In this document: positions 1 through 64,000 of the stretch, piece by piece
Layout of the letters: every line of letters begins with the position of its first letter
Numbering within the stretch: position 1 is the stretch's first letter
From: an uncultured delta proteobacterium
GTDB taxonomy: Bacteria; Myxococcota_A; Polyangia; Polyangiales; B10-G4
Direction of reading: 5' to 3'
NCBI GenBank assembly: GCA_963727445.1
Contig: CAVSGI010000010.1
Location: 288,001-352,000, forward strand
Length of the DNA: 64,000 nucleotides
Notes under the pieces: generated by a model
Seen by the model: the letters and a program-made list of their open reading frames with translations, nothing else
Databases searched by the model: none
Told to the model about the DNA's origin: nothing
Program-made: the position numbers and the translations under genes

Positions 1-469
1 TGTGGCGGATGAGATCGAGGTCTTCGTCCTCGGCCATCGACCGGATGGAGGCGTCGTCGATGCCGCGCGCGATGGCCTCGCGGATCGCCGCGAGGGCGAG
101 GTCGGGCTCGCCGAGGTCACAGAGGACGCAGGCGGCGTTGTGGTAGATGGCGATGTTGTCCGCGGCCACGACGATGGCGCGGTCGACGACCGCCCGCCGC
201 TCTTCGGGCTCGCCGTGGAAGACGGCGAGGTAGCAGGCGTTGTTCTGGATCCGCAGCCATTCCTCGCGGAGCGGGGGGTCGGTCGGTGCGGGCCTTTTGG
301 CGAGCCACCGATAGACGCGGAAGGCGAGGGCGCGGCGGCGACCCATGAGCGAATACGCGTAGGCCGACAGCAGGTGGAGGTCGTCGGGGGCCGCGCTGAG
401 GAGCGCTTCGATCCCTTCGCGATCGTCCTCGTCCATCGTCTCGATGACGCTCGCGATGTGCTCGTCCAT
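1..469 (-). CDS. TPR-containing hypothetical protein, 3' end runs off the window
   Basis: Manual translation from ATG at 469: MDEHIASVIE...IYHNAACVLCDLGEPDLALAAIREAIARG...EDEDLDLIR, matching a C-terminal TPR-type YxxAC...A...DxDL pattern. Absent from the ORF track because it has no stop in the window. Confidence 0.7.
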   Translation of the reverse strand, partial: MDEHIASVIETMDEDDREGIEALLSAAPDDLHLLSAYAYSLMGRRRALAFRVYRWLAKRPAPTDPPLREEWLRIQNNACYLAVFHGEPEERRAVVDRAIVVAADNIAIYHNAACVLCDLGEPDLALAAIREAIARGIDDASIRSMAEDEDLDLIRH

Positions 470-613
470 CGGCCCACTCTGCCACCTCGACCGGTTGTGC
501 CAAGTTGTTGCGTGGGGCGGATGCGCGCGCCGTGCGTCCGAGCCACGCCGCGATTTTGCCGGGGAATCGCGCGGCGCGTGGCTTGCAACGGGGAGCACTC
601 GGAGGTTTCGGGC

Positions 614-3600
614 ATGCGCCATTGGCTCACTATCCAAGCGGTACCCCTCTCGATCGTCGTTCTCGCCGTCGGTTGCGGGGGCGAAGCGCCGCCGGAGCGG
701 CACGAGAACTCGCTCGCGTCGATCGACGAAGGGCAGATCCACGCGGCCGTCGCCGGCGACGATCTCGCGATCGACGTGCCCGTTCATCGCCTCTCGGAGG
801 CGGCGCTCTCCGGCCGGATCTCCATCGATCTCACCGACGTGGCGACCGGGACCAGCACCCACCTCGCGAGCGAGATGGCCGACGTCGAACAGGACGTGGA
901 GGACCACGCCTATCGCCTCGTCTTCGCGGGCCGAGGGGTGGACTTCGAGCGGGTCGATGCCGGTCCGATGATCATCGACTGGCGGCTGCACCTCGACGGC
1001 GACGGCGACGATCTATACGGACATCGGAGCCTCTTCGACGCCCTGGGCAACCTCGACGTCTCGCTCCGTGGGCCGACCGAGCTCCCCGCCGCGGGCGACG
1101 CCCCGGTCCGCGTCGTGGTCCGCGACCCCTCGACCTACGCGCCGATCGAGGGCGCGAACGTCGAGGCCGTCCTGGTGACGCCTGCGACCACCGACGGCGG
1201 CGACCCGATCGAGCACGCGCTCTTCACGGGTACGACCGACGCGCGGGGCGAGCTCCTCGATCGCATCGCCCTGCCCGATGGCGTGGACGGCGGCAGCCTG
1301 CGCGTGACCGTGACCGATGAGGACGTCGAGGTCTGGACGAGCCGCAACGTCGGTCGCCGCGCCGACGACGCGCTCTACCTCGGCACGGACAAGACCATCT
1401 ACAAGCCCGGGCAGGACGTGCACCTGCGCCTGCTCGCGCTCGATGCCCTCGACCGGCAGCCGATCGCGGACGAGGACGTCCTCTTCGAGGCGCGCGACGG
1501 GCGGGGCAACAAGGTCTTCCGCCGGAGCGGCCGGACGGATGCCTTCGGCGTGGCCGCGGTCTCGGTCCCCACCGACACCCGCGTCAACGAAGGCGATTGG
1601 CAGTTCACCGCGCAGATCGCCGGCCGCCAGGCACAGATCCGCGTGCCGGTGCAGGCCTACGCGCTGCCCAAGATGCGCGTCTCCGTGGGCATCGACCGCA
1701 CCTTCGCCCTCCCCGGCCAGACCGCCCGCGCGACCATCGCCGCGCAGTATCTCTTCGGCGAGCCGGTCGTGAACGCGAACATCCAGCTCGAGGCCCGCTC
1801 GGTGAGCGGCGTCCCGGTGGGCTCGTTCTTCGCGACCACCGACGCGCAGGGAGCGGGCACCGTCGACGTCGCGCTCCCCGACACGCTCGCGAGCGATGCG
1901 CTCGAGCAGAGCGGCGACACGCTGCTCTTCACCGCCACCATCACCGACACCGCGGGGCAGAGCGAGCGGGGCGAGGCCGCGCTCCCGCTCGCGGCGGCGC
2001 CGATCCGCATTCAGACCATCGGAGACGCGACTCTCACGGCGGACACCGAGAACCTGGTGTACGTCGTCGTCACCGACGCGGTCGGCCAGCCCCTGGTGGC
2101 GGACGTCGACGTGAGCGGTGACGTCGCGCAGTCCCTGGTCACCGACGCCTCGGGCGTCGCGGAGCTCCGCTTCACACCGTCGGGGGACGAGGTCGCGCTC
2201 GACATCGCCGCGACCGACGGCGCCGGGCGGAGCCACAGCCGTTCGCTCACCCTCGGCACCTCCACCGACGCGCGTCTCGTGCTGACGAGCGATCGCGCCA
2301 TCTATCAGCCGGGCGACACGGCGCGCCTCCACCTGTCGGCCACCGGCGGCCTCACCCGAGCCTATCTCGACGTCTACCGCGGCGCGGCGGGCGTCCTCTC
2401 CGCCGCCGTCGATCTCACGGCCGGCGGCGCCGACATCGAGCTGCCGATCGACGGGGAGCTGGGCGGTCTGCTCGTCGTGGACGCCGTCGCACCCGGCGAC
2501 GACGGCGTGACGCATCGCGCTGCCCATCCGCTCCTCGTCGAGCGCGACGACAACGTGACCGTCGCGCTCTCGGCGGACCGCTCCGAGTACGGCCCCGGCG
2601 ACGAGGCGCAGATCTCCGTCGAGATCGCCGACAGCGCGGGCGTGCCCCGCGTCGCGTCGGTGGGCCTGACGGTCGTCGACCAGGCCGTCTTCGCCCTCGG
2701 CGGCGAGCCGACCACGAGCATCCGCTCCTCCTTCGGGCTCGACGGTCAGGTGCTGCCGCCGTCGGTGAACGTCGCCGGGCGGAACGTGGAAGACCTCCTC
2801 GCGACCTCGGACCCCTCCGAGCGCGAGCAGCTCGCGCGCCTGCTCTTCGCGAGCGCCGGCGACGTCCAGGGCCCGAGCTTCGACTACGACTCGCTCGCGG
2901 TCGAGCTCCCCGCGGTCGTCTCGAGCCTCCAGGGCAAGGTGACCGCCGACGCGACCACCTATCTCGAGGCGCTGCAGTCGTCGTCGACGGGTCCCTGGGG
3001 CACCGCGACCCTCACCGTCGACGACATCGCGAGCCGGGCTCTGAGCGCGCGCCTGGTCGATCCCTTCGGTCGCTACTACCACGTCGACGTCGAGGGCGAG
3101 GACGACTGGTCGCGGGAGATGGTCCTGACCTCGGACGGCCCCGACGAGACCCCCGGCACGCGCGACGACGTCGTGGGGCGCGCGTCGCTCTACATCGCGA
3201 CCTACGGACGCGCCGAGGGTGACTTCGCGGCGGCGGGCGGCCCCATGGCCGGCGCGCCTGCGCCCGCTCCGGAGGCGCCCGCCGAAGACGGCGCCAGCGG
3301 GGGTGGCGACGCCCCCGTGCGCACGGACTTCCGCGAGACCGCGTACGTGAACCCGACGCTGATCACGGATGCGAGCGGGCGCGCGACCGTGACCGTCCCC
3401 CTCGCGCAGTCGATCACGACCTGGCGGGTCTCGGCGGATGCCTCGACCGCGGACGGGCGCGTGGGCGCGAGCGTGCGCGGTCTCCGCACCTTCCAACCCT
3501 TCTTCGTCGACTTCACGATGCCCCTCGACCTCACGCGGGGCGACGAGCTCGACGTCCCGGCGATCGTCTACAACTACACGACCGACCCGCAGCACGTGGA

Positions 3601-5419
3601 CGTGACCATCGAGACGAGCGATTGGTTCGAGCTCGTCGGCGGCGCATCACAGAGCGTCGACCTCGGCCCGAGCGAGGTGCGCTCGGCGCGCTTCCGGATC
3701 CGGGTCACCGACGCCGGCACCCACGCGCTCACGCTGCACGGCAGCGCAGGCTCGCTCTCGGACGCCCTGGTCCGGACCGTCGACGTGCGGCCTGATGGCC
3801 AGCCCGACGACGACGTCGCCTCCGGCCGTCTCGCCGCGGGCACCCCGGCGCTCCACTCCCTCTCGGTCCCGAGCGACACCGTGCCCGGCGGCTCGATGAT
3901 GGAGCTGGTCCTCACCCCCGGCTTCGCGTCGGAGGCGGTGCAGGGCGTCGAGGCGCTGCTGCAGGAGCCGAACGGCTGCTTCGAGCAGACGACCTCCACG
4001 GCCTGGCCGAACACCCTCGTCGCGAAGTACCTCGACATGACCGGCGGGCTCACCCCCGACCGGCGCGAAGAGGTCATCGCCCTCGTGACGCGCGGTTACC
4101 AGCGCCTGCTCACCTTCGAGAGCCCGACCGGTGGGTTCAACTGGTGGGGCGACGCCGATCCGGGCAACCGCATCCTGAGCGCGATCATGCTCTGGCACCT
4201 CAAGGACATGGAGGGCCTGATCACGACCGATCCGGCGGTGCGCGATCGGACGCTCGACTGGCTCGTCGCGCAGCAGCGGGCGGACGGATCGTGGGAGTCG
4301 GGTGATGCGCTCCATGCGGGCGACGAGGTTCTCTCGACGAGCGAGGCGCGTACGACCGCGTTCATCGCGTGGGCGCTGGCGCACACGGGGTGGGCCGACG
4401 ACGCCGTCGCCCGCGCGGGGGGCTGGCTTCGCAGCAACCTGCCGCCGGAGAGCGACCTCTACGCCAACGCGCTGGTGGCGAACGCCCTCGCGATGGAGGA
4501 TCCGGGCGGGGCGATGACCGGCGAGGTCTTCGCGCGGCTCGACGGGATGCGAGTGGACCTGGCTCCCGGCGAAGGAACGCTCTGGCCGACGGACTCGCCG
4601 TCGTGGACGGGGACCGCGGGGGACACGGCGGCGCTCGAGACGACCGGGCTGGTGGCCTACGGGCTCATCCAGGCCGGCGCGTACCCGGACGATCTCGCCG
4701 GAGCGATGGAGTTCATCCTGGCGAACAAGGACGCGGTCGGCACCTGGTACAACACCCAGGCGACGATGAACGCGCTCCGCGCGCTCTCGGCGGCGCTCAC
4801 GGGCGGCGCGAGCGACGCGACCGGCACGCTCACCATCACGGTCGACGGAGTCGTCGCGGACACGGTCGACGTGACCGATGAAAACCGCGATCTGTACCGG
4901 CGCTTCGACCTCTCGAGCTACGCGACGGTGGGAGACCACACGGTCGAGGTCGCCTTCGCCGGAACGGGCGAGGTCAACTACCGCCTCACGCGGCGCGCCT
5001 TCCGGCCCGTCCTTCCGGACGCGGTGGGCCCGCTCTCGCTGACGGTCGACTACGACACGACGACCTCGGTGGTCGGCGTGCCCCTGAACGTGGTGGCGCG
5101 CGCGACGAACACCGAGACGAGCGGCGCGCGTGACCAGGTCATCGTGCGTGTTGGCCGTGCGCCGGGCTTCGTTCCGCGGACGGAGGACCTCGACGCCCTC
5201 GTCGCCGCCGGCGTGGCGAGCCGTTACGAGGTTCGCTCGAACGACGTGACCTTCTACCTGATGGGCCTCGCGGCCGGCGAGACGCGCGAGCTCCGCTTCC
5301 GCCTGACGCCGAGCCTCCCGGTCGACGCGACCGCCCCGGCGTCGCGGATCTACGCCTATTACGAGCCGAGCCTCGGCGAGACGCTCCCCACCGAGCGCTT
5401 CGTCGCCACCAGCCCCTGA
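614..5419 (+). CDS. Alpha-2-macroglobulin family lipoprotein
   Basis: GGAGG at 601-605 then ATG 614; lipobox LAVGC; MG-domain motifs TDKTIYKPG and SDRAIYQPG; VRTDFRETAY...SITTWR; thioester motif GCFEQ at 3974-3988; C-terminal YAYYEP. Confidence 0.92.
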   Translation: MRHWLTIQAVPLSIVVLAVGCGGEAPPERHENSLASIDEGQIHAAVAGDDLAIDVPVHRLSEAALSGRISIDLTDVATGTSTHLASEMADVEQDVEDHAYRLVFAGRGVDFERVDAGPMIIDWRLHLDGDGDDLYGHRSLFDALGNLDVSLRGPTELPAAGDAPVRVVVRDPSTYAPIEGANVEAVLVTPATTDGGDPIEHALFTGTTDARGELLDRIALPDGVDGGSLRVTVTDEDVEVWTSRNVGRRADDALYLGTDKTIYKPGQDVHLRLLALDALDRQPIADEDVLFEARDGRGNKVFRRSGRTDAFGVAAVSVPTDTRVNEGDWQFTAQIAGRQAQIRVPVQAYALPKMRVSVGIDRTFALPGQTARATIAAQYLFGEPVVNANIQLEARSVSGVPVGSFFATTDAQGAGTVDVALPDTLASDALEQSGDTLLFTATITDTAGQSERGEAALPLAAAPIRIQTIGDATLTADTENLVYVVVTDAVGQPLVADVDVSGDVAQSLVTDASGVAELRFTPSGDEVALDIAATDGAGRSHSRSLTLGTSTDARLVLTSDRAIYQPGDTARLHLSATGGLTRAYLDVYRGAAGVLSAAVDLTAGGADIELPIDGELGGLLVVDAVAPGDDGVTHRAAHPLLVERDDNVTVALSADRSEYGPGDEAQISVEIADSAGVPRVASVGLTVVDQAVFALGGEPTTSIRSSFGLDGQVLPPSVNVAGRNVEDLLATSDPSEREQLARLLFASAGDVQGPSFDYDSLAVELPAVVSSLQGKVTADATTYLEALQSSSTGPWGTATLTVDDIASRALSARLVDPFGRYYHVDVEGEDDWSREMVLTSDGPDETPGTRDDVVGRASLYIATYGRAEGDFAAAGGPMAGAPAPAPEAPAEDGASGGGDAPVRTDFRETAYVNPTLITDASGRATVTVPLAQSITTWRVSADASTADGRVGASVRGLRTFQPFFVDFTMPLDLTRGDELDVPAIVYNYTTDPQHVDVTIETSDWFELVGGASQSVDLGPSEVRSARFRIRVTDAGTHALTLHGSAGSLSDALVRTVDVRPDGQPDDDVASGRLAAGTPALHSLSVPSDTVPGGSMMELVLTPGFASEAVQGVEALLQEPNGCFEQTTSTAWPNTLVAKYLDMTGGLTPDRREEVIALVTRGYQRLLTFESPTGGFNWWGDADPGNRILSAIMLWHLKDMEGLITTDPAVRDRTLDWLVAQQRADGSWESGDALHAGDEVLSTSEARTTAFIAWALAHTGWADDAVARAGGWLRSNLPPESDLYANALVANALAMEDPGGAMTGEVFARLDGMRVDLAPGEGTLWPTDSPSWTGTAGDTAALETTGLVAYGLIQAGAYPDDLAGAMEFILANKDAVGTWYNTQATMNALRALSAALTGGASDATGTLTITVDGVVADTVDVTDENRDLYRRFDLSSYATVGDHTVEVAFAGTGEVNYRLTRRAFRPVLPDAVGPLSLTVDYDTTTSVVGVPLNVVARATNTETSGARDQVIVRVGRAPGFVPRTEDLDALVAAGVASRYEVRSNDVTFYLMGLAAGETRELRFRLTPSLPVDATAPASRIYAYYEPSLGETLPTERFVATSP

Positions 5420-5466
5420 GATATCCGGTATGGTCGCGTCCCTCACCAAAGGAGAAGGGACTCGCG

Positions 5467-5847
5467 ATGATGGACGGAAGCGCAATTCTCAGGACGCTCG
5501 CAATCACATTGGTGCTCGCCGCGGCCTGCGGTGATGACGGCCGGGGGCCCACCGATACCGGAACGACGGCCGGCGACTCGGGCTCGGCGGGTGACACCGG
5601 AACGAGCGGCGACGTCGGGACGGCGGACACCGGTTCCGGCGGTGATGGCGGGAACCTCGGCGCCCGCTGCGGCTACTCCGCCCCCTGCGTGCCCGCCGCC
5701 GCCAACTTCTTCTGCGCCTCGGTGCCTGGCACGGAGCAGTACCAGTGCTGCCTTCCCGCCGAGCCCGATCCTTCCGCCGGGTGCACCGAAGCGTCCGGCG
5801 GGAGCAACGAAGACATCACGTCGTACTGCTGCACGGGAGAGCCGTAG
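5467..5847 (+). CDS. Small Cys-rich lipoprotein
   Basis: Purine-rich SD upstream; lipobox LAAAC; G/D/T-rich linker then a Cys-rich domain. Confidence 0.75.
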   Translation: MMDGSAILRTLAITLVLAAACGDDGRGPTDTGTTAGDSGSAGDTGTSGDVGTADTGSGGDGGNLGARCGYSAPCVPAAANFFCASVPGTEQYQCCLPAEPDPSAGCTEASGGSNEDITSYCCTGEP

Positions 5848-5861
5848 GCGTCGCGACGGCC

Positions 5862-7922
5862 TCAGCGGCGCCGCCGCCGCCGGAACGCGACCGCGAGCCC
5901 GACGAGGAGCACGGCGAGGAGCCCTCGCGTCGAATGACGTGGGGCGGCGATGCGGCAGCCGCAGCCGCCGTCGTCGTCGGCGCCGCCGGTGCCGGTGTCG
6001 GCGCCGGTGGCCCCGTCGAGGCCGCTGCCGCCGTCCGTGGTGCCGATGCTGACGCACGAGCCGGCGGAGCAGCGCGCGCCCGGGCCGCAGTCGACGCCGG
6101 CGCAGGGGTCGGGGACGCAGTCGCCGGCCCGGCACACCAGGCCTTCGCCGCACGTCACGCCCGTGCAGGCGTCGACGCACTCGCCGCCCTGGCACGCGAG
6201 GCCGGGGCCGCAGCTCACCGCGGCGCAGAGATCGGGGACGCACTCGCCGTCGACGCACGCCTGGGCGCGCGGGCAGACCACGCCGGTGCAGCCGTCCTCG
6301 CAGGTGCCGCCGGTGCACACCTCGGCCGCGGTGCAGGTCGCGGTCTCACAGCCGGCGTCGACGCACATGCCCTCGGTGGGCGAGTCCATGCGCGCGTCGC
6401 AGGCTTCGGTGTCGGCGCAGATGGACGCGGCCAGGTCAGCGCATGCGCACGAGGGCCCGCAGAGCGTGAGCGCGTCCGGGTCGGCGGCGACGCAGACCTG
6501 ATTCACCGGGCAGTCGACGCCGAGGCACGGGTCGAGACAGGCGCCGCTGAGGCATCGCTGGCCGCGCGGGCAGACCACGCCGTCGCAGGGCCCCACGCAC
6601 TCGCCCTCTCGGCACAGGGTGCCGTCGGGGCAGGGCGCGGTCCGGCCGGCGCAGGCGGTGTCGACGCAGTACGTCCCGTCGACGCAGGTGAAGCCCGGTC
6701 CGCAGCCTCCCTCGAAGCACTGCGACACGCACAGACCGCTGTCGGGTGCGCAGGCCGTGCCCGGCGGACAGTCCGCCATCGGCAGGCAGTCGAGGTCCTC
6801 CGTCGCGTCGCAGCGCTCGAAGGCGCCGGGGTGCCGCGCGGGGTCGGCGTCGTCGCAGTCCGTTCCACCGCACGCGACGTCGCGGAATCCGTCGCCGTCC
6901 GCGTCGGGACAGATGGCGGTGTTGTCCTCGTTGAGGCCGGCGACCGCGTCGAGCTCGGCGTCGAAGGACCAGAACTGGCACGCGTCGGTCGGGTTGCCGT
7001 TGTTGCCGCCGACGAGTGACGCGTAGCGGAAGGTGAGGCCGCAGGGGAGCGCGAAGACCTGCACGATGCCGTCGCGCATGGTGGCGTTCGACAGATCCGG
7101 CGCGAGCGCGTCGGCCTCGGTGGCGGGGGTCGGCTCGTCGGGGATCCAGCCCTGGAGGAACACGGTGGTGAGCAGGGCCGGGTTCCACTTGCGCGGATCG
7201 GGCGCGGAGGGATCCGCCACCTCGGTGGCCATCGGATCGTCGGAGAGCCAGACCGAGTACTCCCAGGACTCGCAGGGGAGGGGGCCGTGGTCGGTGAAGG
7301 GAAAGACGACGACGCGATTGCCTTCGCCGCCGAGGTCGAAGATCGCGCCGTTCGCCGGATCGAAGAAGCCCTGCTCGCCGTCACACACCCGGTCGCCGTC
7401 GGCGTGGCCGGCTGCGCCGAGGTAGAAGCGATCGATCTCGGCGTTGTAGCAATCGAGGCCGTTGAGCGCGTCCTCGAAGGCGTGGTTCCATCCGAAGACG
7501 TACTCGGGATCGGTCGCGAAGGCGCGCGGCGGCCCGCCCGCCGGTGCGCAGTATCCCGCCGGCGCGCCGCTGCCGTAGTAGAGCCACGCGGTGCCGCCCG
7601 CGTACGTTCGGCTCACGGCGCGGTTGATGTCGGCGGCGGAGGTCGATGCGCCGCGCACCAGGCGGCCGAAGGTGAGCGAGCGCGCGTCCATCCCATCGCT
7701 CGTTTGAAAGACGCCGAGGCGCCGGTCTGCCGGCATCAGCGCGTTGAAGCACTCGGTGCCCGAGGCGATGCACGCCCCACAGTTCGGATCGGTCGCCCCC
7801 GCGCTGCAGGAGGCACAGGTCCCGATGACGGCCTGCGCCGAGGCCGTGTGCTCCGAGGCGAGGAGGGCGGCCGAGCCGAGGACCAAGAGTGCGAAGGCGC
7901 GAAGGGCGAGGCGAAGGGGCAT
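5862..7922 (-). CDS. MYXO-CTERM-sorted Cys-rich surface protein with putative metal-binding repeat
   Basis: Signal peptide MPLRLALRAF...ASAQ; DADGDGF...DCDD...HPGA.E.CD motif; repeated 'CxGVxC' units; C-terminal GGCGC + TM helix + RRRRRR. Confidence 0.85.
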   Translation of the reverse strand: MPLRLALRAFALLVLGSAALLASEHTASAQAVIGTCASCSAGATDPNCGACIASGTECFNALMPADRRLGVFQTSDGMDARSLTFGRLVRGASTSAADINRAVSRTYAGGTAWLYYGSGAPAGYCAPAGGPPRAFATDPEYVFGWNHAFEDALNGLDCYNAEIDRFYLGAAGHADGDRVCDGEQGFFDPANGAIFDLGGEGNRVVVFPFTDHGPLPCESWEYSVWLSDDPMATEVADPSAPDPRKWNPALLTTVFLQGWIPDEPTPATEADALAPDLSNATMRDGIVQVFALPCGLTFRYASLVGGNNGNPTDACQFWSFDAELDAVAGLNEDNTAICPDADGDGFRDVACGGTDCDDADPARHPGAFERCDATEDLDCLPMADCPPGTACAPDSGLCVSQCFEGGCGPGFTCVDGTYCVDTACAGRTAPCPDGTLCREGECVGPCDGVVCPRGQRCLSGACLDPCLGVDCPVNQVCVAADPDALTLCGPSCACADLAASICADTEACDARMDSPTEGMCVDAGCETATCTAAEVCTGGTCEDGCTGVVCPRAQACVDGECVPDLCAAVSCGPGLACQGGECVDACTGVTCGEGLVCRAGDCVPDPCAGVDCGPGARCSAGSCVSIGTTDGGSGLDGATGADTGTGGADDDGGCGCRIAAPRHSTRGLLAVLLVGLAVAFRRRRRR

Positions 7923-7986
7923 GAGATCGAGACTGCACCCGTCGATCGCGCCCGTAAAGAGCGCTCGCGCCGAACCCCCGCTTCGA

Positions 7987-9363
7987 TCAGATGCCGGTAC
8001 AGAGCGCTTCGACGAGCTCGCTGTCGCCGCCGGTCGCCGGGCGCACGTAGGCGACGTGCAGTCCGTCGTCGAAATCCGCGCCCCAGAAGAGCGGGTAGGC
8101 GCTGTCGGCGAAGGTGAGCGTCGCGTCGGGGGTGTGGGGCATGGCGGTGCCGAAGGCGTGACGTTCGACGAAGACGGATCCGCTCGACGAGCGGAGCGAC
8201 ACGAAGCCGAGGCCCGCGGGGCGGTTCGCGAGCGCGGGCACGCGCGTGAGGCCCGAGGCAGGTGCGGCCGACCAACCCGAGCCGTCGCGCGCCGCGAAGA
8301 GAAGATCCGAGCTGCTCCGGTAGGCGATGGTCGCGCCTGCGCCGTCGGGGCTGGTGGCGAGGGCCACGGCGAGGCTCGCAGAGACGGGGTTGCGCGGCGC
8401 GCTGTCGACGGTGGTGCACGCCCAGGTGGACGACAGCGCCGAGGCATCGGCGGCGAGGATCGCGTCGGGTGCGGAGCCCTCGGGAACGGCGGAGACCGCG
8501 AGGGCGATCGTGCGTCCACCGGTCGACCCCCGCGCGGACATCTCCAGGCTGGCGCCGTTCGGCACCGTGCAGCCCGTCGGCGTCATCGACCACGCCGAGC
8601 TTCCCCGCCGCGCGCTCACGACGCTCGCTTCCATCGCGCCGGGGACGTCGTCGAAGAGGAGCTCCGGGACGTCGTCGGAGCCGATCAGCAGCGCGAGGTC
8701 CCGGGCGATCACGCCGTCGCGCACGTGCTCCACCGTCCCGAAGGTGCTGCCGTCGAGGGCGACGTAGTACACGCCGAAGGTCGTGGAGGAGCCTACCGTC
8801 TCGTAGCCGAGGAACGCGACGTGGATGACGCCGGTCGAGTCGACGGCGACCCGAACGGTCGGGTCGGCCAGGATCGGGTGCACGTCGCCCGGAACGGTCA
8901 CCGTATCCCAGGCCCCTGCCGCTCGGCGCGCGACCGCGATGGGGGCGTCGGTGCTCGCGCGCTGGGCGAAGGCGACCACCGGCTCGCCGCTCGCGTCGAG
9001 GGCCCAGTCTCCGCGGAGAATCGACGCGTCGCTCGTCAGGTCCACGTGATCGACCACGACGCAGGAAGGCATCATGGCGGCATCCGTGGTGCTCGCGTCG
9101 ATGGAGCCATCCGCGTCGGGCGACCCGTCGGCGCTCGCATCGGGCGCGACCCCGGTGTCCGCCGCCGCATCGAGGGCCGCGTCGGGCTCCGCGTCGGGCC
9201 CGCCGTCCGGCAGCGCGCTCGTATCGACGAAGGCGTCCGCCGCCGCGTCTTCGGTCCCGGCGTCCCCCTCGAGCATCCCCCCGTCGTCGACGACATCGCG
9301 CTCGTTTCCACAACCGATCGCCGAAGAGAGCAGGGCCAGAGACGTGAAGAGAAGCAGTCGCAT
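7987..9363 (-). CDS. Lipoprotein with acidic linker and probable beta-propeller domain
   Basis: MRLLLFTSLALLSSAIGC lipobox; D/A-rich linker; repeated 'ALDASGEPVVAF / AVDSTGVIHVAF' blades. Confidence 0.75.
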   Translation of the reverse strand: MRLLLFTSLALLSSAIGCGNERDVVDDGGMLEGDAGTEDAAADAFVDTSALPDGGPDAEPDAALDAAADTGVAPDASADGSPDADGSIDASTTDAAMMPSCVVVDHVDLTSDASILRGDWALDASGEPVVAFAQRASTDAPIAVARRAAGAWDTVTVPGDVHPILADPTVRVAVDSTGVIHVAFLGYETVGSSTTFGVYYVALDGSTFGTVEHVRDGVIARDLALLIGSDDVPELLFDDVPGAMEASVVSARRGSSAWSMTPTGCTVPNGASLEMSARGSTGGRTIALAVSAVPEGSAPDAILAADASALSSTWACTTVDSAPRNPVSASLAVALATSPDGAGATIAYRSSSDLLFAARDGSGWSAAPASGLTRVPALANRPAGLGFVSLRSSSGSVFVERHAFGTAMPHTPDATLTFADSAYPLFWGADFDDGLHVAYVRPATGGDSELVEALCTGI

Positions 9364-9529
9364 GCGCGCCCCCTCAGCAAGAGCTCTGCCACCCGCGCCC
9401 ACCCGCATTCACCGACGAATTCCCGCCCCCGCGCGGCAGGTGTGAACGCCGGTTCATCCTCGACGCGGTTGCGCCTGTGGCGAGGGATTCACTGTCGACG
9501 GATGTCGTGGGCGTCGCGCCAGCAACGAC

Positions 9530-9557
9530 AAACGGCCAGCCTTTCGGCTGACCGTTT
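9530..9557 (-). terminator. Hairpin terminator of the original tRNA-Gly locus
   Basis: Minus strand AAACGGTCAGCC-GAAA-GGCTGGCCGTTT, directly after the stranded tRNA 3' end. Confidence 0.7.
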
Positions 9558-9604
9558 CGGAGCGGGCGATGGGATTCGAACCGACGACATTCAGCTTGGG
9601 AAGC
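9558..9604 (-). repeat. att junction of element A: stranded 3' half of tRNA-Gly(CCC)
   Basis: 47-bp direct repeat of 14575-14621 (45/47 identical); spans anticodon loop to acceptor end. Confidence 0.92.
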
Positions 9605-9949
9605 CAACGACGGCACGAGCAATCTCGGGAGGTTGCGACCCAGCGTGGACGCAACGTGGACGATGTCGAGGGACTTGCGACCGCGGTGCTCGCGCTGGCG
9701 CAGACCGAGGTCGATCTTCCGGCCGATCTCGCCATCCGGCTGATCGACGCCGTGCTCGCGTCGGCGAGTGAGATGGTCAAGCTCGCCCTCGCGGCGAGAG
9801 AAGGCGGCCCACATGCGACCCGTCACCTGATCGACCTTGCAAGCCGCGTTCTCTCGAACGTCGACGACCGCAGGGAGCCGCAAGCAGCCGCGGTGGGAGA
9901 CGCAGCGACGTCGCCGATTGGATCAGAGGGAACCATCGAACCCGAGTAG
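9605..9949 (+). CDS. Detached C-terminal segment (114 aa) of integrase A, in frame with the att repeat
   Basis: ORF 9569-9949 begins GFEPTTFSLGS, identical to the last residues of integrase 13731-14624, and continues QRRHEQ...IEPE*. Confidence 0.7.
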   Translation, partial: QRRHEQSREVATQRGRNVDDVEGLATAVLALAQTEVDLPADLAIRLIDAVLASASEMVKLALAAREGGPHATRHLIDLASRVLSNVDDRREPQAAAVGDAATSPIGSEGTIEPE

Positions 9950-10055
9950 GGCGAAACACCAAACACCAGCCCCTCTGCGGCGGTGGCATCCACCGCAGAG
10001 GTCGTCGCACGAGGCGACGGCTGGAGCCCGCCGCGCACACGGAGGACGGCGGACA

Positions 10056-11807
10056 GTGGACATTGTAGGCCAACAAGAAGTCGACCGCGACCAGCTCATT
10101 CCGCGAGATAGAGATCACCTACGCGGGAGCGGGCTCACGGACGAGACCATCAGGAGAGCAGGTGTCTACTCCCTGCGGAGCCCGGCGGACGTTGCACAGG
10201 CGCTGGGTCGGTCATGGGTCCGAGGCGGTGGGATCGCTTTCCCCGTATTCCTTCCCGGGGAATCGAAGCCGGACCACATTCGCGTGCGTCCACACGAGCC
10301 GAAAATGCAGGGACGCGACGGGAAGGAACGGCCCCGTAGGTACGAAGGGCCACGGGGTCGGAGTCCCGTCTACTTCTCTCCGCGCGCGCGAGCGCAACAA
10401 TGGACCGACGAGATCCTTGTCGTTGAAGGTGAGAAGAAGGCCCTCCTCCTGGACCAGCTCGGGTACGCGGCGATCGGGTTGATCGGTTGCTGGCAGGCGC
10501 ACGACAAGCCTCACAAGGACAAGACCGGCAAGTGGCGGCTGCATCCCTGGATCCGCGCTTACGTGCCGGTGAGCGGTCACCAGATCGTGGTGGTGGCCGA
10601 CGCGGATGCGTCCGTGAACCCCGACATCGCCGCCGCGGTCCGCAAGCAGATCGTGATGTTCCGTACTGCGGGTGCGGAGGTTCGGGTCGTTCACGTGCCC
10701 GACAGCGGGAAGAAGAAGAACGGCATCGACGACTTCTTCGTTCGCGCGGGCGAGGAGGCGACGAGAGCCCTGTTGAAGCAGTCGCACGCCGAGGCAGGCG
10801 TGACGGCAGTCGATAGCTGGATCCAGCAGACAGTCATCGAGATCGGTGATACCGCACCCCGTGACGGCGAGCCCGTGGTCCTATACTTGGGGCGAAATAG
10901 GCAGACGCCTGTGTTCAGGTACTGGCCATTGCCAGGCGTGCTTTCCATGTTCGGGTTGGGGTCGGCACGCACGCTCCTGCTCGCGCGTATTGCACGCCTG
11001 GCCGATGATGATGGCGTCGCCCATGGCCGCAAGACTTGGTGGTACGACGACGCCACGGCGATGCTTGGAACGCGTGGCCTCGCGAGGGCCCTAGGACTAC
11101 GTTCACCTGGAGGGGTCCTCAAACATCTACGAGCCCTCGAACAGGCCGGGTACATCGATCGAGAGCATCAGTGCGGTGCGGCCCGGTTGCCCGACACGAT
11201 AACGATCCGGCCTTTCATCTGGCACTATTGGGGATGCGGGGGCAGGTGGTTTCGCGAGGACATCCGTCGAACTGATGTTGTCCCGGACCACGTGATCGAG
11301 CACATCATCGAGAACAAACTGGCCATCAAGGATGACTGGGCCTGCTACACGGTCGGTGGAAAGCGCTTCGAGAGACTCCATCACCTGACCAACGCGATCA
11401 GGGCCGACGAGGCATGGGCCCGCGCGACGGTGCACGAGGCGGTGGCAAGCGGTACCCTTGCGGACCAGCTTCCGATCCGCTGCCCTCCCGACCGGTACTG
11501 GAACGTCATGCACGTCCCGGAGGCGCTGGTCGCCCTGCGACTCGTCAGCCATCAGGCCGCTCTCGTGTACACGCGGATCGTCTGGCGAAACGGCAGCCTG
11601 GGACCCCGCCCGCTGGACCGCCACGATCTCGCCGAGTATGTCGGGCTCTCCTCGACCGATGGCTTGCGCCGCTACCTGCGTGAACTCTATCAGGTGGGTC
11701 TGCTCTCCAGGCTCCCCAACGGCCGCTTCGTCCCGCTGATGCACGAGTGGCTCCGTTCACCCGGTGCTCTGATTGACGGCAAGACAGTTCGTCGCTGGTC
11801 GGGTTGA
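10056..11807 (+). CDS. DUF3854/Toprim primase-like protein fused to two winged-HTH domains (putative Rep)
   Basis: GGAGG at 10041 then GTG 10056; motifs HLRGSGL, GIAFP, VVEGEKKA, VVADAD, KNGIDDF; wHTH-like TRGLARALGL..GGVLKHLRALEQAGYI and RHDLAEYVGL..DGLRRYLRELYQVGLL. Confidence 0.8.
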   Translation: MDIVGQQEVDRDQLIPRDRDHLRGSGLTDETIRRAGVYSLRSPADVAQALGRSWVRGGGIAFPVFLPGESKPDHIRVRPHEPKMQGRDGKERPRRYEGPRGRSPVYFSPRARAQQWTDEILVVEGEKKALLLDQLGYAAIGLIGCWQAHDKPHKDKTGKWRLHPWIRAYVPVSGHQIVVVADADASVNPDIAAAVRKQIVMFRTAGAEVRVVHVPDSGKKKNGIDDFFVRAGEEATRALLKQSHAEAGVTAVDSWIQQTVIEIGDTAPRDGEPVVLYLGRNRQTPVFRYWPLPGVLSMFGLGSARTLLLARIARLADDDGVAHGRKTWWYDDATAMLGTRGLARALGLRSPGGVLKHLRALEQAGYIDREHQCGAARLPDTITIRPFIWHYWGCGGRWFREDIRRTDVVPDHVIEHIIENKLAIKDDWACYTVGGKRFERLHHLTNAIRADEAWARATVHEAVASGTLADQLPIRCPPDRYWNVMHVPEALVALRLVSHQAALVYTRIVWRNGSLGPRPLDRHDLAEYVGLSSTDGLRRYLRELYQVGLLSRLPNGRFVPLMHEWLRSPGALIDGKTVRRWSG

Positions 11808-11867
11808 TGATGCCCACGTAGGCCGCGGCAGTAGCCCGGATGGCACCCACCGCTACGTGGTCGTCGT

Positions 11868-13256
11868 TCAGGGGACCATGGTACGAGCCGAAATCACGAC
11901 GTCGCCATCGCTGCGAACCGCGAGATCTGTGGCCCACTCGTCCGGTCCTGGCAAGTCACCGGGAGACCGAAACCACGTGAGGCCATTCAAGTCCACTTGA
12001 TACAGTACCGCTTGGTTGACGTCATCGTCATCGACGTGCTCGTAGCTTCTTCCGACCACGAGGATGGAGCCGGGCTCCGGTCGAAGTTGGATGCCATAGG
12101 CCGACTCGTGCCAACGTGCGGTGGTACCGAGAAGAGCGTAGCCCGTCATGAATCCGAACGAGGTGTCGAGCGCACCCGTTGGGCCGAGGGCCGCTACTAC
12201 AATCCGGCCGGCGTGGAGGCCCCGCTCCGTATCGAAGGCCGTCGCTGTTGCTGCGAGCAGCAACCTGCCCTCGCCGTCGAAGACACCGCCGTTCGCCCAG
12301 GAATGCCCGGTCTCGCCAGTCATGGCCGAACCGGGAAGAACGGCAAAGCCGGTTCCTGAGCCTCCGAACGCAAGATCCGGGGTGCAATCTTCTGCGCGAA
12401 TCTTGCCGACCCAGATCGAGCGAACGCTGGAAAGAAGATGAAGTTGACCGATGAGGTAGATGTCGTCAGTTGCCGGATCGATCGCGAGTCCGCGTACGAC
12501 CACGTTGCTGGTCAGGTTGGCAGCCCCACCTCCATCGCTCGGGAAGAGCTGCAACCACTCGAAGACGCCGTTCTGTCCGCACGACGGGTCTGGATTGCCA
12601 TTTTCATCGAGTCGGGCCACGACGGGTCTCCCATACGCCGTCAACAGGTCGAACCAGCCATGCCCGGCGACCACGATTCGCCCCAGTGAATCCAGGCCGA
12701 TGTCTGTGGCGCGCTCATCGCGAAGCGTCGGAGAGTCGATCAACTCGTACCCATCCACCGCCGCAGCGTCACCGAAGGACAGATCCCTCACTCCCGTGGC
12801 CGTGTAGCGAGCCACCGCCATGCGGCCCGGAGTAGAAACATAGCCGGCCGCAACGAGGTAGTCGGTGGCAGCCAGGTTCTGGTAGGCGACAGCGGCATAC
12901 TCTTCGTCGGCAGAGCTAAGAAAGTCCTCCACCACGCGACCAGAACCGGAGCCGAACGCGGGATCCTCAACGCCAGTAGACAGATAGCGCGCCAAGGCAA
13001 ACACTCGGCCCGACGCCCCGGTCCCAAAGCCCACCGTGGCGAGCCCGTCGGCGGGGTCCACCACGATGTCGTTGGCTTGCTCGCGAGGGCCACTGAAATC
13101 GGTGGAGCGCGTCCAGAGCCGATCGAAAACGAGGCCGGTGGAGAGCGCCGGCCGCGTGCACGCTCGGAAATCCGGTGATACGTTCGCAGCATGACTCGTT
13201 CGTTGTTCGCAGAGACAACGATGGTGTTCCTCCTGGTGGGCTGCGGCGTCTCTCAT
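11868..13256 (-). CDS. Delta-60 repeat (beta-propeller) protein, probably 5'-truncated or degraded
   Basis: Repeated 'LARYLSTGVEDPAFG', 'VARYTATGVRDLSFG', 'GPTGALDTSFG' units; no clear signal peptide; likely indel near 11890. Confidence 0.7.
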   Translation of the reverse strand: MRDAAAHQEEHHRCLCEQRTSHAANVSPDFRACTRPALSTGLVFDRLWTRSTDFSGPREQANDIVVDPADGLATVGFGTGASGRVFALARYLSTGVEDPAFGSGSGRVVEDFLSSADEEYAAVAYQNLAATDYLVAAGYVSTPGRMAVARYTATGVRDLSFGDAAAVDGYELIDSPTLRDERATDIGLDSLGRIVVAGHGWFDLLTAYGRPVVARLDENGNPDPSCGQNGVFEWLQLFPSDGGGAANLTSNVVVRGLAIDPATDDIYLIGQLHLLSSVRSIWVGKIRAEDCTPDLAFGGSGTGFAVLPGSAMTGETGHSWANGGVFDGEGRLLLAATATAFDTERGLHAGRIVVAALGPTGALDTSFGFMTGYALLGTTARWHESAYGIQLRPEPGSILVVGRSYEHVDDDDVNQAVLYQVDLNGLTWFRSPGDLPGPDEWATDLAVRSDGDVVISARTMVP

Positions 13257-13640
13257 CCCGCGGACGACTCCGGCTTCGACGCAGACGCGAATCCCCCGGA
13301 TGCCGGACTAGATGCCGACGGATCTGCGGATGTTTCCGCGTCCGACACTGATGCCGCCCGTGACGCCGATGCCTTCGATACCACCCCTCCGCTGATCACC
13401 ACGTGCGAGGGCCTGTATGCCTACGAGGCCCGCTGCATGGAGGAGTTCAGCTCCTGCACCGAGATCGAGCCCAGGGTGATCTCTCACGGCTGTGATGATG
13501 AGCTGACAGCGCTCTTTGCTTGCTTCGTGGAGGAGAGGTGCATTCCGTTCGCCTGCGAAAGCGTTCGCTTTCCTTTGCTGGACTGCCTAGACGCCTACTG
13601 TCGGAGGATGCCCACACCACCTGAGTGTCCCGATACGTAG
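13191..13640 (+). CDS. Small Cys-rich lipoprotein (cargo)
   Basis: LLVGC lipobox, D/A-rich linker, Cys-rich C-terminal domain. Confidence 0.65.
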   Translation: MTRSLFAETTMVFLLVGCGVSHPADDSGFDADANPPDAGLDADGSADVSASDTDAARDADAFDTTPPLITTCEGLYAYEARCMEEFSSCTEIEPRVISHGCDDELTALFACFVEERCIPFACESVRFPLLDCLDAYCRRMPTPPECPDT

Positions 13641-13699
13641 GCGTCGTCGCGGGGGATACGCGTGAAGAAGGTGATGACCGTGGTAGTTGGTCAACGGAG

Positions 13700-13800
13700 G
13701 GACCGAAAGTGAACGCGGGCTGGACCAAGAGTGAACGCGAGCCTCTCAGGCGGACCAAGAGTGAACACGGGGTCGAAAGTCTGGACCGAAAGTGATCACC
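13700..13800 (+). repeat. Four 18-bp iteron-like direct repeats GGACC(GAA/AAG)AGTGA(A/T)C...
   Basis: Copies start at 13700, 13722, 13752 and 13783, followed by an AT-richer tract with TGATCT-C-AGATCA. Confidence 0.75.
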
Positions 13801-14624
13801 CTTTAATCCCTGATCTCAGATCAATCCCAGAAGACGGAGAAATCCCAATACGCCGCTCGCTCTGCTCGAAGGGGATATCGGCGGCCGTCGACCCAACCGC
13901 GCGTCCCAGCGACGTTTCGGACGATTGGTTGCGACCGGTGGAAATCGATCAGCTCCTCGAAAGCGAGGCCATCCCGATCCACCTGCGCACCGTATACGCT
14001 GCCGCCATCGGACTCGCGCTCCGACTGAACGACCTCAAGAACGCCGAAGTCGCCCACGTCGACCTAGACTGCAAGGTACCGGGCCCCGGCATCCGCGTCT
14101 GGATCAGCAAGTCGAGGATCTACCACCGGGTTCCGATCATGCCTTGGTTGGTGCCCATTCTCAGGGAGCACATCGCACGGCTCCCGCCGGGCTCGCGCTG
14201 GCTCTTCGCAAACCGGAAAGGAGAGCGCTACTGCAAGGGCTACGATTTCAAGTGGGCCGAGAAGAAGGCGAAGCGGGGGGCCTACGACTCAGCGCTCACG
14301 ATCGCCGGGGTGGACCGCCGGATTCGGTTCCACGACCTCCGAGGCACCTGCGCAACGCACCTAGCCCTCGGTACCTGGGGGCGGGCGTGGAGCCACTTCG
14401 AGATCCAGAAGATGCTCGCGCATTCGGACGCGAAGGTCACCGAGCGCTACCTCAAGCGCGTCGTGGACCCGCTCGCCGACGCTGCCCGGAACACGCCCGG
14501 TGGGCCTCGGTTCGGCGTCCACGGCCGTCCACGCCGCGAAGGCGTGGAGGACGTGCAGCCCAACGAGATCAAAGCGGAGCGGGCGATCGGGTTCGAACCG
14601 ACGACATTCAGCTTGGGAAGCTGA
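13731..14624 (+). CDS. Tyrosine recombinase/integrase A (catalytic domain only; ends inside att/tRNA)
   Basis: Catalytic motifs LALR, FHDLR, MLAHS, TERY. Integrase-like sequence starts near 13926 (WLRPVEID). The stop TGA lies in the antisense tRNA anticodon stem. Start uncertain. Confidence 0.85.
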   Translation: MNASLSGGPRVNTGSKVWTESDHPLIPDLRSIPEDGEIPIRRSLCSKGISAAVDPTARPSDVSDDWLRPVEIDQLLESEAIPIHLRTVYAAAIGLALRLNDLKNAEVAHVDLDCKVPGPGIRVWISKSRIYHRVPIMPWLVPILREHIARLPPGSRWLFANRKGERYCKGYDFKWAEKKAKRGAYDSALTIAGVDRRIRFHDLRGTCATHLALGTWGRAWSHFEIQKMLAHSDAKVTERYLKRVVDPLADAARNTPGGPRFGVHGRPRREGVEDVQPNEIKAERAIGFEPTTFSLGS

Positions 14625-14650
14625 CACTCTACCAACTGAGTTACGCCCGC
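14578..14650 (-). tRNA. tRNA-Gly(CCC), intact, at the junction of elements A and B
   Basis: GCGGGCG/CGCCCGC acceptor; D arm ACTC/GAGT; anticodon arm TCAGC-TTCCCAA-GCTGA; T arm GTCGG-TTCGAAC-CCGAT; U73; CCA not fully encoded. Confidence 0.95.
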
Positions 14651-14662
14651 AAGTGACCGATG

Positions 14663-14691
14663 TTCTTAGCCATTGCCTCCTTCGGCGTCAA
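14663..14691 (-). promoter_or_regulatory. Element-encoded sigma70-like promoter for the reconstituted tRNA-Gly
   Basis: TTGACG-N17-TAAGAA, 12 nt upstream of the tRNA G1; embedded in the last codons of integrase B. Confidence 0.65.
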
Positions 14692-15879
14692 GCTCCCCCG
14701 AATCGTCCCCAGACCGATCCCCAGAGTCGGCCGGCGCGGAGCCGTTCTTGGCCCCTTGGACGAGCCGAAGAACCCTCCTGACGGCCGCCCGCTTCTCGTC
14801 GCCCTCGACGAAGGAGTAGTGGGCGGTCATCGCGTCGGTGACGTGGCCCATGAGGGCCTGAGTGACGATCGGGCTCGTCACCTGTCGCGTGAGGTTGTTG
14901 TTCGTTCGCCGGAGACCACTGCCGAGCGTCACGCGCCGATCGATCTTCGCAGCGGCCAGTACCTTCTTCCAAGGGTTACGAATCCCGCTCCCGTTCCGGA
15001 TGATCTTCCCCACCGTGGAAGGGAAGACCAGGCCGGAGGCGATGCGTGCGGCGTCGCCTTCTGACAGGAGACGTTCGCGGTGATCCTTCAGGATGTTGGC
15101 CAGGTAGGGCTCTATGGGTACGCCTCGAACCCTGATGCCCGTCTGACGCGTGGTCTTCAGCTTTGGCTCGCTATCTCCCTGGTACTGCGCCCGCCGGAAG
15201 GTAATCTCCGGTATTTGGAAGTCGACATCCTTCCATAGCAAGGCGCTCACGGCTCCGTAGCGCGCCCCTGTCAGCGCGATAGTCGCGAAGAAGGGATGCC
15301 ACTGAGGAGTGACCTCCTGTGCAGCGACCAGAACACGCGCCAACTCCTCAGCCGTGAGTCGATTCGAGTCCTCTTCTTCACTGGACGTCTCTTCGCGTAG
15401 ATAGCGAACCCGAGCGGCGGGGTTCACGGACAATCCGAACTCCACGGTCATGTCGGACATCATCGTCTTCACCACGCGAAGGTAGCCGTTCGCCGTGACC
15501 GGCTGATTGGGTCGGGTATCGCGCCACTTGCAGACATCGCGGTGCTTCACGGCATCCACGTAGAAGTCGCCCAGCCATCCGAGGTGGTCGAGCGCGTTGC
15601 CGTAAGTGTCCAGCGTCGATTTAGCGATCTCGCCGGCCTTTGATCTCAGCCACGATTCGGCGAAATCTGCGACTCTTTGCCGTGGCTTTGGTTCCGTCTC
15701 GTTGAGTAGCTCTTCCCTCAGCCTTGCTCGGATCGCCGCCGCGTCCGCGGCGCTTCGCGCCTGAACGATCCGAATCCCACCTCCTTTTGCTTTCCGGTTC
15801 TCGGGTCCATTGTCGTTGCCCGGACGCGGTAATCGCCTTTCCGGACTCTTCTTACACCTGGGTACTTCGTTGGTTTCAT
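14666..15879 (-). CDS. Tyrosine integrase B (apparent frameshift near 15770-15790)
   Basis: GGAGGT + ATG 15879 gives MKPTKYPGVRR...DPRTGKQKEV (arm-binding-like); the body continues in another frame with TGARYGAV, SGLRRT, LMGHVT, TAHY. Confidence 0.85.
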
Positions 15880-16156
15880 CCCAACCTCCAACCCCAGGCG
15901 CTTCGTGCCGGGGGCAATGGTCCCCCCGCCGAAGGAAGGAGTCGAGCGTCGATTTCAGGTACAGCCGCCGTCGCCGAGAGCCGGCGTCGGGGGTGAGGTG
16001 GCCGCGCGCCACCGCGGTGCGCAGGCCGGAGGCGGTCATTCGGCAGTAGGCAGCGGCCTCCTCGGTGACGAAGTAGGGCGACACTCTCCCACTTGGTCTT
16101 TCTCGATCGTCCTGCGCATGGCGATCCTCGATCGCACGGTCGTCTTCGTCGCGCAT
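15880..16156 (-). CDS. Excisionase-like HTH protein upstream of integrase B (3' end unclear)
   Basis: YFVTEEAAAYCRMTASGLRTAVARGHL...RRLYLKSTLDSFL, an HTH_17/Xis pattern; currently reads in frame into the integrase body. Confidence 0.7.
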
Positions 16157-16271
16157 CGCATCCAGATTTCTCCGGAGGCAGGAGCCACGAGTTCCGGTTG
16201 TCGTCGCTCACGAGGGAGCGCCATGGTGTCCATCTCATGGTGTTCAGCGGGCGGGTTGTTGTCTGTGTGGG

Positions 16272-17322
16272 CTACTCGAATGCCCACGTGCTCTCGTTCA
16301 GCTCTCGACCGTTGAGTAGCTGCACGCTCCAGCGGACGCGAGACCCTGAGCCCCGCCCGTTCTTGATCGCGACCTGCACCGACTCGCGGATGCACTTCGC
16401 GCCATCCGCTGGGTGCAGCAGCCCGCGAAGAACGGCATCGACGATCTTCCACCGCTGCATCCACGCCCAATGCGACTCGGACTGCATCTCAAGAAGCGCT
16501 GCGAGCAGCGGGGGCTTCAGAGCACCGACAATGACGTCGGGATCCCCACCAGTGTCCGAGGTGACCTCGACAGCAGCGCGCCAGATCACCCTGGCCAGCT
16601 CGATGCATCCGCGCAGCCACGCCGTGATGAGTGAAGCCGAGGTACTTCCGCGAGAAGCGGCAGAAGCTGCCGCCGATGTATCGGCGGTGCAGCTTGCGGT
16701 GCTCCACGGTCTCCAGAATCTCGCCCCAGAGGAGCAGATTGTAGACATCGGCCTTGAGCGCGGTCTCCAGGACGCCGCGGGGAAGGACGTGGGTCCGGCC
16801 CGAACTCGACAGCAGGTGCTCGGGATCGAAGATAGAAGGCGCCCTCGGCGTCAACGAGTGCGTCAACGCCGAGGGCTTCAAGCTGTCCGCGGTGCCCGGC
16901 CGGATAATCGATTTGGGTGTCCCGGTCCCATGACTCCTATGGGGCCTATGAGAGCGGGGACCTGCCGCTTGGGCAGAATGGCGGGGGTCAGTCGGCCCCC
17001 GCCCTCGGCCGTGCCTAGTGCGGAAAAGAGAAGTGATGTCTCGGAGTTCAGGGAACTCCAGGTCGACCTGTTCGAGCGCCGACCAAAGTTTGAGATTGCC
17101 CGCCGCGGGTTCGTACGCGCGGAGCCAGGACTCTAGGACCTGCATGCGGTTGGTGGTGTCGGGGGCACTCGCCCCAAGCCTCCCGAGCAGGTTCCACACC
17201 TTCGCGGCCCGGGAGTCGGCAGCGCCCCTCGAAGTACTCGAAGCCCAAGAAGGTGAACGGGTCCCGGATGCCCCCAACGCTCCGCTTGTACTCGGAGTGA
17301 CCTCGGCGGTTGCGCAGTACAC
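16272..17322 (-). pseudogene. Fragmented hypothetical coding region of element B
   Basis: Overlapping minus-strand ORFs 16489-17322 and 16272-16748 have protein-like stretches but no recognisable family. Confidence 0.3.
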
Positions 17323-18994
17323 CCCCGCGTGCTGGGCGGACCCTCAGCCCGAGGGATGTCCTTCGAAGCGGCAACGTCGATGTGTATCTCAACGTCGATA
17401 CGATCGGCCTATATGAAAGATCCTGACACGCTACGAACAAGCGCTGCTCGAAGTGCTCGCGGTTTGGAACGGGCGTTCCCACGCAGACATCAACCTAGAG
17501 TATCGCGGGAGAACCAGTGACACGAAGAAGGGTCCCAACACGCTCGTCGTCGACTTCATCGAAAGCTTCTTCTGCGACACGCGAGCATGCCCTCAGATAA
17601 TGGTCGGCGCTCAAGGCGTCTCCAACTGCTCCGGTGAAGGAGCCTTTGTCCAAGTAGTCCTCCGCGATTGCGTGGCGCCGCCGGGCTGAAGTGCGCCACC
17701 CGGTGCGTGCAGCGAGAACAACCCGTACGGGCCGTGGATGCCTGATACCGCACTCCGCACTTGGTCGACGGACCGCTCCACCGGCATATCTTTCCAGGGG
17801 ATCCGACCCACGAACTGGGTCATGCACTGGCCGGCGTCGGGCACACCACCTGCCCGGGCACGATGGAGGCGACCGCATGGGGTGCCGGGCAGCCCGACTG
17901 CATCCTGTACTCCGAGGATCAGTTGGCCATTCGTGGTGCCATCGGCTTCACATGGGACACCCCGAAGATATCCGAATCATCCGACGGACTAAACTGGGTC
18001 TCAAAGGTCAACGCCAGTGCCAATCCCTGGGCCGGCTCGCATCCCAGTTCGACCACTCTCTATGGCGCTTTTCCACCAGCGGTTGCCGGTCTGCCTTCGT
18101 GGTCTAATGAGCGAGTTCAAACCACCACGCTACTTGTCGACTACGCCGAGCGGTTCCGAAGCGTGGGAGACGTAGGGGGATAGTTTCCGCTGCCCTCGAC
18201 GACCGGCGACTTCAACGGCTCGACGCTGGCGGTTAGCTGGTTTGGCGCAGTACGCGGACGCGACCGCATCCTATTGCGATCCGGGACCGTTCCCAAGCGG
18301 CATGAGTGGCTGCCACCTGTTTCTTGCGTACGCCGTCGGCAGCGCGACGCCCACGGTTGGCTCGTACACACCAACTACCGGTGTAGGGACTGGAGAGGCG
18401 CCCAGAGTCCAGTACAATCCGGCGTTCGATGAGTTTGTCGCATTCTTCATAGACGCCGATACAGGCCAACTGAGATGGATGCGGGCACCCGCGATCAGTG
18501 GAGCGTGGGGACCTGACGCCCCGGTGACCGGCGCTGTCGGCGGAATGATGTTGCGGCACCTCGGCGGGGTTGTGTTTGATCCAACGACCGGAGACGGTCT
18601 GTTGACTGCCACACGAGACGACGGGACACCCCGCAATGCTATCTGGCAGATCGGACTCAATCGGACACCGTCGGGAGCCTACAACGCGTTTGCCGTGGGA
18701 CCCGCCGGAACGATCGTTGGGGAGCATCAGACGTTCAGCGAGTTCGGGATGGCGCGCGCCTCGGATGGCCGCGTGCTCCTAGCCTTCAGCGCGACGATCC
18801 CGATGGCTCCGCCATTTGCGTGGCGTCGCCGCTTGATGGTCTCCGAGAAGACCTCCATCAACCCAGGAGTACCGTTCCCGACCCCGTCGGAGCCGGGTAG
18901 TCCGCCCGTAATCAGTGAGGTGGGAGTCGATCTCACCTACGATGCGTTTGAAGACCGCTGGATCCTTGGTGTGGTGAAGGCAGAATGGGAGTAG
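17270..18994 (+). pseudogene. Disrupted secreted metzincin (matrixin-like) protease with C-terminal beta-rich domain
   Basis: THELGHALAGVGH followed by TM (Met-turn-like) near 17806-17870; in-frame TGA at 17687; frameshift near 17804; break near 18183. Start approximate. Confidence 0.6.
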
Positions 18995-18996
18995 CC

Positions 18997-19458
18997 ATGA
19001 CTAGACTCATTCCTCTGATCGGCGTTGCGGCCGTGCTTGGTGGCTGTTCACTCTCCCACGAAGATGAGACCACGCCCTCGTCTTCGGAGTCTGTTGCGAC
19101 TCCCACGCCAGCTCCTTCCCCTCCTCCTCCATCCTTCCATGCCCCAGACGGGTGGAACTGTGCCATCTCGACCCACGCGGCCTGGCGGAACCAAACTAGC
19201 TGGGCACGTACGATCGTTGTTGAGTCCTCCGAGCAGGTTTCGGCCGAAGGAGAGTACCTGCGCGAGTACGCCATAGTGCCGTCGGTTGAATCGCCCACGC
19301 GAGTCGGTCGCGTATGGGCGCTTCCTGAGCTGGGCCAACCCGACGGCGCGTTTGTGGCACTCCTCGATTCTGGCGATCAAGTCTTCATGTGGGCACCTCT
19401 CAATGATCGGGTTGTCCATTTCGCTGACGAGAGAGCGACCCTCGATGACCTCTTGTAA
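18997..19458 (+). CDS. Lipoprotein, hypothetical
   Basis: MTRLIPLIGVAAVLGGC lipobox; S/P-rich linker. Confidence 0.65.
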   Translation: MTRLIPLIGVAAVLGGCSLSHEDETTPSSSESVATPTPAPSPPPPSFHAPDGWNCAISTHAAWRNQTSWARTIVVESSEQVSAEGEYLREYAIVPSVESPTRVGRVWALPELGQPDGAFVALLDSGDQVFMWAPLNDRVVHFADERATLDDLL

Positions 19459-19747
19459 CTCCTTCTTCTGGGTTCTGGTCCTCGCTCTCGTATGCGTGAG
19501 CTGCTCTAGCAGCAGAACTCCCTCCGATGGAGGTGTCGACGCATCGCTGGATGCCGCTGACAGCGGTGGGGAAGATGCTCTTGACGGCGCTTCGCATGAC
19601 GCCGCGCTCGACGGCGCATCGTCCGATTCTGACGCCACTGACACCATGTGTCGCGGGATGGAGGAGCCGTGCACCGTTGACGAGGACTGCTGCTCCTACG
19701 CGTGCTCGGTCCGCCTCCGCCTTTGCGGAATGCCAATCGACCCTTGA
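19445..19747 (+). CDS. Small lipoprotein with C-terminal six-Cys (C-C-CC-C-C) domain
   Basis: Hydrophobic leader ending LVCVSC; D/A/G linker; CRGMEEPCTVDEDCCSYACSVRLRLC. Confidence 0.65.
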   Translation: MTSCNSFFWVLVLALVCVSCSSSRTPSDGGVDASLDAADSGGEDALDGASHDAALDGASSDSDATDTMCRGMEEPCTVDEDCCSYACSVRLRLCGMPIDP

Positions 19748-19874
19748 TGGGGTCAGTGCGGGATCCCCAGAGCGATCCCCAGACCCGGTGGGACACCACG
19801 AAGCGGCACGAAGCGCCTAGGGACGCGATTGCTTCGTGATTACCGAATCTGCGAATCGTCTCGTGGTGGCTTGA

Positions 19875-19918
19875 TCAGCTTGGGAAGCTGACACTCTACC
19901 AACTGAGTTACGCCCGCA
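19875..19918 (-). repeat. att junction of element B: stranded 5' half of tRNA-Gly(CCC)
   Basis: GCGGGCGTAACTCAGTTGGTAGAGTGTCAGCTTCCCAAGCTGA, then non-tRNA sequence. Confidence 0.92.
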
Positions 19919-19929
19919 GAGGAGCGGGA

Positions 19930-19957
19930 TAGTTAGCTACGGCGGGCGGGGCGTCAA
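19930..19957 (-). promoter_or_regulatory. Original host tRNA-Gly promoter
   Basis: TTGACG-N16-TAACTA, 12 nt upstream of the stranded 5' half; same TTGAC...GCTAA style as the tRNA-Leu promoter at ~32060-32087. Confidence 0.65.
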
Positions 19958-19963
19958 GTGGGC

Positions 19964-20623
19964 TCAAGGGGTGAGGGGCGGTGCGGGAGGCGCGCGGGTC
20001 ACGACGAGTTGCAGGTCGAGTTGGGCCTGTCCTTGGGGGACGGCGGGCGGGACTGGGGCGTCGATCAGGGTGGCTTCGATGCAGTCGACGGCGTCGGCGT
20101 AGGCGAGGAGGGAGTCGGGGAGCGCGTCGGTGGGGACGGCAGGGATGATGTCCCAGGCGACGGTGACGGCAGTGACGGCAGGGCGGTCGTCGATGACGAG
20201 GCGCAGGAGCAGGTGGCCCTCGACGTCGGCGGAGAGCGGAGCGACACAGCGCCGGAGCTCGGCCTGGGTGGCGTCGAAGAGGACGCGCGGCGAGTCGGCG
20301 GCGTGAGCGCGGCTCAGCTCGAGCGCGACGACCGTGCGCGTCTCGACAGCGACTTCGTCGTTCCACGATTCGGACGATGGCGGTGCTTCGGGGTTCGTCG
20401 GCACGAACGCGCTCGGCGCGTGCTGCGTCCCGGTCGCGAACGCGCGGTTGCGACGCACCCCGGGGAGAGTGTCGGCCGCGGTCGCGCGCTCGGCGCTTGC
20501 CCCGTCGGCCGCGGCCGCGCGCTCGGCGCTTGCCCCGGGGAAAGTCGTGGGCCGTGTGGAGGCGAGGCCCGAGCCGCAGGCAGCGAGGATCAGGGCGAAG
20601 AGGAGGAGCAGGGCGCGGCGCAT
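19964..20623 (-). CDS. Lipoprotein, hypothetical
   Basis: MRRALLLLFALILAAC lipobox. Confidence 0.6.
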   Translation of the reverse strand: MRRALLLLFALILAACGSGLASTRPTTFPGASAERAAAADGASAERATAADTLPGVRRNRAFATGTQHAPSAFVPTNPEAPPSSESWNDEVAVETRTVVALELSRAHAADSPRVLFDATQAELRRCVAPLSADVEGHLLLRLVIDDRPAVTAVTVAWDIIPAVPTDALPDSLLAYADAVDCIEATLIDAPVPPAVPQGQAQLDLQLVVTRAPPAPPLTP

Positions 20624-20832
20624 GGCGAAGACAAGAGCAAGCCACGGGCCACGCGCATTTCCACGAAAGGACGCGCCCTCGCGGCCCGGCGCTGGTGCAA
20701 ATGCCCGGGCGCACGTCCCCGCTGAGGCGAGGTGGCGCCCTGGCGTCGCGTCGTTTGGCACGTGCCGCAAGTGCACGAGCGACGCGCGGCCGAACATGCG
20801 CGACGGGAGGTCCTCCGTGATAACGTCGCGGG

Positions 20833-21471
20833 ATGGCGGAGGAGCGGCGGCGGAGGGCGCGGGTTTCGGTCCAGCTGCCCTGTACGTTGAAGGGGCCCGA
20901 GACGTCTGCGAAGGGGGAGATCCTCGACATCTCCACCATCGGCGCGAAGGTCAGGGCGCCCGAGCGGGCGGCCGGGGACGACGACGAGGTCACGCTCGTC
21001 ACCGACGGGCTCGAGGTGGTGGGGCGCGTGATGTACGCCCGTGAGCGCGACGGCATGGTGGTGAGCGGCATCCAGTTCCTGGCGATGGACGCCGAGGACT
21101 TCCGCGCCATCGAGTCCTTCGTCACGGGCACCCTCGAAGGCGACGGCGGCGGCGCGCGCGAGCATCCCCGCGTGCAGCACCGCGTTCAGGTGGTCTGCAA
21201 GACCTCCAAGCGCGCCAAGGGAATGCTCCACGACATCTCGCGCGGCGGGATGCGGGTGATGGTCGAGGACACGGTCGAGGTGGGCGACTCGCTCACCGCC
21301 GAGATCAAGGTCGGCAAGCTCGACACGCCGCTGGTGCTCACCGGCGAGGTCGTGCGCGTGAAGTCGGACGCCAAGGGCGAAAAGCACCTGGCCGGCGTGA
21401 AGCTCGGGGACATTCCCCCCGAGAGCCAGCAGCTCCTGGATCGCCTCCTGTCGATGATCCTCAAGGCCTGA
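20833..21471 (+). CDS. Tandem PilZ-domain protein
   Basis: Two RxxxR plus DISxxG motifs (RRRAR/DISTIG; REHPR/DISRGG). Confidence 0.88.
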   Translation: MAEERRRRARVSVQLPCTLKGPETSAKGEILDISTIGAKVRAPERAAGDDDEVTLVTDGLEVVGRVMYARERDGMVVSGIQFLAMDAEDFRAIESFVTGTLEGDGGGAREHPRVQHRVQVVCKTSKRAKGMLHDISRGGMRVMVEDTVEVGDSLTAEIKVGKLDTPLVLTGEVVRVKSDAKGEKHLAGVKLGDIPPESQQLLDRLLSMILKA

Positions 21472-21561
21472 GCGGCCGTCCGCGAGCCCGGCGAGGACGC
21501 CCCGAAAAGGCCCGATCTGGTCGGATGGCGCGCCGCCCGCGCATCGGCAACAATGCGCGCC

Positions 21562-22689
21562 ATGACTCGCTCCGGCTTGACTTCGCTCCTCCTGATCGCG
21601 CTCCCGCTCGCCGCCTGCAGCAACGACCCGATGACGATCGGCACGTACAACGCCGGCCTCGCGCAGGGCTTCGTGCCCTACGCGTCGGAGCGGGCACCGA
21701 GGATCGACGCCGACTTCCCGGCGGACGCCCTCGACGTCGCTTGTCTCGAGGAGTTCTGGGAGCAAAGCGACTGGGACGCTTTCGCGTCGAGTGTCGCGGC
21801 GACGCACCCGCACACCTTTCGAAGGCCGCCCGAGGTCGAGGCCGGCTCGGGGCCGGCGTGCATGGGCAGCGACCTCGACGAGCTCAAGACCTGCGCGGCC
21901 GCGAACTGCCCCGACGCGACCCCCGAGACACTGTCGAGCTGCGTGCAGGACAACTGCGCCGCCGAGCTCGCGCGCGTTCCGAGAAATTGCCTCATGTGCC
22001 TCATCGCCAACGTCGATCTCGGCGACATCGACATGATTCAGGCCGTGTGTGAGACCTCGGGCGACAGCTACGCCTACGGGGGCTCCTTCGGCACGGGCAT
22101 CATCAGTCGCTACCCGCTCGCGGACACCGACTCCTTGCTGATGGACTCGACGGCGACCCGGCGCGCCGTTCTCTATGCGCGCATCCCGGACACGCCGCAG
22201 GGCGAGGTTCATTTCTTCTGCACCCACCTCACGGCCGACCTGGGCTCGGTTCCCTACACCGGTGAGTTCGGAAGCTGGGCGGAGGAGCAGGCGATGCAGA
22301 TCCAGGCGCTCCTCGCCTGGGCCGCGACCAAGACGGGCGGCGCCGACAACTGGATCCTCGCAGGCGACTTCAACAACGGCCCGGCCCTGCCGGGGATCGA
22401 CGCCGAGCTCCCCGACAACTACGCGATGTGGGCCGGCGCCGGGCTTCACGACCCCCACGTCTCGCAGGCGGACGTCCAGTGCTCGTACTGCGACGAGAAC
22501 CCCCTGAACCTCGGGACGATGGCGGGCGGCGGCGGCCTCATCGACCACGTCTTCATCACCAACGCCTTCCCCGATGGGCCGGCGTTTCGCTTCCTCGACG
22601 ACCACATCACCATCGACGTGATGGGCACCAGCACCGAGAGCGCGCACTCGGACCACTACGGCATCGCGCTCACCGTCGGGGGCGAGTAG
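21562..22689 (+). CDS. Endonuclease/exonuclease/phosphatase family lipoprotein
   Basis: LAAC lipobox; TYN, CLEE, CTHL, AGDFN, IDHV and SDH motifs. Confidence 0.88.
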   Translation: MTRSGLTSLLLIALPLAACSNDPMTIGTYNAGLAQGFVPYASERAPRIDADFPADALDVACLEEFWEQSDWDAFASSVAATHPHTFRRPPEVEAGSGPACMGSDLDELKTCAAANCPDATPETLSSCVQDNCAAELARVPRNCLMCLIANVDLGDIDMIQAVCETSGDSYAYGGSFGTGIISRYPLADTDSLLMDSTATRRAVLYARIPDTPQGEVHFFCTHLTADLGSVPYTGEFGSWAEEQAMQIQALLAWAATKTGGADNWILAGDFNNGPALPGIDAELPDNYAMWAGAGLHDPHVSQADVQCSYCDENPLNLGTMAGGGGLIDHVFITNAFPDGPAFRFLDDHITIDVMGTSTESAHSDHYGIALTVGGE

Positions 22690-22713
22690 CGTCGGCGAAC
22701 GAAGACGCGCAGC

Positions 22714-25032
22714 TCAGAGTGCGGGCGCGTCGTCGGTGGGTGTCGTGGCGCTCGCGCGCTCTGCCGCGACCGGCTCCGGCCGGGGCGCCGGGGCTGGCGT
22801 GGGAGCGGACGTAGGCGCCGCCGCCTCGGCGTTGGGCGCCGCGGGCCCTGAAGCCTCTGCGCTCGACGACGCCTCGGACGCCTCCAGCCCTTCGGCTGCC
22901 GCGCGTCGCTCGGCGCGGCGGGCGCGGGCGGCGCGGATCGCGAGCAGCCGCTCCCAGCGCTCCTGTCGCGCCTGTCGCTCGGCTTCGGCCGCGGTGAGCG
23001 CGGGGGACTCGGCGCCGTCGTCGGCCTCGGCCGGCGCGGCGCCCTCTTCGGCGGCTCGCGAGACCTCGGGCTCCGGCTCGGCAGCCGCGGCCTCGAGCGC
23101 GGCGAGGCTCGCCGCCACGATGGTGGTGGCGCCCTGCTCGACCTCGATCCGCTGAGCGAGCTCGCGAAACCCTTCGGCGACCACTCGCACGTCGTGGCGT
23201 CCCGCCGAGAGCGTCCCGAGCGTCAGCGGCGCCATGCCCCGCTCGACTCCGTCGACGAAGACGGTCGCGCTCTCGGCGTCGCCGGACAGACGCACCTGCA
23301 GGACACCGGCGTCCGCAGCCGCCGCCGCCCGCCGTTCGGCGAAGTGCACACCCGCGCCGAGGATCGCCGCGGCCGCGAGCGCGGCGGCGACGAGGAGGGC
23401 AGGGTGCGCGCGTCGCGTCTTGGCCGGCTGCTTCTCGGTCTTGGTGATCTGCTCCTGCGGCCTCAGGGTGTCGATGAGGCGCGGCGTCTCGTCGGTGGTG
23501 CCGATGTGCTTCTTGGTCTCGGCGTCTTCCCAATCGCTCGGCGGGGAGATCTCCGCGTAGGCCTGCCACCACGGCGACTCGTCCACCAGGGTGGTGGTCT
23601 GGGCACGTGCCGCCGCGCGCCGCGTGGCGCGGTGGCCCCCGGGGCGCCGCGGCCGTTTGCCGACCTTGGTCTGAATGCCCGACGTATCCCGGCTCCACGA
23701 AGGGAGCTCGACGTCGAAGTCGGTCACCGCCGAGGTGACCGAGTCCTCCGCCAACTCCGCCACGTCGATGTCGATGTCGACGCTGAAGAACACCTCGGTC
23801 GCCGCTTCGACGAAGCTCGATTGGCCGTCTTTCGCCTCCTGCTCGGTCGCCACCAGCTCGAGCTCGGGGTGGTAGGCGATGGTCCCTTCCGGCACCGGCG
23901 TCGCGCCGATGCGCTGCATCTGCTGCTCGGCCTTCATCCGCTGGTCGGCCAGCTCCCGATCGAGCCAGCGACGCAGGGCGCGCTTGGGCATGGAGCAGCG
24001 CTTCGCGCGGTAGGCCTCGAGCGCCTCGCGCATCTCCTCCGCGCTCTGGAAACGGTCCCTGGGCTTCTTGGCGAGCGCCTTGTTCACGATCGCCACCAGC
24101 TCGTCGGGCAGGCCGGGGCGCAGCTGATCGATCGGCTTGAAGTCGCCGCCGCGGACCTTCTTCAGCGTCTTGAGGAAGTGCAGGTCGGGCGAGAACATCC
24201 GCCGCCCCGCGAGCCACTCCCAGAGGCAGACGCCGGTGCTGTAGATGTCCGAGCGGTAGTCGATGCGCGCAGTGCGCGTGGCCTGCTCGGGGCTCATGTA
24301 GCAGACCTTGCCCTTGAGCATGCCCACCGTGGTCTGCGCGCGCTGGATCGCGCTCTTGGCGATCCCGAAGTCGATGATCTTCACAGTTCCGTCGAAGCCG
24401 ACGATCAGGTTGTGCGGCGTGATGTCGCGGTGGATGAGGCCGATGTGCTCACCGCGCTCGTCTTCGAGGGCGTGGGCGTGGGCGAGCCCGGCGCAGACCT
24501 GCTCGGCGACGTAGGCGGCGATCTCGGGCGGGATGCGCCGGCGCCGGCGGCTGACCAGGCTGGCGAGGCGGCTCATGTCGAGGCCGCTCAGCATCTCCAT
24601 CGCGATGTAGTAGGCGCCTGCTTCGCGGCCGTACTCGTAGCTGCGGACGATGTTCTCGTGGTTCAGACGGGAGACGAGCTTCGCCTCGTCGACGAACATG
24701 TCGATGAAGTCACCCCGCGCGGCGATGTCGGGGAGCATGCGCTTGATGGCCACCACCCGGGGCAGACGGGTCCGGCGCAGGGGCCGCGAAGCATAGACCT
24801 CCGCCATCCCGCCCGCGGCCAGCCGCTCGACAAGCAGGAAGCGGCCGAAGGTGGTGGGGGAATCTTCGTCGACGCGAGCACCAGGGAGCACGAGGGACCT
24901 CCGCCCTCTGGGCGGTGCAAGCCTCGCACCAGGGAATTCGGCCCCGCGCCGGTAGAAAAACTCAATGATCGCACTCACGTGGAGCACAGATCGTTCCGGA
25001 TCGTCGGTGAAGGTGGCACCTGGCGCGCTCAC
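22714..25032 (-). CDS. Membrane Ser/Thr protein kinase with PEGA domain (true start probably ~24890)
   Basis: GGMAEV, VAIKR, HRDITPHN, DFG, YMSPE; TM helix; VFVDGVERG...LSAGRH PEGA. Confidence 0.9.
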   Translation of the reverse strand: MSAPGATFTDDPERSVLHVSAIIEFFYRRGAEFPGARLAPPRGRRSLVLPGARVDEDSPTTFGRFLLVERLAAGGMAEVYASRPLRRTRLPRVVAIKRMLPDIAARGDFIDMFVDEAKLVSRLNHENIVRSYEYGREAGAYYIAMEMLSGLDMSRLASLVSRRRRRIPPEIAAYVAEQVCAGLAHAHALEDERGEHIGLIHRDITPHNLIVGFDGTVKIIDFGIAKSAIQRAQTTVGMLKGKVCYMSPEQATRTARIDYRSDIYSTGVCLWEWLAGRRMFSPDLHFLKTLKKVRGGDFKPIDQLRPGLPDELVAIVNKALAKKPRDRFQSAEEMREALEAYRAKRCSMPKRALRRWLDRELADQRMKAEQQMQRIGATPVPEGTIAYHPELELVATEQEAKDGQSSFVEAATEVFFSVDIDIDVAELAEDSVTSAVTDFDVELPSWSRDTSGIQTKVGKRPRRPGGHRATRRAAARAQTTTLVDESPWWQAYAEISPPSDWEDAETKKHIGTTDETPRLIDTLRPQEQITKTEKQPAKTRRAHPALLVAAALAAAAILGAGVHFAERRAAAAADAGVLQVRLSGDAESATVFVDGVERGMAPLTLGTLSAGRHDVRVVAEGFRELAQRIEVEQGATTIVAASLAALEAAAAEPEPEVSRAAEEGAAPAEADDGAESPALTAAEAERQARQERWERLLAIRAARARRAERRAAAEGLEASEASSSAEASGPAAPNAEAAAPTSAPTPAPAPRPEPVAAERASATTPTDDAPAL

Positions 25033-25185
25033 CGCTCCACTCAGAGAGCGACCGTAGCCGTCCAGGGATTGGTCGCGGAGTCGGGCGCCCCAGGCCGCTT
25101 AAGCCCCAAAGGCGCGGTCGATCTTGGGATTTTCGGCCGCTGCGAGGTCACGGCAGTGGGCACGTCCCTTGCCATGGAGGAGCCC

Positions 25186-26413
25186 ATGCTCCCGCTCATG
25201 ACGCATCTCGACTTCTATCGCCGACTGGTCGAGCGCCGCCTCGCCAGCGCCATCTCCGAGCTCCTCGGTCCGAGCGAGCGCTACCGCCTCGAGGACAAGC
25301 TCGGCCGCGGCGGAATGGGCGAGGTGTGGCTCGCCACCGATCGCAAGCTCGGACGCCGCGTGGCGGTGAAGCTCATGAGCGGCGACGCGCTGATGAACCC
25401 GGCGGCGGCGGCGCGCTTCGAACGGGAGATCCGCGCGACCGTCGGTTTGCGTCACCCGCACACGGTGCGGAATCTTCGATCACGGGATGACCGTCACCGG
25501 CGTGCGGTATTACGTCATGGAGCTCCTCGAAGGGCGAAGCCTCGGCGAGCTGGTGGAAGACGAAGGGCCGCTCAAGCCGACGCGCGCCGTCGAGCTCGTG
25601 CGGCAGGCGGCCTCGGCTCTCTCGGAAGCGCACGAGCACGGCATCGTGCATCGCGACGTCAAGCCGAGGAACTTCGTCGTCGTCCAAGCGGGCGGACAGC
25701 GCGACTTTCTGAAGGTCCTCGATTTCGGTCTCGCCATCGGCAGCGACGATCTCGCGCTCACCGCCGATGGCATCTGCGCCGGATCGCCGAGCTTCGTGTC
25801 GCCGGAGGTGATCAGCGGCACGCCTGCCGACGCGCGCTCCGACATCTACGGGCTGGGCTGCGTGCTCTACACCCTGCTCACGGGCCAGCCGCCCTTCATC
25901 GGCGTGACCGCGCGGGAAGTGCTGCTCGCGCACCTTCACCAGGTTCCCGCGGCGCCGTCGCGCCTGTCGCCGCACCGCGTTCCGCCGGAGCTCGACCTTC
26001 TCGTGCTCCGCTGTCTCGCCAAGGTACCGGCGCATCGGCCTCAGAGCGCCGCCGATCTCTTCGACGACCTGGTCTACTTCCTCCGCGTGCACGCGTCGCG
26101 AATCTTCCGCGGGGACGGTGCGACGCGCGAGGTGCCCTCCTTCCACACCTCCGAGCCGATGCTCACGCAGATCCGCATGCCGCATCCGTCGCGGAGGCTC
26201 TTCGACCTGGCCGAGCACCTGGCGGAGGAGCTGCCGACCTTGAACAGCCGCGCCGGTGAGCCAGCACCCGCCGAAGAAGAATATGAAGAGACGACCCGCG
26301 ACGAGAGCCGCGAGCTCACGCGGGACGTGTGCATCGAAGACTCGGTGATCGAGATCGACCCCGAGGACCTCGACACCTATCCCGAGCCGTCCCGCTACGC
26401 GGTCGCCGTCTGA
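25186..26413 (+). CDS. Ser/Thr protein kinase (1-bp insertion near 25470)
   Basis: GRGGMGEV and VAVK in one frame; HRDVKPRN, DFG and SPE in ORF 25487-26413. Confidence 0.85.
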
Positions 26414-26451
26414 CCGGGCTCGGACCCAGCGACGACCCGCTTCGCAGGCCC

Positions 26452-29010
<2,559 letters not shown>

Positions 29011-29128
29011 CGCGGCTCCGGATGGGGGTGCGTTTCAAACACATACGGCCCCCCGGGGTTGGGGGTCAAGGATCACGCCGGTTTCTCCCGACGAGGAAAA
29101 CCGACCGAGGCGGCCGAAAAGTAGAACC

Positions 29129-30460
<1,332 letters not shown>

Positions 30461-30470
30461 TCGCGCGCTT

Positions 30471-30932
30471 CTACTTCGTGACCTTGAAGAGGCGGTCGCC
30501 GTACTCCACGGGCTTCCCGTTCTCGACGAGGATCTCGAGGATCGTTCCGGAGACGTCCGACTCGATCTCGTTCATCAGCTTCATCGCTTCGACGATGCAG
30601 AGCACGGTGCCGGTCTCGATCTTCGAACCGACCGCCACGAAGGGATCCGCGTCGGGGCTGGGCGCGCGATAGAACGTGCCGACGAAGGGCGAGGTGACCC
30701 ATTGGACGTCCTCGTCCACCTCCACCGCCGCCGCTGGGGCCGCCGCCGCGGGCGCCACCGAGGGGGTCGCCGAAGCGACTGCGGGCGCACCGATCGTCAC
30801 GACGCTCTCGTTCGCGGCCGGGCCTCGGCGCAGGCTGATCCTCTCGTCGCCGTGCTCGAGCTCCAGCTCGCTGACGTCGAACTCCGACAGGGAGCGCATC
30901 AGCTCCCGTAGCTGCTCGATGTCGATGTCCAT
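30471..30932 (-). CDS. accB: Biotin carboxyl carrier protein
   Basis: [17 protein letters not shown]. Confidence 0.95.
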
Positions 30933-30978
30933 CTTCCGTGGGTCTCCTTGGCCTCGCGTGTCTTCTCGCCGCAGCGCG

Positions 30979-31461
30979 TCAAGAAGATCGGGTGGTCTCG
31001 TGCTCGGGGGACTCCAGATACTCGATGAGCGCCCGAAGTCCAAGCGCATAGCTCGTGGGGCCGAATCCGGAGATGGTTCCCATGCAAACGGCGGAGACCA
31101 GGGACCGGTGTCGGAACTCCTCACGCGCGAAGATGTTGCTGAGGTGGACCTCGACGGTGGGCAACCCCACCCCCGCGATGGCGTCGCGGATGGCGACCGA
31201 GGTGTGGGAGTAGGCCGCCGGGTTGATGAGGATGCCGTCGAAGTCGTGCATCGCCTCGTGAATCCAGTCGATGATCCGACCTTCGGAGTTGCTCTGGCGG
31301 CACTCGACGACGCCGCCGAGGCTCGCTGCGATCGGGGCGAGCGCCGCGTCGATGGCCTCGAGGCGAATGGTTCCGTAGATGCTCGGCTCGCGCTGGCCGA
31401 GGAGATTCAGGTTGGGGCCGTGGATGACGAGCACCCGCGGCCTGCGCCCGCGTGCGGACAC
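30979..31461 (-). CDS. aroQ: Type II 3-dehydroquinate dehydratase
   Basis: [37 protein letters not shown]. Confidence 0.95.
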
Positions 31462-31462
31462 G

Positions 31463-31822
31463 TCAGCCCAGATCGTCGCGCAGCTTGCTCGCCGCGGTTC
31501 GCAGGCGGAAACGCGCCTTGCCCGTGTTGCCGTCGGGCCGCAGCGCGACAGCCACGAAGTACTCGTCGTTCACGAAGCGGATGACCGTCGTCATGCGCTC
31601 GGCCTTGATCGACACCTCGGCGGCCGAGCCCGAATCGAGCATCTCGGCGGCGCGCCGAATGTCCTTGAGGATGACGCTGTACTCCATGCCCACGGTCTCG
31701 ACGTCGAGGGATGCGCCGTCTTTGACGTACTGATCGACGGGGATGCCATCGTAGCCCATCAAGAGCCCGGCCACTCCGCCTTCGGTGTTGTCGACGACTC
31801 CCTGCAGCACTTCCTTGAACAT
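31463..31822 (-). CDS. mglC: Roadblock/LC7 protein, MglC-like
   Basis: 119 aa; MGYDGI (FDI-like motif), YFVAVAL..DGN.GKAR; context with accBC and sgmX. Confidence 0.75.
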
Positions 31823-31930
31823 GCGCGTGGCCCTTTCGAAAGAATCCGCCTGACCGCGGATTCTAGAAGGAAACCGCCCAAAACCGAAGAACTCGCCCCG
31901 AGCCCGGTCATGGCAATTGCGGTCAAGGCG

Positions 31931-31959
31931 AAACGCCCCGGCTCATCGCCAGGGCGCTC
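31931..31959 (-). terminator. Hairpin downstream of tRNA-Leu
   Basis: GAGCGCCCTGGC-GATGA-GCCGGGGCGTTT on the minus strand. Confidence 0.55.
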
Positions 31960-31961
31960 GG

Positions 31962-32045
31962 TGCGGAAGAGAGGAATCGAACCTCCACGGGTTTTACCCC
32001 ACCAGATCCTTAGTCTGGCGCGTCTGCCAATTCCGCCACTTCCGC
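31962..32045 (-). tRNA. tRNA-Leu, anticodon reads AAG
   Basis: GCGGAAG/CTTCCGC acceptor; anticodon arm CCAGA-CTAAGGA-TCTGG; long variable arm; T arm GGAGG-TTCGATT-CCTCT; A73. Confidence 0.9.
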
Positions 32046-32083
32046 AGATTGGGTCGGCGAAATTAGCCGTCGCCCGCCGTTTG

Positions 32084-32539
32084 TCAAGCCACGCTCATGA
32101 CCCGCGTCAGGCGCAGGACCACGGGCAGGTTCACCAGGGCGCCGAACATCTGAATGGCCCCGCTCGAGCTCGCTTCGAAGACTGCTCGGGTGTTCTCTCC
32201 CCGCGGGTCCGGCAGGCCCAGCCGGGGCACGATCTCCATCAGCGACATGCGGGTGATCCAGTCGCTCTCGGCGCGGATGGTGAGGTCCGGGATCCCGACG
32301 ATCCCGTCGTAGACCACCAGGCCCCGCCAACTGAAATGCAGCGTGATGGCGACCCGCGCGTCGCTCACGACCATGGCGATGCGGCCCCTGAGGCGGTCGA
32401 AGTCGCGGCGCTTGTCGGGGTGGTCGGCGATGTTCTGGCGGATCAGCTCCGACACCATCAAGGCGAAGCCGTTTTCGTCGGCGCCCTCCGCCAGCTCGAT
32501 GCGCGGGGGGGGCGGTGCGCGGTGTCCGACAGGCTCCAA
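32084..32539 (-). CDS. SCP2 sterol/lipid-binding-like protein
   Basis: GIPDLTIRA...GAIQMFG pattern; adjacent to another SCP2-like gene. Confidence 0.6.
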   Translation of the reverse strand: MEPVGHRAPPPPRIELAEGADENGFALMVSELIRQNIADHPDKRRDFDRLRGRIAMVVSDARVAITLHFSWRGLVVYDGIVGIPDLTIRAESDWITRMSLMEIVPRLGLPDPRGENTRAVFEASSSGAIQMFGALVNLPVVLRLTRVMSVA

Positions 32540-32542
32540 GGC

Positions 32543-32974
32543 TCAGCTCTCGTCGACGAAGGTGGTGTCCACGTTGGTCGCGCTCACCACCAGCTGCCGC
32601 GAAGACTCGACGTACTTGAGCATCGTCGGCAGGTGACCCTTCGTGAGCTTGAGCTTGCCCTGCATCATCGCCTTGATCGGGTCGTGCATGCCCCGAACGA
32701 CCTCTTTCCACATGGGATAGGGCGCGACGATGATGAACGGCGCTTCCTGCACCGCGTCCATGCCGTGGACGAACTTGGTGCCGTGACACTGTCCCCCGCC
32801 GACGTCGAGGATCATCCCGGTGTCCTCTGCGATGCCCTTTTCCGGGTCGGCCTTGATCACCATCGCGACCTTGCCGTGGGTCCAGTCCTTGCCCGCTGTC
32901 CGATACGCCTCGTTCGCGTTCACCGCGTCGGCGTATGCGTCGGTCCAGTCCTTCGAGGGGAAGAGATGCGCCAT
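32543..32974 (-). CDS. SCP2 sterol/lipid-binding domain protein
   Basis: FPSKDW...DPIKAMMQGKLKLTKG. Confidence 0.8.
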   Translation of the reverse strand: MAHLFPSKDWTDAYADAVNANEAYRTAGKDWTHGKVAMVIKADPEKGIAEDTGMILDVGGGQCHGTKFVHGMDAVQEAPFIIVAPYPMWKEVVRGMHDPIKAMMQGKLKLTKGHLPTMLKYVESSRQLVVSATNVDTTFVDES

Positions 32975-33039
32975 CGGCGCGTGCTTATACCGCTTGGTTG
33001 CCCTGTGCAAACAGCCATGCGGTTGGTAGGAGTCTTCGG

Positions 33040-33810
33040 GTGGCGGTCATCCTCACCTCCGAGCTCCTCACGCGGCACGGCTTCGCGCACGGATTCTCCC
33101 TGAGAACCGGCGGGGTCTCGGAGCCGCCCTTCGACAGCCTCAACCTGGCCCGCACGGTGGGCGATGACCCGGAGGCGGTGGCGGAGAACACCCGCCGCTT
33201 CGCCGAGGCCCTCGCGCCGGGCCAGCCCCCGGCGATCTTCGAGGTGAGCCAGGTGCACGGCGCGGTGGTGCGCGAGGTCGGCGAGGGCGAGGGGGTGGCG
33301 GCGGTTCGCGAGACCGAGGCCGACGCCCTCGTGATCGGCGCCTCCGCGGGGGCGGTCGCCGTGCGCACCGCCGACTGCGTGCCCATCCTCGTGGGCGACC
33401 GCGAGAGCCGGACGGTGGCCGCGATCCACGCCGGGTGGCGTGGCACGGTGCGGGGGGTGATCGGCGCCACCTTCGAGGTGCTGTCCCGGCGTGGGGTCGC
33501 GCCGGGGTCGCTGGTGGCTGCCATCGGGCCGCACATCCGGCTCGACGCGTTCGAGGTGGGCGAGGACGTGGCGAGGGAGATCGCAGCGGCGGCGCCCGAC
33601 GAAGAAGACGTGATTTGCTGGGACGAGCCGCGACCCCACGTCGACCTCTCGCGCGTCGTGCGCGCGCAGCTCGTGGGGCTCGGTGTTGCGCGCGAGGCCA
33701 TCGACGACGTCGGCGGCTGTACCTTCACGGAGGCGGCGCGCTTCTTCAGTTACCGGCGCGACCACGAGCGCTCCGGCCGCCATCTGTCCGCCATCGCGGG
33801 TACGCGATAG
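33040..33810 (+). CDS. pgeF: PgeF/YfiH family protein
   Basis: HGFSLRTGGVS, SQVHG, TADCVPIL, IHAGWRG, FFSYRR. Confidence 0.92.
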   Translation: MAVILTSELLTRHGFAHGFSLRTGGVSEPPFDSLNLARTVGDDPEAVAENTRRFAEALAPGQPPAIFEVSQVHGAVVREVGEGEGVAAVRETEADALVIGASAGAVAVRTADCVPILVGDRESRTVAAIHAGWRGTVRGVIGATFEVLSRRGVAPGSLVAAIGPHIRLDAFEVGEDVAREIAAAAPDEEDVICWDEPRPHVDLSRVVRAQLVGLGVAREAIDDVGGCTFTEAARFFSYRRDHERSGRHLSAIAGTR

Positions 33811-33818
33811 AGTGAAGC

Positions 33819-35111
33819 GTGTCGTCCCGCTTGCTCTTGGTCCTGCCTCTGCTGCTCGTCCCGCCCGGCGTCGTCGCTTCCGGGTGTGCGGGCACCGAGT
33901 GCAATTTCAACTCGCAATGCCCGCGCACGCACTACTGCTACGAGAACCGCTGCTATCAGGACTGCCAGCGCGACTTCGACTGCGACACCGGCGAGGTGTG
34001 CAGCGCGGTGGGGCAGTGCGTGCCCGAGGGGACGCTCGACTCGGGGATGCCGCCGGCCGACTCCGCCATGCCGCCGGTCGACTCGGGGATGCCGCCGGCC
34101 GACACCGGGACGCCGCCAGCCGACACGGGGACGCCGCCGACCGACACGGGCACACCGCCGATGGATACGGGGACGCCGCCGACCGACACCGGCACGCCGC
34201 CCACGGATACCGGCACCACCACCGGCAGCGGCGGCTACCTCGATCGCTGCACGGGTGACTCGGACTGCATGAGCGGGCGCTGCGTGGTGGACATCGGCTC
34301 TTCGCGTATGTGCACGCGCACCTGTACTCAGGACTCCGACTGCGCCGACGGGCATCTGTGCGGCGGCGGGGTCTGCCTGCGGGACGACACCGGCACGCCC
34401 TGCGCCACGAGCACGCCCGCGACCTGCAACGCCGGCTACTGCGTGGGCCCCTCGGGCTCCACCGGCGCGTGCACCAAGCAGTGCACGAGCTCGGCGACCT
34501 GCCCGGCGGGCTACGCATGCACCAACGTCAGCGGCACCTTCGTGTGCGTCGACATCGAGAAGTCGTGCTCGGCCGCGGCGGATTGTGCGACCGGGCTCTG
34601 CATCCCGGGCCTCGGCTGCACCTCCACCTGCCGGAGCGCGGCGGACTGTCCGGCTCGGATCTCCGGGCTCGCCGCTTACACCTGCGCGGTGGCGCGCGGC
34701 TCGTCGGTTCCTATCTGCGATCCCCCGTCCGACATCGCGGGCGACGACCCCATCGGCGCGACCTGTCCGGCGGTGGGCACCTTCGCGTGCCGCAGCGGCG
34801 TCTGCGACACGGACGCGACGCCGGTGCCCATGTGCACCCAGGCCTGCACGCCCGAGGGTGGATGCGCGCCCGGCTTCGGTTGCTACCCGGTCTCGGATGG
34901 CGCCGGCGGCTTCGTGCTCGCGTGTGCCCGCGCGGGGACCGGCGCTCTCGGGAGCCCCTGCGCCAGGGCGTCGGATTGCGACTCCGCTCTGTGCCACAGC
35001 ATCTCGTCGAGCATGGGCGTGTGCACACGGTATTGCGCGGATGCTCTGTGCCCTACGGGCTGGAGCTGCGTACCGGAGCCGCTGGTGGGCCTGCCCATCT
35101 GCCGCCCCTAG
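33819..35111 (+). CDS. Cys-rich lipoprotein with heptapeptide-repeat stalk
   Basis: ASGC lipobox; many CxxxC...DC modules; D(S/T)G(M/T)PPx repeats. Confidence 0.8.
   Translation: MSSRLLLVLPLLLVPPGVVASGCAGTECNFNSQCPRTHYCYENRCYQDCQRDFDCDTGEVCSAVGQCVPEGTLDSGMPPADSAMPPVDSGMPPADTGTPPADTGTPPTDTGTPPMDTGTPPTDTGTPPTDTGTTTGSGGYLDRCTGDSDCMSGRCVVDIGSSRMCTRTCTQDSDCADGHLCGGGVCLRDDTGTPCATSTPATCNAGYCVGPSGSTGACTKQCTSSATCPAGYACTNVSGTFVCVDIEKSCSAAADCATGLCIPGLGCTSTCRSAADCPARISGLAAYTCAVARGSSVPICDPPSDIAGDDPIGATCPAVGTFACRSGVCDTDATPVPMCTQACTPEGGCAPGFGCYPVSDGAGGFVLACARAGTGALGSPCARASDCDSALCHSISSSMGVCTRYCADALCPTGWSCVPEPLVGLPICRP
34038..34217 (+). repeat. 21-bp tandem coding repeat (8 units plus a partial)
   Basis: DSGMPPA/DTGTPPT units. 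Confidence 0.85.
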
Positions 35112-35180
35112 GCTGCTCCGCCCACCTGACGCGGCGCGGCTTTTGGCCGTCCCCCATTCGTGGTATCGCTTGGCCCCTCC

Positions 35181-36020
35181 ATGGGCTGGTTCGAAAAGGG
35201 CAAGGCGACCACCGACGCCGCCGACAAGAAGACCCTCGGCGAGGGGGTGTTCCGTCGATGCGACGACTGCGGTGAGACGGCCCTCGAGGAGAGCTTCACC
35301 GCCAACGACGAGGTCTGCCCGGGCTGCGGCTACCACTACCGCCTCAGCGGCGAGCGCTGGGTGGAGCTGATCCTCGACGAGAACTCCTTCACCGTCTACG
35401 ACACCGGCCTCACCAGTGGCGATCCCCTCGGCTTCGTCGACTCCAAGGCCTACCCGGATCGGGTGGTCGCCTCGCGCAAGAAGACCGGCCTCGACGACGC
35501 CGTCATCACCGGTGAAGGGCAGCTCGCCGGGCGCGACATTCAACTCGGTGTGTTCATGTTCCGCTTCATGGGCGGCTCGATGGGCTCCGTCGTGGGCGAG
35601 AAGCTCACCCGCATGTTCGAGCGAGGCGCCGAGAAGAAGCAGCCGGTGATCCTCTTGTCGTCGAGCGGTGGCGCCCGCATGCAGGAGGGGATTCTCTCGC
35701 TGATGCAGATGGGCAAGAGCGTGGCGGCGCTCGGGCGGGTGCGCGACGCGGGCGTGCCCTTCATCAGCGTGCTCCTCAATCCGACGACCGGCGGCGTCGC
35801 CGCGAGCTTCGCCCTGCTGGGCGACGTGAACGTCGCGGAGCCGAAGGCGTTGATCGGCTTCGCGGGCGCGCGCGTGATCGAGCAGACGATCCGGCAGACC
35901 CTGCCGGAGGGCTTTCAGCGGGCGGAGTTCCTGCTCGAGCACGGCATGGTGGATGTCATCGCGCCGCGTTCGGAGATGCGCGAGACCCTCGCGCTGATCC
36001 TCCACCACCTCTGCGACTGA
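35181..36020 (+). CDS. accD: Acetyl-CoA carboxylase carboxyltransferase beta
   Basis: Zn ribbon CxxC...CxxC; FMGGSMGSVVGEK; GGARMQEG; PTTGGV. Confidence 0.95.
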   Translation: MGWFEKGKATTDAADKKTLGEGVFRRCDDCGETALEESFTANDEVCPGCGYHYRLSGERWVELILDENSFTVYDTGLTSGDPLGFVDSKAYPDRVVASRKKTGLDDAVITGEGQLAGRDIQLGVFMFRFMGGSMGSVVGEKLTRMFERGAEKKQPVILLSSSGGARMQEGILSLMQMGKSVAALGRVRDAGVPFISVLLNPTTGGVAASFALLGDVNVAEPKALIGFAGARVIEQTIRQTLPEGFQRAEFLLEHGMVDVIAPRSEMRETLALILHHLCD

Positions 36021-36034
36021 AGAAGAGCTTCGAA

Positions 36035-37352
36035 GTGCCCTCGTCGTACCAGGACGCCATTCGCCGGCTCTACGGCCTCAGGAATCGCGGCATGAAGCTC
36101 GATCTCGATCGGGTGGTGGAGGCCGCGCGGCTGCGGGGCGACCCGCAGCGCGAGATGGGGTTGGTGGTGCAGGTCGCCGGCACCAACGGCAAGGGCAGCA
36201 CCGCGGTGATGATCGAGTCGATGGCGCGGGCGGCGGGGTATCGCACGGGCCTGTTCACCTCGCCGCACATGCATCGCTTCGGGGAGCGGATCCGGATCGA
36301 TGGCGTGCCCCTGGGAGACGACGCGCTCGAGCCGCGGATCGCCGAGCTCCTCCACGCGACGGCCCAGCCCGGCTTTCCGGAGCTGAGCTTCTTCGAGATC
36401 GCGACGCTCCTGGCCTTCGAGGCCTTTCGGGACGCGCGCACCCACGTCGCCGTGCTCGAGGTGGGGCTGGGCGGGCGTCTCGACGCGACCAGCGTCGCGG
36501 CCGCGGACGTGGGCGTGATCACCAAGGTGTCCTTCGATCACTGCCGCATCCTGGGGAGTGACCTCGCGCAGATCGCGACCGAGAAGGCGGGGATCATCCG
36601 GCAGGGTGCGCGGGTGGTGAGCGCGCGACAGCATCCGCACGCCTTCGACGTGCTCGAGCGCATCGCGGAGGATCGGGGCGCGCACTTGTCGATGTTGGAT
36701 CGCGACTTTCACGTGCGGCCGAGCGGAGACGGGCAGCAGCGGATCGACGTGGTGATCCACGGGGCGACGCGCGTCGACGTGCCGCCCGAAGACGATCCGC
36801 GGGCTCACGGTGGGGCTCGCGGGCTCCCACCAGGTGGACAACGCGGCCTGCGCCGTCGCGGCGGTGGACGCGCTTCGCGACAAGGGCGCGCCGATGGAGG
36901 ACGCGGCCATCGCGCGCGGGCTCGCGGAGGCGTCCTGGCCGGGGCGCCTCGAGCGCATCGAAGCGGCGCCCCCCGTGATCCTCGACGTCGCGCACAACCC
37001 CGACGGCTGCGCGATCCTGGCGTCCTATCTGGCGACGCGTCCGCGCAAACGGCGCGCCCTGGTCTTCGGCGCCATGCACGACAAGGATCTCGACGGCATG
37101 CTCCGTCCGCTGGAGGGCCTCTTCGCGCATCGGGTCTGGACGCGGCCGAACATGGATCGCGCCGAGGAGCCCGCGCGCCTCGCGCAGCTGTCGTACGGCG
37201 AGGTGGTGCGTGACGTCGGTCGCGCCGTGCGGCGCGCTCAGAGCCTGGTCGGTGAGGAGGGGGAGGTCGTGGTGGCCGGCTCCATGTTCGTGGTCGCCGA
37301 AGCGCGCGCCATGCTCCTCGACCTCGGCGGAGAAGAGCTGATCGGGATGTAG
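36035..37352 (+). CDS. folC: Folylpolyglutamate synthase/dihydrofolate synthase (indel near 36790)
   Basis: VAGTNGKGS, FTSPH, EVGLGGRLDAT; second frame has WPGRLE, LDVAHNP, GSMF. Confidence 0.92.
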
Positions 37353-37376
37353 TCGGCCCGCGGGCCGCGATCTCCC

Positions 37377-38252
37377 TTGACACTCGAGGGCTCCGCCCGC
37401 GAACGTCCACGCGTGAGCTTTGCCGGGCGTGAGGTCGTCTGTTTCGAGGGTCGACGCGCGGCGGAGATGGCCGAGATGGTGCGCGCGCGAGGCGGCGTGC
37501 CGATCAGCGCGCCCACGATGGTGGAGAGCCCGCTCGACCCCGGGCCGGACGTGATCGAGCTCGTTTCGCGTTTGCGGAAGAGCGACCTCGACGCGGTTCT
37601 CTTTCTGACCCGCGGCGGCGTGACGGCGCTCCCGGGCGCGACCCGGACCATCTGCTCCAACGACGAGCTGGTGGCGGCGCTGCGCGCGATCCCCCTCGGC
37701 GCGCGCGGGCCCAAGACCCAGGCGGCGCTGCAGAAGCTGCTGGGCGAAGGGGAGGGTGAGATCGTCCTGTCCGATCGCCCGCATCGCTGGCAGGGGCTGA
37801 TCGAGGCGATGGACCGGGCTCATCCGCTCGGCGGGATGGCGGTGGCCATCATCGAGCACGGCGTCCGGCCGGTGGGGCTTCGGAGCGAGCTCATCGACCG
37901 GGGCGTCGAGGCGCTCTCGGTGGCGCTCTACCGGTGGGTGTTGCCCGACGACATCTCGCCGGTCACCGACGCGATCACCCGACTCATCGACGGTCGGGCC
38001 AATATCGCGCTCTTCACCAGCGGACCGCAGATCGACGGGCTGATGGGTGTCGCGGCCGAGCAGGATCTCGACGAGCCGCTCCTGCACGCGCTGTCCCGCG
38101 CGCTGGTGGGCGCCGTCGGGTATGTGACCGCCGAGCGACTTCGGACCTTCGGCGTCGAGGCGGATTTCGTGCCCATCGAGGCGCGAATGGAAGATCTCGT
38201 ACGCGACGCAGCGGGCCGTGCGGCAGACTATCTGGGAGAGGACCCAACATGA
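37377..38252 (+). CDS. hemD: Uroporphyrinogen-III synthase
   Basis: FEGRRAAEM, GARGPKT, LYRW.LP, FTSG; ATGA overlap with hemE. Confidence 0.8.
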   Translation: MTLEGSARERPRVSFAGREVVCFEGRRAAEMAEMVRARGGVPISAPTMVESPLDPGPDVIELVSRLRKSDLDAVLFLTRGGVTALPGATRTICSNDELVAALRAIPLGARGPKTQAALQKLLGEGEGEIVLSDRPHRWQGLIEAMDRAHPLGGMAVAIIEHGVRPVGLRSELIDRGVEALSVALYRWVLPDDISPVTDAITRLIDGRANIALFTSGPQIDGLMGVAAEQDLDEPLLHALSRALVGAVGYVTAERLRTFGVEADFVPIEARMEDLVRDAAGRAADYLGEDPT

Positions 38253-39270
38253 GCGTGTTCGAGGACGCCTGTCGCAAGAAGCCGACGCCCTACACCCCGA
38301 TCTGGATCATGCGGCAGGCGGGCCGCTATCAGAAGGAGTACCGAGCCATCCGGGAGAAGGTGAGCTTCATCGAGCTGTGCAAGACGCCCGATCTCGCGGC
38401 GCAGGTGACGCTGTTGCCGATCGAGCAGCTGGGCGTCGACGCGGCCATCATCTTCGCCGACATCCTGTTGATCCTGGAGCCTCTCGGGATCGGCTTCGAG
38501 TTCGCCAAGGACCACGGTCCGCGGATTCACCACCCGCTCCGCAGCGCGGCCGACGTCGACCAGGTGGCGGAGGAGATCGACGCCGCCGAGTCCCTCGGCT
38601 ACGTGATGGAGTCGATCCGGAAGACGCGGGCGGGGCTGCCGGAGGGCGTGCCGCTGATCGGATTCGCCGGGGCGCCCTTCACCCTCGCGAGCTACGTGGT
38701 CGAGGGCGGCGGCTCCAAGAACTACTACCACGCGAAGAAGCTGATGCTCGGCGACGAGGGCGCGTGGAACGTGCTGATGGCGAAGCTCTCGAACGCGCTG
38801 GTGGGCTACCTGAACGCGCAGATCGCGGCCGGGGCACAGGCGGTTCAGCTCTTCGACAGCTGGGTCGGGGCCTTGTCGCCGAGCGAGTACAAGCGCTACG
38901 TCCAACCGCACGTGAAGAGCATCTTCGATCGGCTCGACGCCAGCGTGCCGCACATCCACTTCGGGACGGGCAATCCGGCGCTCTATCCGCTGATGAAAGA
39001 AGCGGGGGGGACGTGATCGGCGTCGATTGGCGCGTCGACCTCGGCACGATCTGGAACGAGCTCGGCGACGTGGCGATCCAGGGCAACTTGGATTCGGCGG
39101 CGGTGCTCGCGCCGCGCGAGGCGATGAAGCGCGAGGCGAGCGCGGTGCTCGCGTCGGCGGGCGGTCGCGCGGGGCACATCTTCAACCTGGGGCACGGCAT
39201 CATGCCCGAAGCGGACGTCGATCAGGTGCGCGCGCTCGTCGATCACGTGCACGAAGAGAGCGCGCGCTGA
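38249..39270 (+). CDS. hemE: Uroporphyrinogen decarboxylase (indel in G-run near 39005)
   Basis: WIMRQAGRY, GFAGAPFTLASY, QLFDSW; second frame has QGNLD, IFNLGHG. Confidence 0.95.
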
Positions 39271-39277
39271 GCTCCGC

Positions 39278-40690
39278 ATGAAGGTCGTGGTCATCGGCGG
39301 GGGGATCAGCGGCCTCGCGGCGGCGCACCGCGTGATGGAGCGCGATCCGAGCGCCGAGGTGACGCTCCTCGAGGCGACCTCGCGGGTGGGCGGGTTGATC
39401 CACACCGAGGTGACCGACGACGGCTACGTGATCGAGCGGGGCGCGGAGTCGATCATCACCGACAAGCCCTGGGCGCTGGACCTCGCCAAGCGTCTGGGGC
39501 TCGGCTCGGAGATCGTGTCGACGGTCGCCGCGCGACGCGGGGCTTACGTGGTGTCGCGCCGCAAGCTCGAGCGGATCCCCGAGGGCTTTTCGCTGTTGGC
39601 GCCGATGCGCATCGGGCCGTTCTTGAAGACGCCGATTCTGTCGCCGGGCGGCAAGGCGCGCGCCGCGCTCGACCTGGTGCTTCCGCGCGGGCGTGCCGAT
39701 GACGAGAGCCTGGCCGATTTCGTGCGGCGCCGCTTCGGGCAGGAGCTCCTCGACCGCCTGGCGCAGCCGCTGGTCAGCGGCATCTACGGCGCGCCAGCGG
39801 ACAAGCTGAGCCTCGAGGCGACGATGCCGCGCTTCGTCGAGATGGAGCGCGAGGGGCGGAGCGTGAGCCTGGCGCTCAGGCGCCGGCAGCGGCGCGCGGC
39901 GCGGGGCGGGAAGGGGACCGGCGGCGAGGCGGCGTCGGGGGCGCGCTATGGGCTCTTCATCAGCTTTCGGCTCGGCAACCAGATGCTGGTGGACGCGCTC
40001 GCGCGGGCGCTCGGGGAACGAGTGCGGCTCGACGCGCCGGTCGAGTCGCTCGGGCGCGTGGGGGACGGGTGGCGGGTGCAGGCGAAGGGCGAGACGCTCA
40101 CGGCGGACGCGGTAATTGTCGCGCTGCCGGCGCATCGTGCGGCGCCGCTCGTCGATGAAGCGGCGCCAGGGCTCGACGATTCGCTGCGGGAGATCCCTTA
40201 CGGGTCGGCGGCGACCGTCACCTTCGCTTTTCGTCGCGAGGAGATCGCGCATCCGCTCGACGCGTATGGGTTCGTGGTGCCGGCGATCGAGCAGAAGGCG
40301 GTGCTGGCGTCGACGTGGCTGAGCCGCAAGTGGCCAGGGCGCGCACCGAGCGGCATGGAGCTGATCCGGGTCTTTCTCGGCGGCGCGGGATGTCCTGAGG
40401 CGCCGCGCTGGGACGACGAGCGTCTGCTGCGCTCGGCGCGCGAAGAGCTCGAAGAGCTCATGGGCGTGAGGGGCGAGCCGACGCTGGTGCGCATCGACCG
40501 CTACCTCGACGCCATGCCTCACTACTACGTCGGCCACAAGAAGCGCGTCGCCGCCATCCAAAAGAGGGTCGCCCAGCTCCCCGGCCTCCACCTCGCCGGC
40601 AACGCCTACGAAGGCGTCGGCATCCCCGACTCCATCCGCGTAGCCGAACGAGCCGCCGACTCCGCCACGGGAACGCTCCACACTTCCTGA
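39278..40690 (+). CDS. hemG: HemY-type protoporphyrinogen/coproporphyrinogen oxidase
   Basis: GGGISGL FAD motif, SGIYG, AMPHYYVGH, GVGIPD. Confidence 0.92.
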   Translation: MKVVVIGGGISGLAAAHRVMERDPSAEVTLLEATSRVGGLIHTEVTDDGYVIERGAESIITDKPWALDLAKRLGLGSEIVSTVAARRGAYVVSRRKLERIPEGFSLLAPMRIGPFLKTPILSPGGKARAALDLVLPRGRADDESLADFVRRRFGQELLDRLAQPLVSGIYGAPADKLSLEATMPRFVEMEREGRSVSLALRRRQRRAARGGKGTGGEAASGARYGLFISFRLGNQMLVDALARALGERVRLDAPVESLGRVGDGWRVQAKGETLTADAVIVALPAHRAAPLVDEAAPGLDDSLREIPYGSAATVTFAFRREEIAHPLDAYGFVVPAIEQKAVLASTWLSRKWPGRAPSGMELIRVFLGGAGCPEAPRWDDERLLRSAREELEELMGVRGEPTLVRIDRYLDAMPHYYVGHKKRVAAIQKRVAQLPGLHLAGNAYEGVGIPDSIRVAERAADSATGTLHTS

Positions 40691-40700
40691 CTCCCCCCCC

Positions 40701-40857
40701 ACGGGGACGGTCTACACTTTTCAACTTTCCTCCCCACCACTCCGCCACGGGGACCGGTCCGCGACGGGGACGGTCTACACTTTTCAACTTTCCTCCGCGG
40801 GACGTACCGCCACGCGGACCGGCTCGGCGCGAAAGTTGAAAAGTGTAGACCGTCCCC
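40701..40857. repeat. Three copies of the 27-bp repeat GGGGACGGTCTACACTTTTCAACTTTC (two direct, one inverted)
   Basis: Copies at 40703, 40766 and (inverted) 40831-40857, between convergent genes. Confidence 0.9.
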
Positions 40858-40858
40858 C

Positions 40859-42025
40859 TCAGAGGGGGGCGTCGGGGAGGTAGGCGGTGTGCACGTGGCG
40901 GCCGGCGGGGGGGAGGTGCGTGCGGCGGCGGTCGATGAAGTTGGTGAGGGCGCTGGGGTCGGGGGTGGCCGTGAGGGTGGGGGTCTCGTGGAGGGTGGCC
41001 TCCCGGGCCATGAGGCCGACGAAGTCGGGGGCGTGGGGAAGGCCGATGTCCCAGGGCAGAGTGAGGGCGAAGGTGAGGACGTCGGGGGCGCGGTAGGTGC
41101 GCGGGTCGAGCGCTTCGAGCGCGCGGGCGTCGCGCATCACCAAGAGGCCCGCGGGGATCCGGCCGGCGCCGGGCTGGTCGAGGTCGCCCGCGATGTCTTT
41201 CGCGATGGCCGCCGCGAGCGGAGCGTCGTCCGGTGAGAGGGCGATCACGCGCCGCGGGCGCGGCCACAAGATGCGGAGCGCGTGCGCGAGCCCCGCGACG
41301 AGCGCGCCCTGGCGCGTGCCGTCCACGACGACAGTGTCGTAGCGCCCGCCGTGCGGACCGCATGCGTCGAGCAGCAGCGCCCCGTGCTCGAGGAAGTAAT
41401 AGTCGCGCGCGTCGGGCGGATCCGCGTCGGGCGCGATCGGCGCCCGTGAGAGCGCCGCGTCGAGCTTCCCCAGAAGGCGTGGCCCAGAGCCGAGACGCGC
41501 GAGCTGCGCGCGGCTCGCCCGCGCCGTCTCGACGTCGCCCATTAAGAGCGACGCCCACGCGAACTCGAAGAGCGCCCCCGGGTCATCCGCCAGATTCGGG
41601 TGCAGCGCCAGCGTCTCCACCACCTCCCGCGGGCGCCCCGCCCGCGCGAGAGCGATCGCGGCCTCGCTCCGCAAGACCGCGTCAAAAGGCGCCAGCGTCA
41701 TCGCCGAGCCCAGGACCGCCGCCGCGAGCGGCGCGTCCTCCTCGCTCAAGAGCCGGCTGCCCAGCTCGAATGCACGCTGCACGTCCTCAGGCGCGTCCGC
41801 CGCCCGGTCGAAGAGCTCGGCGAGCTCGCGCTTACCCACGCCGCGAAGCGCCTGCGCCGCGAGCTCGTACGCCGCCGCGCCCGGCGCGCTCAAGAGCGCC
41901 GGGCGTAGCGCCGCGAGCGCACCCTGCGCATCGGCCGCGTCGAGCCGCGCGCGCGTCTCGCGAAGCGCCTCGTCGGCGCGCGCGCGCCGCCTGCGGCCTT
42001 CGCCCAGCCGGCTCCAGAAACCCAC
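40859..42025 (-). CDS. Hypothetical protein with TPR-like helical N-terminus
   Basis: 388-aa ORF with helical repeats and GC3-rich codons. Confidence 0.65.
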   Translation of the reverse strand: MGFWSRLGEGRRRRARADEALRETRARLDAADAQGALAALRPALLSAPGAAAYELAAQALRGVGKRELAELFDRAADAPEDVQRAFELGSRLLSEEDAPLAAAVLGSAMTLAPFDAVLRSEAAIALARAGRPREVVETLALHPNLADDPGALFEFAWASLLMGDVETARASRAQLARLGSGPRLLGKLDAALSRAPIAPDADPPDARDYYFLEHGALLLDACGPHGGRYDTVVVDGTRQGALVAGLAHALRILWPRPRRVIALSPDDAPLAAAIAKDIAGDLDQPGAGRIPAGLLVMRDARALEALDPRTYRAPDVLTFALTLPWDIGLPHAPDFVGLMAREATLHETPTLTATPDPSALTNFIDRRRTHLPPAGRHVHTAYLPDAPL

Positions 42026-42037
42026 GAGCTTCGCGCG

Positions 42038-42973
42038 CTAGAAGTGGAGCGCGAGGTGACCGGTCGCGCGGAGCTGGAAACCGACCGCGTCGCCATTCTC
42101 CTGCAGATCCACGCCGCCGATGTTGCACATCGCCCCACCGCTGCTCGTACACATGTCCAAGCGCTGGCGCGTGAGATTGAGGAACGCCACGTCGACGCCG
42201 CCCCCGATACTGATGTACGGGTTCAGGTAGATGTCGAGCCCCGCGCCAGCCTCGATCGTCAGGCCGTAGACGCTCACCGAGCTGTCCATCAGGGAGTTCA
42301 CGTTCACCTGACCCATCCACGCGTAACCGATGCCCGCGCGGAAGTAGGGCTCCATGAAGAGGATCGGGATCCGGAGCCCCAGGTCGAACATCAGCGACCA
42401 GATGTCGAAGGGATTGTCAGCGGCCGGATAGCTGCCCACCGTGCCACGCGCCCCGAGGGTGAAGAGGAAGAGCTTGAAGCCGGCAGCGACGTGGCCGGCA
42501 TAGCCCGAACCCTTCAGCTGCTCCACGCCGGGAATGAAGTTCTGGCTCTTGAACGCCGCGAGGTTGGCCCACGAGTAACCGAAGCCCGCCTCGATCCACA
42601 GGAAGTCCGCATCGCGCCCATCGTCCTCCTCCTCCTCGCGCGCCGGTGGCGGCGGCGTGGAGCTCTGCGCCGAAGGATGGATCACCGGCGCGGGCTGGGC
42701 CTGAGGCTGCGCCTGCTGCTGCGGTTGCGGCTGAGGCTGCGGAGCTGGCTGCGGTGCCGGCGCGGGTGCAGGTTGGGGTGTGGACGTCGTCGTGGACGCG
42801 GGCTGCGGATCCGGCTCCACATCGCTTTGACCCTCGGCGGTCGGGGCAGGCGCCTCATCCGCGGTGGGCGTGGCGTTCGGGTCGGCGGGATCGCTCCCTG
42901 TGCCGTCCTGCGCGAGCGCTGGCGAAGCGGCCGCAGAAATCACAAATACGACGAAGACAAGACGAAGACTCAT
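42038..42973 (-). CDS. Outer-membrane beta-barrel protein with P/Q-rich N-terminal linker
   Basis: Signal peptide ending PALAQ; amphipathic strands; C-terminal LALHF. Confidence 0.75.
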   Translation of the reverse strand: MSLRLVFVVFVISAAASPALAQDGTGSDPADPNATPTADEAPAPTAEGQSDVEPDPQPASTTTSTPQPAPAPAPQPAPQPQPQPQQQAQPQAQPAPVIHPSAQSSTPPPPAREEEEDDGRDADFLWIEAGFGYSWANLAAFKSQNFIPGVEQLKGSGYAGHVAAGFKLFLFTLGARGTVGSYPAADNPFDIWSLMFDLGLRIPILFMEPYFRAGIGYAWMGQVNVNSLMDSSVSVYGLTIEAGAGLDIYLNPYISIGGGVDVAFLNLTRQRLDMCTSSGGAMCNIGGVDLQENGDAVGFQLRATGHLALHF

Positions 42974-43004
42974 GACAACAGGGTCCCGGCCCAGCGCGCC
43001 CCCG

Positions 43005-43217
43005 TCAATCCTGAGCGTCATCTCCCCGGACGGGCGCACCGAAATCGTCCTCCAGGCGGTAGCGCTCGTCGAGCCAGTGGCCCAGATCGATGGTCCGGCA
43101 GCGCGCGGAGCAGAAAGGGAAGGCGCTCGGCGCTTCGGAAGCCTTCGCTTTCGCGGCCGAGGCCTTGCCGCAGACGGGGCAGCTCGACCCACCTCGGTCT
43201 CGTCCATGGGTGCTCAT
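43005..43217 (-). CDS. yacG: DNA gyrase inhibitor YacG
   Basis: CPVCGK...FPFCSARCRTIDLGHWL. Confidence 0.9.
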   Translation of the reverse strand: MSTHGRDRGGSSCPVCGKASAAKAKASEAPSAFPFCSARCRTIDLGHWLDERYRLEDDFGAPVRGDDAQD

Positions 43218-43264
43218 CCCCATTGCTATAGCACTTCTGGGCGAGGCGATCGCGCCGCCCTGCG

Positions 43265-43425
43265 AGTGCCTGGTTCGATGACACGGAAGGGTTCTCGCTC
43301 GTTCGTCGGCCGCCTCGCGGCATCGGGCGACCTCGAATGTGTACTGCACGTCCATCGGTTTCCCTCCTTGCGACGCGACCGACGCCCGTCGCGATCTCCT
43401 CTTCCGTGTCATCGAACCAGGCACT
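43265..43425. mobile_element. MITE-like element, 161 bp, perfect 25-bp terminal inverted repeats
   Basis: AGTGCCTGGTTCGATGACACGGAAG ... CTTCCGTGTCATCGAACCAGGCACT; related copy at 51590-51680. Confidence 0.7.
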
Positions 43426-43436
43426 ACGGTAGGTCG

Positions 43437-44336
43437 GTGAGGTCCGACCGCACCCAGCTCTGCGCGCGCTGTCGCATCCGTTTCGCCCGCGCCCACGGAA
43501 CGACCTGCCCGGTTTGCGATCGAAGCGACGCCGTCTACGACGGACGCAAGGCTTCCGAGGATCCGCGGGTGGCGCGCATCCTCGCGCGCCGGCCCCGCGG
43601 GAGCCGGGGCTGGATCGGCCTCGACGTCTCGCGCCCGGTGAGCGGCGAAAGGCGCCGCGGCCTGGTCCTGCTCGGCGCCGTCCTGGGTATCGGCGTCGTG
43701 GTGCCGCTCCTCGCCGAGCGCCTGGGTCTGTCGCCGCTCGCTCCGGTGCTGATCCTCCTCGCCCTCGTCGCGTGCTGGGTCGGTCTGCGCGCCCTCTTCG
43801 GCCTCGCCTCAGCGCCGAAGGAGACACACCTCGGCCTCGCCATTCACATGCCACTGCCGGCGCCTCGCTCTCCGGAAGCGCGCCGGCTGCGGGGCCGCGT
43901 TCGTCTCCTCGCGCCGGTGAGCGCTCCCCTCAGCGGCGTGCAGGTCGCGGCCTTCCGCCTGACGGGCGACGCCTGGGGCGGTCCCGTCGACGACGCGGGC
44001 GGCGGCGTGATCGACGTGGTCCCCGACGACGGAGGCACACCCATCCGCGTCGATCTCTCGGCCGCGACGATCGCGCTCGACGTCGAGGAGACGGCCGGTG
44101 CCGTGCCCGCGACGGACACCCTCGCGCGGTTCCTCGAAGAGCGCTGGCTCTATCCGGGGCGCGGTACGGTGCACGTGGCGGAGGCGCTTCTCGACGACGG
44201 CGATCCCATCGAGCTCGACGCCATCGTCATCGCCGAGAACACCGCCGAGGGATATCGCCAGACGCGCACCGTGCAGGTGGCCGAAGACCACGCGGACACC
44301 GGCACCATCGTTCGGCGGCCGCGCGGCGTGATATGA
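43437..44336 (+). CDS. Membrane protein with N-terminal Zn ribbon
   Basis: CARC...CPVC, two TM helices, soluble C-terminal domain. Confidence 0.6.
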   Translation: MRSDRTQLCARCRIRFARAHGTTCPVCDRSDAVYDGRKASEDPRVARILARRPRGSRGWIGLDVSRPVSGERRRGLVLLGAVLGIGVVVPLLAERLGLSPLAPVLILLALVACWVGLRALFGLASAPKETHLGLAIHMPLPAPRSPEARRLRGRVRLLAPVSAPLSGVQVAAFRLTGDAWGGPVDDAGGGVIDVVPDDGGTPIRVDLSAATIALDVEETAGAVPATDTLARFLEERWLYPGRGTVHVAEALLDDGDPIELDAIVIAENTAEGYRQTRTVQVAEDHADTGTIVRRPRGVI

Positions 44337-44343
44337 CCGCTCG

Positions 44344-45726
44344 GTGGTGGGGGAAGAAGAGTACGGCACGACCAAAGAGCGAGTGGCGTGGATGTTCTTC
44401 GACTTCGCGAACTCCTCTTTCCCCACCATCGCCCTGACCGCCTTCGGCGGCCCCTACTTCACAGGCGTCCTCGCGGGCGAAGAAGTCGACCTCGGCATCT
44501 TCCGCCTGGGCCCCGCCGCCGCATGGGGCGCCGCGATCTCCATCGCGATGCTTCTGGTCACCCTCAGCTCGCCGCTCATGGGCGCGCTCGCCGACCGCTC
44601 GGGCAAGAAGCGTATTCTGCTCGGCATCTACGTCGCGCTCTGCGTGGCGGCGACCACCGCCCTCGGCTTCGTGCCGCCGGGTCATGGCGCCGAAGCCTTT
44701 CTCCTCTACATCGTCGCCATCTTCAGCTTCGAAGGTGGCTACGTCTTCTACAACGCGTTCCTCCCCGAGCTCGCGCCCCCGGAACGCATCGGTCGCCTCT
44801 CCGGCAACGGCTGGGCGTTCGGCTACATCGGTGGCCTCCTCGCGCTCCTGCTCTGCATGGGCCTCGTGCCAGAGCAATACGACCCCGAGCACGCGGGCGC
44901 GGCGGCGAACATCTATTTCATCGTCGCCGCCTGGTACGCCGTCTTCTCGATTCCAGCGCTCACTTTTCTGCGCGACCGGCCGCCTCAAGAGCACGCCCAC
45001 GACGTCGGGTACTTCCGCAGCGCTGCCCGCGAGCTCGCGCGCACCTTCCGGACCATTCGCGCCTATCGCATGGTGCTGATCTTCCTCGCCGCCTACTTCC
45101 TCTACAACGACGCGATCACCACGGTGATCGAGTTCGTCGGTATCTACACCAAAGAAGTGCTCGCGTTCACACCCGCGGAGAACGCGATCATCTTCCTGGT
45201 GCTCAACGTGGTGGCCGCGCCCGGTGCGATGGTTTTCGGCTACGTCCTCGATCGCATCGGCGGGCGTCGCGCGATCAGCATCACCCTGGTCCTTTGGGTG
45301 GTGGTGGTGGTCCTCGCGGCACTCACCTCTTCGAAGGCCGCCTTCTGGGGTGTCGCGGCGCTGGCGGCCGTCGTGATCGGGGCCACCCAGGCGTCGAGCC
45401 GTGCGCTGATGGCGCGCCTCGCGCCGAAGAAGCGGGTCGGCGAGTTCATGGGCTTCCTGGCGCTCTCGGGGAAGGCGTCGGCGGTGCTCGGGCCGACCAT
45501 CTACGGGTTCGTGGCGACGGCGGCCGCGGCTACGTACGGAATCCGGACCGGTCACCGCATCGCGATCAGCGTGATCGGGAGCTTCTTCCTCGTAGCCCTC
45601 TTGGTGCTCTCCCGCGTGGACGAGGAGGCGGGCAGGCGACAGGCCGACGAGGAAGATCGGGAGATCGAGGCGCGCGAGCGAGCCGAGAGCGAGCGGAGGG
45701 AAGAGGGTTCCGCCGGCGCCGGTTGA
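44344..45726 (+). CDS. MFS transporter (UMF1/Atg22-like)
   Basis: WMFFDFANS, GALADRSG.KK, FYNAFLP, multiple TM helices. Confidence 0.9.
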   Translation: MVGEEEYGTTKERVAWMFFDFANSSFPTIALTAFGGPYFTGVLAGEEVDLGIFRLGPAAAWGAAISIAMLLVTLSSPLMGALADRSGKKRILLGIYVALCVAATTALGFVPPGHGAEAFLLYIVAIFSFEGGYVFYNAFLPELAPPERIGRLSGNGWAFGYIGGLLALLLCMGLVPEQYDPEHAGAAANIYFIVAAWYAVFSIPALTFLRDRPPQEHAHDVGYFRSAARELARTFRTIRAYRMVLIFLAAYFLYNDAITTVIEFVGIYTKEVLAFTPAENAIIFLVLNVVAAPGAMVFGYVLDRIGGRRAISITLVLWVVVVVLAALTSSKAAFWGVAALAAVVIGATQASSRALMARLAPKKRVGEFMGFLALSGKASAVLGPTIYGFVATAAAATYGIRTGHRIAISVIGSFFLVALLVLSRVDEEAGRRQADEEDREIEARERAESERREEGSAGAG

Positions 45727-45796
45727 GCCCCACGAGAGAGCCGATTCGTGTTTTAGTGAGCCCAAGCGCGCCCCGGCGCGCCCAGTCGAAGGAACG

Positions 45797-47788
45797 ATGA
45801 AGAACCGAGCAATCCAAGCTCTCGCGCTCTCCCTCCTCACCGCCTGTGGTGGCGACGCCGCCCTCGAGGGTCGCTTCGTCGCGGTCCACAACACGCTGAC
45901 CTCCATGGGCCTGGCCCAGACGGGACCCATCAGCGAGGGCTCCCTCGGCGAGGGGAGCGACGCGGCCATCGAGCAGGAGCTCGCTGCGGGCGAGTGTTAC
46001 ACCTTCGTCGCGCTGGGCAGCAGCGGTGTCGACGACCTGGACGTGATCGTTCTCGACGAGTCCGGCCGCGAGCTGGCCCGGGACGACACCCGGGATCGAC
46101 AGGCCGCCGCCCACTTCTGCCCCGAGCGAGAGGGCACACATCAGATCGTGGTGCGCATGACCGAAGGCGACGGCGAGTACACCATCAGCAGCTGGTCCGG
46201 CGGGGTGAGCGGGCTCGGTGGAGGCGGCGGCGGAGCACGCCGCGCAGCGCGGGGCGGCGGTTGCGAATCGCCGATCGCGCTCACCGTAGGCCGGCCGATG
46301 CGGGGCACGACTCAGGACGGACCCAACGCGATGTCGGGCTCGTGTGCCGAAGGCGCAGCGCCCGAGCAGGTGTACCGCCTCGAGGTGGAGGAGCGCTCGC
46401 AGCTCCGCGCCGTGCTGTCGTCCACCTACGATGGCGTGCTCTACATCATGAGCGCCTGCGGCGATATGCGCAGCGAGCTCGGTTGCAACGACGACAACCC
46501 CGACACCACCCGCTCGCAGCTCGACGTGACCCTCGATCCTGGCGAGTACTTCCTGGTGGTCGACGGCTACGGTGAAGAGAGCGGCGATTTCGATTCGGTG
46601 ACCCAGCTCTCCGAGCTCCGTCCGGTCAGCGCCGTCTGCGGCGAGGCGACCACGCTGGTCCCGGGCCAGCCGGCGAGTGGGACCACCAGCGGCGTTCCCA
46701 ACTACTTCCAGGCGACCTGCGCCGGCGGCGCCCGCTCGGCGGATCGCGTCTATACCCTGGACGTCTCGTCGCGGTCTCGCATGCGCCTGAGGCAGCAGTC
46801 CGATCACGACGGCGCCCTCTACGTGCGTCGGGCTTGTGACGACCCCACGTCGGAGATCGCCTGCAACGACGACTTCCGCGACGAGCATCACTCGCTGATC
46901 ACCACGGTGGTCGACCCCGGCCGGTACTACGTCTACGCCGATGGCTACGGCTCCAGCGCGGCGGGGAACTTCACGCTCTCCGTGGACCTGACCTCGGAAT
47001 CGGGCGGTGGAGCGCAGGGCGACGCCTGCGCGGCACCGGCCTCGCTCCAGTACGGTCAGCAGATCGATATCGACACCATCGAGGCGCGCGACGACTACGC
47101 GGGGAGCTGCGGCGGCCAGGCCGGGCCGGACGTGGTCTACGAGCTCTCGGCGCGCGCGCGTTCACGCGTCACTGTGAACCTCGAAGAGGTGGAGTTCCCT
47201 GGCGCCATCTACCTGCAGCGCACCTGCGGCGACGCGAACAGTGAGGTCGCCTGCGAGCAGATCACCGCCGAGATGGTGGCGGAGGGTCAGCCAGTCTCCC
47301 TGGACACCACGGTGGGCGCCGGCACCTATTACCTGGTCATCGATGGCGCCCGCGCCGACACCTTCGGCGCGGGCAAGCTGACGGTGCAGGTGGCGGATCT
47401 CGCCGCTCTGAACGCGATGTGCCGCCGCGCTCCGCGCATCCGCCCGGGTCAGCCGATCAGCGGCAGCACTGTCGGCGAGTCCAACGACCTACAAGCGACC
47501 TGCGCGGGCGGCGCGCAGAGCAACGACATGGTCTATCGACTCACCCTGCCGCGGCGCCAGATCGTCCGGGCGAGCCTCGAGACCCCCGACTACGACGGCG
47601 CGCTCTACATCCTCCGAAACTGCGGCGACGCCACCAGCGAGATCGCTTGCAACGACGACGAGCAGGACAACCGTCACTCCCTCATCGAGACCACCCTCGA
47701 CGCAGGGACGTATTACGTGGTGGTCGACGGCTTCCGCACCGGCAACGCCGGTCCCTTCACACTCGACGTCCAGACGTCGAACCCCTGA
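45797..47788 (+). CDS. Lipoprotein with repeated PPC-like/Cys-containing domains
   Basis: LTAC lipobox; four repeats of 'DxVY...DGALY...EIACNDD...GxYYVVVDG'. Confidence 0.8.
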   Translation: MKNRAIQALALSLLTACGGDAALEGRFVAVHNTLTSMGLAQTGPISEGSLGEGSDAAIEQELAAGECYTFVALGSSGVDDLDVIVLDESGRELARDDTRDRQAAAHFCPEREGTHQIVVRMTEGDGEYTISSWSGGVSGLGGGGGGARRAARGGGCESPIALTVGRPMRGTTQDGPNAMSGSCAEGAAPEQVYRLEVEERSQLRAVLSSTYDGVLYIMSACGDMRSELGCNDDNPDTTRSQLDVTLDPGEYFLVVDGYGEESGDFDSVTQLSELRPVSAVCGEATTLVPGQPASGTTSGVPNYFQATCAGGARSADRVYTLDVSSRSRMRLRQQSDHDGALYVRRACDDPTSEIACNDDFRDEHHSLITTVVDPGRYYVYADGYGSSAAGNFTLSVDLTSESGGGAQGDACAAPASLQYGQQIDIDTIEARDDYAGSCGGQAGPDVVYELSARARSRVTVNLEEVEFPGAIYLQRTCGDANSEVACEQITAEMVAEGQPVSLDTTVGAGTYYLVIDGARADTFGAGKLTVQVADLAALNAMCRRAPRIRPGQPISGSTVGESNDLQATCAGGAQSNDMVYRLTLPRRQIVRASLETPDYDGALYILRNCGDATSEIACNDDEQDNRHSLIETTLDAGTYYVVVDGFRTGNAGPFTLDVQTSNP

Positions 47789-47791
47789 GCC

Positions 47792-48916
<1,125 letters not shown>

Positions 48917-48984
48917 GTCCCTACAGACCCGATTACGCCCGGAGGCCCTCTGGGGTCAAAAAAAGCGACCGGGTTCGCGGGGGA

Positions 48985-49062
48985 GAAAGTTGAAAAGTGT
49001 AGACCGTCCCGGTTTGGAAGCCGGGGTTGGGGGGAGAAAGTTGAAAAGTGTAGACCGTCCCC
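48985..49062 (-). repeat. Two more copies of the 27-bp repeat
   Basis: GAAAGTTGAAAAGTGTAGACCGTCCC at 48985 and 49036. Confidence 0.9.
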
Positions 49063-49064
49063 GT

Positions 49065-49961
49065 TCAGCGGGTGACTTGTAGGACGGCTTGGGCGAGGAG
49101 GTCTGGGACCTCTTCCTGGAGGAAATGGCCGGCCTGGGTCTCGCGTACGCTCGCTTGGGGCAGGGCGCGCTGGTGGCGTGCGAGGGCCCGGCCGAGGATG
49201 GGGTCACGCTTGCCCCACACCAGGGCGGCCGGGCCTCTCCATCCTTCGACCCACGCCCCGACCTCGTCCATCACCGGCGTCGAGGGATGGGATTCGGCGT
49301 CGGGCACCATGCGCGCGAGGCCGAGCGGCGCCGCGCGGTCGAGAACGTGACGTAGGGGCCACGCATACGCGCCGAGCTCGGCGGGGCCGAGGCTCCGCCG
49401 ATCGCCCTGCACTCGTCGCATCACCGGCACCGGAAAGAGCAAGCCGCGGAAGACCGCGTCGCTGACCACCGGCATGTGGGAGAAGCGGTGGAAGGGCTTC
49501 GAGCGGAAGGGCCGCGCCGGGGGGAGCACCGCCGTGTTGGCGAGCACCAACCCGCGCACCCGATCCGAGAGCGCGTGACCGACGCCAGTGGCGATCGGTC
49601 CGCCCCAATCCTGACCGACAACGACCAGGTCTTCGGGCGCCAGCGCCTCCACCAGGTCGCGCACCAGCGCGATGTGTCGGTCCAGCCGATGTTCCTTCGG
49701 GCGGCGCGGCTTGTCGCTCAGGCCGAGGCCGAGAAGGTCCGGTGCGACGCAGCGCACGCCCTCGCCGCGCAGAAGCGCGATCACCTTTCGCCATAGATAG
49801 GACCAGGTGGGATTGCCGTGAACGAGGAGCACCATCGGGCCCGTGCCCTCGTCCACGAAATGGATCTGGGTGCCGTCGACGTCGGCCATCCGTCGTCGAA
49901 AAGGCATGGCGCGCGCGAGGAAACGCGGGAGGCGCGGCGCCTCGGCGAAGGTGACGCTCAC
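49065..49961 (-). CDS. Haloalkane dehalogenase-like alpha/beta hydrolase
   Basis: HGNPTWSYLWR, GQDWGG, GHFLQEE; GTGA overlap with the upstream regulator. Confidence 0.88.
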   Translation of the reverse strand: MSVTFAEAPRLPRFLARAMPFRRRMADVDGTQIHFVDEGTGPMVLLVHGNPTWSYLWRKVIALLRGEGVRCVAPDLLGLGLSDKPRRPKEHRLDRHIALVRDLVEALAPEDLVVVGQDWGGPIATGVGHALSDRVRGLVLANTAVLPPARPFRSKPFHRFSHMPVVSDAVFRGLLFPVPVMRRVQGDRRSLGPAELGAYAWPLRHVLDRAAPLGLARMVPDAESHPSTPVMDEVGAWVEGWRGPAALVWGKRDPILGRALARHQRALPQASVRETQAGHFLQEEVPDLLAQAVLQVTR

Positions 49962-50545
49962 GAGTCGCCTCCGCGCTCTTTCGGCCGGAGCGCCACCACG
50001 CTGAAGCCCACCGCCGGCCCGTCGCTCTCGTTGTGATAGCTGTGCGGTTGATCGCCGGCGAAGGCGGCGACGTCCCCCTCTTCGAGATCGATCCGCTCTC
50101 CCGAGGTCCAGAGCGTCAGCTTGCCCTCTTCGCAAGCGAGGTATTCGGCGGTGCCCGGACGATGGGGGACGCCCGGCATGCGCGCGCCCGGCTCGAGGGC
50201 GATGCGATCGATCTCCATGCCCGGGATGGGGTGGGGCAGGAGCTTGTCGATCCGCGCCGCGCCGCGCGCACGCGTCAAAGTGGGGAGCTGCCCTTTGCGA
50301 AAGACCTCCAGCCCCCCGCGGGGCGGGCTGAGGAGCTCCTCGACGCTGAGCGACAGGGCCTGCCCGACCTTGCTCAGGACGGCGAGGGTGGGGTTGGCCG
50401 AACCGGTCTCGAGATTGGCCACCGTCGAGCGCGGCACCCCGCTCTTCTTGGCGAGCTCGGCCTGCGTCATGTTGCGGCGCTCGCGGACGTACTTCACGTT
50501 CGCGGCCAGGTGCTCTGCCAGCGGCGCAGCGGGGCTGTCGACCAT
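49958..50545 (-). CDS. XRE-family HTH plus cupin regulator
   Basis: MTQAELAKKSGV..STVANLETG.ANPTL; C-terminal cupin PHSYHN. Confidence 0.9.
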   Translation of the reverse strand: MVDSPAAPLAEHLAANVKYVRERRNMTQAELAKKSGVPRSTVANLETGSANPTLAVLSKVGQALSLSVEELLSPPRGGLEVFRKGQLPTLTRARGAARIDKLLPHPIPGMEIDRIALEPGARMPGVPHRPGTAEYLACEEGKLTLWTSGERIDLEEGDVAAFAGDQPHSYHNESDGPAVGFSVVALRPKERGGDS

Positions 50546-50565
50546 CGGCCGGAGTATAGAGCGAG

Positions 50566-51594
50566 ATGCGCGAGATCACCCATCGCTACCGCGACCCCCT
50601 CGACGTCGTCTGGACCGACGCCGCGCGGCGCATCGGCCTGACGATCGCGCGCAGCGCCGAGTGCTATGCCTCCACCGATGGACGGGGGACGCTGATCATC
50701 GGCGCGACCGAGACTCTCGACCCGGACGACTCCCTCGCCCAGATGGTCTTTCACGAGCTCTGCCATTCGCTCGTACAGGGACCGGAGTCCTTCGAGCGCG
50801 TCGACTGGGGGCTCGACAACGTGGGGGACGGCGACCTCGCTCGAGAGCACGCCTGCCTCCGTGTGCAAGCCGCCCTCGCCGCCCCCCTCGGGCTGCGCCA
50901 CTTCCTCGCGCCCACCACCGAGCACCGTGCTTTCTACGACGCGCTCTCCGCCGATCCCTTCGCGGGCGACGACCTCTCGGTCCGTCTCGCTCGCGCCGCC
51001 GCCGCGCGCGCCTCGCGGCCACCCTGGGCGCCCCATCTGATGAACGCCCTGGAAGCGACGCGTGCGATCGCCACCGCGGTGGGCGAGGCGGCGACTGGCG
51101 AAGCGCGCTCGCTCTACGCGCGCATCGACCCGCCGATCCCCGCGCACCCGTCCGGTCTCGAAGGCGCACCGCACGCGGTGGGGCGGTGCCGGCGATGCGC
51201 GTGGCGGTACGAAGGCGGGCCGGGCAAGAAGGTCGATCGCTGCCGGCAGGCCGAGGGGGCGCGGGTCGATCCCGACTGGCAGGGTTGCGCGCGCTTCGAA
51301 GAGGCACTGGAGTGCACCGAGTGTGGCGCGTGCTGTCGCGAGGCCTACGGCGCGGTGGAGGTGAGCGCGCGCGACCCCTTCGCCGCCCGCCACCCCGAGC
51401 TCGTGACGAAGAAGAGCCGACGTCTCGAGGTTCGACGCGACGGGGATCGCTGCGCTGCCCTCGAAGGCGGCCGGAGCCTCCACGAGCCCTATCGCTGCGT
51501 GGTCTACGACGACCGCCCCCGCACCTGTCGCGACTTCACGCTCGGGAGCGAGAACTGCCTCGTCGCTCGTCGTCGCGTCGGCCTGAGCCGCTAG
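50566..51594 (+). CDS. YkgJ/CxxCxxCC Cys-cluster protein with N-terminal HExxH domain
   Basis: HELCH at 50752; CTECGACC; CVVYDDRPRTCRDF. Confidence 0.8.
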   Translation: MREITHRYRDPLDVVWTDAARRIGLTIARSAECYASTDGRGTLIIGATETLDPDDSLAQMVFHELCHSLVQGPESFERVDWGLDNVGDGDLAREHACLRVQAALAAPLGLRHFLAPTTEHRAFYDALSADPFAGDDLSVRLARAAAARASRPPWAPHLMNALEATRAIATAVGEAATGEARSLYARIDPPIPAHPSGLEGAPHAVGRCRRCAWRYEGGPGKKVDRCRQAEGARVDPDWQGCARFEEALECTECGACCREAYGAVEVSARDPFAARHPELVTKKSRRLEVRRDGDRCAALEGGRSLHEPYRCVVYDDRPRTCRDFTLGSENCLVARRRVGLSR

Positions 51595-51680
51595 TGCCTG
51601 GTCCAATGACGTAGAAGGGTTCTCGCTCGTTCGACGCCCGTCGCGATCTCCCCATCCACCTCATTGGACCAGGCACTAGC
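51590..51680. mobile_element. Internally deleted copy of the MITE-like element, 20-bp inverted repeats
   Basis: GCTAGTGCCTGGTCCAATGA ... TCATTGGACCAGGCACTAGC; shares internal GAAGGGTTCTCGCTCGTTC and GACGCCCGTCGCGATCTCC. Confidence 0.7.
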
Positions 51681-51686
51681 GACGCC

Positions 51687-52847
51687 TCAGTCGAGGACGC
51701 GCAGCAGGGTGACCTTCAGATAGTCGCCCTCGACGAAGGCGGCGATGTGCGGGTGATCCGCCGCGGCGCGCGCGCGACTCAGCACCTGGGTGATGCGCTT
51801 CGCCTTTCGCGCGCCCTCGGCGAGGGTCTCGTCGAAGGCGTCCGGACGCACGTGGCTCGAGCACGACGCTGCCAGGTAGAGGCCTCCGTTCGACAGCCGC
51901 CCGAGACAGGCGGCGTGAAGCTGCGCGTAGGCCTCGAGGGCACCTTCGAGGGCGTCGGCGCGGGGCGCGAAGCTCGGCGGGTCCGCGACGATCACGTCCC
52001 ACCGGCCGCGATCGGCGTCGAGGAACTTCCGCGCGTCCGCGGCCACCCCGCGATGCACCGCGGGCGCGAGCCCGTTTTCGCGCCAGCTCTCCTCGGCGAG
52101 AGCGATGGCGGGCGCCGCCAGGTCCACCGTCACCACCTCGCGGGCGCCTCCGAGCCCCGCCGCGACCGAAAAGCCGCCGGTGTAGCCGTACAGGTTCAGA
52201 ACGCGCGCGTCCTTCGCGATGCCGCGCACGGTGAAGCGGCTCTCGCGATGATCGAGGAAGAGCCCCGTCTTCTGGCCCCTGGCGATGTCGGCGACGAGCT
52301 TCATCCCGTGCTCACGCACCACCACGCGATCGCGCGCCGGGCCGAAGCGGATCTGGGCGCGGCTCTTCGGCCCGCGCCCGCTTCGCTCCACCAGCGTCTC
52401 GACCCCGCGCGCTTCGAGCGTGTCGCGCAGCGGAGCGAGGATGGCCTCGCGATGCGCCGCGACCGCCTCCGTGTCGAAGCGCAGCACGGCCGCGTCTCCA
52501 TACACGTCGCAGACGACGCCCGCGAGGCGGTCGCCCTCGCCGTGGAGCAGCCGGTAGGCGTCGGTGTCGGCGGGCACCACGCGATCGCGGAGCTCCGCCG
52601 CTCGCTCGATCCGCTCCGCGAAGAACGCCGCATCGATGGGACGGTCCTCGGTCGTCCACACCCGCACGGCGATGGGGCCCTCGTCCGCGACCCCCCGGGC
52701 GAGGAAGCGGCCGCGCCAATCGAGGACGGTCACGATCTCGCCGCGGGAGGCCCCGCCTTTCAGCGCTTCGCGGTAGAGCCAGGGATGGCCGCGCTTGACG
52801 GCGCGCTCCAGGGGTCGGCGGAGGGAGAGGGCGGGGGTGCGGGCCAC
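51687..52847 (-). CDS. RlmI-like SAM-dependent rRNA methyltransferase
   Basis: GHPWLY, GQKTGLFLDHR, LNLYGYTGGF, DPPSF, YLK. Confidence 0.9.
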   Translation of the reverse strand: MARTPALSLRRPLERAVKRGHPWLYREALKGGASRGEIVTVLDWRGRFLARGVADEGPIAVRVWTTEDRPIDAAFFAERIERAAELRDRVVPADTDAYRLLHGEGDRLAGVVCDVYGDAAVLRFDTEAVAAHREAILAPLRDTLEARGVETLVERSGRGPKSRAQIRFGPARDRVVVREHGMKLVADIARGQKTGLFLDHRESRFTVRGIAKDARVLNLYGYTGGFSVAAGLGGAREVVTVDLAAPAIALAEESWRENGLAPAVHRGVAADARKFLDADRGRWDVIVADPPSFAPRADALEGALEAYAQLHAACLGRLSNGGLYLAASCSSHVRPDAFDETLAEGARKAKRITQVLSRARAAADHPHIAAFVEGDYLKVTLLRVLD

Positions 52848-52870
52848 GGCGCTATGGTAGTGTCTTTCGC

Positions 52871-53656
52871 ATGTCGACACGGGCATGGCTGGTTGGTCTC
52901 TGTCTCGGAGCGGCGGCTCTCTTCGCGGGCTGTCTCGCGCCCCGCGCGGTGGACCTCCACGGCAAGAGCTGTCCCTGCGCCGAGGGCTGGGTCTGCGACA
53001 CCGCCACCGATACCTGCATCTTCAACGGCAACGGGAGCGGTGGCGGCGACGGAAGCGTCGTGACCGACTCGGGCGCTGGGGACACCGGCCTCCCCGGCGA
53101 CGGGGGTGGTGACACCGGGACGATGACGGACGGCTCGCCGATGGATACCGGCATGGCGGGCGCGGTGATGGTCTTCGTGGAGGCCGAGTCCGGGATGCTG
53201 CAGGCGCCGATGGCGACCGGCACGGACGCCGCTGCATCGGGGGGAAGCTACGTCTCCTCCGCGACCGCCTCTGCCGACATCGCGAACCCGATGGGCACCG
53301 ACGGGCGGGTCCGCATCAGTTTCGACGTCCCGGCGATGGGCACCTACCGCATCTGGGGCCGCGTCAAAACCGGTCCGGACGACGGCATGGGCAACAACGA
53401 CCCCGACTCGTTCTGGGCGTGCGTCGACGCCGATCCCCCGAACGCCACCGATTGCATCCAGTGGAACAACATCCCGGGCAACGACGCCTTCGAGTGGGAC
53501 GACATCCACGACAGCGACAACGGCGACATGGCCGTCGACTTCACGCTCGCCGCCGGCGCCCACCAGCTCGACGTCTACGTGCGTGAAGCCGGCACTCAGC
53601 TCGACCGGGTGCTGGTCACCGACGACCTGACGCTGATGGCCGCGTCGATTCCCTAG
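52871..53656 (+). CDS. Lipoprotein with carbohydrate-binding-like domain
   Basis: FAGC lipobox; VEAESG...ASGG.YV...GTYRIWGR...REAG..LD. Confidence 0.7.
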   Translation: MSTRAWLVGLCLGAAALFAGCLAPRAVDLHGKSCPCAEGWVCDTATDTCIFNGNGSGGGDGSVVTDSGAGDTGLPGDGGGDTGTMTDGSPMDTGMAGAVMVFVEAESGMLQAPMATGTDAAASGGSYVSSATASADIANPMGTDGRVRISFDVPAMGTYRIWGRVKTGPDDGMGNNDPDSFWACVDADPPNATDCIQWNNIPGNDAFEWDDIHDSDNGDMAVDFTLAAGAHQLDVYVREAGTQLDRVLVTDDLTLMAASIP

Positions 53657-54069
53657 TCGAAGGTCCCCGACAGGCTCACGGACCCGGGCCCTATCTCGAG
53701 TCGTGCGGTGTTCCCGCTCGCGCCGGTGCGCGAAGGCCGGGTGAACTCCACGGCGGTCCAGCTGATGCCGAAGAGCAAGAGGGAGCCGCCGAGGACGAGC
53801 ATGACGTTGGAGAGGGTGGTGAAGGAGTCGCCGGTGGCGACGCTGCCAGCCGCGGTCTCGTGGACCGGATCGTTCTCGGCCGAGTCGTAGGCGCTCCCGG
53901 CCAGCGCGGCGAAGATGCCGCCGAAGGCCAGTCCCACACCCCCGACACCCATCACCACCAGGGGAGCCGGGCTCGGGGGGTCCTGGGCCTGGGCCGGAGC
54001 GGGGGAAGAGCTGAAAACGACGACAGCCATGGCCGTCACGACGAAAGACGCTCGCCAGCGGGAGATCAT
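53653..54069 (-). CDS. Secreted/membrane hypothetical protein (myxobacterial type)
   Basis: Signal peptide, two Gly-rich hydrophobic helices, C-terminal LSGTF. Confidence 0.6.
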   Translation of the reverse strand: MISRWRASFVVTAMAVVVFSSSPAPAQAQDPPSPAPLVVMGVGGVGLAFGGIFAALAGSAYDSAENDPVHETAAGSVATGDSFTTLSNVMLVLGGSLLLFGISWTAVEFTRPSRTGASGNTARLEIGPGSVSLSGTFD

Positions 54070-54180
54070 CGGCGCCGAGGATAACAGGACCCCGGTCGTG
54101 GGTGGCGTCGCTCTCGTCCGGGTGGTATATCGCCGCCGCTCCCTCGGGAGCCGGGCGCCGAAGCTTCGGCCCAGGCGTTC

Positions 54181-54262
54181 GAAATCACACACACTTCCCG
54201 GTCAAACGGGCGAACCGGTGCCCCTCCCTTCCGAGGGGTCTTCGTTCCGCGGGAAGTGGAGG
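54181..54262 (+). promoter_or_regulatory. rpsB (S2) leader-like element
   Basis: CACACAC-TTCC ... GGAAGTG-GAGG pairing upstream of rpsB. Confidence 0.55.
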
Positions 54263-54279
54263 CCAAACCGGAGGAAGTC

Positions 54280-55248
54280 ATGACCGAGAACACCACGCCG
54301 GCCGACAAGGCCGAAGAAGGCGCCGAGCAGTCGGCCGCCGCAGCCGACGCCCCGCCCCCCGCCGCTCCCGCCGCTCCCGCCGAGGCCTCGCCCGAGGCTG
54401 CAACCGAGAGCAGCGCGATGGCTACCGTCGGCAACTCGCCCGTCGCCAGCGGAGACCTGCCCATCGGCCTGCGCGCCCTGATCGACGCGGGCGTGCACTT
54501 CGGGCACCAGACCCGCCGCTGGAACCCGAGGATGCGCCCCTACATCTACGGCGCCCGCAACGGCATCCACATCATCGACCTCGACCAGACGGCGCTGCTC
54601 TTCAAGCGCGCCTACGAGTTCGTCGTCGAGGCGGTCGCCCGCGGCGGCCACGTGCTCTTCGTCGGCACCAAGCGCCAGGCGGTGGACGTCATCCGCGAGG
54701 AGGCCGAGCGCGCGGGTCAGTTCTACGTCACCGGCCGCTGGCTCGGCGGCACGCTCACCAACTTCCGCACCGTGAAGGGCGCCATCGAGCGCCTGCGCGA
54801 GCTCGAGCGCGATGTTCGAGGACGGCACGGCCGAGGCGCTGCTCCAAGAAGGAGCAGATGCGCCTCCGCCGCGAGCAGGAGCGGCTCGAGAAGTTCATCG
54901 GCGGCATCAAGATGATGAACACGCCTGCCGTCGCGTCCTCTTCGTCATCGATCCCGCACCACGAGCACATCGCGGTCCGCGAGGGCGCGCAAGCTCCACA
55001 TCCCGATCGTCGCGCTCACCGACACCAACTGCGATCCCGACCTGATCGACTTCGTGGTGCCGGGCAACGACGACGCGATCCGCTCGATCAAGCTCATCAC
55101 CTCGCGCATCGCGGACGCCTGCATGGGGGCGCAGCAGCGTCGCCGTGAGTGCGGTGCAGCAGGGCTACGCTCCGCCAGAGCTCGGCGGGGCGTGCAGGTC
55201 GAGTTCCAGCGTGGCCGCCGTCGTGGTGGTCGCGGCAGGGCCGTCTGA
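54280..55248 (+). CDS. rpsB: 30S ribosomal protein S2 (multiple indels)
   Basis: [43 protein letters not shown]. Confidence 0.95.
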
Positions 55249-55280
55249 AGCGGTCGTTCATCTCGAGAAGAGGCAGGAAG

Positions 55281-55958
55281 ATGACCAAGGTCACCGCTCA
55301 GCAGGTCAAGGCGCTGCGTGATCGCACCGGCGCCGGCATGATGGATTGCAAGAACGCGCTCATCGAAGCCGAAGGCAACGAGGACGCCGGCAGTCGACAT
55401 CATCCAGAAGAAGGGGCTGGCCAAGGCGGCGAAGAAGGCCGGCGCCATCGCCGCCGAGGGCGTGATCCACGCCTACATCCACCCCGGCAGCCGCGTCGGC
55501 GTGCTCGTCGAGATCAACTGCCAGACCGACTTCGTCGCCCGGAACGAGGAGTTCCAGGAGTTCGTGAACAACGTCGGGATGCAGATCGCTTCGATGACGC
55601 CGGAGTTCGTCAGCGAAGAGAGCATCGACGACGCGACGGTCGAGGCGAAGAAGGAGTTCTTCAAGGAGCAGCTCGAGGAAGAGGAGCGGCAGACCGGCAA
55701 GAAGAAGCCCGCCGCCGCCCTCGACAAGATCATCGAAGGCAAGGTGAACAAGTGGAAGGAGGAGGCTTGCCTCCTCGACCAGGCCCTCGTCACGGACGAG
55801 GAAGGCCGCACCGTCGGTGACATCCAGAGGCGCTCAGCGGGAAGATCGGCGAGAAGATCAGCGTTCGCCGCTTCGTCCGCTACGAGCTCGGCGAGGGCAT
55901 CGAGAAGAAGAAGGTGGATCTCGCGGCCGACGTCGCGGAGACCCTCGCGGGCGCCTGA
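55281..55958 (+). CDS. tsf: Elongation factor Ts, short form (two indels)
   Basis: [40 protein letters not shown]. Confidence 0.95.
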
Positions 55959-55968
55959 TGGTCACTCG

Positions 55969-56700
55969 ATGACCGAGCTCGCTTACTCGCGCATGATGTT
56001 GAAGCTCTCCGGCGAGGCCCTCTGCGGCCGCGTCGGGGGCTTCGGCGTCGACCCCGAGACGCTTCACACCATCAGCGTCGAGCTCGCGGAGGTGGCGAAC
56101 CTCGGGGTGGAGCTCTCCATCGTCATCGGCGGCGGCAACATCTTCCGCGGCCTGAGGGGCAGCGCCTCGGGGATGGACCGCGCGAGCGCCGACTACATGG
56201 GCATGCTGGCGACGGTGATCAACGGCATCGCGCTCCAGGACGCGCTCGAGAAGCTCGGGGTCAGCACGCGTCTGATCAGCGCTCTCGACATCCGCCAGGT
56301 CGCCGAGCCGTACATTCGGCGGCGCGCGGTGCGGCACCTCGAGAAGAGGCGGGTCGTCATCTTCGTCGCCGGCACCGGCAATCCCTACTTCTCCACCGAC
56401 ACCGCGGCGGCGCTGCGCGCGATGGAGATCCAGGCGCAGGTGCTGCTCAAAGCGACCAAGGTCGAAGGGATCTACGACAAGGATCCCGCCGAGCACGAAG
56501 ACGCCAAGATGTTCCGGCGCATCAGCTACGACAGGTTCCTCACCGAGCGGATCGGGGTGATGGACTCCACCGCCGTGACGCTGTGTCGCGAGAACAAGCT
56601 GCCCATTCGCGTGGTCAAGCTCGCGAAACGAGGGAACATCAAGCGGGTGGTCCTGGGCGAGGACCTCGGGACGCTGGTAACCGAGTCGGGAGAGGGGTAA
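55969..56700 (+). CDS. pyrH: UMP kinase
   Basis: [32 protein letters not shown]. Confidence 0.96.
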
Positions 56701-56710
56701 AACCCCGCCC

Positions 56711-57268
56711 ATGCTCGACGAGATTCTGGAAGACCTGAAGTCTGCCGGCGCCAAGGCGCACGATTCGCTCAAGCGAGAGCTCACCCGCATCCGAACGGGG
56801 CGCGCGAACCCGGATCTGCTGCAGTCGATCAAGATCGACTACTACGGCACGCCCACGCCGCTGCAGCAGATGTCGAACATCACCGTTCCCGAAGCGCGCA
56901 TGCTGATGGTGAAGCCCTTCGAGAAGAGCATGGTGAAGGTCGTCGAGAAGGCGATCATGGAGGCCGGGCTCGGGCTCAACCCGATGTCCGACGGTGAGCT
57001 GCTGCGCATTCCGATGCCGCCGCTGACCGAGGAACGGCGCAAGGAGCTCGCGAAGGTGGCCCGGGCCGCAGGCGAGGATTGCAAGGTGGCCATCCGCAAG
57101 GCCCGCCACGACGCCAAGGACATGATCGACGAGATGCAGAAGTCCGGCGACGCGAGCGAGGACGACTGCGAGCGCGCCAAGAAGGAAATGGAAGAGATCG
57201 TGAAGGGCCTCGGCGCCCGCACCGACGAGATCGTCGCTTCGAAGGAAGCCGACATCATGGAGGTCTGA
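56711..57268 (+). CDS. frr: Ribosome recycling factor
   Basis: RTGRANP, DYYG, PPLTEERRKEL. Confidence 0.97.
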   Translation: MLDEILEDLKSAGAKAHDSLKRELTRIRTGRANPDLLQSIKIDYYGTPTPLQQMSNITVPEARMLMVKPFEKSMVKVVEKAIMEAGLGLNPMSDGELLRIPMPPLTEERRKELAKVARAAGEDCKVAIRKARHDAKDMIDEMQKSGDASEDDCERAKKEMEEIVKGLGARTDEIVASKEADIMEV

Positions 57269-57299
57269 GAGACCCCGGAGCGGGGTACCATTGGGGTGA

Positions 57300-59309
57300 A
57301 TGTGGCTCCTGCTCCTCTTCGCGTTCGGCTGCGGCGGCGACGACTCGATCAGCGATGCATCGACGGGTGACGCGACCGCCGACGGAGGTCTCGGCGTCAC
57401 GCCGCCGGCCTCCGCATCTCCCCCGGTGCTGACGCCCTGCGCCAGCGGCTGGCTCGAGGCCGATGTGGACGGCTTCACCATCTGTGAGCCCTGGGCCGAC
57501 GTGACGGTGCCCGACTGCACGGACATCGCAGGGGGCGCGGCGCTCCCGGGACAGAGCGCCTGCGTCTCCCTCGGCACGCCTTGCCCGGCGGGCGACTTTC
57601 CGGAGGGGCTTCCCGCCGGCGCGACCGTGCACCACGTGTCGGCCTCCGCCGCGGCAGGCGGCGACGGTTCCGCCGGCGCACCCTTCGCCACCATCGGTGC
57701 AGCGATGAGCGTCGCGCGCACTGACGACGTCATCGCCATCGCCAAGGGTCGCTACGACGAGATCGTGGTCGCGCGCGCCGGCGTGACGCTCTGGGGAGCC
57801 TGCCCCGCAGAGACCGTCCTGACCTCGTCTTCGCCCCATCGGGACGACGGCGTGATCGTCCTCGGCGGAAATGGGATCGTCGTCCGCAATCTGAGCATCC
57901 GGGACGGCGCGCGATCCGGGATCTCGACCGGGAGTAGCAACGCCGGCGCGATGATCGAGGACGTCGTCATCGACGGCGCCGCGAGCTGGGGCGTGTATCA
58001 GGATGCCGGTGCGCTCTCCCTCGATGGGGTGGCGCTGAGGAACACCGGCGTGGCCGCGCTCGCCGTCGTCGGGGGCGAGATGGACGCCGGCCGCTTGGAG
58101 ATCCTCGCGAGCGGAGAGCTCTCCGTCTATGCCGAGGGGACGAGCGCGACGGCGCGGGTCTCGGATGCCACGATCCGCGAGACGCGGCCCGACGCGGGAG
58201 GTGACTTCGGCTGGGCCCTCCTCGCCCAGGGAGGAGCCACGATCGAAGCGACGCGCGTGGCGATCGTCGACAACCACGACGCCGCGGTGTCCGCCGGTCC
58301 GACGGGGCGCATCGTCCTCCACGATGCGCTCGTGGCCCGGACCGCGACCCGCATGTTCGACGACGCCTGGGGCCGCGGGATCAGCGCCCAGAACGGTGCG
58401 GTCGAGGTCGAGCGCGTGAGCGTCCTCGACAGTCACGTCGAGGCCATCCACCTCGACCAGCCGGACAGCGATTCGTCACTCCGCGACGTCTTCGTGGCGC
58501 GGATCCTTCCCCGCATGGACGGCCGCGGTGCGCGCGGCCTCGCGCTGTCCAATGGGGCCACCGCGATTGTGGAGCGCATCGCCATCGTCGACGGCGCCGA
58601 GACGGGTGTCTTCGTCCACGGCGAGGGGACCGAGCTCACCATCAGCGACGTCACCGTCCGCGACATCGAGTCGCAGCCCTCCGACCAGCTCTGGGGACGC
58701 GGCATGAGCGCCGACCAGAGCGCCGTGCTCACGGTGGAGCGCGCGCTGATCGAACGCTGCCGCGACGTGGGCCTTCTGGCACGCGCGGGCTCTACTCTGG
58801 TGGCGCGCGACGTCGCCATCCACGACGTGCGCAGCCGTGCGCTCGACCTCTCCTACGGTCGGGGCGTGGAGGTCTCTCTCGACGCCACCGCCACCATCGA
58901 GCGAGCGGAGATCGCGCGGGTACGCGAGGCGGGGGTGCTCGCGGCGGCCGGGAGCACGGTGCAGCTCTGTGACCTGGTGATCGACACGGTGCTGGCGCGC
59001 GACTGTGCACAGAGCGGCTGCGCCGACGGGCCTGCGACCTACGGGATGGGCCTCGCCGCGGCGGCGGCCACCATCGACGCGACCCGCTTCTCCATTCACG
59101 ACGCCCATCTATGCGGCGCGCAGATCGCCGACGAAGGAGCGCTGGACCTCAGCGTGGGCACGATCAGCGGCGCCGAGGTCGGCGTGTGCATTCAGGTCGA
59201 CGGATACGATATCGACCGCCTGACCGACCAGGTCGAGTACGTCGACAACGGCGCCAATCTCGAAGCCACCTCGCTGCCCGTTCCGGCCACGGGCGACGCC
59301 GCGCCCTGA
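57300..59309 (+). CDS. Lipoprotein with right-handed beta-helix repeats
   Basis: AFGC lipobox; GDGSAGAPFATI..A...G.Y.E; repeated 'GRG' beta-helix turns. Confidence 0.8.
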   Translation: MWLLLLFAFGCGGDDSISDASTGDATADGGLGVTPPASASPPVLTPCASGWLEADVDGFTICEPWADVTVPDCTDIAGGAALPGQSACVSLGTPCPAGDFPEGLPAGATVHHVSASAAAGGDGSAGAPFATIGAAMSVARTDDVIAIAKGRYDEIVVARAGVTLWGACPAETVLTSSSPHRDDGVIVLGGNGIVVRNLSIRDGARSGISTGSSNAGAMIEDVVIDGAASWGVYQDAGALSLDGVALRNTGVAALAVVGGEMDAGRLEILASGELSVYAEGTSATARVSDATIRETRPDAGGDFGWALLAQGGATIEATRVAIVDNHDAAVSAGPTGRIVLHDALVARTATRMFDDAWGRGISAQNGAVEVERVSVLDSHVEAIHLDQPDSDSSLRDVFVARILPRMDGRGARGLALSNGATAIVERIAIVDGAETGVFVHGEGTELTISDVTVRDIESQPSDQLWGRGMSADQSAVLTVERALIERCRDVGLLARAGSTLVARDVAIHDVRSRALDLSYGRGVEVSLDATATIERAEIARVREAGVLAAAGSTVQLCDLVIDTVLARDCAQSGCADGPATYGMGLAAAAATIDATRFSIHDAHLCGAQIADEGALDLSVGTISGAEVGVCIQVDGYDIDRLTDQVEYVDNGANLEATSLPVPATGDAAP

Positions 59310-59346
59310 GGCGTTCGCCCGATCACGGGTGCTATCCTCCATCTCC

Positions 59347-60060
59347 ATGTCCTTTAGGTGGCGGTTCGGAGTCGGGCTCGGGGTTCTGGGCGCTTTCGGC
59401 GCGGCGTGTGGGGGCGGCCACATGTCGTTGCCACCCGACGAATCGACCGACCTCGAGAGCGGCGGTGGCGACGTGCGCGAGGCTGAGAACCCGCGGCCCG
59501 TGGGGGCGGCGTTTCCCGCCGCCGCCGAGATCCAGGAGGCCTCGGCGAGCGGCGCGATCGAACGGATCGCGCCCGAGGCGCGCCCAGGAGGGACGATGGC
59601 GACGCGGGTGGTGATCGCGGGCGACGCCGAGGAGGCCCAGCGCTCGTTCCTCGTCATGCTCCCCGACGAGGTGCCCCTGCCCTTCGCCGTCGGCGACACG
59701 GTCGCCCTCCGCATCGAGACACTCCCAGGTCCGCCGACCTGGCAGCCCATGGATCTCGTCGTCACGGACGCGGATGGAGGATTGCTCCTCATGAACGGCG
59801 TCACCGCGCCGGACGGCTGGAGCCTGGAGATCGCCGGCGAAGCGGCGAGCGTCGATCGCGGCGACTACGACGAAGTCGAGCGCTACGTGAGCCTCACGCA
59901 CGAAGGGACGACGGCTGTCACCGATCGCGGTCGCTGGCGACGCCTCGAAGCGCCCGACGGAGCGTGGTTCGTCGCGGGCAGCGCGAGGGACGTGGAAGGC
60001 GACTCTCTTCCGCCGGATAGCGGTCCATCCCACGCCATCATGATCGTTCGCGGCCGCTGA
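59347..60060 (+). CDS. Lipoprotein, hypothetical
   Basis: GAAC lipobox. Confidence 0.65.
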   Translation: MSFRWRFGVGLGVLGAFGAACGGGHMSLPPDESTDLESGGGDVREAENPRPVGAAFPAAAEIQEASASGAIERIAPEARPGGTMATRVVIAGDAEEAQRSFLVMLPDEVPLPFAVGDTVALRIETLPGPPTWQPMDLVVTDADGGLLLMNGVTAPDGWSLEIAGEAASVDRGDYDEVERYVSLTHEGTTAVTDRGRWRRLEAPDGAWFVAGSARDVEGDSLPPDSGPSHAIMIVRGR

Positions 60061-60148
60061 ACGGCCCGCACACCGACTCGGCATAGTCGCGCCCTGCCGG
60101 TCGTCAAGGACACCTTGTCTACGCGACACGTGTGACTAGGGCACCGGT

Positions 60149-60530
60149 ATGGACACGAACAAGCTCGATACGAATGCGCTCTTCACTCAGTACGTCAACG
60201 TCGTCAACAAAGCGCTCACCAGCCACGAGGAGTTCCCGTTGAAGCAGCTCACCAAGGCGGGTGAGAAGCTGGTCGACGGAAAGGAGATTGGAGCGGCGGT
60301 CTACAAGACCGACCCGAACAAGCCGCACGACTACTTCACTCTGACGATACGCGACGGCAGGTTTCACGCCGAGCAGGGCAAGCACCATCCCGACATCGAA
60401 TGGAAGGTGAAGCAGGAGCATCTCGAAAACGTCGTGGAGCACCCCGACGAGTTCATCGCCCACCCGTTGAAGCTCGATTCTCGACTGGCTCGGAACGCGC
60501 TTCGGTCGGTCGGGCTCGGGCGAGGCCTGA
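60149..60530 (+). CDS. Small hypothetical protein, possibly SCP2-like (indel near 60480)
   Basis: MDTNKLD...HPDIEWKV...HPLKLD then LDWLGTRF...* in the shifted frame. Confidence 0.65.
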
Positions 60531-60638
60531 GTCCGGCGGCGCGACCGGCGCCGAGCCGCCGGCTCTCCTGCCAGGGAACTGTCAGGATGAGGCGCTTCTC
60601 CCCTTGTGCTTTCGCGCGAGGGGCGCCAACGATCCCCC

Positions 60639-61889
60639 ATGCAACGGGTGGAGGCGCTCCTCGAGCGATACACGGCTGTCCGCCGCCAGAGCATGGCGCT
60701 TTGCGAGCCGCTCGCGGTGGAAGACCTCGTGGTGCAGAGCATGCCGGACGCGAGCCCGCTCAAGTGGCACCTCGCGCACACGACCTGGTTCTTCGACACC
60801 TTCGTCGCCGGGCCCGGCGGACGGCCCGTGGGGTCGGATGCCTACCGGCACCTCTTCAACAGCTACTACGAGACGGTGGGCTCTCCTTTTCCGCGTCCGC
60901 TTCGGGGCACGCTCTCGCGGCCGACGGTGGCCGAGGTGCGCGCCTATCGGCGCCGCGTCGACCAAGCGGTTCCGCTTGCGGTAGAGGAAGCCGCCAGCGA
61001 CACCGCGCTCTTCGCCTCGCTCCTGCGCGCCCTCGAGATCGGCATCCACCACGAGCAACAACATCAGGAGTTGATGCTCACCGACGTGAAGCACGCGCTC
61101 GGATCGAATCCGCTGAGGCCCGCCTACGACGCGACGCTCGATCTGGCGCCCGCGGTCGCTGCGCCGATGGAGATGGTGGGATTCGAAGGGGGCGTGCACG
61201 AGGTCGGTCACGCGGGTGACGGCTTCGCCTACGACAACGAGAGCCCCCGCCACCGCGTCTTCGTCGAAGACTTCTCCCTCGCGTCGCGCCTGGTGAGCAA
61301 CGAGGAGTTCGCCGCCTTCGTCGAGGATGGCGGCTATCGCTCCTCTGCGCTCTGGCTCGACGAGGGGTGGGCCTGGGTGCGCGAGCAGGGCATCGAGGCT
61401 CCGCTCTACTGGGATCCGGTTGGCGGCGGTCATGCCAGCTACACGCTCGCTGGGGTGAAGCCCCTCGACCCACACGCGCCCGTCTGCCACGTGAGCTTCT
61501 TCGAGGCCGACGCGTATGCACGCTGGGCGAACAAGCGTCTTGTCACCGAAGAGGAGTGGGAGGTCGCCGCGGCCACCGTCGATGCGTCGAGCCGCGGGAC
61601 GCTGCAGGACGACGGGGTTCTTCATCCGGTCGGGCGGCCGGCGCGCGGGAAGGTGCAGCACCTCTTCGGCGAGGTGTGGGAGCACACCGCGAGCGCCTAC
61701 CGACCGTATCCGGGCTTTTCGCCGCTCGGCGGCGCGCTCGGCGAGTACAACGGCAAGTTCATGAGCGGACAGATGGTGCTCCGCGGCGCGTCGTGCGCGA
61801 CGCCCGCGAGCCACCTCCGGGTCACGTACCGAAACTTCTTCGCGCCGCAGAAGCGGTGGCAGTTCACTGGCTTTCGCCTGGCCGAATAG
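60639..61889 (+). CDS. egtB: Ergothioneine sulfoxide synthase EgtB
   Basis: SPLKWHLAHTTWFF, FNSYY, HEQQHQE, GEYNGKFM, YRNFF. Confidence 0.93.
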   Translation: MQRVEALLERYTAVRRQSMALCEPLAVEDLVVQSMPDASPLKWHLAHTTWFFDTFVAGPGGRPVGSDAYRHLFNSYYETVGSPFPRPLRGTLSRPTVAEVRAYRRRVDQAVPLAVEEAASDTALFASLLRALEIGIHHEQQHQELMLTDVKHALGSNPLRPAYDATLDLAPAVAAPMEMVGFEGGVHEVGHAGDGFAYDNESPRHRVFVEDFSLASRLVSNEEFAAFVEDGGYRSSALWLDEGWAWVREQGIEAPLYWDPVGGGHASYTLAGVKPLDPHAPVCHVSFFEADAYARWANKRLVTEEEWEVAAATVDASSRGTLQDDGVLHPVGRPARGKVQHLFGEVWEHTASAYRPYPGFSPLGGALGEYNGKFMSGQMVLRGASCATPASHLRVTYRNFFAPQKRWQFTGFRLAE

Positions 61890-61897
61890 GGGGACCG

Positions 61898-62935
61898 ATG
61901 AGTGACGAGCGACGTTATCGTGTGCTGACGGAGGCCGACGTTCGCCCGCTCAGAGACGAGCGCCGAGAGCTCGCCCTCGAGGTGCTCCTCGGGCTCAGCG
62001 ATCGGCCGAAGCGCCTGCCGTCGAAGCACTTCTACGACGACGCCGGCAGCCGCCTCTTTCAGCAGATCATGGGCCTCGACGAGTACTACCTCACGGCGTG
62101 CGAGACGCAGATCCTCGAAAACCACGCCAAGGAGATCGTCTCGCGCTTCGTCGGGAAACGGATCAATCTCGTCGATCTCGGCGCCGGCGACGGAAAGAAG
62201 ACGCGGATTCTCCTCACCGAGCTCGAACGGCAGGGCGTGGACGCGCAGTACGTGCCCATCGACATCTCCGAAGGCGCGATGAAGGTCCTGCTCGAGGGGA
62301 TGGACGCCCAGGACGTGCACGTGCCGATTCGAGGCATCGTCGGGGAGTACGCGGACGGACTCCGATGGACGAGCCACGCTCACGCCGACCGCTCGTCGCT
62401 GGTGCTCTTCCTCGGCTCGAACATCGGCAACTTCAACCGTCCGCAGGCCCGCTCGTTCCTGCGTCAGCTCTGGAACCACCTGCGCCCCGAGGACTCCCTG
62501 CTCGTCGGTTTCGACCTCAAGAAGGACATCGACGTCCTGCTCAGCGCCTACAACGACTCCCAGGGAGTGACGGCGGCGTTCAACAAGAACCTGCTCTCGC
62601 GGATCAATCGGGAGCTCGATGCGAACTTCGACCTGAGCGCCTTTCGCCACTACGGCACGTACGACGTGCACTCCGGCGCCATGGTGAGCTATCTGGTGAG
62701 CCTGGAGCGGCAGCGCGTCGAGATCGGCGCCCTCGACCACGCCTTCGAGTTCGCCGCCTGGGAGCCGGTGCACACCGAGTACAGCTACAAGTACCTCCCG
62801 ACCGACATCGAAGCGCTCGCCGACGACACCGGCTTCTTCCCGGTCGCCCAGTACTTCGACGACCGCCAATACTTCACCGACTGCCTGTGGCGCGTGAAGG
62901 CGCAGCACACCGTGAAGTCCGCCGTGACCGGCTGA
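61898..62935 (+). CDS. egtD: L-histidine N-alpha-methyltransferase EgtD
   Basis: PSKHFYD, EYYLT, DLGAG, FLGSNIGNF, AYNDSQGVTAAFN, HTEYSYK. Confidence 0.93.
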   Translation: MSDERRYRVLTEADVRPLRDERRELALEVLLGLSDRPKRLPSKHFYDDAGSRLFQQIMGLDEYYLTACETQILENHAKEIVSRFVGKRINLVDLGAGDGKKTRILLTELERQGVDAQYVPIDISEGAMKVLLEGMDAQDVHVPIRGIVGEYADGLRWTSHAHADRSSLVLFLGSNIGNFNRPQARSFLRQLWNHLRPEDSLLVGFDLKKDIDVLLSAYNDSQGVTAAFNKNLLSRINRELDANFDLSAFRHYGTYDVHSGAMVSYLVSLERQRVEIGALDHAFEFAAWEPVHTEYSYKYLPTDIEALADDTGFFPVAQYFDDRQYFTDCLWRVKAQHTVKSAVTG

Positions 62936-62950
62936 CGCCCCCCGCGGCCA

Positions 62951-64000
62951 TCAAGGGAGCCGCTCGACCAGCTGATAGCTCCGGGTGAGGGTCTCGCCAT
63001 CGCGATCGAGGGTGATGGTCAGCTCGGTCGAGCTGCGCGCCTCGGCATACGCCTCGAGCGCTGCTTCGGGTCCGTCGATGGCGGCCCCGTTGACCGAACG
63101 GATCGAATCCCCGTTCTGTATCCCGAGCCGGTCCAAGAGCGAATTGGAGCGAATGCCGAAGAGCTTCATCCCGACGGGGTTTCCGTCTTCGATGTCGGGA
63201 ACGAGGCGGGCCAAGCGAAACACGTCGAGGTCGGGGCGTTCGGCGAGCTCGCGCGTGACGAGGTAGTGCCCCTCGCTCTGTTCGCGGATGCCGCGCTCGA
63301 CCGCCTCGGCCATGGGAGGCAGGTCCGTCGCCGGGGGGGCCTGGTCGGCGGCCAGGTCGGGGATCTCCGGCCGGCCGTCGAGAGCCGCCACCACGCGGAG
63401 CTCGGCTGCAGCCACGCGCGCGGCGGCGGTGATGAATGCGCTGGGCGTCGCGTCTTCGCCGAGCTCGAGATAGACATCTCCACTCGCTGTCTGTACAGCG
63501 CCGCTGCCATCGATCCGGATCTCGCTGCCCTCGTCGCCGAGGGGGGACAAGGTGAGGGCCGCTTCGGCGTCTGCGCCCACCACTGCGTGATAGGCGCGGG
63601 AGTACCGCTGGGGGCGGGGAACGGCGCTCGGCAGATGGACGATGGCACCGTTCATGCTCTGTGCGAAGGAGGCGAGCATCGGAAGGGCGCGTTCGATCTC
63701 GAGACGCTCCTCGGGGCTGAGCGCGGGTTCGGCCGAGCCTACCAGCGCGACCCGAGAGACTCCGGCGATCTCGGCGGCGCGAAGCACGGCGCGGAGGGTT
63801 TCGGCGGTGACCCGACGATCGACGGCGAAGCTCGAGAGGTCCTCCGGCGCGTCGACGTCGGCGTTCGGGCCCGTGACGAGGCCGAGCTCTGCCGCGAGGT
63901 CGGTGGGATGGTCCAGGGGGATGCGTCGCGCGGGCGCGGCGGTGGGGACGAGCGCGTCGGGCAGGAGCAACGCGCCGGGAGTGACGATCAGGTCCATGCC
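62951..64000 (-). CDS. Protein with C-terminal GspC-like PDZ domain, 5' part may lie outside the window
   Basis: ARLVP...GMKLFGIRSNSLLDRLGIQNGD.IRSVNG...ALEAY. Confidence 0.7.
   Translation of the reverse strand, partial: GMDLIVTPGALLLPDALVPTAAPARRIPLDHPTDLAAELGLVTGPNADVDAPEDLSSFAVDRRVTAETLRAVLRAAEIAGVSRVALVGSAEPALSPEERLEIERALPMLASFAQSMNGAIVHLPSAVPRPQRYSRAYHAVVGADAEAALTLSPLGDEGSEIRIDGSGAVQTASGDVYLELGEDATPSAFITAAARVAAAELRVVAALDGRPEIPDLAADQAPPATDLPPMAEAVERGIREQSEGHYLVTRELAERPDLDVFRLARLVPDIEDGNPVGMKLFGIRSNSLLDRLGIQNGDSIRSVNGAAIDGPEAALEAYAEARSSTELTITLDRDGETLTRSYQLVERLP

What the first reader, a model, noticed from the sequence alone, without database searches (positions are those of the whole stretch)
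9530..19957. One tRNA-Gly pulled apart by two opposite-polarity integrative elements; the intact tRNA appears built entirely from element DNA
Seen: three tRNA-Gly(CCC) pieces on the minus strand - a 5' half with promoter (19875-19957), a full gene (14578-14650) and a 3' half with terminator (9530-9604). The 47-bp repeats bounding element A cover the 3' half; the 44-bp repeats bounding element B cover the 5' half; they overlap only at the anticodon arm TCAGC-TTCCCAA-GCTGA. Two dissimilar integrases converge on the central tRNA. Known: most tRNA-targeting elements restore the 3' end; myxophage Mx9 is reported to use the 5' region of a tRNA-Gly gene. Inference: both recombine in the same anticodon loop with opposite duplicated halves, so the working tRNA has its 5' half and promoter from B and its 3' half from A, and either element could excise independently. 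I do not know of a described case of this back-to-back arrangement.
Basis: partly seen in the sequence, partly recalled or inferred. Interest (0 to 1): 0.9.

Follow-up and report, generated by a model that had tools for sequence, protein, structure and literature searches.

The report
tRNA-Gly gene flanked by two islands
The genome's only glycine-CCC tRNA gene has a small mobile-DNA island on each side, one replacing its back half and one its promoter and front half, a rare mix of two known ways of inserting.

Summary
The genome's only tRNA-Gly(CCC) gene (14576-14650, minus strand) lies between two low-GC islets. Islet A (9605-14575) is bounded by a 47-nt repeat of the tRNA's 3' part. Islet B (14651-19874) is bounded by an exact 44-nt repeat of its 5' part. 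The two repeats overlap only in the anticodon arm.

A belongs to an integrase family that always faces tRNA 3' ends, with its reading frame running into the tRNA, as reported for Mx8. B belongs to a family that sits next to tRNA-Gly genes. B carries two arm-site pairs, its own tRNA-type promoter and tRNA nt 1-43. This is the "reversed", 5'-fragment layout already catalogued (159 of 3,919 Islander islands).

Two points do not hold. Neither islet looks autonomously mobile: A's integrase lacks its N-terminal third to half, and B's has a frame change after codon 34. The 5' mode is not new.

New here:
- The two-sided layout recurs in 3 of 20 related loci.
- B's integrase family has switched polarity at least three times, once between integrases 79% identical, by swapping the module after the arm sites.

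Earlier notes of this scan record 5'-type islands on other DNA, none two-sided.

The parts
9515..9557 (-). Hairpin after the displaced 3' fragment; probably the tRNA gene's original terminator
   Evidence: RNAfold of 9515-9560 gives a 12-bp stem and -23.6 kcal/mol. The T tract is weak, and the consensus scan does not call it.
9558..9604 (-). Displaced 3' fragment of tRNA-Gly(CCC), nt ~30-75; the outer junction of islet A
   Evidence: 45/47 identical to 14575-14621. It differs at gene positions 60 and 63, which gives a C51:C63 mismatch in the T stem.
9605..14575 (.). Islet A, 4,971 bp, 3'-type, decayed
   Evidence: Low GC, bounded by the 47-nt repeat, with a truncated integrase at the end next to the tRNA.
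9605..9949 (+). Open frame that would continue IntA's frame in the excised, circular form (attP inside int)
   Evidence: Same frame as IntA across the repeat, by coordinate arithmetic. Strong 3-base periodicity at 9600-9899. This is an inference; the chance of 115 open codons at this GC is about 0.06 by my estimate.
9837..11807 (+). Primase-like protein with a DUF3854 (Toprim-like) domain and a winged-helix domain
   Evidence: PF12965 at 1.6e-16 and PF01726 at 2.9e-8. PHROG 'DNA primase' families at 2e-5 and 9e-5.
11868..13256 (-). Cargo ORF with a DUF5122 beta-propeller repeat
   Evidence: PF17164 at 6.6e-11.
13191..13640 (+). Small Asp-rich ORF with a lipoprotein-like N-terminus
   Evidence: Translation. 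No family match. The lipoprotein reading is by eye only.
13700..13772 (.). Three 21-nt direct repeats just upstream of and inside the start of the IntA ORF
   Evidence: Family D6. Function unknown.
13731..14624 (+). IntA: catalytic domain only of a tyrosine integrase; the ORF reads through the complement of the tRNA 3' part and stops in the anticodon stem
   Evidence: PF00589 at residues 66-242. It matches phrog_1 positions 257-445 only. Homologue ORFs are 350-760 aa, and their first ~95-315 residues have no match in 12500-15000.
14576..14650 (-). The one complete tRNA-Gly(CCC) gene, a chimera of the two islets
   Evidence: ARAGORN. Cloverleaf energy -26.4 kcal/mol.
14608..14621 (-). 14-nt overlap of the two repeats, in the anticodon arm; the presumed common crossover region
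   Evidence: Coordinates of repeat families D1 and D2.
14651..19874 (.). Islet B, 5,224 bp, 5'-type ('reversed')
   Evidence: Low GC, bounded by the 44-nt exact repeat, with an integrase plus arm sites at the end next to the tRNA.
14663..14691 (-). Element-borne promoter of the working tRNA: TTGACG at 14691-14686 and TAAGAA at 14668-14663. The int stop codon lies inside the second hexamer.
   Evidence: Coordinates. The same layout appears in all co-directional relatives. It resembles native tRNA-Gly(CCC) promoters of the order.
14706..14725 (-). Pair of TCTGGGGA motifs 12 nt apart; candidate arm-type sites next to int
   Evidence: 4 of the 7 matches in the 64-kb window lie at the two ends of B; 2.3 expected, and 0 of 100 shuffles reach 7. 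TGGGGAC pairs sit at the same place in relatives.
14666..16156 (-). 496-aa ORF that is an in-frame fusion of an upstream HTH_17 (excisionase/Uoi-like) gene with IntB from about residue 35 onward
   Evidence: PF00589 at residues 266-448 and HTH_17 at 31-77. Three-frame reading against the G067 homologue.
15718..15879 (-). True N-terminus of IntB (arm-binding-type motif) in another frame; the frame change lies near 15783-15772, at a short G run
   Evidence: In 5 homologues the HTH gene and int are likewise in different frames, but there int is unbroken.
19764..19783 (-). Second pair of TCTGGGGA motifs, on the distal arm of B
   Evidence: and family D12.
19875..19918 (-). Displaced 5' part of the tRNA (nt 1-43 plus one upstream base); the outer junction of B
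   Evidence: 44/44 identical to 14608-14651.
19930..19957 (-). Native-type promoter now stranded in front of the 5' fragment: TTGACG at 19957-19952 and TAACTA at 19935-19930
   Evidence: Coordinates. Matches of 80-84% to the promoter regions of tRNA-Gly(CCC) in four other families. Alignment by eye.

Best explanation
Two unrelated tyrosine-integrase elements have each inserted into the anticodon loop of the single tRNA-Gly(CCC) gene, from opposite sides.

Islet A is of the usual 3' type. Its attP carried a copy of tRNA nt ~30-75 inside the 3' end of its integrase gene. Integration joined that copy to the resident 5' part. It pushed the old 3' part and its terminator 5 kb downstream.

Islet B is of the rarer 5' type. 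Its attP carried two arm-site pairs, a tRNA-type promoter and tRNA nt 1-43. Integration joined these to the resident 3' part. It pushed the old promoter and 5' part 5.2 kb upstream.

The result is the same whichever came first. The only complete gene runs from B's promoter and 5' part into A's 3' part. The original gene survives as two stranded fragments.

What is shown: the repeats, the composition change, the integrases, the arm motifs and the behaviour of both integrase families in relatives. What is inferred: crossover inside the 7-nt loop, activity of B's promoter, and past mobility. Today both islets look immobile or nearly so, because A's integrase is truncated and B's has a frame change. 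The chimeric gene is therefore probably fixed.
For: Anatomy.

IntA family. It was found in 80 of 301 genomes of the order. In 22 of 30 fetched loci a tRNA (Arg, Asn or Gly-CCC) lies next to int, and all 22 are convergent. Several ORFs run into the tRNA complement and end ...FSLGS*, as here.

IntB family. It was found in 60 of 301 genomes. 24 of 30 loci have a tRNA-Gly beside int, 1 has tRNA-Val and 5 have none. Convergent members leave 3' fragments that start at tRNA nt 27-32 (L107, L109-L112, L116, L119). Co-directional members leave 5' fragments that end at nt 38-43: own, G206:C5, G036:C10 and G067:C9.

Conserved co-directional layout. All co-directional members share the order arm repeats, TTGAC promoter, tRNA 5' part, then a distal arm with inverted GTCCC motifs. 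B has two TCTGGGGA pairs, one about 100 nt to each side of the core.

Single occupancy exists for each type.

The assembly holds 140 unbroken ORFs of 1,000 aa or more. It is therefore not indel-ridden.
Against: - No empty site, attP circle or junction read could be obtained. The only same-genus genome is too diverged and fragmented. The one sequencing run that holds the DNA has depth of about 2 and shows no joints.
- No expression data exist, so use of B's promoter is unproven. The consensus scan does not call it.
- A second copy of the outer B junction exists at contig C11:4957-5158. It comprises a native-type promoter, the 5' part and 100 nt of B-like arm, and is 91% identical over 203 nt. 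Its partner end is not in the assembly. The history of the 5' side may therefore be more complex than one insertion.
- The displaced 3' fragment would rebuild a tRNA with a T-stem mismatch. Either it has decayed or it was never the exact original.
Confidence: 0.82

Rival explanations
1. One composite 10.4-kb element carries a complete tRNA-Gly gene of its own in its middle. It inserted once into the host gene's anticodon loop and split it into the two outer fragments.
For: The two outer fragments share only the 14-nt core. That is what a single insertion with a 14-nt core would leave. No single-occupancy state of this very locus could be found.
Against: - Each half has its own integrase, placed and oriented as in elements of its family that occur alone.
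- The arm motifs of B lie at 14706-14725 and 19764-19783. They therefore bracket B alone, not the 10.4 kb.
- No relative among about 300 genomes of the order or 79 metagenome loci showed IntA and IntB together. In those calls IntA was searched only in the fetched loci.
- An exact 28-nt probe of the B-promoter/tRNA joint found nothing in the metagenome contigs.
Confidence: 0.04
2. Assembly artefact: population variants carrying A or B at the same tRNA were stitched together through the short repeats.
For: The genome is a 27-contig draft with 85.6% completeness. The repeats are 44-47 nt. The only run found gives no bridging contigs.
Against: - The locus lies inside a 1.58-Mb contig.
- The same two-sided layout occurs in two other assemblies, one on a 1.78-Mb contig.
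- Stitching would have to place three fragments in exactly the order and orientation that recombination predicts.
Confidence: 0.04
3. The stranded promoter and 5' fragment at 19875-19960 are not this locus's original. They are the leftover of an earlier B-like element or of a duplicated junction, so the 5' side is the remnant of a tandem array.
For: A 91% identical twin of this junction, promoter included, sits on contig C11 beside IS110 and IS91 transposases. Tandem 5'-type arrays exist in G067:C9.
Against: - No integrase 3' end or TGGGGA arm pair lies upstream of 19960.
- GC returns to host level there.
- The promoter matches the native tRNA-Gly(CCC) promoters of other families.
Confidence: 0.07

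Closest known systems
tRNA-gene (tDNA) genomic islands as defined by Islander (Hudson, Lau & Williams 2015, PMC4383910; I read passages of it)
   Same: A full tDNA plus a displaced fragment in direct orientation, an integrase inside, an anticodon-centred site, and a size above 2 kb. Tandem arrays at one tDNA are catalogued (125 cases).
   Different: Here one island of each polarity shares the same tDNA, so no part of the working gene is original. The passages I read describe same-tDNA arrays but do not mention mixed polarity.
Islands with a 5' tDNA fragment, or 'reversed target gene orientation' (159 of 3,919 Islander islands; Zhao & Williams 2002 J Bacteriol 184:859, of which I saw only the title and how PMC6563490 cites it)
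   Same: Islet B supplies the 5' part and must bring its own promoter. The host promoter and 5' part are stranded.
   Different: B's integrase family is mostly of the 3' type. B belongs to one of at least three separate switches to the 5' type.
Myxophage Mx9 attB in the 5' region of a tRNA-Gly gene (Julien 2003; paper not held; the content is recalled, and only the title was seen)
   Same: As recalled: a myxobacterial host, tRNA-Gly as target, use of the 5' side.
   Different: No Mx9 sequence was available, so relatedness is untested. IntB found no Myxococcus phage among its 30 phage records.
Myxophage Mx8 IntP/attP (attP inside int; the uoi gene overlaps the int start)
   Same: The IntA ORF crosses the att core, so integration changes its C-terminus. 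This is the behaviour named in the Tojo 1996 title and in the Islander text. The IntB family has an HTH_17 gene overlapping the int start, like uoi/int in the Mx8 record.
   Different: Only remote similarity. IntA against Mx8 Int: 27% over 128 aa, pairwise E 2e-5. IntB against Mx8 Int: 22% over 212 aa, E 0.003. IntA found no hit in the phage-wide search. Mx8 uses tRNA-Asp (recalled).

Membership tests
Islander-type tDNA island (both islets) | Full tDNA and a cognate end fragment, same orientation, 5' fragment upstream or 3' fragment downstream | tested here: met
   The 5' fragment (nt 1-43) lies upstream and the 3' fragment (nt 30-75) downstream, both on the tRNA strand.
Islander-type tDNA island (both islets) | A tyrosine integrase gene inside the island | tested here: met
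   PF00589 in both. However, IntA is truncated and IntB has a frame change.
Islander-type tDNA island (both islets) | Length 2-200 kb | tested here: met
   4,971 and 5,224 bp.
5'-fragment ('reversed') tDNA island (islet B) | The element supplies the 5' part of the gene and a promoter | tested here: met
   The sequence shows TTGACG-N17-TAAGAA between the int stop and the tRNA start. The layout is conserved in co-directional relatives. Promoter activity was not tested.
5'-fragment ('reversed') tDNA island (islet B) | Demonstrated integration or excision | not testable with these tools
   No joints in the one available run and no close relative.
Mx8-type integrase (attP within int) | The int reading frame extends across the att core | tested here: met
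   The IntA ORF ends at 14624, inside the anticodon stem. The frame stays open at 9605-9949 across the other copy.
Mx8-type integrase (attP within int) | Close sequence relationship to Mx8 Int | tested here: not met
   IntA has no hit at E 1e-5 in a phage-wide tblastn; that collection holds Mx8. IntB's 30 phage records, at 22-27% identity in the rows shown, include no Myxococcus phage. Pairwise similarity is only 22-27% identity.
Mx9-type integrase | Homology to Mx9 Int and use of the same attB | not testable with these tools
   The paper is not held and no Mx9 sequence was met in any search.
Tyrosine recombinase catalytic fold | Conserved R...HxxR...H/W...Y residues | tested here: inconclusive
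   By eye in the translations. IntA has GLR, HDLRG and H...ERY. IntB has TGAR, LRRT (with Ser, or Asn in G067, in place of the first His) and GH...HY. Alignment A1 shows R152, R269, H291 and Y300 invariant in 13 family members. No structure or assay was done.

The most novel reading that the evidence does not exclude
In this tRNA-Gly-targeting integrase family, the DNA between the arm sites and the core behaves as an exchangeable cassette. It is either 'spacer + complement of the tRNA 3' part' or 'promoter + tRNA 5' part'. The near-palindromic glycine anticodon arm lets the same integrase use the site in either polarity. In Gly-GCC the 17-bp arm is symmetric except for its central base.

Polarity therefore flips often: at least three times in 32 sequences, and once between integrases 79% identical. 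Mirror-image islets can stack on both sides of one gene. A tRNA gene can thus be replaced piece by piece, from promoter to 3' end, by mobile DNA. That would be a route of horizontal tRNA-gene replacement that leaves the locus looking intact.
Probability: 0.35. Interest if true: 0.6.

Novelty: new variant of a known kind. Interest (0 to 1): 0.45.

Why it matters
Mobile elements that enter tRNA genes are usually said to preserve the host gene by replacing only its tail. Here, and in two related genomes, islands of both polarities occupy one gene. The cell's only tRNA-Gly(CCC) is thus transcribed from an element's promoter and consists of element DNA on both sides of the anticodon.

Three consequences follow:
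- tRNA sequence, promoter strength and regulation can be imported horizontally without any visible gene gain.
- Tools that find islands should expect mixed-polarity arrays.
- Loss of either element's recombination ability locks in the chimera.

The family-level result offers a concrete system for testing what sets integration polarity. The same integrase and arm sites are followed by either a 3'-part module or a promoter-plus-5'-part module. It could also supply integrases that can be aimed at either side of a tRNA gene.

Tried and rejected
- Empty or singly occupied site in the one same-genus genome (G001). The flanking genes are 69-76% identical and lie on separate small contigs, with no tRNA-Gly beside them. 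Uninformative.
- Sequencing runs. One soil run has a 0.06 share of words. When laid, it gave depth of about 2, 151-nt pieces identical to parts of A and B, and no joints or bridging records. It says nothing about excision.
- Genome-contig scan with IntB alone. It returned only two irrelevant Oscillibacter loci at 27-28% identity.
- Exact 28-nt probe of the B-promoter/tRNA joint in metagenome contigs. It gave 0 matches.
- Two-sided layouts in metagenome loci. In 9 loci with at least 3 kb on both sides, no fragment of any kind was found, not even the expected own-side one. The test has little power.
- A 13-sequence alignment was too diverse for the search for related loci. A 4-sequence alignment worked.
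- Cargo of B. There were no Pfam or PHROG matches for 16 candidate ORFs. Only int is shared with other B-type elements by tblastx. The GC-phase plot leaves 17400-19100 unclear.
- A programmed frameshift in IntB was considered. I saw no canonical slippery heptamer at 15783-15772 (reading). I treat it as a mutation or, less likely, an assembly error.
- Papers not held: Williams 2002, Julien 2003 and Zhao & Williams 2002. What I say about their content is recalled or taken from how others cite them.
- The S. meliloti hot-spot paper and Phage_Finder gave nothing on 5'-type or two-sided islands.


Full report
**1. Observation**

ARAGORN finds two tRNAs in the window. One is tRNA-Gly(CCC) at 14576-14650 on the minus strand. 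It is the only Gly-CCC gene among the 68 tRNAs of the 27-contig, 9.47-Mb assembly.

Two direct repeats involve this gene:
- 14608-14651 equals 19875-19918 at 44/44. This is tRNA nt 1-43 plus one upstream base.
- 14575-14621 equals 9558-9604 at 45/47. This is tRNA nt ~30-75.

The two repeats overlap by 14 nt, in the anticodon arm.

Read along the tRNA strand, the order is as follows:
- a promoter-like TTGACG...TAACTA and the 5' fragment (19957-19875);
- 5,224 bp of islet B;
- a second TTGACG...TAAGAA and the full gene;
- 4,971 bp of islet A;
- the 3' fragment and a strong hairpin.

GC drops from about 0.72 to 0.60-0.66 between 9600 and 19870. The consensus scan called neither promoter nor the terminator. 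Those labels rest on conservation and folding.

**2. Islet A**

The ORF 13731-14624 (+) has a PF00589 domain. It reads through the complement of the tRNA 3' part and stops in the anticodon stem.

Its family was found in 80 of 301 genomes of the order. In 22 of the 30 fetched loci a tRNA (Arg, Asn or Gly-CCC) lies beside int, and in all 22 the two genes converge. Several ORFs end in tRNA-encoded residues like ...FSLGS*. This is the usual 3'-type layout, with attP inside int. The Islander paper names that feature for Mx8.

The frame stays open for 115 codons beyond the other repeat copy (9605-9949), with strong codon periodicity. The excised form would therefore encode a longer protein. This is an inference.

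IntA is incomplete. Homologue ORFs are 350-760 aa. Their first ~95-315 residues match nothing in 12500-15000. IntA covers only positions 257-445 of the PHROG integrase profile, where IntB covers 143-460.

The rest of A encodes:
- a primase-like DUF3854/winged-helix protein;
- a beta-propeller-repeat protein;
- a small lipoprotein-like ORF.

A is a decayed islet.

**3. Islet B**

The 496-aa ORF 14666-16156 (-) carries HTH_17 and PF00589 domains. Comparison with the closest homologue (G067:C9, 53-54% identity) shows that it is a fusion. The real int start lies in another frame at 15879 and has a GDYRVRA-type arm-binding motif. That frame runs for 34 homologous codons. Near 15783-15772, at a short G run, homology continues in the frame of the upstream HTH gene.

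In five homologues the HTH gene and int also overlap in different frames, but int is unbroken. The Mx8 record shows the same uoi/int overlap. The assembly holds 140 unbroken ORFs of at least 1,000 aa. The frame change is therefore more likely real than an assembly error, but I cannot prove this.

Between the int stop and the tRNA start lie TTGACG (14691-14686) and TAAGAA (14668-14663). The int stop codon sits inside the latter.

Two pairs of TCTGGGGA, each pair 12 nt apart, lie about 100 nt to either side of the core, at 14706-14725 and 19764-19783. These are 4 of the 7 matches in the whole window, against 2.3 expected. They are candidate arm-type sites that bracket B alone.

**4. B's integrase family in relatives**

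The family was found in 60 of 301 genomes. Of 30 fetched loci, 24 have a tRNA-Gly (CCC or GCC) beside int, 1 has tRNA-Val and 5 have none. Most are convergent. With 10 kb of flank, these leave 3' fragments that start at tRNA nt 27-32 (L107, L109-L112, L116, L119).

A minority are co-directional with the tRNA and leave 5' fragments:
- G206:C5 is a clean 5.9-kb single element with a 44-nt repeat (tRNA nt 1-40 plus 4 upstream bases).
- G036:C10 has a 31.6-kb element with a 62-nt repeat.
- G067:C9 has an array in which a second int, promoter and 5' part lie 85 kb upstream.

All co-directional members share the same order of parts: a TGGGGA(C/T) pair, a TTGAC promoter, the tRNA 5' part, then a distal arm with inverted GTCCC motifs.

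In 79 metagenome loci found with a 4-sequence profile, 41 had a tRNA within 450 nt after int. Of these, 37 were convergent and 4 co-directional; the best hit (57% identity) was co-directional at Gly-CCC. Of the 36 loci without a full tRNA there, 16 had a match of at least 28 nt to the complement of a tRNA-Gly 3' part. None had a co-directional 5' part.

**5. Polarity switches**

I built a maximum-likelihood tree of 32 family members. One row shorter than 280 aa was dropped. The tree needs 4 changes of the 5'-type label, and well-supported branches force at least 3.

The integrases of G088:C387 (convergent) and G036:C10 (co-directional) are 79% identical over 350 aa. Their DNA aligns up to the second TGGGGACC and then diverges. 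One continues with a spacer and the complement of the tRNA-Gly(GCC) 3' part. The other continues with a promoter and the 5' part. Seen from int, the two cores differ only at the central base of the anticodon loop.

I propose, as inference, that the near-palindromic glycine anticodon arm makes such switches easy.

**6. Two-sided occupancy elsewhere**

I examined 20 loci with an IntB-family int beside a tRNA-Gly and at least about 10 kb of context. Three are two-sided.
- This window.
- G036:C10. It has the 31.6-kb 5'-type element plus two integrase-less 3' islets of 3.0 and 2.5 kb that begin with the same 100 nt.
- G020:C23. It has a 3.6-kb integrase-less 5' islet with a decayed fragment (nt 6-39) and arm-like motifs, plus an 8.6-kb 3'-type element with an IntB-family int.

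Nine metagenome loci showed no fragments at all, so that sample is uninformative.

**7. Rivals**

A single composite element is unlikely. Each half matches elements that occur alone. B's arm pairs bracket only B.

Misassembly cannot be excluded by reads. It is made unlikely by the 1.58-Mb contig and by the recurrence in other assemblies.

One complication is a 91% identical twin of the outer B junction at C11:4957-5158. It comprises a native-type promoter, the 5' part and 100 nt of arm. It lies beside IS110 and IS91 transposases and next to 5 kb of low-GC DNA that runs off the contig. This suggests either a second, incompletely assembled Gly-CCC locus occupied by a B-like element, or a duplicated junction.

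The stranded promoter at 19930-19957 looks native. Its region matches the tRNA-Gly(CCC) upstream regions of four other families at 80-84%. In addition, 17 of 19 such loci show TTGAC at the same distance.

**8. State of the gene**

Joining the two stranded fragments in silico gives a tRNA that differs from the working one at positions 60 and 63. It has a C51:C63 mismatch in the T stem. Its cloverleaf energy is -24.5 kcal/mol against -26.4 for the working gene.

Together with the truncated IntA, this suggests that A is old and the original 3' part has begun to decay. B's perfect repeat and single frame change suggest a younger insertion. The order of arrival cannot be read from the structure.

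**9. Known or new**

Islander lists 3,760 islands with a 3' fragment, 159 with a 5' fragment, and 125 tandem arrays. Krupovic et al. [quoted passage not shown] Earlier notes of this scan record eight 5'-type islands on other DNA, none two-sided. They also call this genome a myxobacterium, which I did not check.

Each islet is thus an ordinary member of a known kind. My searches did not find the mixed-polarity pair around one gene in print, nor repeated polarity switching inside one integrase family. The key older papers were not readable, and the island databases were not available. I rate the finding a new variant of a known kind, of moderate interest.

Noticed in passing
own genome contig C11:4957-5158 (locus L021): A second stranded copy of 'native-type promoter + tRNA-Gly(CCC) nt 1-43 + 100 nt of B-like distal arm', 91% identical to window 19776-19977. 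It lies between 5 kb of low-GC DNA that runs off the contig start and an IS110-family transposase (5225-6319). An IS91-type transposase and a further integrase lie nearby. No matching full tRNA or integrase is in the assembly.
   Followed up: partly
L033 (G088:C387) versus L037 (G036:C10): The two integrases are 79% identical over 350 aa but have opposite polarity at tRNA-Gly(GCC). DNA homology stops right after the second TGGGGACC repeat. There a '3'-part' module is replaced by a 'promoter + 5'-part' module.
   Followed up: partly
G036:C10, about 186,888-192,437 (L055 11888-17438): Two integrase-less islets of 3.0 and 2.5 kb lie in tandem downstream of tRNA-Gly(GCC). Each is bounded by the 44-nt 3' fragment, and both begin with the same 100 nt. 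They may be satellites moved by the neighbouring element's integrase.
   Followed up: no
G067:C9 9155-95471 (L052-L054, L130-L132): Tandem 5'-type arrangement. The full tRNA-Gly(CCC) has int beside it, and 85 kb upstream lies a second int followed by a promoter and the 5' part only. A third int with a 5' part only is on G067:C109.
   Followed up: partly
window 13700-13772: Three 21-nt direct repeats (spacing 22 and 30 nt) at the start of the truncated IntA ORF. They could be iterons, operators or arm sites.
   Followed up: no
window 20408-20545: A GC-rich repeat region: a tandem pair of 33-nt units (20471-20536) overlapped by 40-nt and 22-nt two-copy repeats (D8, D9, D17). It lies 0.5 kb upstream of the stranded promoter, in a stretch without a clear coding frame.
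   Followed up: no
own genome contig C13:351321-352924: A second IntB-family integrase (34% identity), convergent with a tRNA-Gly(GCC) gene. The genome thus holds both polarities of the family.
   Followed up: no
window 5862-9408 (-): Two long minus-strand ORFs with host-like GC3 (5862-8519 and 7987-9408) overlap by about 530 nt in different frames. Neither was identified: 7987-9408 had no Pfam match and 5862-8519 was not scanned. They may be one gene with a frame change or two overlapping genes.
   Followed up: no

Follow-up and report, generated by a model that had tools for sequence, protein, structure and literature searches.

The window, a 64,000-nucleotide stretch of DNA from an uncultured delta proteobacterium, contains a 5,017-bp insertion (element A) bounded by a 47-bp direct repeat (9558-9604 and 14575-14621, 96% identical) that is antisense to the 3' half of a tRNA-Gly(CCC). 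The intact tRNA (14576..14650, minus strand), the sole tRNA called with a CCC anticodon in the assembly, has its 3' half in this repeat and its 5' half in the repeat of a second element, B. An intact tRNA and a displaced fragment thus surround an integrase-bearing segment, which is the Islander signature of tRNA-targeted integrative elements as defined in a portion of PMC4383910. Repeat comparison identifies 9558..9604 (minus strand) as the displaced 3' half; it differs from the intact tRNA at two positions, one of which disrupts a T-stem pair and creates an ATG at 9569 on the plus strand. Behind this fragment, on the host side, lies a minus-strand hairpin (9530..9557; -22.4 kcal/mol, z -4.74, matched by none of 200 shuffles) that is absent from the terminator-like sites called in our terminator scan and is probably the original tRNA terminator. 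Within element A are a Rep/primase-like gene with DUF3854 and winged-helix matches (9837..11807, plus strand), likely starting at the GTG at 10056, and two cargo genes: a DUF5122 beta-propeller repeat protein (11868..13256, minus strand) and a Cys-rich ORF (13191..13640, plus strand), lipoprotein-like as judged from its sequence and without a Pfam match. A sigma-70 scan of 9300-14900 returned no promoters. We regard element A as a small Rep-plus-integrase island with the anticodon loop of tRNA-Gly(CCC) as its insertion point, and its integrase as one of a family of lambda-type tyrosine integrases, spread across the order, in which attP lies within int. Element B (14651-19874) occupies the same tRNA; it encodes integrase B (14666..16156, minus strand), and its far end is marked by the displaced 5' half of the tRNA (19875..19917, minus strand). 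We also considered integrase B as a second split gene and rejected this, since its stop precedes the att repeat.

The last gene of element A, integrase A, lies in ORF 13731-14624 (plus strand), which has a Phage_integrase domain (PF00589; E=2.8e-14, 53.7 bits where the cut-off is 27.1). All six residues of the R-K-H-R-H-Y set are located (R98, K127, H201, R204, H231 and Y240, ORF 13731 numbering), and we take their catalytic roles to be those of the known tyrosine-recombinase motif. The codon for Y240 is at about 14448, and the att core at 14575-14621, the copy that completes the tRNA 3' half on the minus strand, follows it in the integrase frame. The integrase reads this DNA as ...ERAIGFEPTTFSLGS, and the ORF terminates in ...IGFEPTTFSLGS* immediately after the core. 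Both this read-through of the antisense tRNA and its end at ...IGFEPTTFSLGS, as given in a preliminary description of the locus, are borne out by the ORF and the 47-nt repeat. The same description had the integrase frame continue for 114 codons at the other junction, and this is also the case: 13731-14621 comprises 297 codons, and 9605 begins a codon in the same phase. The detached 3' end (9605..9949, plus strand; 114 codons and a stop), hereafter the tail, stays open far longer than the other two frames from that position (45 and 54 codons). Base shuffles give at least 114 open codons in 5.6% of cases, random positions within the mobile DNA in 18-23% and random genomic positions in 36%, so that the open frame by itself is not beyond chance. 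Conservation of the tail frame, as judged by sequence comparison, is: a profile built from 33 homologue C-termini, with the window excluded, picked out 9605-9946 from 112,637 genomic ORFs at E=1e-13, the runner-up having E=0.018.

The preliminary description further proposed that the extension is helical and uncharacterised, and structure prediction agrees. An AlphaFold2 model of the tail has four helices (residues 21-90, about 9665-9874) with a core pLDDT of about 90-95, and in the predicted structure of a natural long form (P0010) the tail is a separate domain after a 40-residue low-confidence linker. Pfam and PHROGs searches with 71 tail members gave no family matching more than one member, and none for the window tail. 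The best Foldseek match to the PDB had E=0.41, the best VIA-align hit (Z 7.0, rmsd 5.3, 91 aligned) lies inside the helical-bundle background, and an ESM Atlas search gave no usable match. Complex prediction with two tail copies scored 0.41 against a mark of 0.42. Across the 71 members, the helices carry a median net charge of -3 (range -6 to 0). This acidity speaks against DNA binding, and we reject a DNA-binding tail on this ground.

Homologues that carry both parts exist. The tail is in the same protein as the integrase, behind the att peptide, in 14 of 67 homologues, so that free homologues do not simply end at the att peptide. Of the best 150 tail-domain matches, 120 are annotated as the tail alone; in 12 of the 13 that exceed 300 residues, Phage_integrase precedes the tail. 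For separated genes, integrase and tail are in frame in 24 of 26 unique pairs sharing a core of at least 24 nt, with two out of frame, and in 20 of 21 once the five used to seed the profile are removed. The T arm is read in each of its three antisense frames (14, 4 and 2 in-frame pairs, with four more lacking the motif). The nominal P of 5e-10 for frame keeping overstates the case, because related pairs are not independent. A shared core was found in only 27 of 73 integrase-tail combinations (27 of 53 integrase loci), and the remaining combinations may represent other elements, other contigs or tailless members. Integrase sequence lies directly upstream of the tail at only two of 70 genomic tail loci. 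There are exceptions: in one relative (L089) the in-frame continuation is just 47 residues and unrelated to the tail, a genome of the same genus (G001, 86% complete) has integrase matches and no tail match, and one pair has a joined form shorter than its integrated form, so a 'short' integrated form is not universal. In all, 881 sequence clusters match the tail domain. Tail profile matches occur in 96 of 401 genomes of the window's order, and all 13 matches among 301 genomes of the phylum belong to that order, none being found outside it in this set. tblastn with integrase A or P0010 gave no match in phages and a single one (27%) in plasmids, and no relative was present among 26 pattern matches in IMG/VR.

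The window copy shows the design clearly but is a poor specimen of it, as its integrase is truncated. A start at 13731, as given in the preliminary description, is rejected: the closest homologue has nothing corresponding to the first ~45 codons of that ORF, and true integrase sequence runs from about 13866 (13866..14624, plus strand: catalytic domain, linker and att peptide). The match begins at position 182 of 482 in the integrase profile, and the 87% identity to homologue P0002 sets in abruptly at residue 183 of that protein. The N-terminal ~180 residues, which comprise the arm-binding and core-binding domains, are therefore missing, a loss overlooked in the earlier account, and a search of the whole assembly (85.6% complete) for this part found nothing. 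A functional lambda-type integrase has both domains before the catalytic domain, as do 23 of the 26 paired integrases of the family. Intact members include a 6-kb element in L025 and the pairs in G113, G296 and G352. Without them, even a 'long' form made by excision would be an incomplete enzyme, and the window copy is presumably unable to excise itself. From its sequence, element A is probably a relic and likely dead. For the family, the comparisons support attP inside int, naturally fused long forms, a conserved helical tail and a kept frame, as the proposed switch between long and short integrase would require; for the window copy, with its incomplete enzyme, the proposal is not supported.

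Myxophage Mx8 has provided a known example of the attP-in-int design since the 1990s. In this phage, integration swaps a 112-residue C terminus for 13 residues and lowers activity, and the design is said to occur in 'very few integrative elements' (both from a section of PMC4701971); a section of PMC6070905 describes Mx8 Int as altered in specificity by integration rather than inactivated, and Mx9 as following the same principle. Like the integrases of the element A family, Mx8 Int (AF396866, AAK94347) is a tyrosine integrase whose gene contains attP. The protein has a GLEP att peptide ~112 residues before its end and matches the family integrase profile at E=6e-16, identity being no higher than about 27% over 128 residues. 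The Mx8 phage measures 49.5 kb, whereas element A is an island of 5 kb with Rep and cargo genes. Mx9 Int (AY247757, AAP78666) contains, near codon 465, a stretch 87% like the window tRNA-Gly; Mx9 carries the tRNA 5' half, like element B, whereas element A carries the 3' half. With a single sequence as the target in each case, neither tail has detectable homology to the four-helix tail (Mx8: hhalign probability 0.6%, profile at most 5.4 bits; Mx9: below 1 bit), and by eye the Mx9 tail resembles an Xis-type helix-turn-helix. The family thus shares with Mx8 and Mx9 a free form with a longer, conserved C terminus and lacks the detectably homologous extension that strict membership would imply. Going by these sequence comparisons, what the three have in common is the design, and the tail of the element A family is a third, new one. 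In the archaeal 'suicidal' integrases (SSV1, pTN3, pT26-2), att likewise lies within int and the targets are tRNA genes, with the intact gene as the directionality switch (part of PMC8371274). There the split separates Int(N) from the catalytic Int(C) and leaves the gene inactive, whereas here the cut falls C-terminal to the catalytic domain, behind the tyrosine, and intact members keep a three-domain enzyme. The P0010 model matches the structures of the three-domain, heterobivalent lambda Int and Tn1549 Int (6en0, 1z1g and 1z1b, at E 1e-7 or better), and inverted arm-like pairs flank the core, as in those systems. The att sites of lambda and Tn1549 lie outside the int gene, and to our knowledge neither integrase has such a C-terminal domain. 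In the literature we found no description of this integrase family with its four-helix domain; integrases of this kind may nevertheless be among those in the TIGER 'regulated gene integrity' paper or its supplements.

The arm-like pairs in the window are two 8-mers within the int linker (14516 and 14526; 14516..14533, plus strand) and two, inverted relative to these, in the tail (9644 and 9655; 9644..9662, minus strand). By analogy with lambda-type arm sites they may serve as arm-type sites. Across the family, a tandem 7-mer ahead of the core with an inverted copy after it occurs in 15 of 26 true pairs versus 52 of 650 mismatched pairs. We are highly confident in the architecture alone, namely a split lambda-type int with attP inside it and a detachable tail. 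The protein made from the free circle would consist of arm-binding, core-binding and catalytic domains, a disordered linker encoded by the DNA of the arm sites and tRNA fragment, and the acidic four-helix domain. Integration would keep the catalytic enzyme whole and move the four-helix coding sequence to the far end of the element; excision would presumably rejoin the two and restore the long protein. As its likeliest function, the tail would act as a protein-protein module that helps Int to assemble on attP when attP and attB recombine between molecules, giving a free element with a strong integrase and an integrated one with a weaker integrase, as reported for Mx8. By analogy with Mx8, long and short forms may differ in activity in this way. 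For an activating role of the tail we see an even balance of probability, and about the same holds for the architecture, the relic status and this role taken jointly.

The same architecture fits equally well with a tail that acts as a brake or directionality factor, blocking attL x attR or destabilising the long Int so that only the tailless form excises efficiently. That integration changes the specificity of Mx8 Int and does not inactivate it, as given in part of PMC6070905, and the Xis-like look of the Mx9 tail favour such a role, but in Mx8 activity is higher in the long form (part of PMC4701971), and the tails share no C-terminal degradation tag, the commonest final two residues occurring in just four of 71 members; we consider a brake unlikely. 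Alternatively, the tail could be translated alone in the integrated state and act in trans, for instance by inhibiting incoming long integrases. A 126-residue ORF (9569-9949) with a Shine-Dalgarno-like GGAG 6 nt upstream of its ATG, and the many tail-only calls, are consistent with this. Yet that ATG arises from the change that disrupts the T stem of the displaced tRNA, an ATG is present within the 45 codons before helix 1 in only nine of 70 tails (a start with a Shine-Dalgarno-like motif in 11 of 70), and a gene caller would yield tail-only entries at any detached end, making a trans-acting tail very improbable. An incidental extension, open in GC-rich DNA and conserved through overlap with arm-binding sites, could draw on the 6-36% chance of such an open frame and on the overlap of the first ~20 tail codons with the arm-like repeats. 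It is largely refuted already and extremely improbable: conservation falls at residues 25-83, which lie past the arm repeats, and follows the hydrophobic spacing of helices (25% mean column identity; R73, R74 and E77 of the profile consensus, in window numbering, are among the conserved positions), the domain recurs in hundreds of clusters, and its frame tracks the integrase across tRNA targets.

For the window copy itself, continued mobility would be possible if the 5' loss were an assembly error or if a related integrase excised the element in trans, as described for archaeal split integrases in part of PMC8371274. Both cores and both arm-repeat pairs are preserved, as are the six catalytic residues and the open frame of the tail; the assembly is incomplete, and a misassembly at 13640-13866 may be the source of the truncation. 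On the other hand, the break is abrupt and internal to a 1.58-Mb contig, and no other member of the integrase A family was found in the assembly, so we rate a mobile copy as improbable. Of three matching read runs, one contained 0.10 of the words, and no RNA run was among them. The low-depth contigs from these reads gave no joint of 14621 to 9605, which weighs neither for nor against a circle. In run X1, five pieces of 151 nt fall inside element A, each differing from it at 0-1 positions and none spanning 13400-14570; the single joint, from run X2, had a 24-nt side and 80% likeness, and is probably the tRNA of another organism.

On a wider and more tentative reading, which we would not yet favour, an order-wide clade of tyrosine integrases would use the detachable four-helix domain as a built-in, excisionase-free directionality switch, its frame kept across tRNA targets, frames and orientations. 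If so, Mx8, Mx9 and the element A family would represent three unrelated modules attached in the same manner, and chimeric long integrases might be recreated on the chromosome at tandem junctions. The attP-in-int design, previously a rarity, is here a family trait with a domain absent from Pfam and PHROGs. The family offers many natural long/short pairs for probing how a detachable C-terminal domain affects directionality. It may also supply tools for integration in Polyangiales-type myxobacteria. Annotated integrases that end in antisense-tRNA peptides, and the 'hypothetical' 80-130-residue ORFs at island ends, are accordingly two halves of one gene. Finally, four 15-nt direct repeats (13700, 13722, 13752 and 13783; 13700..13797, plus strand) occupy the expected site of the int 5' half and promoter, and may be iterons or stray arm sites.

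Element A is bounded by a 47-nt direct repeat (9558–9604 and 14575–14621; 96% identity, 5,017 nt apart) that corresponds to the 3' half of tRNA-Gly(CCC) in antisense, the tRNA itself lying at 14576–14650 on the minus strand. The right copy is crossed by an ORF with a Phage_integrase domain (13731–14624; integrase A), and the stop codon lies directly behind this copy. Past the left copy, the frame of this ORF stays open for 114 codons, and the other two frames for 45 and 54. The preliminary description, which had the integrase reading through the antisense tRNA and continuing in frame for 114 codons at the other junction, was therefore exact. An open frame of this length is not rare here, with a chance of 5.6% in base shuffles, 18–23% in mobile DNA and 36% genome-wide, and relatives are therefore needed to decide whether the extension means anything.

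A protein search gave 67 homologues of integrase A, the window's own not counted. Many of their C termini are antisense-tRNA peptides, and others consist of such a peptide plus 70–120 more residues. We built a tail profile, leaving out the window, from the C-terminal 95 residues of the 33 homologues in which at least 105 residues follow the catalytic tyrosine. Searched against the 112,637 six-frame ORFs of the genome, it picks out the window extension at E=1e-13 (runner-up E=0.018). The refined profile A4 (71 rows) scores at least 20 bits within the integrase protein itself in 14 of the 67 homologues and 8–19 bits in nine more. It matches 881 clusters among 1.84 billion representatives; within the best 150 domain matches, Phage_integrase precedes the domain in 12 of the 13 proteins longer than 300 residues. 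Judged by sequence comparison, the extension is a real domain conserved with the integrase, as had been proposed. Fused integrase-tail forms on three metagenome contigs (L040, L046 and L047) each have one att fragment and lack an intact tRNA, the content that attP would have, and may be free circles or tandem junctions. ParB and methylase genes lie near the fused form on L047.

AlphaFold2 predicts four helices in the extension (residues 21–33, 40–53, 58–66 and 71–90; core pLDDT about 90–95). P0010, a natural long form, is modelled with this bundle at residues 425–495, after a low-confidence linker (378–417); ahead of the linker is a three-domain integrase matching lambda and Tn1549 Int. Nearly all of the 71 tail members are net acidic (median -3, maximum 0), and the motif GG..A.RRA.ELA is conserved. 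No Pfam or PHROG family was found for the bundle, and its fold matches do not exceed background for helical bundles. The literature searched, mostly outside subscription papers, yielded no description of this domain, which appears to be new.

Integrase and tail profiles have matches in 79 and 96, respectively, of 401 genomes of the window's order. The examination covered 53 of the 106 listed integrase matches and, for the tail, 70 of about 154, mainly from genomes with both. In 27 of 73 within-genome integrase-tail combinations, the two partners share a core of at least 24 nt. With no tail counted twice, 24 of 26 pairs are in frame and open over the join (20 of 21 without the five profile-seeding pairs, the window's among them); the nominal P of 5e-10 is overstated because kin are not independent. 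The two out-of-frame pairs have a stop ahead of the core or another frame at the core. In-frame pairs read the T arm in each of the three antisense frames (14, 4 and 2 pairs; motif absent in 4), several tails sit behind a tRNA read in sense, and the targets include tRNAs for Gly, Arg, Asn, Asp and Thr. Integration detaches the coding sequence of the four-helix domain from an enzyme that is catalytically complete, and the two are held in frame by selection. For 26 of the 53 integrase loci there was no partner among the tails retrieved, in one relative (L089) the continuation past the core is just 47 residues unrelated to the tail, and the tail profile found no match in the same-genus genome G001. 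Integrase sequence lies immediately upstream of only 2 of 70 genomic tails, so that on chromosomes domain and enzyme are nearly always apart; these two tails (L181, in frame, and L103, frameshifted) are possibly tandem junctions rebuilding a long integrase on the chromosome. All 13 tail matches in 301 genomes of the phylum fall in the window's order, and the close relatives with names are MAGs of Polyangiales and Sandaracinaceae, which makes a myxobacterium of this kind the probable host.

An 8-mer occurs twice, 10 nt apart, ahead of the right core (14516 and 14526), and again twice, inverted and 11 nt apart, behind the left core (9644 and 9655). Among true pairs, 15 of 26 have a 7-mer in tandem together with an inverted counterpart, versus 52 of 650 mismatched pairs. 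By analogy with lambda, these repeats are putative arm-type sites, in which case the linker of int and the tail's first 20 codons would double as attP arms. The element A repeat terminates just beyond the anticodon loop, pointing to crossover at that place, as in site class A of PMC4383910. The displaced tRNA fragment has a C–C mismatch in the T stem (9569–9574), and the same change makes an ATG ahead of the tail frame with GGAG 6 nt upstream.

The closest homologue of integrase A, P0002 (434 residues, 87% identical), likewise ends in FSLGS, and its alignment begins only at residue 183 (window 13866). Residues 1–182 of P0002 are the counterpart of the arm- and core-binding domains of the P0010 model; queries with three homologues located them neither in the window nor in the 85.6% complete assembly. 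Integrase A is one of three incomplete enzymes among the 26 paired integrases, the other 23 being complete. A 15-nt unit, directly repeated four times (13700–13797; spacing 22, 30 and 31 nt), lies in the gap left by the missing part; it forms a cluster nowhere else in the assembly, is followed by an AT-richer stretch and could represent either iterons for the Rep protein or stray arm sites. The layout is intact in a 6-kb relative (L025) with tail, DUF3854-like Rep, full integrase and tRNA-Arg(CCT), each end carrying the same att peptide. Most likely, element A is a stranded remnant of an island of this kind. The switch between long and short Int by excision, put forward in the preliminary description, is supported for the family, where the frame is kept and fused forms exist, but not for the window copy, from which about 180 N-terminal residues are gone; that this copy is still mobile, despite its recognisable att repeats, is unlikely.

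The window family works like the phages Mx8 and Mx9. In Mx8 Int, whose core is distantly related to the family (E=6e-16), the att peptide lies about 112 residues from the end, and Mx9 Int runs through the 5' half of a tRNA-Gly, but neither tail matches the four-helix tail; that of Mx9, behind the att site (L220:2001–2253), looks by eye like an excisionase-type helix-turn-helix. Archaeal suicidal integrases, according to PMC8371274, are cut ahead of the catalytic domain. The circular element would make the long integrase form, in which the four-helix domain would act as a protein-protein module raising integration activity. We give this role about an even chance, and prefer it because the short form of Mx8 Int is reported as less active (PMC4701971) and the tail domain is acidic. 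The tail could instead be a brake or directionality factor, a more doubtful reading that the Mx8 result does not favour. Translation of the tail as a stand-alone protein is improbable, since an ATG is nearby in only 9 of 70 tails. An incidental open frame, which length by itself would allow, is highly improbable given the window-free profile match and the fused homologues.

A second element, B (5.2 kb, 14651–19917), uses the same tRNA-Gly and has its own integrase (14666–16156). It duplicates the 5' half of this tRNA (14608–14650 equals 19875–19917), so that the intact tRNA lies between the two elements with the anticodon loop as their common overlap. By eye, a TTGACG-like hexamer precedes both 5'-half copies; element B seems to bring along a replacement promoter. 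A third copy of the tRNA-Gly 5' half (L219; G000:C11:4957–5158), 91% identical over 203 nt, comes with the region of the upstream promoter and about 150 nt from the far arm of element B; it may stem from another element of B type, from a rearrangement or from mixed strains in the assembly. A 36–38-nt repeat, in several copies and both orientations, and two more repeats about 8.3 kb apart are found at 40662–40860 and 48979–49065, and at 43262–43426 and 51590–51678; they look like ends of another mobile element. Elsewhere in the assembly, nine tRNA calls on one strand (G000:C9:17995–35272), eight of them inside 3.2 kb and some atypical, may form the tRNA array of a phage or island.
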